DNA from: Thraustochytrium aureum
Taxonomy: Eukaryota
Direction of reading: 5' to 3'
Length of the DNA: 64,000 bases
Assembly (NCBI GenBank): GCA_012862495.1
Contig: BLSG01000090.1
Coordinates: 120,846 to 184,845 of the forward strand
Part shown: piece after piece, positions 1-64,000 of the stretch
Numbering within the stretch: position 1 is the first letter of the stretch
How the letters are laid out: every line of letters begins with the position of its first letter
Notes under the pieces: generated by a model
The model's input: only the letters and a program-made list of their open reading frames with translations
Told to the model about the DNA's origin: nothing
The model's database searches: none
Translations under genes and position numbers: made by a program

Positions 1-751
1 GTGGAGGTCGGTGTCAAATCTCTCATGGTGCTCGCCGCTCTTGCGCTGCCCCGTTTGATGGGAATTGTGCACCCTCGCTGGAGCAACACTCCTGCTACTG
101 CTGCTGCGCTAACTAACTTGCCATTCTCGACAGGTGCTGATGGACCGAGCAGGGCTCTGCCAGAGGATGCTCTCTCTGCTCTGCTGGGATGAGCCTGCTC
201 GGGCGCTTGCTCCAGACCACTCGCTCGCGCGTCGCGAAGGTCGGGCTGCCGCTCGTTCAGTTCACCGGTGGTAGTTGTGGCAGCGAGCGGCTGGGGTTCG
301 CCAGCTCACAAACTGCTCGCGCCGAATCCGGCACAACGTGGAGCAGAGTGCGAACAAACCAATGCGCCAGGAGGAAGGAAGGAGCGAGCACCACAAACTT
401 CGTGCCCCTTTCACGAGCGCTCAGCCGGCGTTCGCCGCGCAGGCCACACAATCCCGCCTTTTGCATGTGGCAGAGGCAGAATACAAAAAGTAGTCTTGAG
501 CAAGCCACGCTCCTGCGTGCTTCGCCGGCCCGCTCGCTCTCTCGGCAAGTGCTCGCAAACCGTTCCTGCCGGCATCCACATCTCACATCTCATCAGCTCT
601 GGCTGACGAGCTCGCACCACGGGCAGTACCCGAATCCGGCGACGAAAGACGACAAGCGACCACAAACCCTCATCGTGAGCTGACCTGCGAGGCGAGCTAG
701 CACAGCGCGCGAAAGGCACGCACTTGGAGGAGGAGAAACAGCAAAGCCAAG

Positions 752-1748
752 ATGGTCGCCGGCCCGGGGTTCCAGAAGGCCTTCCCGGTCAACCTCTTCA
801 AGCGCCCGCTTTCAGCCACGCTCGAACAGTTCCAGGGCTACCTGCAAAACGATGACGCCCTGGTGAGGCGCGCTGACGAGAAACCGGTTGCGGTCGCGGC
901 CGCCGGCGTCAAGCGCCAGCGCCTAGACCTGTCCTGCCACAACTCGGTCGTGGAGCAAGTCCTCAGAACCTGCTGCATGCACGGCTGCACGCAGGTCGCC
1001 AACTTCGGAGGAGCGATCTGCCAAGCGCACGCGGACGCCGGCAACGTGAACGCGGGAAGCAACAACGGCGTCGCAGCGCCTGCCTCGCGCCCCGCTTACA
1101 CCGCCCGCCAGTGCGAGGTCGAAGACTGCTTCAAGTCTGCCCAGGGCCGCACAGCGCGCTGCAAGGCGCATGGCGGCGGCAAGCGCTGCATCTCGCCGNN
1201 NNNNNNNNNNNNNNNNNNNNNNNNNNNNNNNNNNNNNNNNNNNNNNNNNNNNNNNNNNNNNNNNNNNNNNNNNNNNNNNNNNNNNNNNNNNNNNNNNNNN
1301 NNNNNNNNNNNNNNNNNNNNNNNNNNNNNNNNNNNNNNNNNNNNNNNNNNNNNNNNNNNNNNNNNNNNNNNNNNNNNNNNNNNNNNNNNNNNNNNNNNNN
1401 NNNNNNNNNNNNNNNNNNNNNNNNNNNNNNNNNNNNNNNNNNNNNNNNNNNNNNNNNNNNNNNNNNNNNNNNNNNNNNNNNNNNNNNNNNNNNNNNNNNN
1501 NNNNNNNNNNNNNNNNNNNNNNNNNNNNNNNNNNNNNNNNNNNNNNNNNNNNNNNNNNNNNNNNNNNNNNNNNNNNNNNNNNNNNNNNNNNNNNNNNNNN
1601 NNNNNNNNNNNNNNNNTGCTGGCACGGCTGCGCGGGCTCGGCCTCAACCGGCCAGCAGTGCACGACTGCGAGCGAGATCGGCCGCCTCAAGGCTACGCTC
1701 GCGCTGCTCGAGCGCCAGCAGCAACTCCAGCAGCACCAGCAGCTCTGA
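752..1748 (+). CDS. WRKY19-like zinc-finger repeat protein (C-x4-C...C-x2-HGGG repeats); middle lies in N-gap
   Basis: CEVEDCFKSAQGRTARCKAHGGGKRC and CCMHGCTQVANFGGAICQAH before the gap. After the gap the best-looking frame is CWHGCAG...EIGRLKATLALLERQQQLQQHQQL* (stop 1748). The frame across the gap is uncertain. Confidence 0.75.
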
Positions 1749-2315
1749 TGCATCGTAACCTGCGCAGCGCCGGCGCGTGTGACATGAATCGCATGGTCCC
1801 CGCCGAGGCGAGTTCAACGTCGTGCCAAATCGGCAGCTTCGAACCGCATGATAGCCCTTCCTTCTTGGTCGAGTAGCGACCAGTGACAATAACCCAACCC
1901 GTTTAAAATTGATTGACTGACTTCGCCGTGACGTGATTTCCGCGCAGCAGCGCGCGACGCATTCGAGAAGCCGTGAGTCCAATGGCGCGGGCTGGTGAGC
2001 GGCTGCTCGCTCGTTCGTCGGTTGCTTTCTCGCTCCTGCAAAAGGCCGCGTCCGCTCCGTTTGGACTCGGGGCTTCGTACGTGCGAGTTGGTGGAACTGC
2101 GTGATGGCATGCATCTCTGTCCAGTTCGCGCAACTGCACCAGTGTTCAAGCACAAGTCTCCGCCGTAGCCCGCCTTGGACGCGGACGCTGGCTCTTGATG
2201 CGATGACGCGCGGGCAACACTGGCGAGAGGCCAGCGCGTGGCTGTGCAGTCGTGCCAATCAAATCAAAGGCGTTCTTGTTTAGCTTTTTTCTTGCTTGTT
2301 CCGTTGTCACGTCAT

Positions 2316-5300
2316 TCAGAACTCAAACAGCTTTCGGCCTTTGGGCGACAGTACCTCCCCAGCGCTTGTCAGCGTAAAGGAAGGCCTCGACTGGTGGGCA
2401 GGCGTCGCAGCCATTGCTCCTGACCCGGAGGAAGTCGACGATACCTGACTCGAGCCCGACGGCCTCTTGGCAGGGTTGCTCGTTCTTGTCTCGCCTGAGA
2501 CCTTATTGACCCAAACAACGACACCGCCCTCAAGGCTCTGGATGCGGTCCCAATCCTCCGTGTCGGAGAGGTCAAACTCGCCCGGGTCCGCCGCCTTGGC
2601 CGAAAGACATGCCGGTCGCTCCCACTGCCAGTCCCGCCCGTCCGTAGACGCATAAAAGGTTTCGCGGCTCTGCTCATCCAGGTACTCCACCCAACCGTCG
2701 CTGCTCTTGCCCGTGGCTACCGAGCGCTCGCGCAGCACGTGCCAGAGGTGCCGCGTCCCGCCCGGAAGTTGCGATGGGCCATCAACCTGGGTCTCCGACG
2801 AGACCCGCGTTGTGTTCTGTAGCAGGAATCGCCGCAGCGGATTGACTTGCCTGGCCGACTTGTTGAGCGACTTGCGCACGTCGCCGGTCTGCCAATTGAA
2901 CTCAAAGAGGCATCGCTCTCGCGGCGAAACGACGCAGCTCCACGTGCGCTTCGTCTTGCGATCTGACAACCTCCTGGCGACCATCTTCGTTTTGGCGAGC
3001 GCCCCGATCGAAGTAAAGTTGTCCGCGTTGGTGCCCTCCGTGTCTCCTGCTTCGCCCTCCAGCGCTGGTTCTGCTCCCTCGACCGGGGTAGACATCATCG
3101 GGTCCCAATCGGCCGGCGAGTCCCATTGCGACGCATTTTCCCTCGCGTTGAAGAAAAACCGCTCGGACGAGTTCTTCTCCTCCAGAAGCGACCAATCGCC
3201 GCAGCGCTCAATTGGCTGGGCGCTCTCGCGCAACACGGCCCAGAGCTGCTCGGTCTGCACCGTGCTGGACGCATCACAAGTTGGTACCAACAGGACGCTC
3301 GGGGCGGATTCCGCGCCGTCCGGGGACTCCCACGTGCTCCATCCAGTTGCAAAATTGTAGAAGAACAGCTCGCAGCCAGTCGGCGTCACCAGGCGCTCCC
3401 ACGCGTGGTCCGAGACTTTTGGCTTGCTGATTCCTGCGCGCCGCTCAAACTCCTCGGGCGGATCCCAGCGGCACTCGCCGGTCGCCATGTTCATAAAGAA
3501 GACCTCGCCGCTTGCTGTATCGACGCGCTCCACCCACTCGCCCGCCTGCCGCCCGGTCGGTGTCGCGCGCGTGTTGAGGGCGCCCCAGATCGCACTATCG
3601 ACGTCGCTTTCAGGCCCGCCGAGCGGCTCCAGCCGGTCTCCAGCTTCGCTCCCGGCGCCGGGCTCTGCTCGCCGCTCCCGCCAGCATCGCCTATGGCAGC
3701 GTTGTCGCCCCCCACAGCGATTTGAAGAAGCTTTCGAGATCCGCGCCGCTCCAGAATTGAGCTCTTTGGTGTGTCGCTCGCACTCGGCGTCCGCCGCGTC
3801 GAGACGTCGTCAATGCCGTCAAAGTCAATGTCCAGCATTTCTGCGTCGATGTCAATGTCCAAGCTTTGCATCGTCGAAGCGAAGAGGCCCAAAGGTCCCT
3901 TGCGTGACGAGGCTTCCTCGCCATCGTTGAGGCTGTGTGAAGAGTCCATGATCGCAGCAAAGGGGTCCTCCTCCTCGTCGCTGCCGTCGCTATCCTCGCC
4001 GCGCATTCCTCGCGGGCTTGATTTCGCCACCTTCGGTGCGTCGAGGTCGAATCGAAAGTCTTCGTCGCCTTCATCTTCGTCCTCTGCAGCGCCAGCGGCT
4101 CCGCCGGGCCTCTCGTTGTTGCCGAACATGCCGCCTTCGCTGAACGAGACGCGGTCAGCGTACTCTGTGTTGCCAAACATTTCTTCCTCAAACAAGTTCT
4201 CGACGTCATCGTTTCCGCTTGAGCCCGAGCGAGACTTGGCAGAGCCAAACCTTGCGCTTTCGACTCCGTGCTGCGAGGCCTCGTCGTCCAAGTTGATTTC
4301 ACCAAACATGTCCGATATGGAACTCGGTTGCCGAAGAAGCTGGCTTGGCGTCGGGCTTAACGGGACGTCCTCGCCTGGCTCGCCGAACTTGCTCGCATTT
4401 TGCGGCGAATCCCCGTCCGCCCCGGACGCCGCTTTATCCACTTCGTCGGCCGCTTCGGGTTGCTTGTCGCCACTGCCAGTCGATCGCCGAGCCAAGGCGC
4501 TCGCCGAGCTCGAGCTGTGTTTATCAAGGTCGAGCGTTAGCACGCTGCTGTTGTTGACGTCATCGGGAGCTCCCAGCGGCTTTCCCTAGTCTCGTTGTTG
4601 AAAAAGTACAGCTGCTCATTCTCGGGGTCAAAGCACTTGCTCCATCGCTTGGCTTTGCCGCCTGTGGGCGCCTCTTCTGCGGTCTCGACCTCCTGCGCTG
4701 CGGATTCGTCCTCGGCCCTTGCCCGAGCCGATGGACCATCTTCGGAGGAGCGGTTCAGCTCTGTTTCATACGGTGATTGACCTATCGCGGAACCATCCTT
4801 TTCCAGCTCGACCCCGAGCGCTTTGCGAGTCTGCGCGCCCCGGAATAGGCTCTGCAGGGTTGTCACGAACTTGAGCAACGGTGAACCCTGGGCATCTTGA
4901 ACGTTCGAAAACTCGACGCCAACCGGTGCGTGCGCAGTCATGTACGCCTTGTGATTATTCACATACATGTACCCCCCCTCCTCCTCAAGCCAGATGCGGC
5001 TCCATCGCGGCCAACGACGTTGCGCCAGTTCATACGCCGCGCTCGCTTCAGCCGCACCTCCAGTCGCGCCGGCCTGGGTTTCTGTTACACTTGACCCGCT
5101 ATGGTTCTGCCAATCGTCCTGCGGCCAATACGTATCATCTGTTGCCGCGTTGGCGTCTTGCGCGGCTCTGGCCATTGNNNNNNNNNNNNNNNNNNNNNNN
5201 NNNNNNNNNNNNNNNNNNNNNNNNNNNNNNNNNNNNNNNNNNNNNNNNNNNNNNNNNNNNNNNNNNNNNNNNNNNNNNNNNNNNNNNNNNNNNNNNNNNN

Positions 5301-6751
5301 NNNNNNNNNNNNNNNNNNNNNNNNNNNNNNNNNNNNNNNNNNNNNNNNNNNNNNNNNNNNNNNNNNNNNNNNNNNNNNNNNNNNNNNNNNNNNNNNNCAG
5401 CAACATCGTTCGAGTTCGAACCGACGAAAGCATGAGGTCCACTCGCCTCGCCGCGAGTTGAGGTGGCATACCCGTCGTTTTCCTCAACGGGAGCGCTTTG
5501 CCACTGGGTTTGCGCGTGCCACGCTGCCGGGACGCCGTGAAACCCATCTGGCGCTGCTTGCGCAACCTCCTGGCGCATTTCTTCCAGCTGGCGCTGCTCG
5601 ACGCGGCCGAGCTTCTCCAGCTCCCGGAGCAAGCGACGTTGCTCCTTGTTTCGCTTGCGCTGTCGGCGAAGCTCGCGCTGCAGGGCAGCATCTGCGTATC
5701 GATGCTCCAACTTTGCTTCAGCGAGCTCCGAGTTGATCTTTTGGTATGCTGTGCCGCCCTGTGCAATGCGTCGCTTGAGCTCTACATCGCCCACGTTTGG
5801 CGGAGACTGCCGGCTGCTGCCTTCGGTACCGTCGCGATTTACCCACGAGCTCTGCTGGGTTGCTGCGTTGTAGAAAAACTCTTGGCCAGAGTCTGGGTCG
5901 ACGAATTTTTCCCACCTTCCTGGATGATCCACGTCAATGCTTCCGAGGAGCGCCGCTTCATCTGCAGCTTCCACAGCATTTGTGCGCAAGTCTAGCGCCT
6001 CTAGATCGGGCGGCTCGGTTCGGTTGCGGTCCGAGCAGTGCCTGTGCCAGGCAAGGCGAGACGCGACCATCTGATCGAGCTCGGTAAGCGCATGCCAGAG
6101 CTCGGCCGTATAGTCCTCCTCTGCACACGCGTCGACGCGGTCAAGGAACTCTGCGAGTTTGCATGTAAACTGTCGGGCTTGCTCGGAGAGCGGTTGTTGT
6201 TGCTCCGTGCTCGCCTTGCTCTCCTCCTTTGTGGGTGCTGGGCATGACTCCGGGCCTGATAGAGAAGCTGAAAGCGTAAGGTTTGGCAGCGACATGTCGC
6301 GCTGCAGCGAGTCCTCTTCTTCGTGGCTCCACGACAACTTGAATGCTCGAGCATCGCCGGCCTCGCCCCCAAACTCTCCTGTTGGGCCTTGACGGGCTCG
6401 AACTGGCAGCGCACGCAGCTGCAAACTTCGCGGTGACTTGCCACCGGTTGCAGGAAGCAAAGGCAGATCGACCGCGATTCTGTTACGCAAAACAAGCCTC
6501 CGCGACTCAGCCTTCTCGTCGCGCAAAAGTTGCCACGGCCTGCTCCGCTCCTTCCGCTTCGGGGTTCCGCCAGCAGGAATCGCGCTGCGCAGTCCCTGCC
6601 GCGACTTTGGCTTTACGGCGCCCGCGGGCATCCACGAGGGCCGCTGGTCTTCGTCCCGTCCGTCTCCCACCTTTGCAGAGCTCTTGTTGCCACTGCGACG
6701 CTTTGCCCCGCCTGCTTTGGGCGGCCACGACAGGTACGGATTGCCCGCCAT
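2316..6751 (-). CDS. Large multi-WW-domain protein with an IQ motif, coiled coil and acidic low-complexity linkers; frameshifts near 4565 and 3650, gap 5178-5397
   Basis: ORFs 5135-6976, 4537-5766, 3491-4543 and 2316-3533 join into one protein. WW modules include WEKFVDPDSGQEFFYNAATQQSSW, WSKCFDPENEQLYFFNNETRESRWELP and WVERVDTASGEVFFMNMATGECRWDPP. IQ-like TLQSLFRGAQTRKAL. Start chosen at MAGNPYLSW (6751). Confidence 0.75.
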
Positions 6752-6905
6752 CACGCCCTTTCCCTCGAGCTCCGCCTGGCTTGTCGTTCGAAGCTTTTGA
6801 AAAGGCCTCCCGTCGCGCGCGCTGCGAGCGACGACCCAACGAGGCCCTGCCGAGCGTCTAGCGCGACCTCGGAGCCTTCGACCACGCCTTGCCAACGACG
6901 CGCTG

Positions 6906-6931
6906 GCAGCAGCAGCAGCAGCAGCAGCAGC
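6906..6931. repeat. (GCA)n microsatellite
   Basis: Run of gca triplets upstream of the WW gene start. Confidence 0.9.
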
Positions 6932-7799
6932 GCCAGCGGCGGGACCAGCAGCGGGACCAGCACTGCGAGCGAGCACTGGTAGCTCGACAGCCTGCGAGCG
7001 TCCTGGTGCATCGCGAGTGAATGATGCGGTGGAGGGAATGTAACGGATCTATCGCCACCATTGCGCGCTTTTGTTGGGCGCCAATCGAGTGGCATGGCAG
7101 GCGGCGGCTCCCTGGGGCGCGCGCGTGAAGACCCCGTGCGGCGTAAGTTGACGGTATCGTTTCCATCTCCCTGTCTTCCTTTCGTCGCGCCAAATCGCAT
7201 CGCGGCGTTGATCCTACGGCGGGCCGGGGCCGGCCGCTCACGGCGAGGTTGATCGCGACGTGGCGCAGGCGCAGGAAAANNNNNNNNNNNNNNNNNNNNN
7301 NNNNNNNNNNNNNNNNNNNNNNNNNNNNNNNNNNNNNNNNNNNNNNNNNNNNNNNNNNNNNNNNNNNNNNNNNNNNNNNNNNNNNNNNNNNNNNNNNNNN
7401 NNNNNNNNNNNNNNNNNNNNNNNNNNNNNNNNNNNNNNNNTCGGCCCACGAGCGACTCGTTTCGGCCGCGAAAGGGTCATTTTGGCGGCGAGTGGTGCAC
7501 GCTTTGGACGAACGGCTCCAACGCATATCCCCCAGCCTGCATGCAACATCTGGCGCACGCCAACGCGCCGCCCTGCAAAGCCTGAGGCCTGCGAATACAA
7601 CGAGGGGCACGCGGGTCTTGGGCGGTGGGGCTGGAGCGGGGCGCGCCAGGCTCGGCAGGCCCACGGGTGTGCTGTCGCTCTTGTCGCGATGCTTCCCGAT
7701 ATTTCGAGACGGCCGACCAAGCCGCACAATGGACGGCACAAGCCGAGGAGCAAGCGCGCTCCGGCTCGTATTGCGATCCCTGCAATCAGGTCAGAGGCT

Positions 7800-9730
7800 A
7801 TGACGCCGCGCCAAGCAGAGGCGAGGCCAGCACCCTCGAGGCAAGGGGCAACGTCCCCCACGCCGTCAGTTCAAAGTCGCGCGACGGCCTCACTCAGCCC
7901 GACGCAGCGATGGAACCAGCGCGCTCTTCGACGACCAAAGCAGGTCCACCTCTCTGCCATGGAGGAGTTTAATCGCGAATTGGAGGAGATCAAATGGCTC
8001 AAGCAAATCTTGCGCGAGCGCTACCTGGAAGAGTGCCCAGACTTTTTCTCGAGAGGCTTCGCCGCGCCCGACAACACCCAGCGCGAGGTTCCCGGGAAGA
8101 GGCAACGTGGGAGGCTTGTTGCAGACCCTAATACCCCTTCTTCTCCCCCCGAAGTGGCGCCTGCTGTACGCGGGCCCTGCGGCATCGAGGCTGCACCTGG
8201 TGGACCGGACGACGCGAAGCCCTCGAAGGCGCAAGTGGCCCGTCAGGACGCCGAACGAGCGGAAGCAGACGCACGTCGCAAGGCGCTCGCTCTTGAAAGA
8301 GCTGAGGCCGAGCTTGCGGCAGCGCGAGAAGAAGCGGCGAGCGTTGCTAGGGCTGCCCGCGAAGCGAAGGCCAAGGCGGACGCCCTCGACCGTGAGCGGC
8401 TCTCTGCTCCTCGACAGCTCCAAGCCAAGCAGGAAATCCACGAGCTTGATAGTCCAAAGCAGCACGAAGCGCTTCGAGTATCAAAGAAAGCCGAGCAGGA
8501 GATCACAGGGCGCGATGAAGACCGTGGCGCATTGGACGGACGAGAGGCCCAAAGAGCAGCAGATGGAAGCCGACTGCCCAGGAAAGACCAAAGCAAAGCA
8601 AGCCAAAGACCGATGGGGAAGCCGAGGTGGGCGATGTGGACGAGTGCCCCGCTGCAGCGCTCTCTGCCCGTGGCGCCCCTGACGCGTTTTCGAAAAGCCC
8701 AAGTTCGTTTGGGGTACTGGAACCGGTTGACGCTGATGACGCGCGGGTAGACTTGGAGGAGCAAAATGCGATCGAGAGCGCCGTTCCTCCGTCCATAGAG
8801 TCGCCACAGCCGTCGCCCGCTGGTGACGATCAATTGGCTGCAGATCTCGGCTCGCCAGCACCATCTGTGCTGTCAGAAATGCCAATTTCGCCGTCGGCTC
8901 AGCAAGTGCAAGATAGCCCCCGATTCTCCCCGATTCTGGCTGCAGAGGGCTCTGCGCGCGCCGCTCCTGAAGGAGATATACCGGGCGACTCGGCGGCAAA
9001 CGCGGTAGTAGGCGGAGACGATGACTACGAGGACGACTTTTCTGAAGCAAGTCAGCAACCAAAGACAAGCGCTCGAAGTCACGCGCCGCAGGGCGCGAGT
9101 CTTGGGGGCCATAGTGTAAGCCAGGACGAGATTGAGTCGATTCCAGATATAGACGACGGCGAAAGGAACGCCTCGTCCAATCCGACGATTGCCGCAAGCG
9201 GGGGCTTGGCGGCGCAACAGAGCCTAATGTTTGAGCAGCTGCGCAAGCAACAGCAAAGCAAGCAGAGCACCAAAGAGCGCGATGTAAATGATCTATTTGG
9301 CGGTCTCGAGGACGACGAGGACGACGAGGACGGACTCGCAGGCCTGCTCGAGCTCGCCGAGCTCACCAAGAACCCACCAGGGCCGACAGAGGCGGACGAC
9401 ACCGAAAGCAGCGAGCTTGTCCGCAATGGGCAAGGCGAAAGCGGGGCAAAAGCCGAAAAGGCGGGGAGTGGCAGCTTGTTCGGTGCTCGAGGCCCTGTGC
9501 ACCCTGGTGCCTCCACTGAGGATTCGCATCGACGCAGCGAAGAGGAAGCGCACAATGCAAAACCACAGTATGAGCCACCCTCCTCGCGAGAGAAGAGTGC
9601 GCCCCGCAAACCCCTTGGCGTCGGGAGCCTGGCTCGGCCTGCCGCGGGCGAGGTAACAGAACCATCTGAGCCTGCAACGGATGACGTGTACGACGAGGAC
9701 TTTGAGGAGCTCGAAGAGCTGACCATGTAG
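7800..9730 (+). CDS. Hypothetical protein: coiled coil plus acidic, disordered C-terminal half; frameshift near 8620, start uncertain
   Basis: ORF 7260-8750 (MEEFNRELEEIKWLKQILRERY, Ala/Glu/Arg coiled coil) continues in ORF 8627-9730 (DDDYEDDFSE, DDVYDEDFEELEELTM*). Confidence 0.55.
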
Positions 9731-9927
9731 CCCCAACCGGACTAAAAAGTATTATTGTGCACGGCGCGAATCTGTTTCATGATGGCACTCTGCTCATCCC
9801 GACCGCAACGCTCGCCGGCGGCATCAGTGCGGCGCGCGCGCTCAAGTCTCGGAGTGCAGAAGGAGACTATTTTCTGGATAGAGTGTATCATCATGTTCTG
9901 TTCTCTTCCAACGCCTCGACCATCTAT

Positions 9928-12900
9928 CTACTCCTCGATGAGGCGGCGCATTTCGGGTATTGTCTTGAACACTTCAGGCGGAAGCATCAGGAGGATGTAC
10001 TGGGCGTGACGGAGCTCGTCGTTGATCTGCGCAAAAATCCTCAAGATGGCGAAAAACACGAGCACAACGAGAGCAAAAAACAGCGCTGTCATGATCATGA
10101 CCAAGTCGGTGGCGTCGTTGGTGAGCGCTATTGTTGCGGCCACGTAAAGTTCGATGGACTCTTTTATCGCTCCTGCGAGAATCGTGGTGGACGCAAACTG
10201 CATCACACCGACGCGGTCTGCCGACCCTGCTTGCATGAGCGCCAGCTCTGCGCGGTCCAGCATGCGCTCTATCGCAATGCCCAAGCCAAACTCGAGGTCT
10301 TGGACCAATAGAGCCTTTGTGCTCCCAGGGGTGCGCTGCTTGGCGAGTGCCGAGATGCACTCGTCAAACACGCACGCATTGACGAATTCGAGCCCATACA
10401 GACTGGGGAACTTCTTCTCATCGATAAGGCCGACAGTTTCGAGCGTGTCATCACCATACAGGATAGCCGCGCTCATCGCTTTGATATTGTTTACGTCCAC
10501 CCAGGCAGCTGCTGTGCTGTTGTACAGGACTGGGTCTGTGTACCACCTCGACCACGGCGGAGCATCGTTTGGCCCTGGGGCTTCAATTGCGAAGTGCATT
10601 CGCAGGATCGTCGCCCAGCGACGGCCGACCTGGTGGATCGTTCCCACGTAGCCAACAGCCGAGTCTCTCACCCCAATTGCCACCAAAGTAACAACGAGAA
10701 AGTAGGCCGCCAGGAGGAGAAGCGGCGTGGTGAGCTTGACGAACGTTTGCAAACCGCGAAGGAACAGCTTGGTCTGCAAGACCCGGGATTTGGCAACTTC
10801 CGCTGCAGCCTTTTCCGCAACCTTGTCCGCTGTTTGCCCGCCTCGTGCTGGCGCCACCTTGGACGCGCTTCTCCTCGAAGCGCGCTTTGGTTCCCCTCGC
10901 CCTCTGGGTTTGGCACGCCGGCCAAACTTGCCTGCAATGAGGGCGGGGGAGGCGGCTCGTTTGGTCGTGGTGGGGTTTTGCCATCGAGCATCCTATTTGG
11001 CCGGGCGCGCCATGCTCTGTGCGTCTTCGAACTTTGCGTCCTCCAAAGCCTCAACCTGGAGCTGGCTGTCTCTGCGCAGCAGACTTGCTTTTTGGCGCTC
11101 AAGTCCAGGTTTGGCTGCTCCGCCAGTCTGAATCTCCTCCATGAGGTGCTTGACAAGCACGCCCTTCGCGAGGCTTCGCTTGCGCAACGAGGAAACGAGG
11201 TTTTTTTGGAAGGTGGTCGAGGGCGGCGGTCATCCCTGCCTTGGTCCTCCGTACGTCTCCGAGAAGCGGGATGAGCTGCACGAGAATGATGAAGGCCACG
11301 CTGGCCGCAGAAAGCCCCAGCATTGACTGATTGAAACTCACACTGAACTGCAGGACCTCTTTAGCTTGCTCGAAATACATCCCAGAAAACGTGATTGCCT
11401 TGTCAAGCAACTCGAATGGGCCGTTGTTGATGATGTATTGGCACGAGATATCGCACAGGGCAGGATCCTCGGCGAGGAAAGCCTCGCTGGCGGAAACCAG
11501 ACGTTGCACGGCCCTGTCAAAAGAGGTGCGGCGATACGCGTGTCCATCCATAGTCTCTTGGAGGCGGGTTCCGTTGTGCAGGGCGTCGATCACGGACGGC
11601 TTGGAACTTCCCGAAAACGCCAAAATTTCGTTGTGAATGCTGCGGAGACTGCTGGCGGCGATCTGGATGCTTTGTGGGACCAAGGCTCTGACGTCGTTCG
11701 ATTGCGTGTCGTTTGCAGACTTTTCGAGCAGGTCCAGATGAATCATGGTCCCCAGCGAAAGCTTTGCTATGAGAAAGGCGCGCTCGCTGCTATCGTTGAT
11801 GACAGACACCGTCTCCTCAAAAGTTTGGTATGTGTTGCGTTGAACGACAAGCGAGACAATCGACATGCAGGCGTAGGCTCCGGCGAGGATGTAGCACAAG
11901 CGCCGAAACCGAGTTAGTCTCGCCTCCTCGAATGCGATCCGGCCCTCCACCACCTTGTGCAGCGTTTGACCTTGCTTTTGTGTCGAATTCCCCGATGAGA
12001 GCGAGCCCTCGCCGTCCGAGCTAAACGACGCCACGCTTCGCTCCTCATCGTCGTTTTGTGCGTTCGAGATGCCCTGAGTGTTCAGCCCGTACCTGGGCCC
12101 CTTACCTTGCGGGTCTGAGCCATCTTGAAGGGCGAACGAACCTGGCTGCTGGTCGTCTCCGTGTTGCGCGGCTTCTTTCGGCTTTTTGCGAGCTTGAGCG
12201 TCAGGGGCGTTGTCAGCCAGCTTGCTTTCGCGGTCTTCTTCGTCGTCGCTTTGCATGGCCTCGAAGCTGAGCAGGATGATGCTTGGGAACCCATTGAAGC
12301 TCATCGGTTTTGCCGTGACGTGGTATGACTCGCCGTCGCCGCACGCCACGGTTTCTGTGTATTCCAGGTTTGGGTTGGGAACTGCTGTGGCCCCGGCGGG
12401 GTCGAGTTTGGCTTTCTCGTTGGCCTCAGTTTCAAGATCGTCCAGCTCCTTCATCATATCTTCGAACGGGGGAAGGACCGAGAGGCCGGGGATGAACTTT
12501 GCGACCAAGCCTTCCTCACCGGGTTTGTCGCCTACCGAGCGGAGCCCAAAGTCTCGCATCATGCCTTGCGAGAAAAAAAGGACCTGGCCCTTCCCGTCCA
12601 CGGCCACAAACTCCTTTTCGCCTGAGGCTTTCACGTACTTGCCGGAGAACTCGAGGTTTCCTACCGCGTCTTGTGCTGGTGTGATGAATAGGTCGACTGG
12701 GATGACGTAGCCACCTTTGTGGCGGGCCCACATGCGGCGCTTGATCGTCTCGGTGTTGTTTGCTCTGTTGATGTATTCGAGTAGAAGCTTCCCGTGCATG
12801 CGAGAAAAAGGCGGTGGGCACAAAAAGTCGACGTTGCGCCCCACGAGGGTTGCCTTCTTGAACCCAAACAGACGCTGCACGCTATCCGTGGCGTCGTCAA

Positions 12901-14642
12901 CCGTGCCAAGTGTCGTCTCGTTGCCACTAATCGTCAGAATGGCAACACTGTCGTTGCTAAAATCCGCAGCACCGCCCTTGCGACGCTTGAGTTCTGCGGC
13001 AGTGCGCCTCAGGCGCTTTGCTAGGAAGGGGTCGTTCATCACATCCTCGGCGTATACGGCGTACAGCAGGAGGGCTCTGTGCGAGCTCTGGCTAACGAGA
13101 ATGAGCTGGTCAAGGTGCGTTTTGGCCAGCGTGGTGTATTGGTAGATCTTGCTGGCCCCTTTGAAAATCTCATCGGCAGTGTGCTGCGAGGACGCGAGGA
13201 CGGCCCACATATCCTGCACACAGCGGATGCTCTCGAGGATGGACGCCTCGGCCTTTTGACGGTGGTGCGTAAACGTCACGTAGTTGAGAGCCCCACTCGC
13301 TCCACTTGTGCGCTCTTGCTGGCGCTTGAGGAACTGAAAGATGAAGAAGCTGTGGTCCACCTGGCGACCTGGCATCGTGCTCGCTCGGCGCATGTACTGG
13401 CCGGCCAGGAGCGAGTTGCCTCCGCAATGGTCAAACATGTTGGCCAGGTGGATGTTCAGCATCGGGTTCTTGTGGAAGTGCTTTTCGACGATTTTGCGGT
13501 ACTCTGCGTTCACCTTTGGCCACGTTGTCGTCGACGGTTTGAAGCGGTAGCGGAGCACAAGCTCGGCCTTGAACGGCGACATGCGCGGATGCGGCTCCTC
13601 GGAGGCAAGGCTCTGCTCGCGCGCCATGACGAGCAGAGTGAGAAAGGCCATAAACACTGGCCCGCCAAGCAAGAAGGAGATCATCGCACCCCGGTCCGTC
13701 GAATCTCCGACGAACTCGGCCACGGTGAGGCAGATCCCGCTCCACATGAAAAGCCCGTTCGTGCAGACAAACAGCCGGTTCATTTCTCTTCGATGGAACG
13801 GCATGTAGCGCAGGTACGCGCCGGTTATCACAGCCCCGCTTAGTGCCACCGAGGGAACCAGGAGCACGGAGTTGCCGTCGTCGACGACGGCGAAGACCAT
13901 ACTCAGCAAAGTCTGCACAAAGAGGGAAAGGCACTCGACTCGTCCATGTACTTGTGCGAGAGCGTGCGTGCTGTTCGGGTTGTCTGTCACGAAAACCAGG
14001 GCGACCAGCATGTTGAATAGCTCGAAAATCGCGAGCCCGATGCCAACGCCCACGGCAAGCGCGATCCGGCCGCCGGTCCCGCAAGGGAGGGATGCGTCAG
14101 CCATTGAGACGTCGCAACTAAACGCTCCAAAGAGGATCGACAAGATCGGCAGGTGGAGAACGGTGGTCATCAGGCGCATGGTGGTCTGGAGGATTGGGAG
14201 GACCCAGAGGTGCTTGACTGTCCCCGTCGTCCAGAACTGGTGCCCGATCCACGTCGACATGGCGGCGGTGGTCCCTACAAGGGCCAGGCTGATGAAGGTG
14301 GCAATCGTCGGGACGGCGCCCTCAATGTCGTTGATGAACTCGAAGGTGAGTATTTCGAGCTTGGGGCGGAGCCAGTCGGCAAAGTCGGCATTCCACTTGA
14401 ACGACAAGCTCTTGAAGGCGAAGCTGATGAGTTGCAGCGTGCTGACGACGGCAACGATGTAAGGCGCCGGTGACGGACATGTTGGCGTCCTTGGCCATCA
14501 GGTAGAGGAGCATGAATGTTGTGTTTTTCAGCTTTGCACGGATGGATTTTTTCTGGCTGTTGTTATCGACGCGTTCGCCCTCGCCCTCGCCCTCGCCCTC
14601 GTCCTGGAGGCCCAGCAAGCCAAGGACCTTTTCATGATGCAT
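9928..14642 (-). CDS. TmcB/TmcC-like multi-pass membrane protein with PAS domain; frameshifts near 14460, 11160 and 10850
   Basis: N-terminal multi-TM block (HGRVE motif), helical TPR-like region (LLYAVYAEDVMND), PAS (RLFGFKKATLVGRNVDFLCPPPFSRMH...ARHKGGYVIPV), then two TM-extracellular-TM units, ending LLMLPPEVFKTIPEMRRLIEE*. This is the architecture of Dictyostelium tiny-macrocyst proteins. Confidence 0.75.
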
Positions 14643-16235
14643 TTGCGCGACTGCGTGTTCGCGACAAGGCGCCACAGCGCGGCCGTCGCTCCTCTGGGCC
14701 CGCCTGACGCGCGCTGACGCGCGCCAAGTGTTGAGCAAGAGCGATCTGAAGTTGGTCTCCGGATGGTTTGGTCGAAGAGCGCTCACTTCGGCGTCTGTCA
14801 GTGTCGGTGTCGAACAACCACTTCGGTGTTTTGATTGCTTTTTNNNNNNNNNNNNNNNNNNNNNNNNNNNNNNNNNNNNNNNNNNNNNNNNNNNNNNNNN
14901 NNNNNNNNNNNNNNNNNNNNNNNNNNNNNNNNNNNNNNNNNNNNNNNNNNNNNNNNNNNNNNNNNNNNNNNNNNNNNNNNNNNNNNNNNNNNNNNNNNNN
15001 NNNNNNNNNNNNNNNNNNNNNNNNNNNNNNNNNNNNNNNNNNNNNNNNNNNNNNNNNNNNNNNNNNNNNNNNNNNNNNNNNNNNNNNNNNNNNNNNNNNN
15101 NNNNNNNNNNNNNNNNNNNNNNNNNNNNNNNNNNNNNNNNNNNNNNNNNNNNNNNNNNNNNNNNNNNNNNNNNNNNNNNNNNNNNNNNNNNNNNNNNNNN
15201 NNNNNNNNNNNNNNNNNNNNNNNNNNNNNNNNNNNNNNNNNNNNNNNNNNNNNNNNNNNNNNNNNNNNNNNNNNNNNNNNNNNNNNNNNNNNNNNNNNNN
15301 NNNNNNNNNNNNNNNNNNNNNNNNNNNNNNNNNNNNNNNNNNNNNNNNNNNNNNNNNNNNNNNNNNNNNNNNNNNNNNNNNNNNNNNNNNNNNNNNNNNN
15401 NNNNNNNNNNNNNNNNNNNNNNNNNNNNNNNNNNNNNNNNNNNNNNNNNNNNNNNNNNNNNNNNNNNNNNNNNNNNNNNNNNNNNNNNNNNNNNNNNNNN
15501 NNNNNNNNNNNNNNNNNNNNNNNNNNNNNNNNNNNNNNNNNNNNNNNNNNNNNNNNNNNNNNNNNNNNNNNNNNNNNNNNNNNNNNNNNNNNNNNNNNNN
15601 NNNNNNNNNNNNNNNNNNNNNNNNNNNNNNNNNNNNNNNNNNNNNNNNNNNNNNNNNNNNCGTTGGGCGGCGCAGCGAAAACGGCGCGCTTCGAGTCGAC
15701 GTGCCGCCTTTTCAAAGGACGGTGAGCTGATACCGGTCCGCATCGATACTTTCCTCGTGAAAGGCGGCGTGTGGCGCGCCATAGCCTGGCCCCAAACGTC
15801 GGATTGCAGACGGGAGTGGGCTGGTCAGCACGCGCGCTACGAGTAGACTCTATTGCCCTTGAGGTGGTTGCGAGAACCGTGGAAGCAAGCGAACCTCCAG
15901 CCCCCTTTGCCGTCTCTTCGGTGCATACTCTCACTTCGACTCCGCCGCCAGTCCACGCGGCTAGTAGAGGGTAGATTGAACGAGTATCTCTAGGCCAAGC
16001 GTTTCGAGAAAAGCCTTGCAGTCACCGTTCCGTCTCTTGCCCACACGGCCAGGCCAGAACACAGACCGCGTCGTATCGCGCGCGCGCGCTGTCAGCTAGG
16101 AGACTGAGCGCCGCCTGCCCATCCTACATTCGGGGCGCTGGTTGCACAAACGCAAGAAGCAGCCCGGCGCTTGCCAACCCTTGCTCGCTCGTTGGGCAAA
16201 CGTCGACGCTGTGCCTTGCCGCCCCTCAACGCAAC

Positions 16236-19197
16236 ATGTACAGCAGCGTCAAAAAAGGCATCTCGCGCGTCAGGGTCTCACTCGGGTCTGCGAGTAGCCT
16301 CGCCAAGTCCAAGAGCTCGGCTGGTGACCGATCTGCTGACGAGCTCGAAGGGGAACGCCTCGCGCTTTGCGAGGAACCGCACCAAAACGACGAGCGGCTC
16401 GAGCTACCCCCACCGCTTGTGAGCGCAAGGGACGCTGTCGACGAATGCACGTTTGGCGTGCCGCGCGTCACGGTCGTGGACAACACAAAGTCGCAATGTG
16501 ATTTCGCGGAGGCCGTGTTCGAAGTCCTATCAGACAGTGACCTTGGGCTTGACTTGCCCAACCAGGTGAAGCCGCAACCTATCCCAAGTGGAGCGAGCGA
16601 TTCTCCAAAGGGCGCTGGACCAGAGCACAGATGTTGCCCCGAAGCCTCTCCACAAACCGCACCGTGCACGGTCACACCATCGCCAACGGTGCTGGCGTTT
16701 GTTCAACAGCTGTCGAAGAAACTGGGGCATGGGTCGTTCAAGCAAAAGGCAAAGAAGACCAGTTCAACCCAATCGGACGAGCGCGGGCGCGTCGTTGCGG
16801 AGATGCTCTCCAGCGAAGAGTCTTTTCGTGGGTTTCTCAACGCGCTGCGGTCGGTATATGCGGTGCGCCTCAAGAAAGAGCTCTCCGCAGAGCAGCACAA
16901 GCTCTGCTTTAGCAGCATCGAGCAACTTGCAGCGTTCTCAGACACGTTCATTGGGGAGCTCGAAGCAACGATTTCCAGCTCGGAGTCTTTGGGCGACGCC
17001 TGTGTTGGCGACTTGTACTGCAGGTTCTCGCCCTTTTTCAAAATGTACAAGGCCTACTCGAGCACACACTGCCAGATCGCGGAGCTGATTGAGGAGCTCT
17101 GCAAGCGCAAGGCAGCTTTCCGTCGGACGTGCGACGAGTGCAAGGTAAGTTGTGCGGCGGCGCTCCTGTTGAAGAAAAAACGGAGAGTACCTCGTTGGCT
17201 GGCTGCTTGAAAACCGGCCGAATCACGGCGTCGCAGGACCCCGTAGCTGACAGCGAGCGGGCCTAAAGAGCGAGGCCGTATGCAAGGGGCAGACGCTCCA
17301 GAGCATCTTGATAATGCCTATCCAGCGCATCCCACGCCACCTCCTCCTCATCAGAGAGCTTCTGAAGCAAACCCCCGAAGGGCACCCTGACCTCGAGCGG
17401 CTCAAAGACGCCCGGAATGCGCTGGAGGAGATTGCGCAGAGTATGAACCAGGAGATTGGCGACACCGAAAACAGCCACAAGATCCTCGAGATCCAGCAGA
17501 GCATGACGCCGCGCCCCGAACTTTTCAAGACCGGGCGGGTCTTTATCCGGTCCGGAGCACTCAAGAAACGAGGCGACCACGGCGGGCTTCAGGAACTCGT
17601 GTTCTTTCTTTTCAGCGACTGCCTCGTCTATGCCAAGCCGACGTCGCTTGGAATGGGCGGGGCCAAGCTGCAGTTTCGCAGGATGATTCAGGTCGCCCGA
17701 GTAAACGTGGTCGCTGCGGCCCGCGCAAGACTAATGCAGGAGCTTGAAGAGGGCGACGACGTTCCGGAGGATGCGATCGAGTCTGTTGCCCAGCTCGAGA
17801 TTACACCCCAAGAGGGCTCTGCAAAGGGTTCGAGCAAGGCGGGTGACGATGGCCTCGTCCTCCACACCGGCCTCGAAACGCCGCGAAGTGGCCGGGATGA
17901 CATCGGGAAGCGGGCGTCTGTCAACTCGTTTTCTTCAAGCTCGGCTGCGAGCACGTCTGGGGCGAGCGAGACCGTCTCTGTGGCATCGCCGATTCCTTCG
18001 TCCTCCTCGAGCTTGCCAAGTGTTGGACGCAGTGGCGCTTCTGCGACTGGCGCTGGTACTGGTGCGGCAAGCGGGATCGCGTCATCGATGGTGTCGAGGC
18101 TCGCTAACAGTGCTGCGAAGCGAGAGGAGTTGCTCTTTCCCTTTCAGGTGCACGGGACCAAAACGATCTTGCTCTTCGCGTCCAGCGAAGCGGAGAGGCA
18201 ATCCTGGGTGACGGACTTGGAACTCAACTCGGACCCAAACATTGAGACGGACCTCGAGGCAATCGAAAGAGAGCGCGAGGAGTCTCGAAAGCGCATTTTG
18301 GCGGAAGCCCAAGAGAAAATGAGGACTGTCCGGGTTTCCGACCCGGTTCGCACGCGGGCGGCCACTGCGTGGTTTCGCCTCAACGAAGTCAGCGCGCGGC
18401 AGAAGCACAAAGGAGCTCCAGAGATCCAGCTCAAGTTCCAAGTGAGCAGGACCGGTTCCAATTTGTGCCAAACTGGGCCAGTCAAGCCGCTTTCGGTCTT
18501 GTCGCTGACGGTGGCCATCCTGTGCGGGAGGGGCATCACTGGCGAGCTAGCTTTGGGCGGGAAGGCGTTTCACGGCGTATACTGCGTCCTCACGTTTGGA
18601 AAGGTGGTGCACCGGACCAAGGCCTTTTCAATGCAGGACGAGGATCCCACGTGGATGGAGGAGTTTCGCAACCTCGAGTTCATTGCGGGGCTGTTCTCTT
18701 CGATGCAAATTAAGGTCAAGCAAGCGCTGCACGCCAAGCCGCGGAGTCGGGACCCTTGCATCGGCATCATAGATGTTCGCTTGCAAGACATTCTTGCCTA
18801 CACGGGAATCGAGATTGCCAATCCAGACTGCCAGATCTCTGACATTTTCTCCAAGGATCGCACCAACAATCGCGCTGTCCAGAAGAAGATAGCGCGGATG
18901 AAGCAGCCGAAAGGGCTACAAGTCTCCTCTGCGGCGTTCCTGGACGACTACAAGGTGTGCCAGATCCGTCCGGAAACGGAGACGCTGCCACTGTCTTGCA
19001 AGCCACTTCCATGTGTGCCGCAGCCGAGCCAGTTCGAGCCCGCGAAGGCTGATCGACGAAAAAGCTTTCAAATGTTGGCGTCGCGCCCTCTGCCCACCCC
19101 GCCAAGCGAGGTCAGCCAAAAGGCAAGCTCGCCGATGGGACGCGTCGCGCTTCCGTCACTGTGCTCTAGCCCCAACGCGCCAACTTCGGCGGTGTGA
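16236..19197 (+). CDS. Rho guanine-nucleotide exchange factor, DH - split PH - C2; one intron starting at 17145
   Basis: DH motifs VVAEMLSSEESF, FFKMYKAYS, LQSILIMPIQRIPRHLLLIRELLKQTPEGHPD. PH: FFLFSDCLVYAK...ASSEAERQSWV. C2: YCVLTFG...RTK...DPTWMEEF. ORFs 16236-17210 and 17308-19197 are joined by a GT-AG intron. Confidence 0.85.
17145..17268 (+). other. Spliceosomal intron of the RhoGEF gene (acceptor AG at 17253 or 17268)
   Basis: AAG|GTAAGT phase-0 donor, GCTGAC branch-like motif near 17246, in-frame stops inside; both acceptors restore the DH frame. Confidence 0.75.
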
Positions 19198-19373
19198 TGA
19201 AGCAGAGCTGGTACAAAACTGGGACAAAACCGGAAATTATGTTTCGAGGCGTATCGGCTCGGTTTGGACCCCTACTTGGGCCAGTCTGTTGTGGCTTTCC
19301 AGTTGCTCGCTGTTGCGATGTGGAGGGCGCTCGAACTTCGGTAGGCCTGTTGTGCTCTCCCGAGAACCTTTTG

Positions 19374-21667
19374 TTACTCGCCGCGAAGCCGACGGCGAGT
19401 CGTTCCCGAACCTACCGCGCAGAGCGACGCAGAAGCAGCCTGCGGGAAGACTCGCAGCATGCACGAGTGACCAACAGGGGCTGTGGCGACGCCAGCAACA
19501 AAGGCAGTCCAGAGACGGCACTCGAGCGTTGGCTCGCGAAACTCGATTGCAACGCATTCCGCTTGGGCGCTGCAGAGGTCCATGCAGGCTTGCTTGGACG
19601 GAACTGACAGCGGCACTAACGAGTAGTCCGTCCCCAGCTGTCCCACCTCGTCGGCATTGTAGCCAGCGAGACATGCCGTGCTGCTGAGTCCACGGAAGGC
19701 CACGCTGCTAGGTCTAGTAGCCAGGTTCATGCACGAGTAGCTCGGTCGGTTCGCCGTAAAGACGATCGGGGCGACCCAAAGCTCGCAGTGGTTCCAGCCA
19801 GGGTTGTGCTCAAACCCGGTGCAAGCCGGTATTCCAGCACATTCGTCATAGCAGTCGCCCCACGGCAGACGCAGACGGGGCAGAAAATCGGAATTCCACT
19901 CCTCTTTCACTGCGTTTCGGCATGCTTGATCGGCGTTGAAGGACCACTCGGTCTCCAACTTGTGGCTGCAGGTGGTACCCGTACGGGGGGCAGACGCGGG
20001 ATTCAGAGGGACCCGCCAAAGCTTGCAGTCAACTGCGCCAGTTGGTGCGACCGCAAACTCGGCTCCAGTGCAGGATCTCGACGCCGCACAGGCAGCTTCA
20101 CAAGCCGTCAACGTCCCCACCGCCTGAGTCACGAACTGGCTCGGATAGCCAGCGCTCGGGGCGCACGCCGCGTCGTCAGTGCGGCGAAAGCCTCCAGCCG
20201 GGCGCAGCTCCTCGGCAGGGCGCACAAAGCACTCGTCGTTCGGCGATGGCGTCGAGTCCGACGCGAGCTGCTCCCAAAGCGTGCATGAGGCCGTGCGCGG
20301 GTTGAACTGCGCGGTGTTGCACCACGCGTAGTTGTCGCAGCGTTCGATGCAGGTTTCGTAGGTGGCGCAGTACTTGGACTCGCGCGGGGCTGGCTTTGGC
20401 GAGCTCGCGAATGCGCAAGCTTGCCCTGGGCGTTGCAGGTACTGGCTCGTGGCGTGCTCGCACGGCCTCATGCTCCCCACCACGCCAGGCATGCAGCTCG
20501 AGGTAAACGAATTCGGCAACTTGGAGCCTCGATCGACGCATTTGGCTCCGTGGGGGTCGATGTGCTTGACGGCCTGACTTGCGCAGGCCGCCAAGTCGCT
20601 CTTGAAGAAGGTCTGAGCGAGATCCAACAGGCGGAGGTCAGAGCCAAAGCCTTGCGCAAAGAAAGAAGTGCTGAGCGTATTCGCGTGCAGGAGCTCGGCG
20701 TCGCTGTATATGACAGAGCACCCGCTCAGAGGTTGCAGCTCCGCCAGCGCTTGTCGCGTCCGCGCCGAAAAGTCCACCACATCGACGCTGGAGCTGAGCT
20801 GATGAGAGTCGAACTGCGAGGCAACGACGAGGTAGGGGGTCTCGACTTGCCCGAGGCGATATTGGCCGAATGTGTCGGTCCAGGAGTTGAGATTGTTCGC
20901 GAGCCCATTTGCGCTGCCTTGCACAAAATTGGTGAACGCTGCTTTGGCCTGATCTACCAGAAACTGGGTCCCCACGAAATCGCGGACGTCGACGTAGTAC
21001 GGGCTGTCAAGGTAGGCGCGCAGGTTTGTGAGGGAGGAATCGTGCCTTGATGCGGTCCACGTTGATCATGGCCCCGCGCGCGCCAGCGCTGAAGCCGCCA
21101 AAGACGACCTGGTCATCGGCCTGTAGGGCGCCCATCGCGCTTGCGAGCTCCGAAGCAGGGTCTACGAGGTACTCGAACACCCTGTCGATGATCCGCGACC
21201 CCTGGAAGTAGCGAATGCCCTCGCGCATTGACGAACCCGGAAAGGGGTCCTCGCGGTCGCCATACCACGCGTCGGAGGAGCAGTAGTTGAGGTAAACGAT
21301 GTTGAATTTGCCGGCGTCGTTGTTCTTCGTAGTTGACATGACGCCTCCTGCCCACCGAACCAAGTTAGGATTCATCGCACTGGTTGAGCGATAGTCGAGT
21401 GACCTGCTTTCGCATGAGGTCTGGCTGTGGCATTGACCGCCGCCCTCGAGCAGGACCAGCCACTTGCGCTCGTATCCGGGCACGGCAGGTTGGTACCACA
21501 GCACGGGCTGGGTGCCATCGTTGCAGAGCCCTACTCGACCGTCACTGGGAAGCTGGTAGAAAACCATTGGTCCGACAGCGCTCGCAGGCTTGACGCAGGA
21601 CAAGAGGAGGGCCAGGCAAGCTAGGCCGGCGCGCTACCAGGGACGCTGGCTTAGCGTTGGTAGCCAT
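19374..21667 (-). CDS. Secreted pectin-acetylesterase/Notum-family esterase with four PAN/Apple modules (paralog A); frameshifts near 21640 and 21025
   Basis: Signal-like AGLACLALLLSCVKPASA; CNDGT, KWLVLLEGGGQC, YCSSDAWYG, GFSAG nucleophile, SQFD, LLHAN; four C-x3-C-x5-C...C-x-LW modules. Confidence 0.85.
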
Positions 21668-22949
21668 GGTCTGCTGCGTGCGAATCTGCGCTTAGCGGAG
21701 CTCGCTGCGTGTCTCGATCGTGTCGTTGCTGGGTCTCGGACGTCGCTTGGCCGATGCGACGCGGGATTTCGCCTTTGCCCAAGCTCTTGGAGCATAGCGG
21801 CCCATCCAAGTCGGTTGGCTGGGAAAATACCTCCACAGCACTGCATGAGGAGGATGCATCGTCATCACCTCTTCCGCCCTGTTTGACCCAGCGTTGTTCG
21901 AGCCGGCAATGATCTTTCTTGTCTGTGCGAGTGCATGTTGAAACAACGAAATCCGACCATCTCGGCGCGCGTTGCGTCGGCAGGTGGGGCTGGTCGCGTG
22001 CTGTATTCGTACATCCAACGGACGGCGCTTGCATCTCGCGCTTTTCTGTGGTTGCGATCGCTCCGGGGCAGGCTTCGATAGGTAGGAGTGCTTGCGGAGG
22101 CTGAAAGTAAGCGGCAAGCAGCCTGCGGCATGGAGGTACCTCCTCGTGGAGATAGTAGTCTCCACAGCAGCTCGCTCTCCGAGTGCATCGAATGATACCG
22201 GCCTTTATCAGCAAGCTCGCTGCCCGTCCGAGTCGCACGCCGTCTTGCAGCCACCTGGCAGCCAATCATAATACCTTGACAACAATAAAAAGTTGACGGG
22301 CTCTCCTCAATCAGGGAAAGGAACACCACTCCGCGTCCGAGTCCTCCGTGGGACTCGTTGGTCGAGCCAATCGATCCATCATCGCACGTCGCCAACCGCA
22401 AGTCCAAAATGCAAGCGTCGTGGAGCTGAGAACAGTACTCACAGCGGTACTCAGAGTATAAAACGGCGGACTCCTTGATTACAGTCCTCATTGTGGAGTC
22501 NNNNNNNNNNNNNNNNNNNNNNNNNNNNNNNNNNNNNNNNNNNNNNNNNNNNNNNNNNNNNNNNNNNNNNNNNNNNNNNNNNNNNNNNNNNNNNNNNNNN
22601 NNNNNNNNNNNNNNNNNNNNNNNNNNNNNNNNNNNNNNNNNNNNCTTCCCGGAAGGAGCGATCGGAGCCAAGCACCGCGCCCGGCATGCGCTCTTCGCCT
22701 GTGGCCGGAGGTCATGAATGAGGGGGCTCCGTGCGCTTGACCGCAAGTCGGCCAACGTGACGAAGGCCGGCCGACCAGACGCTTCGGCGGTGTGTACTCC
22801 CGATTCGCCTCAGGCGCCGCCCGTGCGGCTCTTGAAGCGGACACAGAGGCCGTTGGTTCTCCTAACCGGATGCATCTTGGATAGCGATGCACGTTTGTCT
22901 CAAGGGGCTTGAGGGAGAAGGGAAAGGCTGAAGACCGCCGAAATCCTGA

Positions 22950-23950
22950 TCACAAAATAACAACAACTCGAAGGCTGCGAACAGCTATTTCTCGTTGTGG
23001 TCGAAGGGCTGCTGTCGAGTCATCGGCTCGTGGACTCTCGTGATCGGCTAGGCGCCGACGGATCATGCCTGGCTTCATGCTGGCCTCGTCCCATGATTTC
23101 TCGAGGTCGCTCTCGCGCGAGCGGCGCTGGCTGAGTGACCGCGCTCTGCTCGCAAGGATTGTTTGAGCGCCAAGGCGCTCTTGCCACAGCAGGGCCCGCC
23201 AGTGCCGGCTCAACGAGGCTGCAGTGGTCGCCGTTGGCTAGATGCGCGTGGCGCCGACTTGGACGCGCGCGCAGCAGCCCGCCGGGCACTGCGCGCTCTG
23301 CGCTAGGAGACCCGACCGCGAAGCCCAGGAGAGGGCGGTGCGGTGCGTTCGTAGGTGCGGCCTTGGAAGCGCCCTGCGACAAGGAGGGTCCTCCTTGCCT
23401 GCGAATTTGGCGACGCCTCAGGTGTGGCGAGTCCGTGGGCGTTGTTGACGGCGCTGACGAAAGAGACCGTGGCCCTGTCGGTATCTGTACCTGATTTCTC
23501 GTTGGCGGCACTTGATTGGAGACAGCGGGGAGGTTTTCTTCGTTGGAACCTTGGTCAGCGTTTGTGCCGGCAGTCCAGTTGGTGGCGACGCATACTGTAT
23601 GCCTGCAGGCCGCCCAGAGAAGGGTGCCTTTGACAGCGTAGTTGTAGAAGATGCTGCTCCTTGTCGGTGACGCTGTGGTGCACCGTGTTCAGTACGGATT
23701 CTGCTCAGCCCCAGTGCACTCGGAGATGTGCGCGCATTTGGTTTTGGCGGGCGTTGAACGGGAGCTTCTCGCTTGGCAGATTGTTCGAGCCGTTCGAGGT
23801 TCCTTGCACGTAGCTGCCCCAGACCGGGCGGCGCCAACGATGACGGGCAGCGTCGTCGAAGGCTGGGCGGCGCCAACGACGACGGAGCCCGCGCTCGGCC
23901 ACGAGTCATGAACATCGCCGAGCCCGTCTCTCGTCCCCAAGCACATCCCT
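22950..23950 (-). pseudogene. Decayed partial copy of the esterase-PAN gene B (PAN3 region, Pro/Thr stalk, cytoplasmic tail)
   Basis: 23690-23840 is close in nucleotide sequence to 26156-26320 (cagtacggattctgctca.ccccagtgcactcgg; gaggttccttgcacgt) with an internal deletion of about 15 nt. Downstream translations LTKVPTKK, APSTTPTDSP and SLSQRRSRESDLE echo the gene B stalk and tail. No esterase domain. Confidence 0.65.
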
Positions 23951-24643
23951 ATCAAACTCAGCTGCGGAGGGCTGCAACCAGAGTGTAGCTATCGCGAGCG
24001 CGAGCAGACCGCAACGTGGCCACGTGCGCCACGTCGGCCAGCGCCCAGGCTGGTGGCCGAGCCGTCCAAGCGCCATCAGGTTTTCCGCACCCACGTTCAC
24101 TCCTTCAGGAAGCGACCTGTTTGCACAGCCGCAAGTGCCGACAGCCACCATGTTGGCGGAGCTGCTGGGGAACAGCGTGCACAGCACTTTCGCAGACCGC
24201 GAGCAAGGACACCACCACGCCATTCAAGGCGGTGCGCATCAAGATCTCCGTTCGTGGACACCAAAACCACAAGTCCGACGCGCGCGCCTGCTTCAAGTTC
24301 TCCAAAGCGAGCCAAAATTTGCGTCCGTCACAGTCAATAGTCAAGATTCCAGTGACCCGCGGGACTTGTCAAGGACCGATTGGGTGCAAGGGAGTCATGA
24401 CTTGGAGAGTCGCTCTTGTGTGCCGTCTGCGTCGACGCAGCCGGCGCGGCGAGGCCTTGCGCATGGGTAACTGATTCGAAAGTCGAGAGTTTGGTTTTCC
24501 ATTGAAGAAACGAGACATGCCCGATTGCAAACGAGACGCGCTTTGCCAGGGGCAAGCAGCCCTAGCTAGCGCGTGATCAAGGAAGCGCAATTGAATTGCC
24601 TGTGCCTCGGGGCAAGTCAGACCCCGCTTCAGAACGCTTCACG

Positions 24644-27600
24644 CTACTCGTGATTGCGTCGGTCATCAAAGTACAGCTCGAAGCGCGGGTTGGAGCTCGC
24701 GCGGCGCTGCTTTGACAAGCTGCTTGGACAGATTATCACCGTCTCGACAGAGTCATCCCGGAGGCGGACGCCGTTGCTGGCAACGGCAGGGTCTGACGGT
24801 ATCACGGCACCGACAGGCTGGTCTCGCTGCGTGCGGCGCCGCCAACGGCGGACGAGGAGCGCAGTAACGAGTAGCAGGGCCACTGCGCTGCCACCCTCCC
24901 AATTGAGACCTTCCCTGCGGGAGACGCAGCTCCTCCTGACGTGTCTCGCTGCTCGCGTTTGCGGGACCGCCCGGCACTAGCTCCAATAGCTTGTTGACTG
25001 GGGATCCTGTGGCGACTGCGACGGTGCGCCAGAGATTGGCGAGGACGTTGGGATTGGCGTCGTGGGGGATGTTGTCGGCAGTTTCGAGGTCGGCGCCCTC
25101 GTTGGCACTACTNNNNNNNNNNNNNNNNNNNNNNNNNNNNNNNNNNNNNNNNNNNNNNNNNNNNNNNNNNNNNNNNNNNNNNNNNNNNNNNNNNNNNNNN
25201 NNNNNNNNNNNNNNNNNNNNNNNNNNNNNNNNNNNNNNNNNNNNNNNNNNNNNNNNNNNNNNNNNNNNNNNNNNNNNNNNNNNNNNNNNNNNNNNNNNNN
25301 NNNNNNNNNNNNNNNNNNNNNNNNNNNNNNNNNNNNNNNNNNNNNNNNNNNNNNNNNNNNNNNNNNNNNNNNNNNNNNNNNNNNNNNNNNNNNNNNNNNN
25401 NNNNNNNNNNNNNNNNNNNNNNNNNNNNNNNNNNNNNNNNNNNNNNNNNNNNNNNNNNNNNNNNNNNNNNNNNNNNNNNNNNNNNNNNNNNNNNNNNNNN
25501 NNNNNNNNNNNNNNNNNNNNNNNNNNNNNNNNNNNNNNNNNNNNNNNNNNNNNNNNNNNNNNNNNNNNNCGCTGTCGGGCTCGCCGTAGTCGGCGACTTG
25601 GTCGGGAAGGACGTCGGGTTTGCCGTAGTCGGCGACTTGGTTGGGAAGAGCGTTGGACTTGGTGTTGTTGGTGACCGAGTAGGTCGTGACGTTGTTGGCG
25701 CACTCGTTGGCCTTGGCGTTGGCAGCGTTGGCGACCCTGTCGGCGCCGACGTGCACGGAAATCCGTCACCAACAGCTGGTAGGCCGCCGCTCGAGCCGAC
25801 GACCGGGTCGCGAATCATACAGATACGTTCAAGACCTCCAGACTCGAACGATACGATTGGCGTCTTCCAAAGACGGCACCGTCGCCCCAAGATTGCCTCG
25901 GCTGCATCAAAATCAATCCCCAAGCAAGCTGGCGCACCCCTACAGAGCTCTGCACACGCGTCGGAGGTTGACGCGCCCGCTGCCGCGAAATCAAAGTTGA
26001 CCCCCTCGCTCCCGTCCTCGTCGGGGTTGTACCCCGCCATGCATCGCGCCGACCCGATGCCTCGAAACCCCTTTGCTCGATAGAGTCGAGAGCACGAGTA
26101 GGCCGTTTGAGACTGTACAGAGCCGATCGTCGAGATCCACATTTCACAGTGATCCCAGTACGGATTCTGCTCAACCCCAGTGCACTCGGGGATTTGCGAG
26201 CACTTTGTCTGGCAGGCATCGAACGGGAGCCTCTCCCTTGGCAGAATGTTCGAGTCGTACGAGGTTCCTTGCACGTTGCGACAGACGCTTCCAGCTGCCC
26301 CGGACCAGGCGGCGCCAACGTTGATGCTGCACGTCGAGCCGGGGCTCGGCCTCGGGTCCTGAAGGGCAGCCCGCCACAGCTTGCAGCGCCGAGTGCACCC
26401 TTCGCTGTTGTACTGCGCTCCAGTGCATCCCGGCGATGCTGCGCATGCCTCATGACATGCGGCCGTATTCTGCACCAGCACCTCGTCATAAGCATTTGCG
26501 TCTGTGCCGCGCACCGGAGAACAGGCAGTGTCGGGCTGCTCGACGAAACTGTGAGCATACCGAACAAAGCACTCTGTGTTGACGCTCTGCGTGTAGCCGA
26601 CTGCGCGAGCAGACCAAAGTTTGCACTCGCCGAGGAGCAAGCGGTACTGGGCCGTTTGGCACCAAGCGTTCGCGCGGCACAAATCCAAGCACTCGGTGTA
26701 CGTGGACGCGTACGCTTGCAGGGCAGGCGCCGGCGCACCAGCTGTGCTATAGTCGATCGTGCACGCCGCTCGAACTCGCTGCGCGAACTCGCTTGCGGGC
26801 ATCTCGGTGGGGCTCATGCTGCCGACTTGGCCGGGGGTGCAACCCGCTGTGAAGGTCTCCGTGCGAACGTCAGAGCCGCGCTCGACGCAGGATTCGCCAC
26901 GCGGGTCGATGAACTTTTGCACCGGGCCAACGCAAGGACCGCCCGTGCCGCGCAAGAATGCATTTGCTAGCGGCATGAGCCGCACGTCCAAGCCGTAGCC
27001 TTGAAAATAGTACGAGTTGGTGTGCGTCGTGGCGTGCACGTACTCGGTGTCACTGAAGATGACCGAGCAGGGGCTGAGGGGTTGGAGCGCGCCGAGCTCG
27101 GTGCGCGTCGCAGCCGCAATGTCCACCAAGTCAGCATTTGTGCCTGCCTGGAAAACGTCGAACTGCGAGTGAATGAGGAAGAAGGGGGTTGCAACCTTCT
27201 GCATGCGGTATTGTCCGAAGAGGTCTTGCCAGGACTGGACCCCGTTGGCGATGCCGTTTGGCGTGCCTTGCACAAAGTTCTCCATAGCCCCCTTTGCTTG
27301 CGCCACAAGGAACGGCGTCACAGTGATATAGTCGGTCATGTCGACATAGTACGGACTGTCCAGATAAAGGCGAAGGTGCTGGAGGCCAAACTGCTCGCGC
27401 ACGCGGTCCCCATTCACCATGGCCCCCCGCGCCCCTGCGCTAAACCCGCCGAAAACGACCGCATCGGTCGGCCGCATGGCACTTGCCCCCAGGACTGCCA
27501 GCATGGGCGACGCCGGGTCCATGGCATGGTGAAGACACGGTCGATGATGCGCGTTCCCTGAAAGTAGCGAACGTGCGCAACCGTAGACTCTGGGAAGGGG

Positions 27601-28022
27601 TTCTCGCGGTCGCCGTGCCAGCCGTCCGACGAGCAGTACTTGACGTACACCGCGTTGTACTTGCCAGCTTCGTTGCCATCGCGTTTTGAGAGCACGCCGT
27701 TCGTGTAGCGCACTGGGTTGAGCTGGACCTCGGTCGTGCTCCGGAGGTGCGGGAGCCGACTCTCGCACGACCTCTGTTCGTAGCACTGGCCACCGCCCTC
27801 GAGCAAGACGATCCACTTGCGCTCAAACCCGGCCTCCGCGGCCTTGAGGTACACGGCCGGCTGCGACCCGTCGTTGCACCTTCCGACAGCGCCGTCGTCA
27901 GGGAGTCTGTACAAGAACATCTCGTCATACGACTCAGCGGCCGTCTGGAGGACCGCCATCGCGAGGGCCACCAGCAGCAGCCTGCATGACTGCAGCGCGT
28001 TGGGCCGGAGTCTCGGCTTCAT
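24644..28022 (-). CDS. Membrane-anchored pectin-acetylesterase/Notum-family esterase with four PAN/Apple modules, Pro/Thr mucin stalk and TM helix (paralog B); frameshift near 27525, disrupted near 24977
   Basis: MKPRLRPNALQSCRLLLVALAMAVLQTAA signal; CNDGS, LEGGGQC, YCSSDGWHG, GFSAG, HSQFD, YVHAT; four PAN modules; PTKSPTT repeats; SAVALLLVTALLVRRWRRR TM with basic stop-transfer. Confidence 0.85.
25030..25750 (-). repeat. Coding tandem repeat for a PTKSPTT/PTSFPT mucin-like stalk (partly in N-gap)
   Basis: Repeated gccgtagtcggcgacttggt on plus; translation PTKSPTTANPTSFPTKSPTTASPT. Confidence 0.85.
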
Positions 28023-28673
28023 CGCCCGCGCCGCGTCCACATCTGGTGTCTGCAGCGCTGCAAAACTCCCAAGGTTCGAGCAGAGCACGTGCCTGCTGGC
28101 ATGGCNNNNNNNNNNNNNNNNNNNNNNNNNNNNNNNNNNNNNNNNNNNNNNNNNNNNNNNNNNNNNNNNNNNNNNNNNNNNNNNNNNNNNNNNNNNNNNN
28201 NNNNNNNNNNNNNNNNNNNNNNNNNNNNNNNNNNNNNNNNNNNNNNNNNNNNNNNNNNNNNNNNNNNNNNNNNNNNNNNNNNNNNNNNNNNNNNNNNNNN
28301 NNNNNNNNNNNNNNNNNNNNNNNNNNNNNNNNNNNNNNNNNNNNNNNNNNNNNNNNNNNNNNNNNNNNNNNNNNNNNNNNNNNNNNNNNNNNNNNNNNNN
28401 NNNNNNNNNNNNNNNNNNNNNNNNNNNNNNNNNNNNNNNNNNNNNNNNNNNNNNNNNNNNNNNNNNNNNNNNNNNNNNNNNNNNNNNNNNNNNNNNNNNN
28501 NNNNNNNNNNNNNNNNNNNNNNNNNNNNNNNNNNNNNNNNNNNNNNNNNNNNNNNNNNNNNNNNNNNNNNNNNNNNNNNNNNNNNNNNNNNNNNNNNNNN
28601 NNNNNNNNNNNNNNNNNNNNNNNNNNNNNNNTGTAGTTGCACGGTTGCGCGGCGCTGCCGGAGGACGGCGGGG

Positions 28674-31654
28674 ATGGCCCTCTTCGCGGTGCGCGAGGCC
28701 TGGAGCAGCCGCGCGGACGGAGGGGGCGTGCTAGAGTATGACGCCCGAGCGGTCTGCGCGGGCAGACTGACAAATTCCAAGGACGGCAACACGCGCGTGG
28801 CCACAGGAAGCCTGTGCGGGCTGCTGCGCGTGTACCTGCCGCGGCAGCGGCCCTTTGAGGTGGACGATCTGCTGCTGGAGGCGCAGCTTGACGCGCCAAT
28901 CCTTCAGCTCGAGTGCGGCCGGTTCACGAGCCAAGCACAAGGGTTCGTGTCGCTGGCCGTCTTGCACCCCGCTCGCTTGACGTGTTCAACTTGGTAGAGC
29001 AAGAAGCCGGGTTTTTGTCGTTGGAAAAGCTATACAGCCACACCCTGGGAGACGGCGGGGAGCACTTTTCAGCTGCCAACATGGTCTTCGGGCCCTTTGG
29101 CGGGGTGCGCGGCAAAGACTTTATTGCAGTGCAGTCGCTGGATGGGCAGCTCCACGTATTCGAGCAAGAGAGCTTTGCCTTCATCCGCCAACTTAACCAC
29201 GTGCTCCTTCCCGGACCGATAGAGTACATCCGCAAGCTCGACAGCTTCCTGGTGTGCAATTCGCAGTTCCAAGTCGACTGCTACAAATACCACATGCTAG
29301 CCTCCTCTACGTCCCGCGTGGGCCATGGCGGCGGTGCAAAGGCGGGCGAGGCTGCGCTCGTGCAGACCGACTGGACGTTCACGGTGGGCGAGCAAGTTCT
29401 CGAGGTCATGGCGTGCCGCTTGTCCAAAGGCCTTGCCGCCTCTCAAGTCGACATTCTTGTCCTCTCGGACCGCTCCATCTACTGCCTGAGCGAGCGCGGC
29501 GTGGTGCGCCACCATGTCAAGCTGGACGTCGGCTGCAATCCTCTCTGCTGCACTACCTTGCCGATCCTCGACGCTTCAGGCAACGACGAGGCCCCCTCCG
29601 AGGCCCTTACCTCGATTCGCAACCTCGCTTTTGTTTCAGAGACCGGCCAGCTTTCCATTATGCGGGAGTTTCGCCTCGTGTGGAGCGCTGCAGTACGGCG
29701 ACACGTCCCGGTTGCTCTACGTGTCGGCCGCGTCGACGGGGTTGACGGGATGCTTATCACCCTTTCCGATGACGGCGTCCTCGCGGCGTCGTACCTTGGC
29801 ACCGAGGCGGCCGCCAGCGGCGTACTTGCGCCCCTTGCGGGCCGGCGACCAAAGCAGCGGCGCGCGCACCCGGCGGCCTCAAAACAAAAGGAAAACGAGA
29901 GCAAGGGCGGCAACGAAGACCGAGACGCGCGAGGCGGCGACGCGGAGCAAGCCGCTCGCCGTTTACGCGAAGCAGACGACATGGAATACGAGGAGCTGGA
30001 TCGTGAGCACGCCCGTCTACTTGACAAGATCCGCAATTTGCATCGCGACATGGCCAGCAGCGACTCTGGCGTGCCCAGCACTGCAGCAGACGGGACTTCC
30101 AGCGGACCCCTTTTGGTTCGCGTCCAAGTCCCCGCGACCCTGGACGAACTCAGCATGCAGGACTCCATGCTGGCGAAAAGCGAGGATCCCGAAAGGGAGT
30201 ACGGCTACCGCGGCGACGACATGGTGGTTCAGCTCACCGTCAAAGTATTTGTGAGCTACAAAGGGTCCGGGTCGGCCAAAGCCGTCCAGGTCAGCGTGGC
30301 TCTCCCGGAGCCCTTCGTGTGCGCCGAGAACAGCATCGTCATTCCCGAGCTAGCCAGCAGTGGTCCCGACGGGCGCACACTGACTCCGGTGATTCTGCAC
30401 GTTCCGATTCGGGTGAAGCGGGCGGTGCTGCCAAGCTCGCTCAAGGCCCAAGTGGTGTNNNNNNNNNNNNNNNNNNNNNNNNNNNNNNNNNNNNNNNNNN
30501 NNNNNNNNNNNNNNNNNNNNNNNNNNNNNNNNNNNNNNNNNNNNNNNNNNNNNNNNNNNNNNNNNNNNNNNNNNNNNNNNNNNNNNNNNNNNNNNNNNNN
30601 NNNNNNNNNNNNNNNNNNNNNNNNNNNNNNNNNNNNNNNNNNNNNNNNNNNNNNNNNNNNNNNNNNNNNNNNNNNNNNNNNNNNNNNNNNNNNNNNNNNN
30701 NNNNNNNNNNNNNNNNNNNNNNNNNNNNNNNNNNNNNNNNNNNNNNNGGTCTAGCGCCCGACCTCGCGCAGAGCGTGTCTGGGTCGGGCTCCAACGTGGT
30801 GAGCTTCGAGTTCTTTACGGGCGCCAACGTTACGGTGCTCGCAAGCAAATCCGGTGGCCGGTACCGCGTCCAGGGTGGAGCGATGGCGCACTTGTGGCTG
30901 CTGGCAGACGAGCTGCAGCATCGCCTCGAGGCAAAGTTTGCTCGCGAGGGCAGCGGCCGCTTCTCGTTCTCGGACGCACTACCGTTGCCGGGCCTCTTCG
31001 CCGCGATCGATAGCCATCATGCCAGCCGCCTAGCCCAGGCGCGCGCCGCCTCGGCGCTCAACGACCGCGCCCACCAGTACCGCCTTGTGCAACGGCGGCT
31101 GCTCTCTAGGTTCAAGGACAAAGAACGCAGCCCCGCTGCGCGGTCTCGACGCTCTCCTCGACGTGACGCACCGCCAGATCATTGGAGTCGCAGACACCCT
31201 CGCAGCAGAAAAGCGGCGAGTTGTTGAGCTGGGCCACGAACTCGCCGCCTGCGTGCGCTTGGTCTCAAGACTGTGCCAGCTCAAGTTTGAGGCGCTTTCG
31301 CACCGCGACTTTGAGACCTTGGAAGGCCACCTTAGCCCTCTTGTCGTCGAGATCGACGGGTCGGAGATGGGCTGGGAGGAGGTCACGGACCTTGCCGTGA
31401 CGCACTTGTTGCGGACAACGCTGGCCAAGGACCCCAAGGCGATTGCGCCAGCTGTGGGGGCGCCCGCGGCACGGGCCGAGCTCAGCGCGGACGCCTCCAA
31501 GCTGAAAAAGCACATTTCAATCCTCTTTGACCGGATTGCAAAGGGCGGCCACCCGAGCGTGGCCTCGGCGATGGCGCCGGGGGCCGCACTGAGTAGCTGG
31601 ACCGATGAGGAGGCCAAGCAGGGCCGAGATGACGCGGGGGAAAGTTCGCCGTGA
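28674..31654 (+). CDS. BBS9: BBSome core subunit BBS9/PTHB1; frameshifts near 28982 and 31122, gap 30459-30747
   Basis: MALFAVREAWS...TGSLCGLLRVY...DLLLEAQLDAPILQLECGRF; GPFGGVRGKDFIAVQSLDG; LLPGPIEY; SYLGTE; LASKSGGRYRVQ; QYRLVQRRLLSRFKDK; GWEE. Confidence 0.93.
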
Positions 31655-31773
31655 CCTGCTCCTCGAAACAAGCGCCGCGCGCAAGCGCCAGCGACCCGCG
31701 GTGTGGGAGGTCGGCAAAGCTGGTTGGGAACGCGCAGTCCGAGCAACTATGTTTCACTTTTGCAAAGTACTTA

Positions 31774-32931
31774 CTACTTGACCAAATCACTTGAGGCGGA
31801 CTCGGCAAGCTCCAACCCGTCGCCGCTGCTCGACGTTAGCTCGCGCCTGCCTCTGCGAAAGTCCGTAAACGTCTGGTCCAACCGCGCAGCAAGGGTCTCA
31901 AACTCGGCCGCCTCGATCCCGATCGCGCACGCCAGCGTGACATAGGCGCACGGATAGGCGCTCGAGCTGGCTCCGTAGTTTTCAAAGGCGATCCCCGCAA
32001 CCTTCTTGGGCATCCCGGGCGCCACCACACGAGCACCCGAAACGCCCCGAGTGAACAGCATCGAGCCGAACTTTGTCGCCTGCTCTGGCGCGTCGACCAC
32101 GTCTGACAGGGTAACGGCGAAGGAGATCGTGTTAGCGCGCCAGGTGACCAGCAGACGCTCGCCGTGCTTGGCTGCCACGCGGGTGAGCGCCTCCCGGAAT
32201 GGACCGATCAGGTCGATCCGCTGCCGCCTCAAGTTCGCATAACCCTGTGCACCAAACGTCATAAGCGTCAAGAACACGTCCAGGATTGGTGCCATCGAGG
32301 CGCGCCCAGGATACGTCTGGCTCAGCTCGCCTTCGACCCACTCGCGGTTCGGGCCAGTAATAATCGCACCACCAACGGGTACGAGCAGGTTCTTGTCTGT
32401 CGACTGGACGATGGCATCCACGCGGCCAGACCGGCAGGCCTGGTTGACGCTGTGGCAGCACTTTGAGCACTGGAGCCCGTACGCGTTGTTGATGACATGC
32501 GCAATGCCGGCATCGCGGCACAACGCTGCGATGCCCTCCACGTCGTCTGGGACCCGTGGAGCAAAGCAGCTTGTCGTTGAAAGGACGCCGAGGACGTTTT
32601 CCGCGCCGAGGCGCTCAAGCGCGGCTTGCAATGCATCCAGGTCCGTCTTCACCTGGTCGCCTTCGATCTTACCCTCAACAACGACAGGCTCAAACCCGGC
32701 CGTTCGAATGGCTTTCAGGCAGGTCTTTTGGTCGATTCGCGGCCACAGCACGTACCGCAGATTGGACCCGGGCCGCTGCGCTTGTTCAGAGTGCCGAAGG
32801 CACTGGAGGACGAGGCTGAGGCTCATTCCTGTCGCCATGGGTACCACCAAGACGCCGTGGACGTGCGTCATGCCGAGCACTCGCCGCACGAGGTCGCGCA
32901 CCAACTCTACAGTCAGCTTGTACAACAGGGA
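31774..32931 (-). CDS. SEPSECS: O-phosphoseryl-tRNA(Sec) selenium transferase (5' end in N-gap)
   Basis: VPMATGMSL, WPRIDQKTC, STTSCFAPRVPD, HVINNAYGLQ, QSTDKNLLVPVGG (PLP lysine), YPGRAS, GSMLFTRGVSGARV. Confidence 0.95.
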   Translation of the reverse strand, partial: SLLYKLTVELVRDLVRRVLGMTHVHGVLVVPMATGMSLSLVLQCLRHSEQAQRPGSNLRYVLWPRIDQKTCLKAIRTAGFEPVVVEGKIEGDQVKTDLDALQAALERLGAENVLGVLSTTSCFAPRVPDDVEGIAALCRDAGIAHVINNAYGLQCSKCCHSVNQACRSGRVDAIVQSTDKNLLVPVGGAIITGPNREWVEGELSQTYPGRASMAPILDVFLTLMTFGAQGYANLRRQRIDLIGPFREALTRVAAKHGERLLVTWRANTISFAVTLSDVVDAPEQATKFGSMLFTRGVSGARVVAPGMPKKVAGIAFENYGASSSAYPCAYVTLACAIGIEAAEFETLAARLDQTFTDFRRGRRELTSSSGDGLELAESASSDLVK

Positions 32932-33495
32932 NNNNNNNNNNNNNNNNNNNNNNNNNNNNNNNNNNNNNNNNNNNNNNNNNNNNNNNNNNNNNNNNNNNNN
33001 NNNNNNNNNNNNNNNNNNNNNNNNNNNNNNNNNNNNNNNNNNNNNNNNNNNNNNNNNNNNNNNNNNNNNNNNNNNNNNNNNNNNNNNNNNNNNNNNNNNN
33101 NNNNNNNNNNNNNNNNNNNNNNNNNNNNNNNNNNNNNNNNNNNNNNNNNNNNNNNNNNNNNNNNNNNNNNNNNNNNNNNNNNNNNNNNNNNNNNNNNNNN
33201 NNNNNNNNNNNNNNNNNNNNNNNNNNNNNNNNNNNNNNNNNNNNNNCGCTCGCTCGCTCGCACGCCGCAGCCCCCGCGGGACGCGATGGAGGGGCACACG
33301 ATGGGCGGATGAACAACGGGGGGGATGGATGGATGGCGGTCTGGCGGACGGCACGGCGAGCTGCTGCGCGATGGGCTGCGGCGGACGCGCACGGCGCGCG
33401 GGGCCAAGGCGGGCGGCGGAGAGGGAGGAGGGACGGCTCGGTACAGGCCGCGGTCGGTTGGGTTTTTAAATTCACGGGGCAGCGGCGAGGGCGCG

Positions 33496-36455
33496 TCACT
33501 TTTCGAGCGCGGAGATTTGCTTCTTGGCTCGGCCGAGCTCGGTGCTGTGCACCTGGCCGGCGAAGCGCAGAGAGCAGAGCGACTCGCCGCGGTCGCTGAG
33601 CTCGGGCGAGAGGTTGACGATCATCATCGTCTTGCCTTCCCCCGCAAAGCAGGGCTGAAGCATGTGCGTCAGCTTCGAGTTGCGGTACGGCACGTGCGAG
33701 GTCTTCTTGTGGAGCGCGGAGAACACGTTGGAGAGCGAGCTGAGCGACTTGTTGATCGCCTGCGCCTCCTTGAGCCGGTCGCCCTCCGCGCCGGAGCGCG
33801 AGATCCGCTCACTGCCCGCCAGGTCGCACATCGAGAGGCTTCCCACGACCTGCGCTGAAAATTCACGGTGGACGCCTTTGATGAAGAGCGTGAAGACCGA
33901 GTGGCTGCGCGAGGAGTGCGCATTGAGGTCGGTGGCGGCCACTGACCGGTTGCGCTCTGCCAGGTCCAGCACGCGGTGAATGTCAGCTTTCGTTTCGATG
34001 GGGAGCCTCTTGGCGTTGGTGACAATGATCTCCTTTTTAGAGTCGCGGATCTCGAGCTTGGACCCGGCGCCGGACGCGCCCTGCAGCAGGTCGCGGATGG
34101 ACTCGTTGTAGATCTCCAGGTACTGGGCCTCGAGCGAATATTCCCAGCCCTTGGAGCGAAGCTCGGTTTGGTAGCTCATGATCTGGTCGATGGACCGCGG
34201 GATGATGCCGCGCTGGACGGGGCAGCTGTGGTCGCCTGTCATCGTGTGCGTCTTGCCGCTCCCCGTTTGCCCATAGCTGAACAGGCAGACATTGTATCCG
34301 TCGAGCGCGCTCTGCACAAAGCTGCTCACCTCGTCAAAGACGTCCTCCTGCTGTGTGGCCGGCCCGAAGACGCGGTCGAAGGCAAACTCGTGCTTCTTCA
34401 ACGTAGTGCCGCTCGTCTGCTCCTGCTCCGTCTCGACCGCGAGCGCAGACCCGTCAACGGTGCACGAAATGTGCTCCGGCAGCGCAGTGGTCATCTTGAT
34501 GTCGCCCTCTGCGTCCTTGCCTCGGGCAGAGAAGATCGGCCGCACACGGGCCACGACGCGCACCTTGCCCTTTAGCGCCTGCACTTCGTTGTGCAGTCGC
34601 CGCTTGGCTTTGTCGGATTCGAACAGCAGCGACTCTGTGTCCTTGAGCTGCGCGCGGAGCTTGGCCACCTCATCGTGCAGGTGGTCCAGGTCGGTGACCT
34701 GGCGCTTGAGCTTCTCGGCCTCCTTTGAGACCTCGCAGAGCCGCTCAAGCTGCGCGTCGTAGCTGATCCCCCCCTGGCCGTACGTGGACCTGAGCGCCTG
34801 AACCTCGCTCTCGAGGTCGCTGTTGCGCTGCTCGAGCGTGTTCGCCCGCTCGTTGGCGGTGGCGAGCTCGGCACAGAGTTTCTCCTTCTCGGCAGAGTGG
34901 GCTTTGCGCTCTTGCTCGAGCTCGGAGGTCATCCTGCCCACTTGGACCGTGAGGGCGGCGTTCTCTCGGGCGGCTCGCTCAATGTTCTGCTCCATGCCTG
35001 CCGAGTTGGCTCGGAGGTGGCAAGCTCGTCCTGCGCCTTGGTCATGCTTTCGGACTGCTCGCGCAGTGTTGCGGTGAGGGCTGCGTTGGCTTCGGTGGCC
35101 TCCTTGAGCGACCCGGAGAGCTCGGTCTTTTGGACCTCGAGTGTGCCTTTTGCGTCAGTCAGTTCGTTCACGCGAACCTCGAGCTTGGCCTTTTCCTCAC
35201 TCAGCGAGGCGATTCGCTCCTGGGAAAAGGTCTGGTTTTGCTGGAACGTCTCGAGGGTCTTGTCCAGGTGGAGGTCCTTCTGCTGCGCCTGCGCTTGCAA
35301 GGCAACGACTTGGCCCTGCATCGCCGCCTGCGCCTCGCGCAAGCGCTGCGCCTCGCTTTCTGCAGCTTGCGCGCGAGCCTCCGAGGTTCGTAGGTCTTCG
35401 CCCATGGCGGCGAGCTTGGCGGACACCTCGTCCAATTTGGCCTGCCCCTGTGCGAGTGCCGAAGCGGCGGCCTCGCGCTCGACACTCCATTTGGCGCACT
35501 CGGCGTCAAAAAGAGTCTGCTGCTCATCAAGCGCGGCCTTTTGCGCCTGGGCCGCCCCGTCTGCAGTGGCTGCGGCCTCGTCCAGCTTGAGTTGCATCCT
35601 GGCGAGCTCATCCTCAAGCTTGGCCGCCTTGGCCTGCTCCTCGGCGACCCTGGCCTCCGCCGCTGCCAGCTGGCCGCGCACCTCGTTCATGGCGGCGTCG
35701 AGGCCTTCGCGCACAGCCACGAGCTCGGCATACTTGGTCTGCTGCGCCTTTGCTTCTGCCTGGAGCTCGGCCAGCTTGCCTTTGGTGGTCGACTCGAGCT
35801 TGCGCGCGTCTGCGAGGTCTTGCTCTGCGGCTGCGAGCTTGCGACGGTGGTCCTTGGCAGTGCCGTCCAGCTGTTCGACCTTGTACTTGGCGGCTTCGAG
35901 GGCCGACCGCGCCGCGCGCTCAAAGTCCTTGCACGCGTCAATAAACTTGTCGCGCGCGTTGAAGTGCTCCTTGATCCCGGTGGCCAGCCGCTTCGTTTCG
36001 TTGTCGACGTACTTTTTGGGGTACCCGAAAAGCTTTTGGTCGGGCTTGGTGCGCTTGAGGAGCTCTGCTTTCTGTGATTCGCGCAACTCCAGGGCGCCGA
36101 AAATAGTGCAGGCGATCTCTTCGATGGGCACTGTGGGGATGCTTACGGTCAGGAGTTCCTCCTCGGCCTCGGCCTCGGCCTCGCCGGCAGCCGCATCGGC
36201 GCGCCCGCCGCGTCCCGAGCCCCGGCTACGGCCGCTCTTTCGCGCAGAGCTGCTCACGGACGCGCCTTTGAACGAGCTGTTCTTGGCCCAGCCCGGCGGC
36301 TGCAGCCCACTCGGTGCGCGATTGGCGTTATTGCTCTCGCCGAGCACCTTGCGCGCATTCTTGCTGCCCGACTCTGCTGCGTGCTCGTCGCTTTTGCGCT
36401 TGCGCGTCGCGCTTGGCGACACGAGGTTTTCGCGCTCGTCCTCCACAGCGTCCAT
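33496..36455 (-). CDS. Kinesin-14 (C-terminal motor; KAR3/NCD/KIFC1-like) with long coiled-coil stalk; frameshift near 35013
   Basis: Neck RRLHNEVQALKGKVRVVARVRP; FAFDRVF; P-loop YGQTGSGKT; NAHSSRSH; DLAGSER; HVPYRNSKLT; coiled coil in ORF 34929-36518. Confidence 0.93.
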
Positions 36456-36710
36456 TTCACCACCGACCGCCGCCGACCCAGCCCGACCCAGCCAGCCAAC
36501 CAGCCAGCACGCAAGCACGCCCGTGCAGCAGGGGCGCCGAGACGCTCAAATGGGTGCAGCTCCGCGCTCAGCCGCGCTTCCTTCGAATGGCGATCGACCT
36601 CGCCGCGTCCGAGCAACTTTCGGGGCTCTGCTCTTCCCAAATGGGGCTAAAGCAATTGCGGCGGTTTTTCTGTCTTCAGGCCAACTGTGAACTGGAGATG
36701 AATTGGACGA

Positions 36711-36736
36711 CGATGATGATGATGATGATGATGATC
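36711..36736. repeat. (GAT)n microsatellite
   Basis: gatgatgat run upstream of the kinesin gene. Confidence 0.85.
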
Positions 36737-37700
36737 ATCACCCCGAGCGACCTCGATGACCTGCGCGGGACGCCGGGACGGCGTGGGCCCGGCCCGCGTC
36801 CAGTGGCGAGAGCCCGCCGCCGACCGCCCCCCTCCTCGCTTTGCCTTCCTTCCAATCGAGTGAGTGCTTCACGCCGCAGCAGGGTGGTGAATGCGCCGCG
36901 AGCGCGAGGACCAAGCGAGCGGGCAGCACGCCCTCGACTGTGCTCGGCACGCTGTTGCTCGAGGCCCGGCCTCCGCGGTGCCAGGCGAAACGTCCGCGGT
37001 TGGCCAGCGCGCGGCAAAACTGCGAGCTGCGGAGCAGGACGCGGGCGAGTCAGTCGCTCTGTCTGCGCCTGCTCGACCAACGTCGCTGCCTGCATCGCGC
37101 GGAAGACCGAGGAAGGGGGATCCCTCGCCGCTGCGCGTCGCTGCGCGCCGCTGCGCGCCAGGAGCCCGATCGAGCGCGGTGCGAGCGGGGTGGGTGGGTC
37201 GTGCGAAAACCGCGACGCCCCGGCGCTCTTGGAGGTCCGTAGTCGGGTATGGAGTGTCAGCAGGNNNNNNNNNNNNNNNNNNNNNNNNNNNNNNNNNNNN
37301 NNNNNNNNNNNNNNNNNNNNNNNNNNNNNNNNNNNNNNNNNNNNNNNNNNNNNNNNNNNNNNNNNNNNNNNNNNNNNNNNNNNNNNNNNNNNNNNNNNNN
37401 NNNNNNNNNNNNNNNNNNNNNNNNNNNNNNNNNNNNNNNNNNNNNNNNNNNNNNNNNNNNNNNNNNNNNNNNNNNNNNNNNGGATGAGTTGTCATGAGAT
37501 TTTTTGGCTTGCAGCACGTCGCGTTCTTCGTCCGTGCGTGAGTCGCCGGGCGAGCGAACTGCGTGGCCGGCCGGTCAGTCCCCAGAAGCGCCAGCGGTAG
37601 CACGAGCGGCACTCGTAGGTGCCCTTCTGTATTTGGCCTGTCCTCGGCGTGAAGCGGAGTAGCTTGCTGTCTCGAAATCTCTCCCACGAAGCCCGCCCCG

Positions 37701-38708
37701 ATGGAGCAGGTCGAGGCCGCAAAGGATGTCGGGCATCAAGCAGAGTCGGGGCCTGCGCCCCTGCCCGAGGAGCTCGCGTTTATTCCGATCGAGCCCGGGG
37801 TCGACGACGGCATGTCGGACGAGACGCTGCGGCAAGCAACCGAACACTTTCGTGTCAGGCCCACGGACGTAATCTGCGCAACGTTCCCCAAGACGGGCAC
37901 GACCGTGGTAACCTGGCTGTGCCATCAGTTGCGCACCGGCGGCCACGTCGACTTTGAAGACATGTATCAGGTCGCGCCGTGGATCCTGCTTTCCTGGGAC
38001 CTCGGCATGGACCCCAATGTGGACGGGTCGCAGTTCTTTCCACGTGTCTTCAAGTCGCACCTGCGGCTCGGTTCAGTCTGGCGCGGATGCAAGTACGTCG
38101 TGACTGTGCGGGACCCAGTCAAAACGAGCGAGTCTTTCTACAACTTCCTGGCAGCGAAGGGGATCGAGAGTGTCATTAAACAGACGCCAACCGAGTTTGT
38201 GCGCGACACGTCTTTTGTCCTCGGCAATGGTGGTTCTCGCGCCAGCATCTTTGACTTTTACAACGAGTACTACATCTGCCGCGAGTGCCCGAGCGTCCTT
38301 GTCCTCGTGTACGAGGACCTTGTGAAGGACATGCGAGGGGCTGCGCTGCTGTTGGCCGATTTTATGGGCGTGCCCGTTTCGGACGAGCGCATCGACAAGG
38401 CCGTCGCCATGAGCAGCAAGGAATTTATGGCACAGCACGAACCCAAGCTCGACGAGTCCTGGGTGTTTGAGCGCGCCAAGCGGCTTGGCCGGTCGCCCGA
38501 CGCTGCTGCTATGTGGACGCCTGCCAAGCGGGTTGTTCTCGGTGGCCACAAGGCTGTTTTGGACGAGGAGGGGCGAGCCTTGCTGTCGAGCAAATGGGCG
38601 GAAGCGGCGCCCGGCGGCTTTGCAACGTACGCCGAGTTCGCTGGGTTTTTCCGGGCCAAGAACGCAAAGCGATTGGCTGAGCTGAGCGGGCCGGCCACTT
38701 CTAGCTAA
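37701..38708 (+). CDS. Cytosolic-type PAPS-dependent sulfotransferase (Sulfotransfer_1 family)
   Basis: 5'-PSB loop DVICATFPKTGTT, catalytic His in RVFKSHL, 3'-PB RDPVKTSESFY, LVYEDL. Confidence 0.9.
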   Translation: MEQVEAAKDVGHQAESGPAPLPEELAFIPIEPGVDDGMSDETLRQATEHFRVRPTDVICATFPKTGTTVVTWLCHQLRTGGHVDFEDMYQVAPWILLSWDLGMDPNVDGSQFFPRVFKSHLRLGSVWRGCKYVVTVRDPVKTSESFYNFLAAKGIESVIKQTPTEFVRDTSFVLGNGGSRASIFDFYNEYYICRECPSVLVLVYEDLVKDMRGAALLLADFMGVPVSDERIDKAVAMSSKEFMAQHEPKLDESWVFERAKRLGRSPDAAAMWTPAKRVVLGGHKAVLDEEGRALLSSKWAEAAPGGFATYAEFAGFFRAKNAKRLAELSGPATSS

Positions 38709-38806
38709 GCTGCTTTTGCGATAGGATCAATTCTTGCGCTTTTTCGCTTTTTTGGTTCGCTTTGCGGCCCTCGAAGTTGTTGCGAGGCACACACGTCGAG
38801 GCGGGT

Positions 38807-39805
38807 CTAGAGCCCAGCGAGTTCGCGAGCAGCGACCAGAGCGCACATCAGAAGTGTCGCGGCCCTCGACTTTGAGGAGGGGCTCAGAACCTCGTTGCCT
38901 GACGGCGGCCTGGTGGTCGGCTCCTCGGTCGGCGGCTTGGTGGTCGGCGCCGCGGTCGGCGGCTCGGCATAGCTGCCGAAGAGGATGGTGCCGTCTTCCT
39001 CAACAGGGGGCGAATCCTCGCCGAGACGGCGCCGTCTGCTTGCGGTGCTGAAAAGTAGCAGTCCGATGTCAATCTCTTCCGAAATCGCGGCGTCAACACC
39101 AAACAAAGATGATCTCGCCAGTTTCCACAGGTTCAGAGAGCTTTCCCCAAGGTCGGGGATGGTTTCGTCGAGCGCAGTGAAGTGAACAGTCATCTTCAGT
39201 TTTGCGCCACCAGCTGCCTTGCTGAGCTCGAGCTTGGGAAATGATAGACAGGCATCCACTCCCAAGCCCTGGGCTGCTGTCTGAAGTGCGAGAAGGTACG
39301 GGCCAGCAAATGGCAGGTCGTCGAGTATCTCGCGCAGACAAATGCTGCTTGAAGACGGGGTCGTGAAAAGCGAGAACTTTTCAGCTCCGCCGCCTTCTGG
39401 GTAAGTTGTGGGTTCCAGCTCGTAACGCAGCAGACCGTAGCTGAGGCTTAGCTCAGGGGTCGTGATCTCGTAGAGGACTTCAATGCCGGCTTGAAGTCCT
39501 TCATCTTCTAGGTTGTCATCTGTGATGCTAGCTCCGACGAAAGCGGACCAGTCGAAGTGCATCTCGGCGGCTGAGACGTTGACCCGGACGGTGACGCGGC
39601 ACTGGACTGTCCAGGGCAGGTCGCCGTATTTCAGTCCGCATTCGGAACCTGGCAGAAGGGAAATGGTGGTAGCATCGAAGGCCTCAATGGCGCCGTCCAA
39701 CGGGAAGACCTTGTCAAATCCGTCGCCGATAGAAGCAGAACTTGGCACGGACGCAAGAGCTACGGCAAAGGCCGCAGCCGCTGCTGTTTTCGCGACCTGG
39801 CGCAT
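38807..39805 (-). CDS. Uncharacterised secreted, probably GPI- or tail-anchored surface protein
   Basis: Signal peptide MRQVAKTAAAAAFAVALASVPSSA, Cys-containing beta-rich body, SRRRRL dibasic site, PTAAPTTKPPTEEPTTRPP stalk, hydrophobic C-terminus AATLLMCALVAA. Confidence 0.7.
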   Translation of the reverse strand: MRQVAKTAAAAAFAVALASVPSSASIGDGFDKVFPLDGAIEAFDATTISLLPGSECGLKYGDLPWTVQCRVTVRVNVSAAEMHFDWSAFVGASITDDNLEDEGLQAGIEVLYEITTPELSLSYGLLRYELEPTTYPEGGGAEKFSLFTTPSSSSICLREILDDLPFAGPYLLALQTAAQGLGVDACLSFPKLELSKAAGGAKLKMTVHFTALDETIPDLGESSLNLWKLARSSLFGVDAAISEEIDIGLLLFSTASRRRRLGEDSPPVEEDGTILFGSYAEPPTAAPTTKPPTEEPTTRPPSGNEVLSPSSKSRAATLLMCALVAARELAGL

Positions 39806-40250
39806 CGTCTTGTGTGAGAGCTCGTGAGTCTTCGGGGGAGCTCCGCTTGGATTCTTCGCTCTGCTGGCCGAAAGCGGCGTGTGGGATGTGCTACTCGATG
39901 CAGCGGTTCTGTCCACTGACCTGGTCGCCCTCGGTGCTGTTCAAGTTCTGGGTCTGCCCACAGGCACTCACCTCGCCATCGGTGCTCCACTTTTAAGCTA
40001 GAGCGCATTGAGGAGGCAGTTTCGTCTTTTCTTTAAGGTCTCTCCGAGTCGGTTTACCTGTCGCAAATGGTGAAAACAAGGAGGATCCTCCTTGGTGAAA
40101 ACAACTTCCTTTGGCGAAAGNNNNNNNNNNNNNNNNNNNNNNNNNNNNNNNNNNNNNNNNNNNNNNNNNNNNNNNNNNNNNNNNNNNNNNNNNNNNNNGG
40201 CACTCTATCTTAAAAACAAGGCTGCCTCACTGGCAACTTGTCGACTTGTA

Positions 40251-40408
40251 AACGAACACCTCAACGGACAGGGACCAGCACAGGCCTTTCCGCCGCCCAA
40301 TCCATGCGTTGACCGACATGGAGCGTTTGTTAACGAACACCTGAACGGACAGGGACCAGTGGTCGACCGAGCGTTTTAAAAACGGACATGTCAACGGACA
40401 GAAACCAG
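40251..40408. repeat. Three imperfect copies of a 28-bp direct repeat
   Basis: aacgaacacctcaacggacagggaccag (40251), aacgaacacctgaacggacagggaccag (40332), aacggacatgtcaacggacagaaaccag (40381). Confidence 0.8.
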
Positions 40409-40540
40409 CGCAGCCTTGCCGCCCAACGCGTGGTTCGACCCCAGCCTCGCCGCCCGATGGCCCGAGCTCGAGTAGAAGGGAAAAGCTGCGCTACTAGACT
40501 ACTAGAGAAAAGATTTCGTAGTTTACAATTTACAGGTCGA

Positions 40541-42811
40541 TCATGTCTGCGCCATCGAGCAGCTCGTGTTGTTGCGCTGGAACACCTTGACACCTCTGGT
40601 ATCCGCCTCCGGGGCAGCTGTCGGCTGGGAACGATTGGGAGCCGCAACTTCGGACGCCGCCAAACGCGCATACGCGGCAAAGATGCGCGACCCAGCGATG
40701 AGAGCGGCAGTAACACAGGTGCAAAACGAGATGCTACAGGCCACGAAGATGGTCTTCTGAGACACGGTCAGGCCATCCAGCATGGAGATAGCAACCGTGA
40801 AGAGCGTTGCGATGGCTGCGTTGTAGTTGCTGAAGAAGAGAAACTTGGCCTCGCTGAAGATGAGCCCCGAGTAGTTGCGCGTCTGATAAGCCAAGACGCA
40901 CGAGACCGCCATCGCTAGAAAGGCAACCATGAGAGTGACGATGAGCAGGTTTGTGTCAAGCGGGCAGGTGCGCTCCGTAACCCCGACGGACGTGGAGCCC
41001 TTGGCTTGCGTGTCCACGGGCTCAAAGCCCATGATGCCCGCCCAGAGCCCAAACCAGCACGAGCTGAACAGGGTGAGGAAGAGGCCCGAGAAACGCAAAA
41101 GAAAGGTGCGCTTCTTCGAGGTGCGGCGATCCATCTTGTACTTGCACCTCACGATCTGAATGATGATGAATTGCTTGATGAGCAGCGAGCCCGCAAAGTA
41201 AAAAAAGCCGTACAACAGCCCGGCGACGCGCAGCGCGCAAAACGCCGCCGTGGGCTCGCCGATCGCAAAGGTCGTCGAGTGGTTGAGCAGGACAGCGCCG
41301 AGCAAAAAGAGCAGCATGGTCTGGAGACGCGCCGCCTTGACAGCCGGGGATTTGCGGTAGAAGAGGATGCCGATCGCCAAAGAGCACAGGAAAAAGTCTG
41401 TGGCGATCGAGAGGTAGAGGATCCAGTTCGAAATCACGCTGTCGCTCGGGACGAACGGGCAGCTGAGCGTCTCAACAACAACCACGGGTATCTTGGTGAC
41501 ATGCCAGCGGGACTTGTACACGGAGGGCAGCATTTCCCCGCAAAGTCCCCGGTCTGCTCGATGCTGACAAGTGTCGAATTCTCGAACTCGGATTGGTTGA
41601 ATACACGCAAAACAAGCCTGGCACCGTCCTTGTCGCAAGGACAGCCAACGAAGGTCGGCTTGAGTTGCTCCCGGTGCCAAACAATACCGGCAAACTGAGA
41701 CTCGACCGGAGAGAGCCATCGCGACCACGTCATTTGGTTTGCGTTGGCCCAGTCGCACACAACGCGGCCAAAGGTCTTGTTCGGGTTTGTGTACAGGTCA
41801 GCGAGCATTTCTTCTTGCTGCGCAGTTGCCGTGTACCGCATTGCAGACAGGAAAACGGCTACGTCCGGGAAGCGCGCGGCCATTTTGGTCGCGAAGGCCT
41901 TGTGGAGGACCTCTGAAGGGTAGTCGCAGGCGACGCCGCCCGTTTCTAATTCGTCCCAGCACGCTGGTGTGTATGGGGGAAGGATGACACGCGTGAGGTT
42001 GTAGATTTGCATGAGCGCGTGAGGTTGCCAGAAGTAGAACAAAATCGGCCGGCGCTCCGCAATCGCCGATTCAACCTCCGCAATCAAGCCGGCCTCCGTG
42101 CCCGCTACCTCAACAGTGAGGTTGAGGCCCAGGTTTCGTATCACCTGGCCGTCGATTTGCACCCATTCAGGAGAACCCGCGACAAACCGCCCGGCGTACG
42201 TGGGGATGGTCTGCGTCGCCGGCGAGGCGCATTCTCCAGAAGTTGCAAGCCCGCCGAAACTTGCCGGCGTGCCGCCATCGGCTTCTGCTGCTGCGCAGGG
42301 GAGCAAGTCTTTGCCCTCGCGATTTGTCTTGATGCCCTCCGTGCAGCACGGAAGCTCGCTGTGTGGACTTGTGAAAGCGGCTGCGCGGGCTGGGTTGAGC
42401 AGGGTGCGCCAGTACTCTAGCGACGGGTCGATGTCCTGCTGCACGAACGAGGGCATGTACCACCCGATTGTCCCTGTCGCGCCAAGCCAGCCAGCGTCCA
42501 CCACGTCTGACGTTTGGAGGACGTGTTTGTAGTATTCGGCCTTGTTGCCGGTGGGCCACATCTCGAGCATGGCGTCGATCTCGCCAAGTGCCATCCGTTT
42601 ATACGCATCATCTGAGGTAGCATTTGTGAGGTCATCGGGCGCAGCCGACCTTTCCAGCTCGCCAAAAGTATTGCCGTGCGGGACCATCTCGACGGGGTAC
42701 CCGAGAAACTCCTCAATGAAGATTGCTGCGAGGTAGACGTTGATGAACGACCCCGTCCACGAGCTGACCCCCAGCTTGACGGCGCAGGGAAACGTTCCGT
42801 CGGGTCCAGCA
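40541..42811 (-). CDS. Class C-like GPCR (7tm_3) with an N-terminal ProX/OpuAC glycine-betaine-binding domain; 5' end in N-gap, frameshift near 41505
   Basis: OpuAC motifs SWTGSFINVYLAAIFIEEFLGYPVE, GEIDAMLEMW, GTIGWYMP, IRNLGL, RRPILFYFWQPH, CDYP. Cys-rich linker. Seven hydrophobic helices with RKSPAVKAA, TM3 Cys, and LAYQTRN...FSEAKFLFFSNYN. Confidence 0.85.
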
Positions 42812-44092
42812 NNNNNNNNNNNNNNNNNNNNNNNNNNNNNNNNNNNNNNNNNNNNNNNNNNNNNNNNNNNNNNNNNNNNNNNNNNNNNNNNNNNNNNNNN
42901 NNNNNNNNNNNNNNNNNNNNNNNNNNNNNNNNNNNNNNNNNNNNNNNNNNNNNNNNNNNNNNNNNNNNNNNNNNNNNNNNNNNNNNNNNNNNNNNNNNNN
43001 NNNNNNNNNNNNNNNNNNNNNNNNNNNNNNNNNNNNNNNNNNNNNNNNNNNNNNNNNNNNNNNNNNNNNNNNNNNNNNNNNNNNNNNNNNNNNNNNNNNN
43101 NNNNNNNNNNNNNNNNNNNNNNNNNNNNNNNNNNNNNNNNNNNNNNNNNNNNNNNNNNNNNNNNNNNNNNNNNNNNNNCGGGCTCACTCACTCACACGGG
43201 AGGCAGGCCGGCTCCTATGGCCTGCCAGGCGGGCGTTGGCAACCACCGCCCACCTGCCCGCGCTGCCCCGCGCTGCCCCGCGCTGCCCTGCCCGTCGTCC
43301 GGGGACTACGTCGGCGCGTGTTGCTGGTTGTGCATCCTCAAGGTCTCCTTGCACTGTGGTTGTTTGAGGGCCCGGAAGAACAAAAGAATAACTCCGAACC
43401 CAACCTATTCACCTCTCGATAAAATGCAAGTTCGATTACCCGACAAGGTGACGCGTCGTCAAATAGTTTCCCCGAGAGGGGTGGCTCCGCGCTCGGCGAA
43501 TATACACTAATACGCCGGCTCGTGTCCACGTGCCGATCTTTTGGGGGGTAGTGTAGGCGGCACGCTTTGTCACGACTTCACATCCGCACTATCGAAGGAG
43601 TTTCGGCAAAGCAGTTGGGCAGGCTGCCGCGACGTAGGCAGACCTGACGGGATTGCACCGGCCACCGGGGGCTGCGGCGTTCGCTGCGTTGCTGGAGCTC
43701 CTGGCGGTGTGCGCTCGCTGAGCTGCGTGTCTGCACGCTGTGTTCCCGGCCCGGCCCGTGGCGCGAAGATCGATCTTGTTGCCCTCCCATGACAACTCAT
43801 GACTCAGATCTTTGGTGAACTGCCGCGCTGTTCTGCTCGTTGGGGCGTGCGTGCGTGCTGGCGACTCGGCTGGCAATCGTTTGGGCTCGGGAATCCTCGC
43901 GGCAGGCTGGCCGAGCAGCAGGCGGGCGATCTTGCTGGCCTCTTGATGCGTTGGAAGGGAAGTACCTACCGGTTGAGCAGAGTTGCAGAGTAAAGTACCT
44001 CATCAACACACTCGACTCACTACAGCTGCATGTGGACACAAAGCGAGCCAAAAGGCAGCCAAGAGGCCCCAGGCAAGAAGCCTTTCGATCAC

Positions 44093-44121
44093 CCATCCAT
44101 CCACCCATCCATCCATCCATC
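44093..44121. repeat. (CCAT/CCAC)n microsatellite
   Basis: ccatccatccacccatccatccatccatc. Confidence 0.8.
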
Positions 44122-44436
44122 CGTCCACGCACGGCGATCGCTGAGCCCGAGCCGCTCGGCTCGCGACTGCAGGCAGCAGCAGGTCTAGCGGCTGCCGAGC
44201 CGAAGGATACCGGTGCAGAGCACGCGCACAGGGCCAAGATCGGTTTCGAAACCTTTTCGGCGTCAGCGCCACGCGCGGCCGAGCGCGTGGCCCTGGGCCA
44301 GCTTGCTGCGGCGAAACACCTGGGACTGGACGCGCGAGAGGCCACCGTGCGCTGCGGACGCAACCCCGCTGAGCTGGAGCCGCCGCCGCCCTGGAGGGGC
44401 TTCGGAGACGCCGTTCTCAGGAGCGGGCCAGTGATG

Positions 44437-46016
44437 ATGGGCTCGCTGATCTCCCAGGCTGGGGCCAGGCAGAGCACCCTGAGCAAGCTCTGGGCCCTGG
44501 CGGTGGGGCGCCCTGTAAACCCCTTTGGGCTCCACTTTGAAGACAACCCCCGCGCGCCGGGGCCAGGGCAAATTGTCGAGTGGATCGTCATGTTTCTGGA
44601 CCCCTCGGACTGCTGCGCCCTGATGCAGGCCTGCATGGGCGCAGCGGCAAGCACCACGTCGCCAAGGCCTGCACGAGCGCGTTGAAGAGCGCCGCGTTCT
44701 TGTCCGCTGGGTTCCGCTCTGGCCGCGGCCAGGACGTCGAGCGGCTCCTCAGCATCCCCTACTTGCCCGAGCCCGAGGTTCGCGGCGCTCTGCTGGGCGC
44801 GCTGCACCAGCTCGACGCAAGCTACGGAGCCGAGTACCTCGACGAAGGCGGGCAGCGCATCGAGCAAGACACGAACGCGCTGCGCGACGCCCTGTTCGCC
44901 ATTCTGAGCTGTGACCTCGGCGAACGACACCCCGTGGTCCAGACGCTCGCGCGCGAGAGGGTGCAAGCCCGTGGGGTGGTGGCGCGCCACGCAGGCGTAA
45001 GCGAGCACTGTTTCGACGCGGTGTGGGCGCTCTGCCGCGTCAAGGTGGGGCGGCAGGACCTCATCGTTTCCGGGTCGGGCGACAACACCACCATTCTGTT
45101 CTGGGACCAAGCCACGGGTCGCCAGGTGAAAACACTCAATGCGCACGACGATGAGATGACCAGTCTGGCCGCCGACCTCGTCGACGGCTCAAAGTTCTGG
45201 AGCGGCTCTGAGGACGGCCTGGTCAAGCTCTGGAGTGCGGCGTCGGGGTCCTGCGAAGCCACCTTTGGGCCGTTCTCCGACGACTACGGGTACGTGCGCG
45301 CGCTGTGCTGCGTGATCGCGTCCAACGCAACCTCGGTCGCGCTCGCCGGGCTGTACAACGGCGAGATCCACGCGATTAATGCCGATTTCGGTGAGGCGAC
45401 AAAGGGCGGCCCGAGGCTGCTGTGCCGGCTACCAAGCTTTGTGACGAGCATCACCCTGCTTGAGTTTGGCCGCGCCAATGTGGCTGTCGGCTGCGGCGAC
45501 AAAAAGGTGCGGGTGATTCACAGCTTGACCGGCGAGGTGTTTCACACGTTGCGCGGCCACCTTGATGGCTGCTTCGTCATGCGGTCCGTCCACCCGCCGC
45601 GCGAGGTGCTCGAGCTGCTGGGTCTTGGCCTTGGGGCGCCGCACAACAAAATGGTTTCCTGCTCCTGGGACAAGACGCTCCGTGTCTGGAACCTGGACGA
45701 CGGCTCGTGCGCCCGCACCTTGCGCGGCCACACTGCGCGCGTGATTGCCTGCGTCGTGCTCAATGTTAATAATGTTGGCGACCCAGTCAAGCAGGTCATC
45801 GCCTCGTGCTCAATCGATGGCACCGTGCGGTTTTGGGATGCAAACTCGGGAGCCTGCATCACCATGTACACCGTTGGGGCCAAGCTGTTTGAGGTCATCT
45901 TGCTTCCGGATGGCGGCCTCGCGGTCGGGACGGAGAACGGCCGCGTCGTCGTGCTTGACTACCGCTCGACCGTGATGTGCAGTGCATTGTCTGCCGAGCA
46001 GTCGCTCGTTTTGTGA
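44437..46016 (+). CDS. WD40-repeat protein with a probable N-terminal F-box-like motif; frameshift near 44650
   Basis: WD repeats SGSGDNTTILFWD, AHDDE...SGSEDGLVKLWS, SCSWDKTLRVWN, GHTARV...SCSIDGTVRFWD. Upstream frame IVEWIVMFLDPSDCCALMQAC resembles an F-box. Start MGSLIS is tentative. Confidence 0.7.
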
Positions 46017-47448
46017 GCGGATGCGTAATGTGGGGCTCATGCATGCACATGCTTGCGGCCGCCGCGCGCACGACCTGCTCGCCCTGTTCTGTTGTTGTTT
46101 TTTAGGGCCTGCTTTGCCTGCGCCGCCCGCGTGCAGCGAGGAGAGTCGCAGGCTGGCGGGGCCTGTGGTTTCGCAGCTGTAGAATGTACCACAAGCCGTT
46201 CCGATGATTTGGTATTGACGGAGCTGCTCGCGGTCTGCTGATGCTCCTGGTTGGATAGTTGCCCATTAGATGCTGCGTTGCACTTCAACTCGAGCTCCCT
46301 CGCGCGGCTTGTTTTGCTTGGTGAGAGGTACAAGAAGGAGACCATTTGCGCCGCAGTCGAACGTTGTCGAGATAGTGGACGAAAAGTGCCCGACCACGCA
46401 GCCGCCTGCTGCGTGCGTCGGCCTGGCGCGCGCGCGACGCAGTCCCTTCCCGTGCCTTTTCACCAACGGCCACCACAANNNNNNNNNNNNNNNNNNNNNN
46501 NNNNNNNNNNNNNNNNNNNNNNNNNNNNNNNNNNNNNNNNNNNNNNNNNNNNNNNNNNNNNNNNNNNNNNNNNNNNNNNNNNNNNNNNNNNNNNNNNNNN
46601 NNNNNNNNNNNNNNNNNNNNNNNNNNNNNNNNNNNNNNNNNNNNNNNNNNNNNNNNNNNNNNNNNNNNNNNNNNNNNNNNNNNNNNNNNNNNNNNNNNNN
46701 NNNNNNNNNNNNNNNNNNNNNNNNNNNNNNNNNNNNNNNNNNNNNNNNNNNNNNNNNNNNNNNNNNNNNNNNNNNNNNNNNNNNNNNNNNNNNNNNNNNN
46801 NNNNNNNNNNNNNNNNNNNNNNNNNNNNNNNNNNNNNNNNNNNNNNNNNNNNNNNNNNNNNNNNNNNNNNNNNNNNNNNNNNNNNNNNNNNNNNNNNNNN
46901 NNNNNNNNNNNNNNNNNNNNNNNNNNNNNNNNNNNNNNNNNNNNNNNNNNNNNNNNNNNNNNNNNNNNNNNNNNNNNNNNNNNNNNNNNNNNNNNNNNNN
47001 NNNNNNNNNNNNNNNNNNNNNNNNNNNNNNNNNNNNNNNNNNNNNNNNNNNNNNNNNNNNNNNNNNNNNNNNNNNNNNNNNNNNNNNNNNNNNNNNNNNN
47101 NNNNNNNNNNNNNNNNNNNNNNNNNNNNNNNNNNNNNNNNNNNNNNNNNNNNNNNNNNNNNNNNNNNNNNNNNNNNNNNNNNNNNNNNNNNNNNNNNNNN
47201 NNNNNNNNNNNNNNNNNNNNNNNNNNNNNNNNNNNNNNNNNNNNNNNNNNNNNNNNNNNNNNNNNNNNNNNNNNNNNNNNNNNNNNNNNNNNNNNNNNNN
47301 NNNNNNNNNNNNNNNNNNNNNNNNNNNNNNNNNNNNNNNNNNNNNNNNNNNNNNNNNNNNNNNNNNNNNNNNNNNNNNNNNNNNNNNNNNNNNNNNNNNN
47401 NNNNNNNNNNNNNNNNNNNNNNNNNNNNNNNNNNNNNNNNNNNNNNNN

Positions 47449-48303
47449 TTTTACGTCTCCTGGGTGGCGCAGCTTGCGGCGCTGGCGCTGTTTTTCGTGG
47501 CGTTGCCACCTGCAGTCGCAGACCGGGACGAGCAGTCGCTGGGCCGTCTCGCACGCGAGCAGGGCGTTCGTGCGGCACTCTGCGAGGTGGCCAAGCTGTT
47601 TGCCGCCATGGAGGCGCCTGGCTGGCTCTGGGCAGTCTGGTGGGTCTTTGGCTACTCGGGATGGCTCGTGCTCGGCAACTGGTACCAGGAGGTCGTTTTG
47701 ATGCTCAATCCCACCGCTGCGTTCGGGCTCATCGAGATCGGGATTGAGGTGTGCCAGACAATCGGCGCGGGGCTTGCAGCCCTTCTCGCCACGTCGATTC
47801 TCGCAGCTGCGCGAGCTCCTTCGCTGCTCGTTTCTGTTGGCGTAGCGCAGGGCACAGTGGTGGCGCTGTGTGGCGGTGGCGCGATACTTGACCTCATGCT
47901 TCACAGCGCGAGCTCAAGCGCGGAGGCCGCGACGGTGCTCTCGGCTCGAATGCTGTTGTTTGGGCTGGCGCAGGCGCTCGCGCAGCCTGCTATTGCGCAG
48001 AGCCTCGATCGCCCGTATTATGCGCTTGTTTTCTCCATCAACACCCTTGGAGCTCTTAGTGTTGCGAGCCTCTTCACCGTCGTTGGGGCGAGCTCGGGCT
48101 GGGATGCTGGAACCTGGGTCCTGGTCGTGGCCGTGGGCGGATTTGTGGCTGCTGGTTTCACTTTGGCCCTTGGCTGCGTGCTATGGGCCCGAAAGCGCGG
48201 CGACGTCGAGGCCAAGGATGCCGGTTCGAGCCTGGCTCGCGGTCGCGGCGCGTCGCAGGGCGCGTTCCGCGAGCTCGAGGGCAACGACATGGAGCACATT
48301 TAG
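47449..48303 (+). CDS. SLC19 / reduced-folate-thiamine carrier family MFS transporter (C-terminal half; 5' end in N-gap)
   Basis: About six TM helices; IAQSLDRPYYALVFSINTLGAL resembles the SLC19 YALVFG(I/V)NT motif; WAVWW and NWYQ also fit. Confidence 0.7.
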   Translation, partial: FYVSWVAQLAALALFFVALPPAVADRDEQSLGRLAREQGVRAALCEVAKLFAAMEAPGWLWAVWWVFGYSGWLVLGNWYQEVVLMLNPTAAFGLIEIGIEVCQTIGAGLAALLATSILAAARAPSLLVSVGVAQGTVVALCGGGAILDLMLHSASSSAEAATVLSARMLLFGLAQALAQPAIAQSLDRPYYALVFSINTLGALSVASLFTVVGASSGWDAGTWVLVVAVGGFVAAGFTLALGCVLWARKRGDVEAKDAGSSLARGRGASQGAFRELEGNDMEHI

Positions 48304-49075
48304 CTGTGCGGCCAGCGCTCCTTGCAGCGGCGCTGGAGCTCCTCCCTCTCCTCTGGCGTCGCAGGGAGCCTGTTGAGCGGCGAGGCACTCGCTTGCCTTT
48401 CCTTGTCCGTCATGCCGGCGACAATCGCTCGGTGCGCCTCCATCTCTGCCTGCGCTGTCTCCACTTTCACGTCCACCGCTGCCGCGCGCCTCGCTCCGCC
48501 TCCGCCTCGCTCGCTCGCCCGCTCGCCCGCTCGCGCGGGGAGCTTCTGCTGGCGGGTCAGAGTGAGTTTCAGAGTCTTTTCATGCCGGCTGCGGCCGAGC
48601 TGCTGGATACGGGCGGCGCCTGCACCGGCCGCGTCTGGGACGTCTTCACAAACCGCACGCGTGGTCCACGGACCGCCCCCTGAAGTCGTCAAAGCCCGAA
48701 GCCGCTTAGTCCATTGAACTGGTTTGTTTTTGCTTCCATGCCTGCCTGCCTGTCTGTCGTGTCTGTCCTTCACGACTGCCGCGTTGCAAGGGTTCACCGT
48801 CGGCGAAAGGACAAAGAGATGCTTTTGCTTTTGCGAACTACTAGATCCCAACTTTCCGGCGCAAGTACGGTGGGCCTTCCAGGTCAGCGTGCACTTTGCT
48901 TCGGAGGGTTCCAATGGGGTCGAAACCCGCCAACCTGCCGGCCACGGCCAGTGCAAGGACGGCGGCGAAGACCTGAGCAGGAGCACACGCAACCGGCGCA
49001 CATGTGCAGTTTCTGTGAACAACGGAAAACCATGCGCACAAAAGCGCAGTCCTCTGTTTGTTTCCGGTCGAGAAC

Positions 49076-50109
49076 TCACACGTTGTCAAAGTCCGTCGCG
49101 TCAACCTCCATTGCACTCGGTTGTGCCCCACTGAGGATGTTGCGCAACGAGCGGCCCTGCGACGACAGCGAACGCAACGGCGTCGCAGGCAGGCGCGCGT
49201 ACTGCGTAATCCAACGGTGGTTGAGGATCTCCTCCGTGCCGAATCGAGCGGTCGGGTTGCGCGTAAGCATTTGCTGGATAAGGTTTTTGGCGTCATCGGA
49301 GATCGAGTCCCAGGCCTCGTCGTTAAAGTCCCACTCGNNNNNNNNNNNNNNNNNNNNNNNNNNNNNNNNNNNNNNNNNNNNNNNNNNNNNNNNNNNNNNN
49401 NNNNNNNNNNNNNNNNNNNNNNNNNNNNNNNNNNNNNNNNNNNNNNNNNNNNNNNNNNNNNNNNNNNNNNNNNNNNNNNNNNNNNNNNNNNNNNNNNNNN
49501 NNNNNNNNNNNNNNNNNNNNNNNNNNNNNNNNNNNNNNNNNNNNNNNNNNNNNNNNNNNNNNNNNNNNNNNNNNNNNNNNNNNNNNNNNNNNNNNNNNNN
49601 NNNNNNNNNNNNNNNNNNNNNNNNNNNNNNNNNNNNNNNNNNNNNNNNNNNNNNNNNNNNNNNNNNNNNNNNNNNNNNNNNNNNNNNNNNNNNNNNNNNN
49701 NNNNNNNNNNNNNNNNNNNNNNNNNNNNNNNNNNNNNNNNNNNNNNNNNNNNNNNNNNNNNNNNNNNNNNNNNNNNNNNNNNNNNNNNNNNNNNNNNNNN
49801 NNNNNNNNNNNNNNNNNNNNNNNNNNNNNNNNNNNNNNNNNNNNNNNNNNNNNNNNNNNNNNNNNNNNNNNNNNNNNNNNNNNNNNNNNNNNNNNNNNNN
49901 NNNNNNNNNNNNNNNNNNNNNNNNNNNNNNNNNNNNNNNNNNNNNNNNNNNNNNNNNNNNNNNNNNNNNNNNNNNNNNNNNNNNNNNNNNNNNNNNNNNN
50001 NNNNNNNNNNNNNNNNNNNNNNNNNNNNNNNNNNNNNNNNNNNNNNNNNNNNNNNNNNNNNNNNNNNNNNNNNNNNNNNNNNNNNNNTCCCCGGCGCCGC
50101 GTTTCCCAT
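49076..50109 (-). CDS. CAMK-group Ser/Thr protein kinase (most of the catalytic domain is in the N-gap)
   Basis: Kinase subdomains X-XI: WDFNDEAWDSISDDAKNLIQQMLTRNPTARFGTEEILNHRWI, then LPATPL (MAPKAPK-like). aagATG MGNAAPG before a 750-nt gap that would fit the rest of a kinase domain. A possible GTGAGT donor at 49079 could extend the gene. Confidence 0.7.
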
Positions 50110-50954
50110 CTTATCTTTCAGAAAGGAGAAAATTTTGCCTGCTCGCGTAGCGCCGCTTCACACGGCCTCCACGCGCCCGCACGCGCCCCCCTTCTCGTGC
50201 CTTCCTTCGCGCGGCGCTCGCTCGCTCGCTCGCTCGCTCTCGCGGCCTGCCAGGCTGCGTCAGTATCCACCGCTCGCCTCGACACTTGGCGCGAAGACTG
50301 CGCGCGCCACAACAGCAGGACCTCCGGGCGGCTCCGCTCAGGTTCAACAACTCCGCTCAGGGCGCCTCGCTTCAGCCGCAGCTGCTGCCAGCTGCTCCTG
50401 CTGCGCCGGTTGCTGCACTGCCTGCGGCTGCTGCGCCCTCACCCTCCTCTTGTTCTCCTCCTGTTCTCTTCTTCTCCTGATCTATCCTAACACTGATTGT
50501 CACTTTTTCGGCCCTTGAGGGGGCCAAGTCAGCTCCTCTCCGTCAGGAAAAACAATAAAGCTAGGTACGAAATCGAACGAAATTGTGCCAAAAAAAAGTT
50601 CAGACAAAGTGCAACTGACAGGCCGTCCTTGGAGATAGGGATTGTTCGTTTGTACCTCGTGAGGCGAGCGAAAACTTGCCTCTAGTGTAACTGTGTGGAC
50701 GTGATGATGTTTTTTTCTGATCAGGAGAAGGACATGACGATCTTCTGTGAATCTGTTCCGCGAGGAGCCCCTGCCTGCGGCTTGGCTCCAGCGATTCGGG
50801 GACATGGTGATGCGGAGGAACGCGACGACGGGTGCCGCCGGCGCGATCGAGGCAAGGATGGAAGGGATGGACAAAGTACAATTGGGTTTGGTTGTGGTCG
50901 TTTCCAATGTTGATCAGACGCCGAATCGAGCGCCAGCCAGCTCGCTGTGTTTAC

Positions 50955-51465
50955 TTACTCCTTGGGCGCGACCGCCGCGGAGTGCTTGGGGTACTCCATC
51001 TGGCTGATGTCAAAGCCCGCCTTCTTGCCGAGCTCCTTCGCAGCCTCCATGGTCGACTCGTCCAGCGTGGTTTCGCGGCTCATGACCCAAAACCACGAGC
51101 GCGAGCGGTGCCCCCACCACAACCCACGAGTAGTCCTCCGCGAGGTCCATGATCGTGTAGTCGAGCTTTAGGGGCCAGAAAGGGCTCGCGAGCCAGTGGC
51201 CGCTGCTCGTTGGGTAGCCCCCCGTGTAGATCTTCTGCGGGATCGACTTGATCGGCCCGTCGAGCGAGCCTTGGTTGAGCGTGAAGTCGACGTCGATCCG
51301 CTTATTCTTCGCGTCCCAGGTGTACTTTTCTGTCGGGTTGAACCCCCCCTTCTCGAACGGCGTGGGCACCACACCGATCACGTACCAGGTCCCGAGCATC
51401 CTGTTGACGTCAACGCTCTCGACGGCGTTGAGCGGCGGGCGCAAGCAGCTGCACAGCAGCCCCAT
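50955..51465 (-). CDS. Lipocalin, bacterial Blc/ApoD-like; frameshift near 51112
   Basis: SCR1 VDVNRMLGTWYVI, PTPFEKG, FWPLKLDYTIMDLAEDYSWVVVG; SCR3 WFWVMSR after removing one G from a G5 run; stop at 50955. Confidence 0.88.
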
Positions 51466-52363
51466 TTTGCACTCTCCGAACGCGAGCGGCACCGCGAGAC
51501 GCACGAAGCCTACGAGCGCGAAGACGACGAGCACGACCTTCGCAAGGCGACGCGCGGGGCTGCTCCTCTCGCTGGCGCTCGCCGACAGCTGCGGCTTGGG
51601 CACGAGAGGTGCAGTGCCGTCCCGCTGCATCCAAAACCACCAGAGTCTAGGACGCGTTGTAGGCGCTGTTCCTCCCCGAACGCTCCTCAACGGCCGGCCG
51701 TTCAAGTCCTCGTTCGCGAGAGCAGGTCTTGGTGTCCCGAGCGTTCCGTGTCTGTCCACGCGGCCGAGCCGCGTCGAGCAGGGTAAGTTTCCGTCGCCGC
51801 CTTTTCCTTGCTCGCCCGAGCAAGGATGGCGGTGTGCCTCACTCCACGGAGTGGATTCGTTTGTTTCGCGCAAGGCCCACACTGCACACGGCATCAAGGG
51901 TCAAGAGCACTTCAAGCGCGCAGAGGGCGCAACGAGCAAACCTTTCATCTGATGCAGCGAGCTCGAGCAGGATGGCTGGGAGGGGAGAGACGCAAAAGGG
52001 ACAGACGCCTTGTTGGGTGGTTGTTGGTCGTGCAACTTTTGCGACGACTCCGAGCTCGCGGGGATCAAAAGCGAGCCGAGCAGAGCAACCTCCAGCTCTG
52101 CTAGCTCTGGCTAGAGCCGGTCGCTCTGCTTTCGGGCCGAGCGAAGGCTCCGGGTCCCGAGCTGAGGCGTCGGCGCTCGACTTGGTCGAGAGGGAGTCGG
52201 ATCCTCCTTGGTTGCACGTAGAGCGTGACGAGCCGTGCAGCGCGTTCATTCTTCGACGCCACTCCCAGGACGTAGGGAGGAGGACGGGACACTGCAGGTT
52301 CGGTTCATTGGCTTCCGAAACGAACGGCTCCGCAGGAGCTTGGTCGCCGGCGCTGCCAAACGT

Positions 52364-53092
52364 TTACGATCCGGGCTGCGATCTTGCAGCAGCAACCGAG
52401 TCTCGCCAGCGCGTGAGGTAAACGAGTTTCAANNNNNNNNNNNNNNNNNNNNNNNNNNNNNNNNNNNNNNNNNNNNNNNNNNNNNNNNNNNNNNNNNNNN
52501 NNNNNNNNNNNNNNNNNNNNNNNNNNNNNNNNNNNNNNNNNNNNNNNNNNAATGGAAACTGTGCAAGTCCGTGGCCTGCTGCGCCAGGCTGCGGCGCCGC
52601 GCGGCCTTCGTTTTGCCGTGGGAACTGAAAGTTAGGAGCCTGGACGGCCGAGCCCCCACCGACACATCTAGGCTTTCCAGACCAACTTACCTCGTACGTG
52701 AGCTCGGCCCACGCCGCAATGCAGAGCCGCGCCAGGCCGCGCGCCTCGGCAGCCGACTGGACGGCCAACGCCCAGGCCTGGTAGGCTCGGCGCTTCCGAC
52801 CAAGATCAATCGTCTCGACCTTGAAGCGGCATGCAGCTACGCAAATGTACCTGTGCCGCCGGCGCCGCTCTGCTATCCGCGCCCAGGCCCCGAAGCTCGC
52901 TTTGACGAGGTGCGTCGCGCGCTCGAAGCGACCCCACGCTTGCCCCCCGTCCTCTTTCGTGCTGGGCGACGGCTCAGCGAACCGGACGCGCTTGACGCTC
53001 GGCGCGCCCGCTCCCTCCACGCATTGCCTCCCGTCAGGACCTTGCTGGCTCCGAAGACTGGGACGCAGCGCACGTGCTGCAGTTGCGTCCAT
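52364..53092 (-). CDS. Hypothetical protein with RVxF motif and Sfi1-like Trp repeats; probable intron 52625-52690; 3' end uncertain
   Basis: MDATAARALRPSLR...KRVRF...KASFGAWAR...RRAYQAWAL...LCIAAWAE; GTAAGT donor and CTAAC...TTTCAG acceptor; YLTRWRD after the gap. Confidence 0.45.
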   Translation of the reverse strand: MDATAARALRPSLRSQQGPDGRQCVEGAGAPSVKRVRFAEPSPSTKEDGGQAWGRFERATHLVKASFGAWARIAERRRRHRYICVAACRFKVETIDLGRKRRAYQAWALAVQSAAEARGLARLCIAAWAELTYEVSWSGKPRCVGGGSAVQAPNFQFPRQNEGRAAPQPGAAGHGLAQFPXXXXXXXXXXXXXXXXXXXXXXXXXXXXXXXXXXXXXXXXLKLVYLTRWRDSVAAARSQPGS

Positions 53093-53151
53093 CGCAGCGC
53101 AGCATCGCAGGTCGTCCTGCCTCCCGCCTTCGCCCCTGCTCGGCTTGACGC

Positions 53152-53152
<1 letters not shown>

Positions 53153-53191
<39 letters not shown>
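53153..53191. repeat. (CAG)13 microsatellite in a divergent intergenic region
   Basis: 13 perfect cag triplets. Confidence 0.92.
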
Positions 53192-53195
<4 letters not shown>

Positions 53196-53489
53196 CGGCG
53201 ACCGACCGACCCGAGCGCCGAGGCAGCGCGCCGAGGCAGTGCGGTGTGGCGCAACCTGTGACCTGTGCGACCTCTGCGATCAGCGACCACTTTTGATTTC
53301 CATTGTGGGGAAGGGCGCGTGTGGAGCTGGCTGAAGAAGCAAAAGCCCAGCCCTCGCGCGCGCTCTCTCTTCGCGGCGACACTTGGCTAGGAGAGTCGGT
53401 GGGACCCTCTGCGCACCGAGCAAACGGGCTGTCATCCGCGGGTCCAGCGCTTCGACACGGCCAAAGACCGGCCGACAAGGGCAGGAAGG

Positions 53490-54092
53490 ATGGCAGGCGT
53501 CGTCGCTGCCGCCTCGAATCGGGCGATCACCTTTGTGACGGGCAACGCGAAGAAGCTCGAAGAGGTGCGCGCCATCATGGGCGCGTCGATTGCGCTCGAG
53601 AGCCGCGCGCTGGAGCTTCCCGAGCTGCAGGGCGAACCGGAGGACGTCGCGAGAGCCAAGTGCAAGCTTGCTCAGGACCAGGTCGACGGGCCCGTTCTCG
53701 TGGAGGACACGAGCCTTTGCTTCAACGCGCTCGGCGGCCTCCCTGGGGTCTACATCAAGTGGTTTTTGGAGAAGACGGGGCACGAGGGGCTCAACAATCT
53801 CCTGGCCGCCTACGAGGACAAGTCTGCATATGCCCAGTGCATCTTCGCGCTCTCAGAGGGCAAGGGCACGCCAGAGGCTGATATCCGGGTCTTTGTCGGT
53901 CGCTGCCAGGGCAAGATTGTCCCAGCGCGCGGGCCAGCTGACTTCGGCTGGGACCCCGTCTTCGAGCCCGACGGTCAAGTTCAGACCTTTGCCGAAATGC
54001 CCAAGGCGTTGAAGAACGCGATCTCACATCGGTCTCTGGCGCTCGACTTGCTGCGCAAATACCTGGTCGAGGCCAGGGCGAGCGAGCAGTGA
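53490..54092 (+). CDS. ITPA: Inosine triphosphate pyrophosphatase (HAM1 family)
   Basis: [56 protein letters not shown]. Confidence 0.97.
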
Positions 54093-54192
54093 CCTGACGT
54101 TTCTCAGACGGCTTGCGTCGTGGGTGACCTGACGTTTCTCAGACGGCTTGCGTCGTGGGTGACCTGACGTTTCTCAGACGGCTTGCGTCGTG
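54089..54192 (+). repeat. 35-bp tandem repeat, three copies, starting at the ITPA stop codon
   Basis: gtgacctgacgtttctcagacggcttgcgtcgtgg at 54089, 54124 and 54159. Confidence 0.95.
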
Positions 54193-55409
54193 CGTGCGAG
54201 TTCGATTCGCCTCTTGCTGGTCGCGCCGCCGCAGCCGCGCACGGCCGCGGCGCTCGGCCTTTCTCTAGCTAGCTAGTGGAGTTGAGAGGAAGAACAAGGC
54301 AAGGCACTGGAGCCAGATGGCCAGCCGTCCCGTTCAGTTCGCTGTCCGTTTCTGGGTTGTTGAGTCGTCGCGGCAAAGCGCGGTATCTTTTGGGCCTCGC
54401 TCGAAGGAGGATCCAACCTCGTTGCTTTCACATGGAGGAGAGCAAGCCGCCCTTGGAGGAGAGCTCGCTCTGATCTCCGAAGCCTCTGTCCGCCAACCTC
54501 AACGGATCTCCAACCGCACAACCAACAGCCAATCAACGCCAGCGGACCTGAGCTGGCGCCACCGCATCGCTCGCGCCCCGCGCCTTCAGACAGGCCNNNN
54601 NNNNNNNNNNNNNNNNNNNNNNNNNNNNNNNNNNNNNNNNNNNNNNNNNNNNNNNNNNNNNNNNNNNNNNNNNNNNNNNNNNNNNNNNNNNNNNNNNNNN
54701 NNNNNNNNNNNNNNNNNNNNNNNNNNNNNNNNNNNNNNNNNNNNNNNNNNNNNNNNNNNNNNNNNNNNNNNNNNNNNNNNNNNNNNNNNNNNNNNNNNNN
54801 NNNNNNNNNNNNNNNNNNNNNNNNNNNNNNNNNNNNNNNNNNNNNNNNNNNNNNNNNNNNNNNNNNNNNNNNNNNNNNNNNNNNNNNNNNNNNNNNNNNN
54901 NNNNNNNNNNNNNNNNNNNNNNNNNNNNNNNNNNNNNNNNNNNNNNNNNNNNNNNNNNNNNNNNNNNNNNNNNNNNNNNNNNNNNNNNNNNNNNNNNNNN
55001 NNNNNNNNNNNNNNNNNNNNNNNNNNNNNNNNNNNNNNNNNNNNNNNNNNNNNNNNNNNNNNNNNNNNNNNNNNNNNNNNNNNNNNNNNNNNNNNNNNNN
55101 NNNNNNNNNNNNNNNNNNNNNNNNNNNNNNNNNNNNNNNNNNNNNNNNNNNNNNNNNNNNNNNNNNNNNNNNNNNNNNNNNNNNNNNNNNNNNNNNNNNN
55201 NNNNNNNNNNNNNNNNNNNNNNNNNNNNNNNNNNNNNNNNNNNNNNNNNNNNNNNNNNNNNNNNNNNNNNNNNNNNNNNNNNNNNNNNNNNNNNNNNNNN
55301 NNNNNNNNNNNNNNNNNNNNNNNNNNNNNNNNNNNNNNNNNNNNNNNNNNNNNNNNNNNNNNNNNNNNNNNNNNNNNNNNNNNNNNNNNNNNNNNNNNNN
55401 NNNNNNNNN

Positions 55410-58400
55410 GGTGGACCGCGGCCTGGTCCACGCCGCCTTCCAGCACCACGTCGTCGGCCGCGACGGAGCGCGCAAGCTCGACGCCCAAGGCGACCCCGAT
55501 TGCTTGTTTTATCTGCGCGCAAGCAAGTCTGTGGCTTTTGCCAGCACCTGCGGCGGGTCCCTCTCGGGACTGTTCGCCGTCTCTGACTCGATGAGGCTGC
55601 GGGTGCTGGGTGCAGAGAGGCACGCGGCGGCGCTGGCGGATGGCGGCAGGGCCCGCGTCAAGTCGCTCGTATACCGCGACGACGCGCCAATAGACGACGA
55701 GTGGTCGTGCGGCAGCCACGACACCGAAGAGGGGGGCGATAGGCTTGTTAGTGGAAGCGGTCACGGAGGGGACCACGGCCACTTGCGCCCTGAGCATGCC
55801 GGCCCGCACAAGCTCGCCGCCTCCGCGGCCCCCGCGGTGAGCGGGGAGCGCGCATTACAGGAGGCGCTGGTGGTCGGCAGCGCCATCAAGTACATCAAAA
55901 TGCTCATCGTCAACGACAAGGAGCGGTACGCGCAATTAGGCGACAACACGCACGCCGACACGCTGGAGATTCTCAGTATCGTCCAGCGGGACCTTATGTC
56001 GCGCTTCAACAGCAAGAGCGTGTATAAACTTCAAATTGAAGTGGTGGGCATGATTAGCTTTTCGCACGGCGACCCGTGGGGCAGCGTCGCGCAAAGCTCG
56101 AGCGGGGAGTCGGACCAGAACGACCTCCTGCGAAAGTTTTCCGCATGGAGAGCAAACCAGATTCGTGCCCAAGGGGTTCCCGAGCACGGCGTCGCACACC
56201 TATTGTCTGGCAAGAGCTTCAACGGAACCGTTGTCGGCCTCGCCAACCTCCGCACCCTCTGCAGCAACACGGCCGGGACGGGCGTCATCCAGGCCAAAGG
56301 CTTCACGAAGGATACCGCAGCTAGGATCGTAGCGCACGAGCTGATGCACAACCTCGGCTCGTACCACACCAACCAGTTCAGGCCCGGCACGCTGGTGCCC
56401 AATGCCTGCTCGTCCGGCTTCATCATGGACCCGGCGGGCATCCGCCAGGACGACTGGTCCGAGTGCACGGTCAACTGGGTCCGCATGTCGTTCAACAACC
56501 GCAACACGCCTGATGGCTGCGCGGGCAGCGACTCGTGCGTCGTCCCCACGTATGGAAAGGCCTTCCCGCGCTGCGCCGAGACGCGCGCGGAGCGAGTGTA
56601 CACGCTCTCGCCGTCCTGCGGCAACGGAATCAAGGAGGCGGACGAGGAGTGCGACTGCGGCGCGGACAACTGCGGCGCGCTCGACCCCTGCTGCGATGGG
56701 GCCACCTGCAAGCTGCTGGAAAGCGCGGTCTGCAGCGCGGATGACGCCTGTTGCGACAAGGCGACCTGCCGGCCCGTCGCGCGCTCGGCCAACAGGGTGT
56801 GCAGACCGCACAACTTGGCTGGTCGCACTCCAGAGTGCGACGTCCAAGAGGTATGCAACGGCGTAGACTCGAGCTGTCCGCGCGACCTGTTCGCGCCGAC
56901 GGGCGCCTCGTGTGAAAACGGGGAAGGGGCCTGCTACGCCGGCGAGTGCCAGTCCCACGCTGCACAGTGCAGGTCGAAAGGATGGCAGCCGTGCTTGGCA
57001 AACAATTTTGACGATGGAGACGAGGGCTGNNNNNNNNNNNNNNNNNNNNNNNNNNNNNNNNNNNNNNNNNNNNNNNNNNNNNNNNNNNNNNNNNNNNNNN
57101 NNNNNNNNNNNNNNNNNNNNNNNNNNNNNNNNNNNNNNNNNNNNNNNNNNNNNNNNNNNNNNNNNNNNNNNNNNNNNNNNNNNNNNNNNNNNNNNNNNNN
57201 NNNNNNNNNNNNNNNNNNNNNNNNNNNNNNNNNNNNNNNNNNNNNNNNNNNNNNNNNNNNNNNNNNNNNNNNNNNNNNNNNNNNNNNNNNNNNNNNNNNN
57301 NNNNNNNNNNNTGCCACAACGCCAAGTGTGTCAACTGACCCTTGTGCCGCTCCCGATCGGGCTCACTTGCTCGAACGGTGTGCAGGACGAACTCGAAACG
57401 GACGTGGATTGCGGAGGGCCAGCCTGCCTTCCGTGCATGCCGCGGGAAAAGTGCCTTGTGGATTCCGACTGCTTTGGTACGGACGTGCAACCAGGCCGGT
57501 GCAACGCGCCTACGAGTGCGCCGACCTCGGCGCCCACAATCCGCGAGTTCTTGCGCCCGCTCGGGCAAACGTGCAAGGACTTGGGCTCTGCGTCCGCTTG
57601 CGACGAGTACTCTGGGTGTATTTGGCTCGAGGAGTTTGCCCTTTGCAAAGACTCGGGCTGGTTCCCGGACAGGAAGAAGGACTGCTCGCGCAGCGAGTTT
57701 GACTCGAGCTGCTGCGACTCGCAAAAGTCAAAGTCTTCGTGCATCAACTGGCTCATGTGCGTCTGGGACGAGGGCGTTGAGGTTTGCAACGTCAACCCTC
57801 TGGAACTTGCAAGCGGCAACGCAAGTGCGGCTGCACCTCCCACAGAGCGCGTCGTTGGCACTTGTCGCGAATACACGAGCGGTGGCGGGGACGGGGACGG
57901 GGACAGCGGCGGCTCTACACTAGAGCACATCTTGACCTTTTGGGCCATAATTGAGAAGCACCTCCCCATCATCTTGGGGGGGGTCGGCGCTGCGGTGCTT
58001 CTCGGCTCCGCTGCTGCCTTTTGCATTTGCATGCGGCACTGTAGCGCCGACGGCAAGGCGCGTCGCAAGGCCGCCGCCGCGCGGGATCGCCAGCGCCGCG
58101 CTAGTAGTTCGTCCTCCAGCGTGTCGTCGGCAGCAACCATTCCGGCGCCCTCGCGCTCTTCGGCATCTCTCGCTCCTGTCGGGCATCCCAGCTCGGCTTC
58201 GATGCCTTTGCCGATGCCTGTTCGAGCGCCTGCGGCCGCCGCACCGGTCTCCCCGCTTCGCCCGTGCCCGGCCTGCATGGTACACTTTTCGAACGCCTCG
58301 AACGTCGGCGGGCTCTGCAACGCCTGCGACAGGAAACACAACGGGGCGCTGGCGCCCGCGGCGGGGCCGAGCGGCTTGCCAAGGATGACGTCGTTTGCTA

Positions 58401-58654
58401 GCTCGCCTCCTTCTCGGTCGCCGCCCTCCCGGTCGACGCAGGTCGACGACTCTGGTATTCCGATGGGCGGCGTCATCCCTGTTGCACGCGCGGTATCGCC
58501 CGACGAGAGGTTTGCGCCGTCGGCGCCGCCAGCTCAAGTCGGACTGCACGTGAACACTGGCCATGGAAGGCGCACGTCCACAATGGCGGAGGGCGAGCAG
58601 ACCAATGCGAATGGCTTTCGCACTCGTAGCAAGGAGAATCTGACATGCTCGTAG
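55410..58654 (+). CDS. ADAM-family membrane metalloprotease (prodomain, reprolysin, disintegrin, Cys-rich, TM, Pro/Ser-rich tail); 5' end in gap, internal gap 57029-57311
   Basis: Cys-switch WSCG; zinc motif HELMHNLGSYH; Met-turn FIMDP; disintegrin CGNGIKEADEECDCG...ECDVQEVCNG; TM IILGGVGAAVLLGSAAAFCIC. Confidence 0.9.
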
Positions 58655-58852
58655 CGAGCTCTGGGCTGCCGGTTTTCTTTTTGGCGCGGTCCGCGTTATG
58701 GCGCTGTGATGATCTGATCTTATTGGGGAAACCACGGAGAAGACCGTGCCAAAAACTAGCTGCCTGCTTGGGCGGCATGGACCGAGCCATCTCTGCGTGC
58801 GACAGAGGCCTTATCTTCTCTGTGTAAACATTGAAACCTTTTTTTTGACTAC

Positions 58853-60692
58853 CTAGACGTCGTCGGCACCAAGGAGGCGCTTGACGAGCCCGCTATCATC
58901 ATTGCTGGCGTCTTGATCCTGGGCCGCTACGTCGGGCCGGGCGCGCAGCTCTGCAAGAGTGCCCGACTCGCACACCACGCCGTCGCGGAGGACGAGGATA
59001 GTGTCTGCCGCTTGCAGAGTGGAGAGGCGGTGCGCGACCACAAGCACAGTCTTCCCCTGACTGGCAAGCCACGAAAAAGCCGCCAAAACGTGCTGCTCGC
59101 TCTCGTGGTCGAGCGCCGCGGTCGACTCGTCAAAGCACCACAGCTGAGCGCGGTCTGCGCAAAGAAACGCTCGCGCTAGCGCAATGCGGTGGACCTGGCC
59201 CACGCTGAGCTGCGCCTGCTCTGAGGAGCCGAGAACTGTGTTGTAACCGCGCGGCATTGCCGAAATAAAGTCGTGGGCGCCAGCACGCCGCGCCGCCGCC
59301 TCGACCGCGGCCTGAGCGGCGCTGCGGTCAGAGTAGTGGATGTTCTCGGACATGGATCGCCCCGTGAAGAGCGCTGGTGTCTGGTTCACGAGGCTGATGC
59401 GTGCCCTGTAGTCCTCGATCGCGGTTGTGCGAATGTCGACGCCGTTCCACAGGATTCTCCCGCCCCAATCGTCGCGCCCGGAGACGCGGCAGAGCAACTC
59501 GAGCGTGGTTGTCTTGCCCTCGCCGCTCTTTCCAGCTAGAGCATAAACCTTGCCCGGCTGGAGCTCCATCGACAGGCCCCGCAGCACGGGCGTTCCCTTG
59601 CGCTGGTAAGCGAAATGGACCCCCTCCAGTTCGATCCGCGCGGGCCCGGCCGGAAGCGTTGCGCGACCTTCATCGGCGCGCCCCTCTGCAGGTGCTTCCA
59701 GCAACTCTTTCACCCGCTGGCTGGTGCCGAGAACCCGGTGAAAGTCAGCAAACGACGACGAGAGCTGGGAGAACCCAAGCCCGACCAGGCCCGAGTACAG
59801 TCCGAAGGAAGCAAGCTGGCCCGCGGTGATCGCTCCACCCCGGACAAGCGAGCCGCCATAGAGGACGACGGCGAGAAGGGACGAGTTCAGGCTCAGACTG
59901 AGCCCCCCCATAAAGGCGCCTTCCGCAAGCGCAGCCCGCCGCGCGGCGCTCTGCAGGCCGTCCAAGGCGCTCACGAACTCTGCGAGCTCATAGTCCTCGT
60001 TCCTGAACAGCTGGACCGTGCTGAGGTGGTCGACGCGCTCCCCGGCTGCGCTGATGGCTTGCTCGGTGGCGTCCTTAAGCCGCTTGGCCCTGGCCGCGCG
60101 AAAACTTGGAGAACGACATGGCGCCCGTGCCGATCAGAGGGAGCATGGCCAGCGAGACCATCGTCAGTTGCGGCGAAATGTGCAAGAGCATTGCGGTGCC
60201 GCCGAACGCAGAGTTGCATCCGCGGTACACGCCTGCCATGTTTTTACAAATCGCCTTTGCAAGATCCTCTGCGTCTTTGGACAGCGAGGTCACGACGGCG
60301 GTGCTGTCGGCGGCGCTTGGATCGCCGCGCAGAACGCTGCCATACAGGTCTTTCCGCACGCGCCGGGCGATTTTGACTGCCCCCATTTCAAGAAAGTAGA
60401 CGCGCGCCACCGAGCCGATGGCGCCGAGCGCAAACACGCCCATCGACAGCATCGCGCCCTGCAGCGCGGCCTTCCCTCGCGGTCCGCCCTCGTCCCGCGC
60501 AACGAGGTCAATCATCCAGCCGACCAGCTTGGGGAACGCCAGGTTGGTCCCAGAGGACACCACGACAGCCGCCAGCGCGCAAGCTAGATCCACCTTTGCG
60601 CTCTGCACCGCGATGGCCGCAACCTGCCTGAAGGACCAAGCCTTGGCGCGCGGTGCGGCGCCATCCCGGCTGCCTTGCGCCGAGGCGCTCAT
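58853..60692 (-). CDS. ABCB-family half transporter (ABCB10/ABCB8/MDL1-like); frameshift near 60085, N-terminus uncertain
   Basis: TMD (LAFPKLVGWMID, SPQLTMVSLAMLP, YGGSLVRGGAITAGQLASF); Walker A GKSGEGKTT, Q-loop VNQTPALF, signature LSVGQ, Walker B WCFDEST, H-loop AHRLST. Confidence 0.9.
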
Positions 60693-60818
60693 GCACGCGC
60701 GGCCGGCCGATCTTGCGCTCTCTTCCCGCGCCGCCGAGGACCCGCACGCCTCTGCAAGCGGAGTGCAGCGCAGCGCAGTGATCCCTTCTTGGGGCTCTGC
60801 CCCAGGCCCGCGGCCGGA

Positions 60819-60920
60819 CTCCTGCTCAGGTCTCCTGCTCAGGTCTCCTGCTCAGGTCTCCTGCTCAGGTCTCCTGCTCAGGTCTCCTGCTCAGGTCTCG
60901 TGGTCTCCTGCTCAGGTCTC
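60819..60920. repeat. 13-bp minisatellite (ctcctgctcaggt), six perfect copies, one degenerate, one more copy
   Basis: Read directly; lies just upstream of the ABCB gene. Confidence 0.95.
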
Positions 60921-61330
60921 GAGTCGACGCTCACCTCGCTGTTGAATGCGTGGCGATCCATCGTTTGCTCTTTCTAAAGAACTGTTCCCTTCGACTCATA
61001 GGCACAAGCCGAGGACGGACGCAAGGCGCGAAGCACAGACCCAGACGAACGAAAGGAAGAACCAACCGCCAAGGAAGGTCAGCAATCTGCCAATACAAAT
61101 AGGTACAGAAACGACACGTGGGGCCTAAGAATGAGCTCCGGCACAATACCGATATAACTCCGTATTAGTTGTTAACATACATAGTATTTACTCCGATATC
61201 CCGCCGTCGCTCCCTGACGTTCTATTCTGCAAATTCTAAAAAGGAATAGAAAGAACATTCCTGTTCGATGACGGTTGCGCGCTCGCGTGTGGGACGAGGA
61301 GCGTGGTGTCGTTTCCTCCTTCCGAGCACG

Positions 61331-61386
61331 GGCAGGCAGGCACGCAGGCAGGCAGGCGGGCGGGCAGGCAGGCAGGCAGGCAGGCA
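61331..61386. repeat. (GGCA)n microsatellite
   Basis: ggcaggcagg... imperfect run upstream of the kelch gene. Confidence 0.85.
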
Positions 61387-61457
61387 AGTGCGATCCGAGA
61401 GCGGCGGCACATCTCTCGCACCCTGCGCCCGCGCCTGGTGGTGGTGCGCGAGGCAGG

Positions 61458-63404
61458 ATGGCGCTGGCGCCGGAAGGCATGGTCAAGCTCTACTTTGAGG
61501 AGATTCCTCCCCTGGAGGACGACGAGCAGGGCGTGTTTGTCGTGGAAGAGCGCGAGGAGAGGCCACCGGCGCCGCCAATGTCGGCGCGGGACGCGGGGAA
61601 CAGCGAGACTGTCACGCTCGAGCACGGCGGAGTGCTGCAGAACCTCGTGTTTGGAGCTGGCAAGTCGAAGGGGACGAAGACGAGGACGAGACCATCCGCG
61701 TCCCCGTGATCGCCAGCGTCTGGGACAGCGCATGGGAGGGCGGAGCTGGCCAAGGGCCCGCGCCTCGCGGCGGCTCAGCCCTCGCACGCGCAGGACAGCA
61801 TCTGTACGTTTTCGGCGGTGCTAGTCGCGATGGAACGCACTTCAACGACCTTTGGCGAACGCTCGCTCCAGGCCGCCGAGCCAGCTCTCCACCAGACGAG
61901 TGGCTGCCAACCGCGGGGCAGCAACGCTGGGAGGAGGTGAGCGCGCTGGCAAGCGGCACGCCGCCCTTGGCGCGCAGCGGGCACTCGCTCACCTCGGCAA
62001 AGGCAGCAAGCAACGACTGGAAGAGCTTCGTCTTTGGAGGCCTCAACGCCATCGAGCAGGCGGTATTTAACGACGTGCACGTGCTTTCCCACGCGAGTGA
62101 CGGACGGCTCAGGTGGGCCCCTGCGGCGGTGCGCGGCGCGCCGCCCCAGCCGCGGACCGAGCACAGCGCGGTCCTCGNNNNNNNNNNNNNNNNNNNNNNN
62201 NNNNNNNNNNNNNNNNNNNNNNNNNNNNNNNNNNNNNNNNNNNNNNNNNNNNNNNNNNNNNNNNNNNNNNNNNNNNNNNNNNNNNNNNNNNNNNNNNNNN
62301 NNNNNNNNNNNNNNNNNNNNNCGAGATGTCCACGTCCTCGACGTGCGCGCTGCGCTTGGCCTTGCAGACTGCGATGGCGCGCCTCTGTGTACTTGGTCGA
62401 CCGTTCGCTGTGGCGGAGTGTCGCCCCCGCCGCGCGAGCTGCACAGCGCCTGCGTTCTCGGCGCGCCCCAACAAGGGGATCTTGAGTTTGCTCACTACGG
62501 GCAGGACCCGCGCAGCGAGAGCGGGGAGGATACCGCGGCAGGGCAAGCAGAGCGCGAGGGCTTCGCGGAGGGCGTACGGCTCCGCGAGGCCGGCAACGCG
62601 CTTTTCGTGAAAGGGGACCTCGAGGCCGCGCTAGAGCTATACTCCAGGTCTCTAGACGCAGACCCTTGCGCGTACTTGTCCTTGGGGAACCGCTCGGCGT
62701 GCCTGCTCAGGCTGGGGCAGCCCGAACGCGCCTTGCAGGACGCCTTGAGTGCTGTGCGGATCAACCCTGGCTGGGGCAAAGGCTACCTGCGCGAGGCCAG
62801 CGCGTGCCAAGCGCTCGGCGACAGGGACGCAGCGCTGAACGCCTTCAGAGCAGCGATCGAATGCGCCTCGTCAGACAGGGAGAGAGAAAGCGTCTTCAAG
62901 CTCTACCGCGCAGCCGCAGCGAAAGGCCCAGGCTCGCCGCGCCGCGAGAGCGAGGGGAAGCGCCAAGGAGGGAGCCAGCGGACAGGCACCTCTGGCCCTG
63001 CCATGGTTGTCTTTGGTGGGCGGGGCGAAGACGGCGTGCTCGAAGATGTTGCACTGCTCGACCTCGCCACAATGACGTGGCGAGGCGACCCGGAAGCGTC
63101 ATCCTTTCCGCGATGCGGGCATTCCGCCACCGCACTTTCCAGGACACGCATGCTCGTGTTCGGGGGCTGGGACGGGGGCCAAGATGTTTACGGCACGGGC
63201 ATGACGTTTGATGTCGAGAGCGAGATGTGGACAGAGTGCAAGGTTGATGCAACTGATGGAAAGGTACCAGTTCAGGTCGAAGGTCGCTTCTCCCACAGTG
63301 CGAGCGAAACAGGACTCGACGGGCAGGTGGCCATTTTCGGCGGCGTCAGCTTTGCGCGCGATCAGAGTAGCCTCGTCGTGCTGGACGTGCTTTCAGAAGA
63401 CTGA
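61458..63404 (+). CDS. Kelch-repeat protein with an inserted TPR domain; frameshift near 61672, gap 62178-62321
   Basis: Kelch blades LYVFGG...FNDLW, RSGHS...FVFGG, PRELHSA, MVVFGG, RCGHSA...LVFGGWDG, RFSHSA...IFGG. TPR: GNALFVKGDLEAALELYSRSL...NRSACLLRLG...WGKGYLREASA. Confidence 0.85.
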
Positions 63405-63479
63405 GGGTAGCCTTGCGTTTGGCAAAAGTGACACTAGCTAGAGAAGAGTACCGGAAAGGAAGGCACGGCAGTAGCTGGC

Positions 63480-64000
63480 TCAACTTTTTTCGCTTGCCGG
63501 GGGGGCGTCCTCGCCCGCGGCGCGCAGCGCACTCTCGCGTAGCGCCTTGCGGTCCCTGGCAGCCTGCGCAACGCGCTCTAGCGCGTCCATGTTTTCGGCA
63601 CCTTGCCAGACGCGGGAAAATATCTCGCGCTCTTCAGCCAAGCACTCCGACATGCAGTGCGAGTCGTCGACGTACCCGATGAGGTGCTTGCTCTCCCGCA
63701 CAGCGCCAGGGTACCGCGCCTCCAAGAAAGGGCGCATGAGCTGATGCGCGGCATCGTTGGCGTCCTTGCCAGGCTCGCCGACGCGGTCGGCGATGCCAAG
63801 CTCCAAGCACTCGGCGGCCGAAAGCCTCGGCGCGCCGCACAAGACGCGGATCGCATTGCGCCGGCCCAGCAAGCGGACAAGCCGCGAGCCCCCGCCCCAG
63901 CCAGGGATGAGCCCCAGAGTGGTTTGCACCATCTGGAACGTCGCGCCGTGCTGGAACACCCTAAAGTCGCACGAGAGCGCAAACTCTGTTCCGCCGCCCA
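63480..64000 (-). CDS. Crotonase-superfamily enzyme most like ethylmalonyl-CoA decarboxylase ECHDC1 (3' part; runs off the window)
   Basis: GGGTEFALSCDFRV, LGLIPGWGGGSRLVRLLG, EREIFSRVWQGAENMDAL. Confidence 0.8.
   Translation of the reverse strand, partial: GGGTEFALSCDFRVFQHGATFQMVQTTLGLIPGWGGGSRLVRLLGRRNAIRVLCGAPRLSAAECLELGIADRVGEPGKDANDAAHQLMRPFLEARYPGAVRESKHLIGYVDDSHCMSECLAEEREIFSRVWQGAENMDALERVAQAARDRKALRESALRAAGEDAPPASEKS

What the first reader, a model, noticed from the sequence alone, without database searches (positions are those of the whole stretch)
19374..28022. Tandem Notum/pectin-acetylesterase - 4xPAN/Apple esterases: one secreted, one stalked and membrane-tethered
Seen: two co-oriented paralogs with intact GFSAG Ser, SQFD Asp and candidate His, each followed by four PAN/Apple-like modules. 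Paralog A stops after the modules. Paralog B adds a PTKSPT stalk, TM helix and cytoplasmic tail. Known: plant PAEs and animal Notum are essentially single-domain, and PAN/Apple modules bind glycans or proteins (oomycete CBEL, apicomplexan micronemal proteins). Inference: a substrate-targeted de-acylase pair for plant or algal polysaccharide, with soluble and cell-surface versions. I do not recognise this architecture as characterised.
Basis: partly seen in the sequence, partly recalled or inferred. Interest (0 to 1): 0.7.

Follow-up and report, generated by a model that had tools for sequence, protein, structure and literature searches.

The report
Notum-like esterases carrying four Apple domains
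A marine protist (likely a thraustochytrid) has two neighbouring genes that each join a pectin-acetylesterase/Notum-type enzyme to four Apple domains, one predicted to be secreted and one likely held on the cell surface by a long stalk, and they likely strip acetyl groups from complex sugars in its food; this is an uncommon arrangement of known parts.

Summary
Two minus-strand paralogs (A 21667-19374, 763 aa; B 28022-24644, about 1,125 aa) each encode a signal-peptide-like start, a PF03283 (PAE/Notum) esterase with Ser-Asp-His aligned to Notum S232/D340/H389, and four six-cysteine PAN/Apple modules (Pfam above cut-off; model matches HGF-N and TgMIC4). All six frame breaks in the window are closed by short-read contigs. 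B adds a Thr/Pro stalk, a hydrophobic helix and a tail, but a 457-N gap in the stalk is not bridged. The host is likely a thraustochytrid (SepSecS 67% to Hondaea). No protein with this layout was among the 150 best of 234 hits in 1.84 billion representatives; the six nearest esterases, including one from Mucochytrium, lack PAN. PAE-PAN fusions exist in other clades (2 clear, 1 weak of 150), and PAN modules and C-terminal anchors are common on protist hydrolases. Pocket positions (Gly for W128, Arg for T236, aromatic for A342) argue against Notum's long-lipid pocket, and plant PAE motifs are not kept. Most likely a glycan O-deacetylase pair for external food; pectin specifically is not supported. 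New variant of a known kind; moderate interest.

The parts
19374..21667 (-). Gene A, 763 aa: signal-peptide-like start, PAE/Notum esterase, 4 PAN/Apple modules, short basic end, no membrane anchor
   Evidence: window has one extra base at 21635 and one at 21036 against short-read contigs; stop region covered by an X1 contig with no indel in the coding part (record 1)
21577..21667 (-). A: predicted signal peptide (basic n-region, hydrophobic core, A-x-A end)
   Evidence: hydropathy 2.8 over 11 residues; no signal-peptide predictor was run
20436..21576 (-). A: esterase domain and Cys-rich linker; Ser193 (21090), Asp286 (20810), His327 (20687)
   Evidence: Pfam PF03283 E 3e-26; Notum E 9e-18; triad columns
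19461..20417 (-). A: four PAN/Apple modules (20417-20229, 20165-19968, 19922-19731, 19673-19461)
   Evidence: PAN_1 E 1e-12; six-Cys pattern; coordinates
23690..24077 (-). Broken third copy: signal-peptide-like start at 24077, then a 170-nt stretch 79% identical to B's module 3, with frame shifts and a stop; likely a pseudogene remnant
   Evidence: blastn E 2e-39; breaks persist with the differences of the X1 contig 23650-24111 applied; no Pfam match for 23691-23861
24644..28022 (-). Gene B, about 1,125 aa if the N run is counted at face value: signal-peptide-like start, esterase, 4 PAN/Apple modules, Thr/Pro stalk, membrane helix, 68-aa tail
   Evidence: one base missing at 27523/4 and three indels at 25010, 24943, 24896 against X1 contigs
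26785..27935 (-). B: esterase domain and linker; Ser195 (27441), Asp289 (27159), His330 (27036)
   Evidence: PF03283 E 4e-21 and 6e-11 for the two pieces
25819..26763 (-). B: four PAN/Apple modules (26763-26569, 26523-26329, 26283-26092, 26043-25819)
   Evidence: PAN_1 E 8e-13; AlphaFold2 model pLDDT 76.7 with four repeats of one strand-helix-strand pattern; PAN/Apple structures are the top matches
24905..25752 (-). B: Thr/Pro/Ser-rich stalk (PTKSPT, PTRAPT repeats), about 280 codons including the unread N run 25113-25569
   Evidence: 74% S/T/P before and 50% after the gap; an X1 repeat contig runs 12-18 letters into the gap in register, none bridges it
24644..24904 (-). B: predicted single membrane helix (about 24904-24851) followed by RRWRRR and a 68-aa inner tail; stop 24646-24644
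   Evidence: Kyte-Doolittle 2.2 over 19 residues; one 381-nt X1 contig covers 24707-25087

Best explanation
The two genes are old tandem paralogs that encode PAE/Notum-family serine esterases fused to four PAN/Apple modules, and they likely remove short O-acyl (acetyl) groups from complex glycans outside the cell, with A predicted to be released and B likely held at the tip of a Thr/Pro stalk on the cell or ectoplasmic-net membrane. Shown: the domains, the Ser-Asp-His triad and oxyanion glycines, the PAN fold, the stalk and hydrophobic helix. Inferred: both enter the secretory route; Ser attacks the ester through the standard alpha/beta-hydrolase acyl-enzyme steps; the acyl pocket is small and polar (Gly, Arg and an aromatic residue where Notum has W128, T236, A342), which fits acetyl rather than palmitoleoyl; the four modules, which differ from each other (12-31% identity) but have kept their order in both genes, would bind the insoluble glycan or glycoprotein and keep the enzyme on it in sea water; de-acetylation would open detrital, algal or bacterial polysaccharide to the cell's glycosidases. 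The fusion arose once in this lineage from a single-domain ancestor, before the duplication; B's stalk was gained or A's lost afterwards.
For: Triad columns: Ser 70 of 71, Asp 71 of 71, His 62 of 71 (9 gaps) rows, aligned to Notum's catalytic residues by a 40-sequence profile, E 1e-62 (numbering from PMC8172013). Both copies under purifying selection: codon positions 60/66/41% identical, 4-fold sites 57 of 165. Pocket mapping: W128 to Gly, Y129 to Gln, T236 to Arg (69 of 71 rows), A342 to His/Phe (aromatic in 70 of 71; Trp in the plant-like row) (pocket residues from PMC7544826). Relatives in the same protist branch are fused to a GH2 glycosidase (P0056, P0066); similar PAN modules sit on GH71, GDSL and BD-FAE enzymes. 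Characterised plant members are pectin acetylesterases (PMC5465549). Apple domains of TgMIC4 and SML-2 are solved with lacto-N-biose and thio-galactose (entry titles); CBEL binds Gal/GalNAc (PMC3532174). A PAE/NOTUM orthogroup marks phagotrophic stramenopiles and is labelled digestive there (PMC8163842 Table 1; a label, not an assay). Thraustochytrids secrete hydrolases through ectoplasmic nets (PMC10101102). Host: SepSecS best hit Hondaea 67%, 543 bits, against at most 54% and 383 bits for named non-labyrinthulomycetes among the 120 listed; a Mucochytrium protein is in the 8-member clade.
Against: No member of this protist branch was found with a measured activity. The pocket was mapped by sequence only; no reliable model of the esterase domain was obtained. 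The counts for Arg and the triad come from hits selected by likeness to the query, so they are biased upward. The best structural matches of the modules include protein-binding PAN domains (HGF N-domain Z 10.2, factor XI and kallikrein apples), so a fold match does not show sugar binding. The neighbours (RhoGEF, BBS9) give no carbohydrate context. Labyrinthulomycetes have few CAZymes (1.1-1.5% of genes, PMC10101102), and peptide-pattern annotation found no pectinolytic enzymes in Labyrinthula (bioRxiv 10.1101/2020.09.14.297390). B's membrane link crosses an unread gap.
Confidence: 0.5

Rival explanations
1. The enzymes remodel the organism's own surface: they de-acetylate its sulfated galactose/xylose wall scales or ectoplasmic-net coat, B at the membrane and A within the wall, with the PAN modules binding self galactan.
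For: Thraustochytrid walls are sulfated polysaccharides with galactose and xylose (PMC11642839); Apple domains often bind galactose; plant PAEs act on the plant's own wall; several single-domain relatives have an N-terminal hydrophobic anchor typical of resident secretory-route enzymes (P0002, P0004, P0010); a conserved Arg beside the catalytic Ser could hold a sulfate or carboxylate (inference).
Against: Acetylation of these walls is not mentioned in the passages read. The fusion is missing from the six nearest relatives, which is unexpected for a basic wall function.
Confidence: 0.2
2. They work like Notum: they cut a fatty acyl or other ester group off a protein, peptide or lipid at the cell surface, and the PAN modules recognise that protein.
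For: Notum is the only solved relative; many PAN domains bind proteins; F268 and F320 of the Notum pocket stay aromatic; thraustochytrids are lipid-rich.
Against: W128, Y129, T236 and A342 of the palmitoleate pocket are replaced by Gly, Gln, Arg and His/Phe; GH2 fusions in the same branch point to glycans; Wnt ligands are an animal feature (recalled, not tested here).
Confidence: 0.13
3. They are true pectin acetylesterases aimed at seagrass or mangrove pectin, as the family name says.
For: CE13 is listed as pectin acetylesterases (PMC13450560); thraustochytrids live on mangrove and seagrass detritus and pectinase activity is reported (PMC10101102).
Against: Plant motifs GCSxG, NxayDxwQ, HCQ are replaced by GFSAG, SQFDxxQ, HAN/HAT; the branch includes a clam parasite (Mucochytrium quahogii) and a pelagophyte, which suggests a broader substrate.
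Confidence: 0.1
4. B is not membrane-bound or the genes are dead: the membrane helix belongs to a separate mucin-like gene that starts inside the N run, or the frame breaks are real in the sequenced strain.
For: The N run is not bridged and its length does not keep the frame; the mending contigs are shallow.
Against: The same repeat type and strand lie on both sides of the gap, and the repeat runs into it in register; 6 of 6 breaks are closed by contigs; a neighbouring RhoGEF gene is also split over two frames, as expected for an error-prone assembly; triad and cysteines are all kept.
Confidence: 0.07

Closest known systems
Plant pectin acetylesterases (CAZy CE13, Pfam PF03283)
   Same: Same Pfam family above cut-off, triad, GGG oxyanion loop with Gly at the Notum W128 position, aromatic residue two after the Asp, secreted
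   Different: Plant enzymes are single-domain, 39-51 kDa, without transmembrane helix (PMC5465549); their GCSxG, NxayDxwQ and HCQ motifs are not kept; here Arg follows the nucleophile loop where the plant-like row has Leu
Animal Notum (Wnt palmitoleoyl carboxylesterase; PDB 4UYU, 4UZK)
   Same: Alignable over the whole domain (profile E 1e-62 to 1e-66), S232/D340/H389 kept
   Different: Pocket residues W128, Y129, T236, A342 replaced; Notum has no PAN modules or stalk
Single-domain protist PAE-like proteins P0002, P0004, P0006 (Mucochytrium quahogii cluster), P0007, P0009, P0010
   Same: One clade with A and B (8 rows, SH-aLRT 100); 39-47% identity to B's C-terminal half; shared GGGQC, SAGxRG, SQxD, H motifs
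   Different: 320-467 aa, no PAN module, no stalk; uncharacterised
Other PAE-PAN fusions: P0015 (MMETSP transcript; 4 PAN then PAE), P0032 cluster (PAN-PAE-PAN), P0056/P0066 (GH2-PAE-weak PAN-like module-Pro stalk)
   Same: Same two domain families in one chain
   Different: Other domain order, other esterase clade; a joint clade of A, B, P0015, P0032 is rejected (AU p 0.00026)
PAN/Apple proteins: TgMIC4, SML-2, oomycete CBEL, dinoflagellate multi-Apple proteins, Colletotrichum copper oxidase 6RYV
   Same: Module fold (Z 9.3, 2.2 A over 69 residues to TgMIC4-A5; Z 7.9, 2.1 A over 72 to 6RYV); best sequence matches are dinoflagellate Apple repeats at 26-32%. 6RYV is a solved enzyme with PAN modules
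   Different: MIC4, SML-2 and CBEL have no catalytic domain; none carries a PAE domain

Membership tests
PAE/Notum family (PF03283) | Pfam score above the curated cut-off | tested here: met
   92.8, 76.1 and 42.4 bits against 26.6 for three of four pieces; the fourth (A's C-terminal piece) 22.8
PAE/Notum family (PF03283) | Ser-Asp-His triad and Gly-rich oxyanion loop | tested here: met
   A S193/D286/H327, B S195/D289/H330, EGGGQC loop; columns align to Notum S232/D340/H389
Plant-type pectin acetylesterase (CE13) | GCSxG, NxayDxwQ and HCQ motifs (PMC5465549) | tested here: not met
   GFSAG; SQFDSHQ / SQFDVFQ; LHAN / VHAT
Plant-type pectin acetylesterase (CE13) | Acetate release from pectin (EC 3.1.1.6) | not testable with these tools
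   needs an assay
Notum (Wnt deacylase) | Hydrophobic palmitoleate pocket lined by W128, Y129, V187, T236, F268, F319, F320, A342 | tested here: not met
   Gly, Gln, Ala/Gly, Arg, Tyr, Thr/Leu, Phe, His/Phe at these positions by sequence mapping; no structure of the domain
Notum (Wnt deacylase) | An O-lipidated Wnt or ghrelin-like substrate in the organism | not testable with these tools
   no genome is held for this window
PAN/Apple domain | Pfam PAN_1 above cut-off and 4-6 Cys pattern | tested here: met
   48.0 and 48.6 bits against 21.4; six Cys in 8 of 8 modules
PAN/Apple domain | PAN fold | tested here: met
   B model pLDDT 76.7; all 9 chains with Z of 8 or more are PAN/Apple-bearing, e.g. 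3hms Z 10.2, 2.5 A over 79 residues; mostly modules 2-3 were matched; the alignment used for folding held PAN-like proteins; A was not folded
Lectin-type Apple domain (TgMIC4-A5, SML-2) | Galactose-binding site | not tested
   binding residues were not mapped; identity 16-21%
Type I membrane protein (gene B) | Signal peptide, ectodomain and one membrane helix with basic inner flank in one chain | tested here: inconclusive
   helix and RRWRRR present; continuity across N run 25113-25569 not bridged

The most novel reading that the evidence does not exclude
A and B belong to an uncharacterised third branch of the CE13/Notum family, wide in marine protists and marked by an Arg beside the catalytic Ser, that de-acetylates anionic (sulfated or uronic) marine or bacterial glycans rather than pectin or Wnt; this branch has picked up PAN/Apple modules at least two or three times as a carbohydrate-binding module not listed as such, and this thraustochytrid deploys it as a released plus net-tethered pair.
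Probability: 0.3. Interest if true: 0.62.

Novelty: new variant of a known kind. Interest (0 to 1): 0.42.

Why it matters
The PAE/Notum family has two studied ends, plant pectin acetylesterases and animal Notum; the many protist members have no measured substrate in the papers found here. These two genes come with their own binding modules, so a glycan array on the modules and an ester panel on the enzyme could name the substrate of that branch and test whether PAN/Apple repeats serve as carbohydrate-binding modules on marine protist hydrolases. It would also add to how thraustochytrids, abundant coastal decomposers with few recognised CAZymes, open acetylated detritus. It is not a new mechanism: both domains and the soluble/tethered pairing are known devices.

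Tried and rejected
Word-indexed protein searches with A's main ORF (309-986 aa candidates) and B's N-terminal piece (longer proteins) returned nothing; weak evidence, since the full HMMER search found relatives at 39-47%. The ESM Atlas gave no usable hit for B and no useful taxon for SepSecS. Single-sequence folding of B failed (pLDDT 34.8) and was not used. B's main ORF alone found no PDB sequence. The metagenome-contig scan gave one distant locus (28%, 1,115 bases), not followed. No whole genome is held, so copy number, other CAZymes and synteny were not tested. No RNA holder was listed. A second laying of contigs did not bridge the stalk gap. A first tree under the mixture model did not finish; the LG+G4 quick tree was used. 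Three look-ups of earlier findings returned nothing. The original Notum structure paper is not held. The middle region of P0015/P0032 looked ricin-like but scored only E 0.07 in one of three proteins, so it is not named. Rejected: separate esterase and PAN genes (one frame in B); introns as cause of the breaks (single-base differences in DNA contigs); a GPI anchor on A (C-terminal hydropathy at most 1.4, charged end); one common origin of all PAE-PAN fusions as a single clade (an old gain with many losses is not excluded, but domain order differs).
Full report
Observation. The window is gene-dense, intron-poor eukaryotic DNA with 18 runs of N. Two genes lie on the minus strand between a RhoGEF gene (ending 19197) and BBS9 (from 28892). 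A runs from ATG 21667 to stop 19374, B from ATG 28022 to stop 24644. In the window A is in three frames and B in several. Short-read contigs of public DNA runs differ from the window at each of the 6 breaks in the way that opens the frame: 21036 and 21635 in A; 27523/4, 25010, 24943 and 24896 in B. Five come from run X1 and one from X2; two are read from loose ends; depth is 2-5, and X1 may be the source sample. The five other indels listed fall outside A and B. A neighbouring RhoGEF domain is likewise split over two ORFs (profile 1-135 and 120-180), so assembly error is the simple reading. B's catalytic half, four modules and stalk start are one unbroken 651-codon frame in the window itself. 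The N run 25113-25569 in B's stalk is not bridged; a collapsed repeat contig runs into it in register.

Domains. Pfam places the N-terminal parts in PF03283 (92.8, 76.1, 42.4 bits; cut-off 26.6) and the C-terminal parts in PAN_1 (48.0, 48.6; cut-off 21.4). The only solved relatives of the esterase are Notum chains. A 40-sequence profile aligns end to end with Notum (E 1e-62 to 1e-66) and puts the window's Ser, Asp and His on S232, D340 and H389. Each gene has four modules with six cysteines; same-numbered modules of A and B are 30-43% identical, different modules 12-31%, so the four-module array predates the duplication. The esterase domains are 55% identical; 4-fold sites are near saturation (57 of 165) while codon positions 1 and 2 are 60 and 66% identical: an old duplication with both copies under selection. 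An AlphaFold2 model of B's modules on a 30-sequence alignment has pLDDT 76.7, pTM 0.49; Foldseek ranks factor XI/kallikrein apples, 6STX and SML-2 first, and the wide structural search gives HGF N-domain Z 10.2 (2.5 A, 79 residues) and TgMIC4-A5 Z 9.3 (2.2 A, 69). The rows mostly cover modules 2-3; A was not folded. B goes on into a stalk (74% and 50% S/T/P on the two sides of the gap), a helix of hydropathy 2.2 followed by RRWRRR, and a 68-residue tail; A has no hydrophobic end. Signal peptides are judged by eye and hydropathy only.

Host. SepSecS (31777-32931) is closest to Hondaea fermentalgiana (67%, 543 bits); named non-labyrinthulomycetes among the 120 listed reach at most 54% and 383 bits. 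One of the six nearest esterases clusters with Mucochytrium quahogii. The host is likely a thraustochytrid; this rests on one marker and one relative.

Relatives. HMMER over 1.84 billion representatives with B's catalytic half plus modules gave 234 hits at E 0.001; the 150 listed were examined. By my own profiles 112 carry the esterase, 41 carry PAN modules, 3 carry both: P0015 and P0032 clearly, P0066 weakly (E 0.015) (Pfam on 50 of the 150). None has the esterase followed by four modules. The tree used 71 esterase domains (78 pieces of 280 residues or more from 122 proteins, 7 near-duplicate cluster members dropped; quick IQ-TREE, LG+G4, SH-aLRT only): A and B are sisters (99) inside an 8-row clade (100) whose other six members are single-domain; a clade of A, B, P0015 and P0032 is rejected (AU p 0.00026; the group was named before the tree was seen). 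The modules' best sequence matches are Apple repeats from Polarella, Pyrodinium, Breviolum and Cladocopium clusters at 26-32% identity; that is too weak to call a transfer. The same module type sits on a GDSL lipase (Chlamydomonas), a BD-FAE esterase with four C-terminal modules (P0108), a GH71 glucanase and a CAP protein. 18 of the 112 esterases have a hydrophobic 19-mer behind the domain (crude test). So fusion to PAN and membrane tethering are both recurrent in marine protists; the exact layout and the tandem soluble/stalked pair were found only here.

Mechanism. Catalysis is the standard Ser-His-Asp acyl-enzyme route (established for Notum, PMC8172013). For the substrate I mapped Notum's pocket residues (PMC7544826) through the printed 4UYU alignment (numbering anchored on S232) onto A and B: W128 Gly, Y129 Gln, V187 Ala/Gly, T236 Arg, F268 Tyr, F319 Thr/Leu, F320 Phe, A342 His/Phe. 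A bulky residue at A342 and Gly at W128 are shared with the plant motifs GGgwC and NxayDxwQ (PMC5465549); Arg at T236 is in 69 of 71 rows and absent from the two plant-like rows, though the rows were selected by likeness to the query. A pocket filled by an aromatic side chain and an Arg fits a short acyl group on a polar, perhaps anionic, substrate better than palmitoleate (inference; no structure). GH2-esterase fusions in the same branch and the listing of a PAE/NOTUM orthogroup among markers of phagotrophic stramenopiles (PMC8163842) point to digestion of glycans. I therefore put 0.5 on de-acetylation of external food glycans, 0.2 on remodelling of the cell's own sulfated wall, 0.13 on a Notum-like protein or lipid deacylase, 0.1 on plant pectin specifically, and 0.07 on B not being tethered or the genes being dead. 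Against the main reading: no activity is known in this branch, PAN folds also bind proteins, and the neighbours give no carbohydrate context.

A third copy. Between the genes, 23690-23843 is 79% identical over 170 nt to B's module 3, behind a signal-peptide-like start at 24077; it has frame shifts and a stop that remain when the X1 differences are applied. It is likely the remnant of a partial duplication of B, a sign of ongoing module shuffling at the locus.

Literature. Seen: PMC5465549 passages and section 9; PMC8172013, PMC7544826, PMC3532174, PMC10101102, PMC11642839, PMC13450560, PMC3091767 and bioRxiv 10.1101/2020.09.14.297390 passages; PMC8163842 one passage and section 11; PMC12221091 term searches in main text and 4 supplementary files, no hit; PMC8207647 term search, no hit; other papers as search listings only. 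Not found in print in these searches: 'acetylesterase' with 'PAN Apple' and 'domain architecture', 0 papers; PAE and PAN terms together, 64 papers with two of five terms, 20 listed, the one holding both accession numbers names them separately; Apple/PAN with dinoflagellate terms, 0; 'pectinacetylesterase' in none of the 40 listed of 474 thraustochytrid papers; searches added no description. Subscription journals, InterPro and most supplementary tables were not seen and could list the architecture.

Verdict. Real, intact (B's anchor link inferred), and an uncommon layout, but built from known domains by a route that marine protists use often. New variant of a known kind; interest 0.42.

Noticed in passing
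window 23690-24077 (-): Broken partial copy of B's PAN module 3 (79% over 170 nt) behind a signal-peptide-like start; likely pseudogene remnant.
   Followed up: partly
window 19377-19400 (-): A ends in a basic RRRLRGE; an RxL/RRLR-type processing site is a recalled resemblance, not tested; 5 of 150 relatives have a loosely similar end.
   Followed up: partly
window 40544-42810 (-): OpuAC (betaine-binding) domain ORF directly ahead of a 7tm_3 class-C GPCR ORF, likely one receptor split by a frame error.
   Followed up: no
window 55411-58651 (+): ADAM-type reprolysin plus disintegrin gene, followed after an N run by a Cys-rich ORF without Pfam match.
   Followed up: no
window 11102-14497 (-): TmcB-like protein with TPR and PAS domains, 1,132-codon frame.
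   Followed up: no
window 15975-19197 (+): RhoGEF-PH gene split over two frames; supports indel errors in this assembly.
   Followed up: partly
P0009 (and P0158): A close relative has Arg in place of the catalytic Ser (GGFRAG): an inactive member or a sequence error.
   Followed up: no
P0056, P0066, P0309: GH2 glycosidase fused to a PAE-family esterase, then a weak PAN-like six-Cys module and a Pro-rich stalk: a good handle on the branch's substrate.
   Followed up: partly
P0108: BD-FAE/carboxylesterase followed by four PAN modules: the same layout as gene A with an unrelated esterase.
   Followed up: no
window 22501-22644: An X1 contig joins across this N run; whether the N runs are gaps or masked repeats is not settled.
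   Followed up: no

What the first reader, a model, noticed from the sequence alone, without database searches (positions are those of the whole stretch)
40541..42811. Class C GPCR with a bacterial-type ProX/OpuAC betaine-binding ectodomain: candidate osmolyte receptor
Seen: a full type II periplasmic-binding domain with ProX/OpuAC motifs and several Trp residues at cage-like positions (SSW, LEMW, SPEW, YFWQP). It is followed by a Cys-rich linker (CPCDKDG...GKCCPPC...SCP) and seven TM helices with class C hallmarks (RKSPAVKAA after TM1, TM3 Cys with ECL2 Cys, TM3 Lys, LAYQTRN...FSEAK...SNYN as in GABA-B). One frameshift near 41505 separates the parts, and the 7TM ORF has no convincing start or signal peptide of its own. 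Known: classical class C GPCRs use a type I Venus flytrap, and ProX/OpuAC/ChoX bind quaternary amines by cation-pi boxes in ABC importers. Inference: a transporter binding protein co-opted as a receptor ectodomain to sense glycine betaine, choline, carnitine or DMSP, plausibly for zoospore chemotaxis. Similar fusions may exist in databases, but I know of no characterised example.
Basis: partly seen in the sequence, partly recalled or inferred. Interest (0 to 1): 0.88.

Follow-up and report, generated by a model that had tools for sequence, protein, structure and literature searches.

The report
Betaine-binder-headed class C receptor
A marine protist gene joins a bacterial-type betaine/choline-binding clamshell to a glutamate-family seven-helix receptor body; the apparent break in it is likely an assembly error, the design is already listed in the literature, and its intact binding cage suggests it likely senses choline, betaine or DMSP, which nobody we found has tested.

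Summary
The fusion is real. Pfam OpuAC and 7tm_3 both pass their cut-offs. The window lacks one base at 41545/41546, not near 41505. Contigs of 3 of the 3 runs that cover the site (2 studies) carry the extra base, two neighbouring genes show the same one-base loss, and intact 782-814 aa homologues align straight across. The ectodomain models as a TmoX/DmpX/ProX-type binding protein (Z 27.7/26.8/24.7) with all five cage aromatics kept. The Glu of TmoX/DmpX is Ile here. Its nearest bacterial relatives lie beside ProV (30 of 41 loci) and choline dehydrogenases (17 of 41). A homologue's membrane part models as class C (Z 26.9). OpuAC+7tm_3 is in print (PMC3251606, PMC3971589), and this scan noted a similar fusion in another genome (e1-9546400). 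So this is a new member of a known but functionally untested kind. Added here: a ligand shortlist, a predicted beta-stalk, and a tree in which receptor-fused OpuAC domains form one group shuffled among 7TM, cyclase, PDE and kinase outputs. Ligand, G-protein coupling and zoospore role remain untested.

The parts
42812..43178 (-). Run of N that hides the inferred 5' end of the coding sequence (start codon, signal peptide, first Cys motif; about 55 codons)
   Evidence: N run; homologues P0005-P0007 carry a signal-peptide-like start and an SC...CC...C motif before the first visible residue. Inferred.
41701..42789 (-). OpuAC/ProX-type (type II periplasmic-binding) ectodomain, residues about 8-370 of the visible protein
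   Evidence: Pfam PF04069; model mean pLDDT 87.1; Foldseek 4xz6 E 2.1e-22; VIA Z 27.7, rmsd 3.0, 284 aligned
42211..42363 (-). Cys-rich insertion in the binding domain (C155, C156, C172, C194), shared with the close labyrinthulomycete-type homologues
   Evidence: alignment; Cys list; a gap opposite TmoX
42028..42759 (-). Aromatic cage codons: W18 (42757-42759), W85 (42556-42558), W216 (42163-42165), Y259 (42034-42036), W261 (42028-42030); also N89 and I115 at the polar-anchor positions
   Evidence: align to TmoX W55/W102/W177/F220/W222 and DmpX W35/W84/W152/Y200/W202 (pocket residues from PMC8918994 and PMC10030565); conservation
41444..41673 (-). Stalk of about 75 residues between binding domain and TM1, four conserved Cys, predicted all-beta
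   Evidence: alignments; six strands at 421-488 in the model of homologue P0007. Predicted.
41545..41546 (.). Site of the one-base loss that shifts the frame in this assembly
   Evidence: extra base in contigs of runs X1, X2, X3; one X1 contig spans 41223-42647; one added base opens a continuous frame
40690..41440 (-). Class C (7tm_3) seven-helix domain with C3.29 (41237-41239), K3.50 (41174-41176), ECL2 Cys (40964-40966), E6.35 (40850-40852)
   Evidence: Pfam PF00003; phmmer to mGlu4 and GABA-B2, E 4.5e-6; profile alignment to GABA-B2; homologue model Z 26.9 to mGlu1 4or2
40541..40689 (-). Short, poorly conserved cytoplasmic tail and stop codon
   Evidence: translation; alignment
43197..43293 (-). 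Possible upstream (5') exon; weak
   Evidence: one low-depth X1 contig lies here and leaves the window sequence next to a GT dinucleotide on the minus strand (tables 7-8); not shown to belong to this gene

Best explanation
This is one gene for a surface receptor of a likely labyrinthulomycete protist, in which a ProX/TmoX/DmpX-type binding domain sits on a predicted beta-stalk above a class C seven-helix domain and likely closes around a small methylated onium compound (choline or glycine betaine first, DMSP next) to trigger a predicted G-protein signal. Shown: both domains, their order, the continuous frame in other data sets, the five cage aromatics, the class C Cys pair and ionic-lock residues. 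Inferred: the ligand's trimethylammonium or dimethylsulfonium head binds in the Trp/Tyr cage; the two lobes close; the stalk, packing on the second extracellular loop as linkers of class C receptors do, passes the movement to the helices; the K3.50-E6.35 lock opens and a heterotrimeric G protein is engaged. My odds on the ligand: choline/betaine-type trimethylammonium about 0.5, DMSP about 0.15, TMAO about 0.05, something else about 0.3. The frameshift is likely an assembly error, not a dead allele.
For: One gene: extra base in 3 of 3 runs whose contigs cover 41545 (X1, X2, X3; 2 studies; 7 runs laid in all). The same kind of one-base loss splits the neighbouring kinesin (510+506 codons) and WD40 gene (273+459). 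Read through with X, the protein gives one HSP of 718-737 columns to 7 of 9 homologues, 47% to P0007; the other two match the ectodomain only. Selection: 24 of 34 listed differences outside the tail are synonymous against 33% expected for transitions (binomial p 9e-6), none in the cage (40 of 44 differences were listed). Fold. Cage: W18 77, W85 88, Y259 71, W261 72 (W/Y 86), position 216 W/Y/F 87, each of 90 rows. Ligand context: relatives of the bacterial hit P0019 lie within 6 kb of ProV in 30 of 41 loci and of a choline dehydrogenase in 17 of 41 (9 GbsB-like, 8 BetA-like; one example of each passes its NCBIfam cut-off). TmoX itself binds choline at 3.8 uM (table in PMC10087775). Class C marks: C3.29, ECL2 Cys, K3.50 exactly 21 residues after C3.29, E6.35 (definitions in PMC11621567). 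Lineage: nearest named hit of the window's SepSecS is Hondaea (65%), other named hits 50-55%. Stramenopiles have most GPCR-pathway components (PMC3971589).
Against: No binding or signalling data. The Glu that anchors TMAO in TmoX and helps bind DMSP in DmpX is Ile here, and the position that is His in 42 of 90 relatives (as E. coli ProX H69) is Asn in this protein, so the polar end of the ligand is unresolved. The cage alone does not fix specificity in this family. The bacterial neighbourhood count has no genome-wide control, many loci are related Anaerolineae, 2 of the 17 are distant Rhodobacteraceae loci, one BetA match is only 35%, and P0019 is not resolved as sister to the eukaryotic group. 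R3.53 is Ile and the TM7 Pro-Lys motif reads Ser-Arg. No genome is held, so G proteins of this organism were not seen; PMC3971589 cites work suggesting canonical GPCR activation may be limited to amorpheans. All runs laid are contigs of other strains (about 98.5% alike), 'RNA' is the tool's guess, and none proves the base in the window's own strain. The full-length model is of a homologue (pTM 0.70), not of this protein.
Confidence: 0.62

Rival explanations
1. It is a working class C-type receptor, but its ligand is not a methylated osmolyte (for example an amino acid, an amine or another small cation); the cage is inherited and has been retuned.
For: Polar anchors differ from every solved relative: Glu to Ile, His to Asn. 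Only 25% structural identity to TmoX. PF04069 members include a histidine binder (HisX, legend in PMC10030565). A conserved Asp (D220, 71 of 90) has no assigned role.
Against: All five aromatics are kept and conserved; top structural matches are all onium binders; bacterial relatives sit with choline/betaine genes.
Confidence: 0.2
2. It binds an onium ligand but does not itself activate a G protein: it would act as the ligand-binding partner of another subunit, or signal through arrestin/GRK or another route.
For: R3.53 absent and TM7 motif degenerate; only 22% identity to the Capsaspora OpuAC receptor's 7TM; doubts on canonical activation outside amorpheans are cited in PMC3971589; GABA-B splits binding and coupling between subunits (established knowledge, recalled).
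Against: K3.50, E6.35, C3.29 and the ECL2 Cys are invariant in the window protein and 5 of 5 close homologues; fold matches mGlu/GABA-B at Z 24-27.
Confidence: 0.12
3. The frameshift is real in the source strain, which would carry a dead allele of a gene that is intact in other strains.
For: The bridging contigs differ from the window by about 1.5%, so they are other strains or alleles; X8, the one near-identical contig, does not cover the site.
Against: Two adjacent genes, one a kinesin, have the same one-base loss; no stop codons and a synonymous excess across both domains.
Confidence: 0.05
4. Two separate genes: a soluble binding protein followed by a stand-alone 7TM protein.
For: Two ORFs in the window; the second has an ATG at 41719.
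Against: One contig bridges the junction in frame; 7 homologues are single chains colinear across it; the stretch after that ATG is the wrong frame of the ectodomain.
Confidence: 0.01

Closest known systems
Non-animal Glutamate-family (7tm_3) receptors with an OpuAC ectodomain (six Allomyces macrogynus proteins, PMC3251606; architecture conserved in distant eukaryotes, PMC3971589)
   Same: Same two Pfam domains in the same order; blastoclad, amoebozoan and Capsaspora examples have ectodomains in the same tree group.
   Different: This subfamily adds a Cys-rich insertion and a stalk of about 75 residues; in the amoebozoan P0056 7tm_3 begins 25 residues after OpuAC. Its ectodomain does not group with those of the other 7TM fusions. 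Neither paper's passages that I read give a ligand or function.
Hondaea fermentalgiana GBG33756.1 ('metabotropic glutamate receptor-like protein B') and MMETSP/metagenome homologues P0004-P0007, P0012
   Same: Colinear over the whole visible protein, 38-47% identity.
   Different: Automatic annotations only; the Hondaea record is 1303 aa with two ectodomains and a partial first membrane part, likely two tandem genes merged.
Bacterial cluster F binding proteins TmoX (4XZ6, TMAO/choline), DmpX (7YLE, DMSP), ProX (1R9L), ChoX (2REG), OpuAC (3L6H)
   Same: Fold (Z 24-28) and four-Trp cage; Tyr at the DmpX Y200 position.
   Different: Part of a receptor, no transporter genes nearby; lacks the TmoX E131/DmpX E113 Glu; extra disulfide-type insertions and six N-glycosylation sequons.
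Animal class C GPCRs (GABA-B, mGlu, CaSR)
   Same: 7TM fold, C3.29-ECL2 Cys pair, K3.50-E6.35 lock.
   Different: Type II binding fold instead of the ANF Venus flytrap; no nine-Cys domain hit; short tail; R3.53 missing; dimer state unknown.

Membership tests
Class C / Glutamate-family GPCR (7tm_3) | PF00003 above the curated cut-off over the full domain | tested here: met
   75 bits vs 33.5, profile 9-248 of 251
Class C / Glutamate-family GPCR (7tm_3) | Seven-helix class C fold | tested here: met
   Model of homologue P0007 has seven helices and an ECL2 hairpin; Z 26.9, rmsd 2.5, 250 aligned to mGlu1. The window's own 7TM was not folded; it is 38% identical to P0007's.
Class C / Glutamate-family GPCR (7tm_3) | C3.29-ECL2 Cys pair and K3.50-D/E6.35 ionic lock | tested here: met
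   Residues present at aligned positions (definitions PMC11621567); bonds themselves not shown
Class C / Glutamate-family GPCR (7tm_3) | R3.53 and TM7 Pro-Lys motif (TM7 motif recalled; seen as 'VPKL', 'MPKV') | tested here: not met
   Ile at 3.53; Ser-Arg in TM7. These are common but not family-defining; they lower confidence in canonical coupling.
Class C / Glutamate-family GPCR (7tm_3) | Type I Venus flytrap (ANF_receptor) ectodomain of classical animal members | tested here: not met
   Only OpuAC hits the ectodomain; fold is type II. So not a classical mGlu/GABA-B member; non-animal members lack it too (PMC3251606).
Class C / Glutamate-family GPCR (7tm_3) | Activates a heterotrimeric G protein | not testable with these tools
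   needs an assay; no genome held
Class C / Glutamate-family GPCR (7tm_3) | Obligate dimer | tested here: inconclusive
   see Tried and rejected
OpuAC + 7tm_3 receptors (PMC3251606, PMC3971589) | PF04069 N-terminal to PF00003 in one chain | tested here: met
ProX/TmoX/DmpX-type onium-binding proteins | Type II binding-protein fold | tested here: met
ProX/TmoX/DmpX-type onium-binding proteins | Cage of three or four aromatic residues | tested here: met
   W18, W85, W216, W261 plus Y259 by sequence-profile alignment; side-chain geometry in the model was not inspected
TmoX (TMAO-specific) or DmpX (DMSP-specific) proper | Glu at TmoX 131 / DmpX 113 | tested here: not met
   Ile115; Ile in 52 of 90 relatives, Glu in 4
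ProX/TmoX/DmpX-type onium-binding proteins | Measured binding of a methylated onium ligand | not testable with these tools
   needs ITC or thermal shift

The most novel reading that the evidence does not exclude
One bacterial choline/betaine-binding protein lineage entered eukaryotes once, early, and became a general plug-in sensor for methylated osmolytes that was swapped repeatedly onto class C 7TMs, cyclases, phosphodiesterases, kinases, a RasGAP and a channel. This labyrinthulomycete receptor, with its own disulfide-rich beta-stalk, would be the way these decomposers smell choline, betaine or DMSP leaking from algae and detritus, and the first non-animal class C receptor tied to such a ligand. 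Basis: 42 domains from long fused proteins form one side of a branch at 98/98; the 7TM label needs 8 changes within it and a single 7TM clade is rejected.
Probability: 0.3. Interest if true: 0.72.

Novelty: new member of a known kind. Interest (0 to 1): 0.48.

Why it matters
The architecture has been listed since 2012, but my searches found no ligand or function for any member. Thraustochytrid zoospores are chemotactic (PMC12221091), and which receptors let marine protists detect methylated osmolytes is, as far as I know (recalled; one search found no paper), open. This family offers a direct test: a soluble, well-modelled ectodomain with a mapped cage, a short ligand list, and intact homologues in a cultured genus (Hondaea). 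It would also show how a type II clamshell can drive a class C helix bundle without a Venus flytrap. It would not surprise a GPCR-evolution specialist that the fusion exists.

Tried and rejected
Homodimer prediction of the ectodomain (residues 1-378, two copies): no verdict, score 0.00, no support and no evidence against. No RNA holder is on record for the stretch; X1, X3 and X4 are only guessed to be RNA, so expression and zoospore specificity were not addressed; contig depth was not used. Runs X4, X5, X7, X8 do not cover the frameshift site. No whole genome is held, so paralogues and G proteins were not counted. The ESM Atlas gave no answer, so the stalk was not compared with other clusters; the stalk was not folded alone, and in the full-length fold searches it was barely tested, so I make no claim that its fold is new. 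NCBIfam gave no hit at 1e-8 for the window ectodomain. The taxon id printed in the MMETSP record of P0005 resolves to an unrelated fungus and was not used. Rejected: a short intron near 41505 (contigs show a one-base insertion and no joint there); two separate genes; TMAO as first-choice ligand (Glu missing). Literature searches with no relevant hit: class C GPCR + glycine betaine + substrate-binding, labyrinthulomycete + G protein-coupled + chemotaxis, Aurantiochytrium + zoospores + G-protein coupled receptor, OpuAC + eukaryot + receptor + adenylate cyclase, DMSP + chemotaxis + protist + GPCR, thraustochytrid + GPCR + zoospore (1 oomycete review, listing only). The library lacks most subscription journals. 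Figures and supplements of PMC3971589 (fig. 3, S3), which list the lineages with OpuAC+7tm_3, were not seen and may already include a stramenopile. Earlier scan notes by sequence and place: nothing.

Full report
Observation. The locus lies on the minus strand between two runs of N. The frame 41437-42810 matches Pfam OpuAC (E 9.2e-22) and the frame 40544-41797 matches 7tm_3 (E 9.5e-21, profile 9-248 of 251); both pass the curated cut-offs. The start of the gene falls in the N run 42812-43178; homologues have about 55 more residues there, with a signal-peptide-like start.

The frameshift. Contigs of public runs were laid on the locus (7 runs in all). The three that cover position 41545 (X1, X2, X3; two studies) all carry one extra base there, and one X1 contig spans 41223-42647 with that single gap. 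One added base makes a continuous open frame. The break is thus at 41545/41546, not near 41505, and the GKCCPPC stretch is wrong-frame read-through: after 41547 the upstream frame scores 20-28 against 5 homologues, the downstream frame 49-83. Read through with X, the visible protein is 756 residues and gives one HSP of 718-737 columns to 7 of 9 homologues tested; P0013 and P0014 match the ectodomain only. X1 shows the same one-base loss in two neighbours, where the base joins 510+506 codons of a kinesin and 273+459 codons of a WD40 gene; 4 other indels tested opened no long frame. The simplest reading is that this assembly drops single bases. The contigs are about 98.5% identical to the window, so they are other strains or alleles, and a dead allele in the source strain is not strictly excluded. 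Of the 40 differences listed (of 44), 34 lie outside the tail and 24 of these are synonymous, against 33% expected for transitions (p 9e-6): the gene is under purifying selection among these strains.

Organism. The window's SepSecS is 65% identical to that of Hondaea fermentalgiana and 50-55% to the other named hits. The named close homologues of the receptor family are from Hondaea and Mucochytrium. A labyrinthulomycete is likely; this is inference from best hits, not a tree.

Ectodomain. The model from a 90-row alignment has mean pLDDT 87.1 and pTM 0.83. Best structural matches are TmoX (Z 27.7, rmsd 3.0, 284 aligned), DmpX (26.8), ProX and OpuAC (24.7) and ChoX (24.2); amino-acid binders follow at about 11. 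TmoX and DmpX are tied. Pocket residues were taken from passages of PMC8918994 (TmoX W55, W102, F106, E131, W177, F220, W222), PMC10030565 (DmpX W35, W84, W152, W202, Y200, E113, T64, A153) and PMC10087775 (ProX W65, H69, W140, W188; TmoX binds choline). By alignment the window protein has W18, W85, W216, W261 at the four Trp positions and Y259 at TmoX F220/DmpX Y200. These are conserved in 71-88 of 90 rows (position 216: W 58, W/Y/F 87). The Glu shared by TmoX and DmpX is Ile. The W85+4 position, His in 42 of 90 rows as in ProX H69, is Asn here. So the cage for a methylated onium head is intact, while the polar anchor matches no solved protein.

Bacterial context. The best single-domain hits of full length in the search of cluster representatives (864 proteins at E up to 0.001, best 150 listed) are about 40% identical binding proteins. 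One of them, P0019, fetched 41 GTDB loci, mostly Chloroflexota and Actinomycetota. Within 6 kb, 30 of 41 have a ProV-type ATPase, 17 of 41 a choline dehydrogenase (9 GbsB-like, 8 BetA-like) and 18 of 41 some choline/betaine catabolic gene (family names from one example each). Limits: no genome-wide background was run, many loci are related, 16 are under 10 kb, two positives are distant Rhodobacteraceae loci, and one BetA match is only 35%. Two unrelated dehydrogenase types recurring beside the transporter still point to choline or betaine for the bacterial group.

Membrane part and stalk. Homologue P0007 (53% identity in the ectodomain; 38% in the membrane part) was folded whole from 48 rows: pLDDT 89.6, pTM 0.70; binding domain, six beta strands at 421-488, seven helices and a hairpin in ECL2. 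The helices match mGlu1 at Z 26.9 (rmsd 2.5, 250 aligned) and GABA-B at 26.4. In the window protein C3.29, the ECL2 Cys, K3.50 and E6.35 are in place and invariant in 5 of 5 close homologues (definitions from passages of PMC11621567). R3.53 is Ile and the TM7 Pro-Lys reads Ser-Arg. The stalk with its four Cys is shared by P0003-P0007 and P0012 and absent from P0013 and the amoebozoan P0056. It was not searched alone, so its fold is unassigned.

Mechanism. Most likely the clamshell closes on a choline/betaine-type ligand (about 0.5; DMSP 0.15; TMAO 0.05; other 0.3), the stalk transmits this to ECL2 and the helix bundle, the ionic lock opens and a G protein is engaged. Domains, residues and the single frame are shown; ligand, transmission, coupling and any role in zoospore chemotaxis are inferred. 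Thraustochytrid zoospores are chemotactic (introduction of PMC12221091, passages), and stramenopiles have most pathway components, though the same paper cites doubts about canonical activation outside amorpheans (PMC3971589, passages).

What is known. PMC3251606 (passages and section 29) reports OpuAC domains on six Allomyces Glutamate-family receptors. PMC3971589 (passages and section 9) lists OpuAC among 7tm_3 configurations conserved in distant eukaryotes; its figure and supplements were not seen. Here, of 47 longer hits scanned (of the 150 listed), 11 carry 7tm_3, 10 a nucleotide cyclase, 3 a phosphodiesterase, and others a kinase, RasGAP or channel domain. Named 7TM fusions come from Pyxidicula, Amoeba, Arcella, Blastocladiella, Catenaria and Capsaspora; named non-7TM fusions from Pelomyxa, Willaertia and Chromosphaera. 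This scan had noted a related OpuAC + 7TM + kinase receptor in another genome (e1-9546400; not checked here). No paper giving a ligand or function was found, within a library that lacks most subscription journals.

Evolution. In a 93-row tree of the binding domain (LG+G4, 289 columns), 42 domains from long fused proteins, the window's among them, form one side of a branch at 98/98, nested among short binding proteins whose backbone is unresolved. The group was drawn after seeing the quick tree; three long proteins (P0018, P0030, P0038) fall outside it, one member (P0016) is a short fragment, only some rows have a named taxon, rows were chosen from hits to the query, and the mixture model was not used. 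The 7TM label needs 8 changes in the group, and a single clade of the 18 7TM-fused domains against 29 others is rejected (p-AU 9e-68). A 7TM profile found no hidden class C domain in 21 other proteins tested, while it found both positive controls. So the module looks ancient in eukaryotes and repeatedly shuffled, not a recent co-option in this lineage. This is suggestive, not settled.

Verdict. A real, likely intact, selected gene; a new member of a catalogued but untested receptor kind. Interest 0.48: the fusion itself is known, but the mapped cage and short ligand list make an open question about osmolyte sensing in protists directly testable.

Noticed in passing
window 33496-36545 (-): A kinesin with a long coiled coil before a C-terminal motor is split by a one-base loss at 35015; X1 carries the base and the joined frame is 1016 codons.
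   Followed up: partly
window 43819-46016 (+): A WD40 gene is split by a one-base loss at 44638, seen in X1 and X4; the joined frame is 732 codons. Other frameshift findings from this assembly should be treated as suspect.
   Followed up: partly
window 16236-19197 (+): A RhoGEF domain is divided between two ORFs (profile 1-135 and 136-180) followed by PH domains: an intron or another assembly slip near 17210-17314.
   Followed up: no
window 11099-14260 (-): A 1053-codon ORF with TmcB-type TPR repeats and a weak PAS match.
   Followed up: no
window 37653-38708 (+): A Sulfotransfer_1 gene lies 1.8 kb downstream of the receptor; no link was tested.
   Followed up: no
P0003 (Hondaea GBG33756.1): The 1303-aa record holds one ectodomain with about two helices followed by a complete second receptor: likely two tandem paralogues merged by annotation.
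   Followed up: partly
P0013 and P0014: Same Cys-rich ectodomain subfamily, but P0013 has a different, stalk-less 7tm_3 and P0014 (Mucochytrium cluster) a membrane part with no Pfam hit: domain swapping within the group.
   Followed up: partly
P0109, P0116, P0132, P0144, P0152, P0022, P0079: Proteins of 900-1300 aa with this binding domain and five to eight hydrophobic segments that match neither 7tm_3 nor my 7TM profile: possibly a further undescribed receptor or channel type.
   Followed up: no
P0133: This binding domain (below the Pfam threshold used) fused to Ion_trans_2/Lig_chan: a possible onium-gated channel.
   Followed up: no
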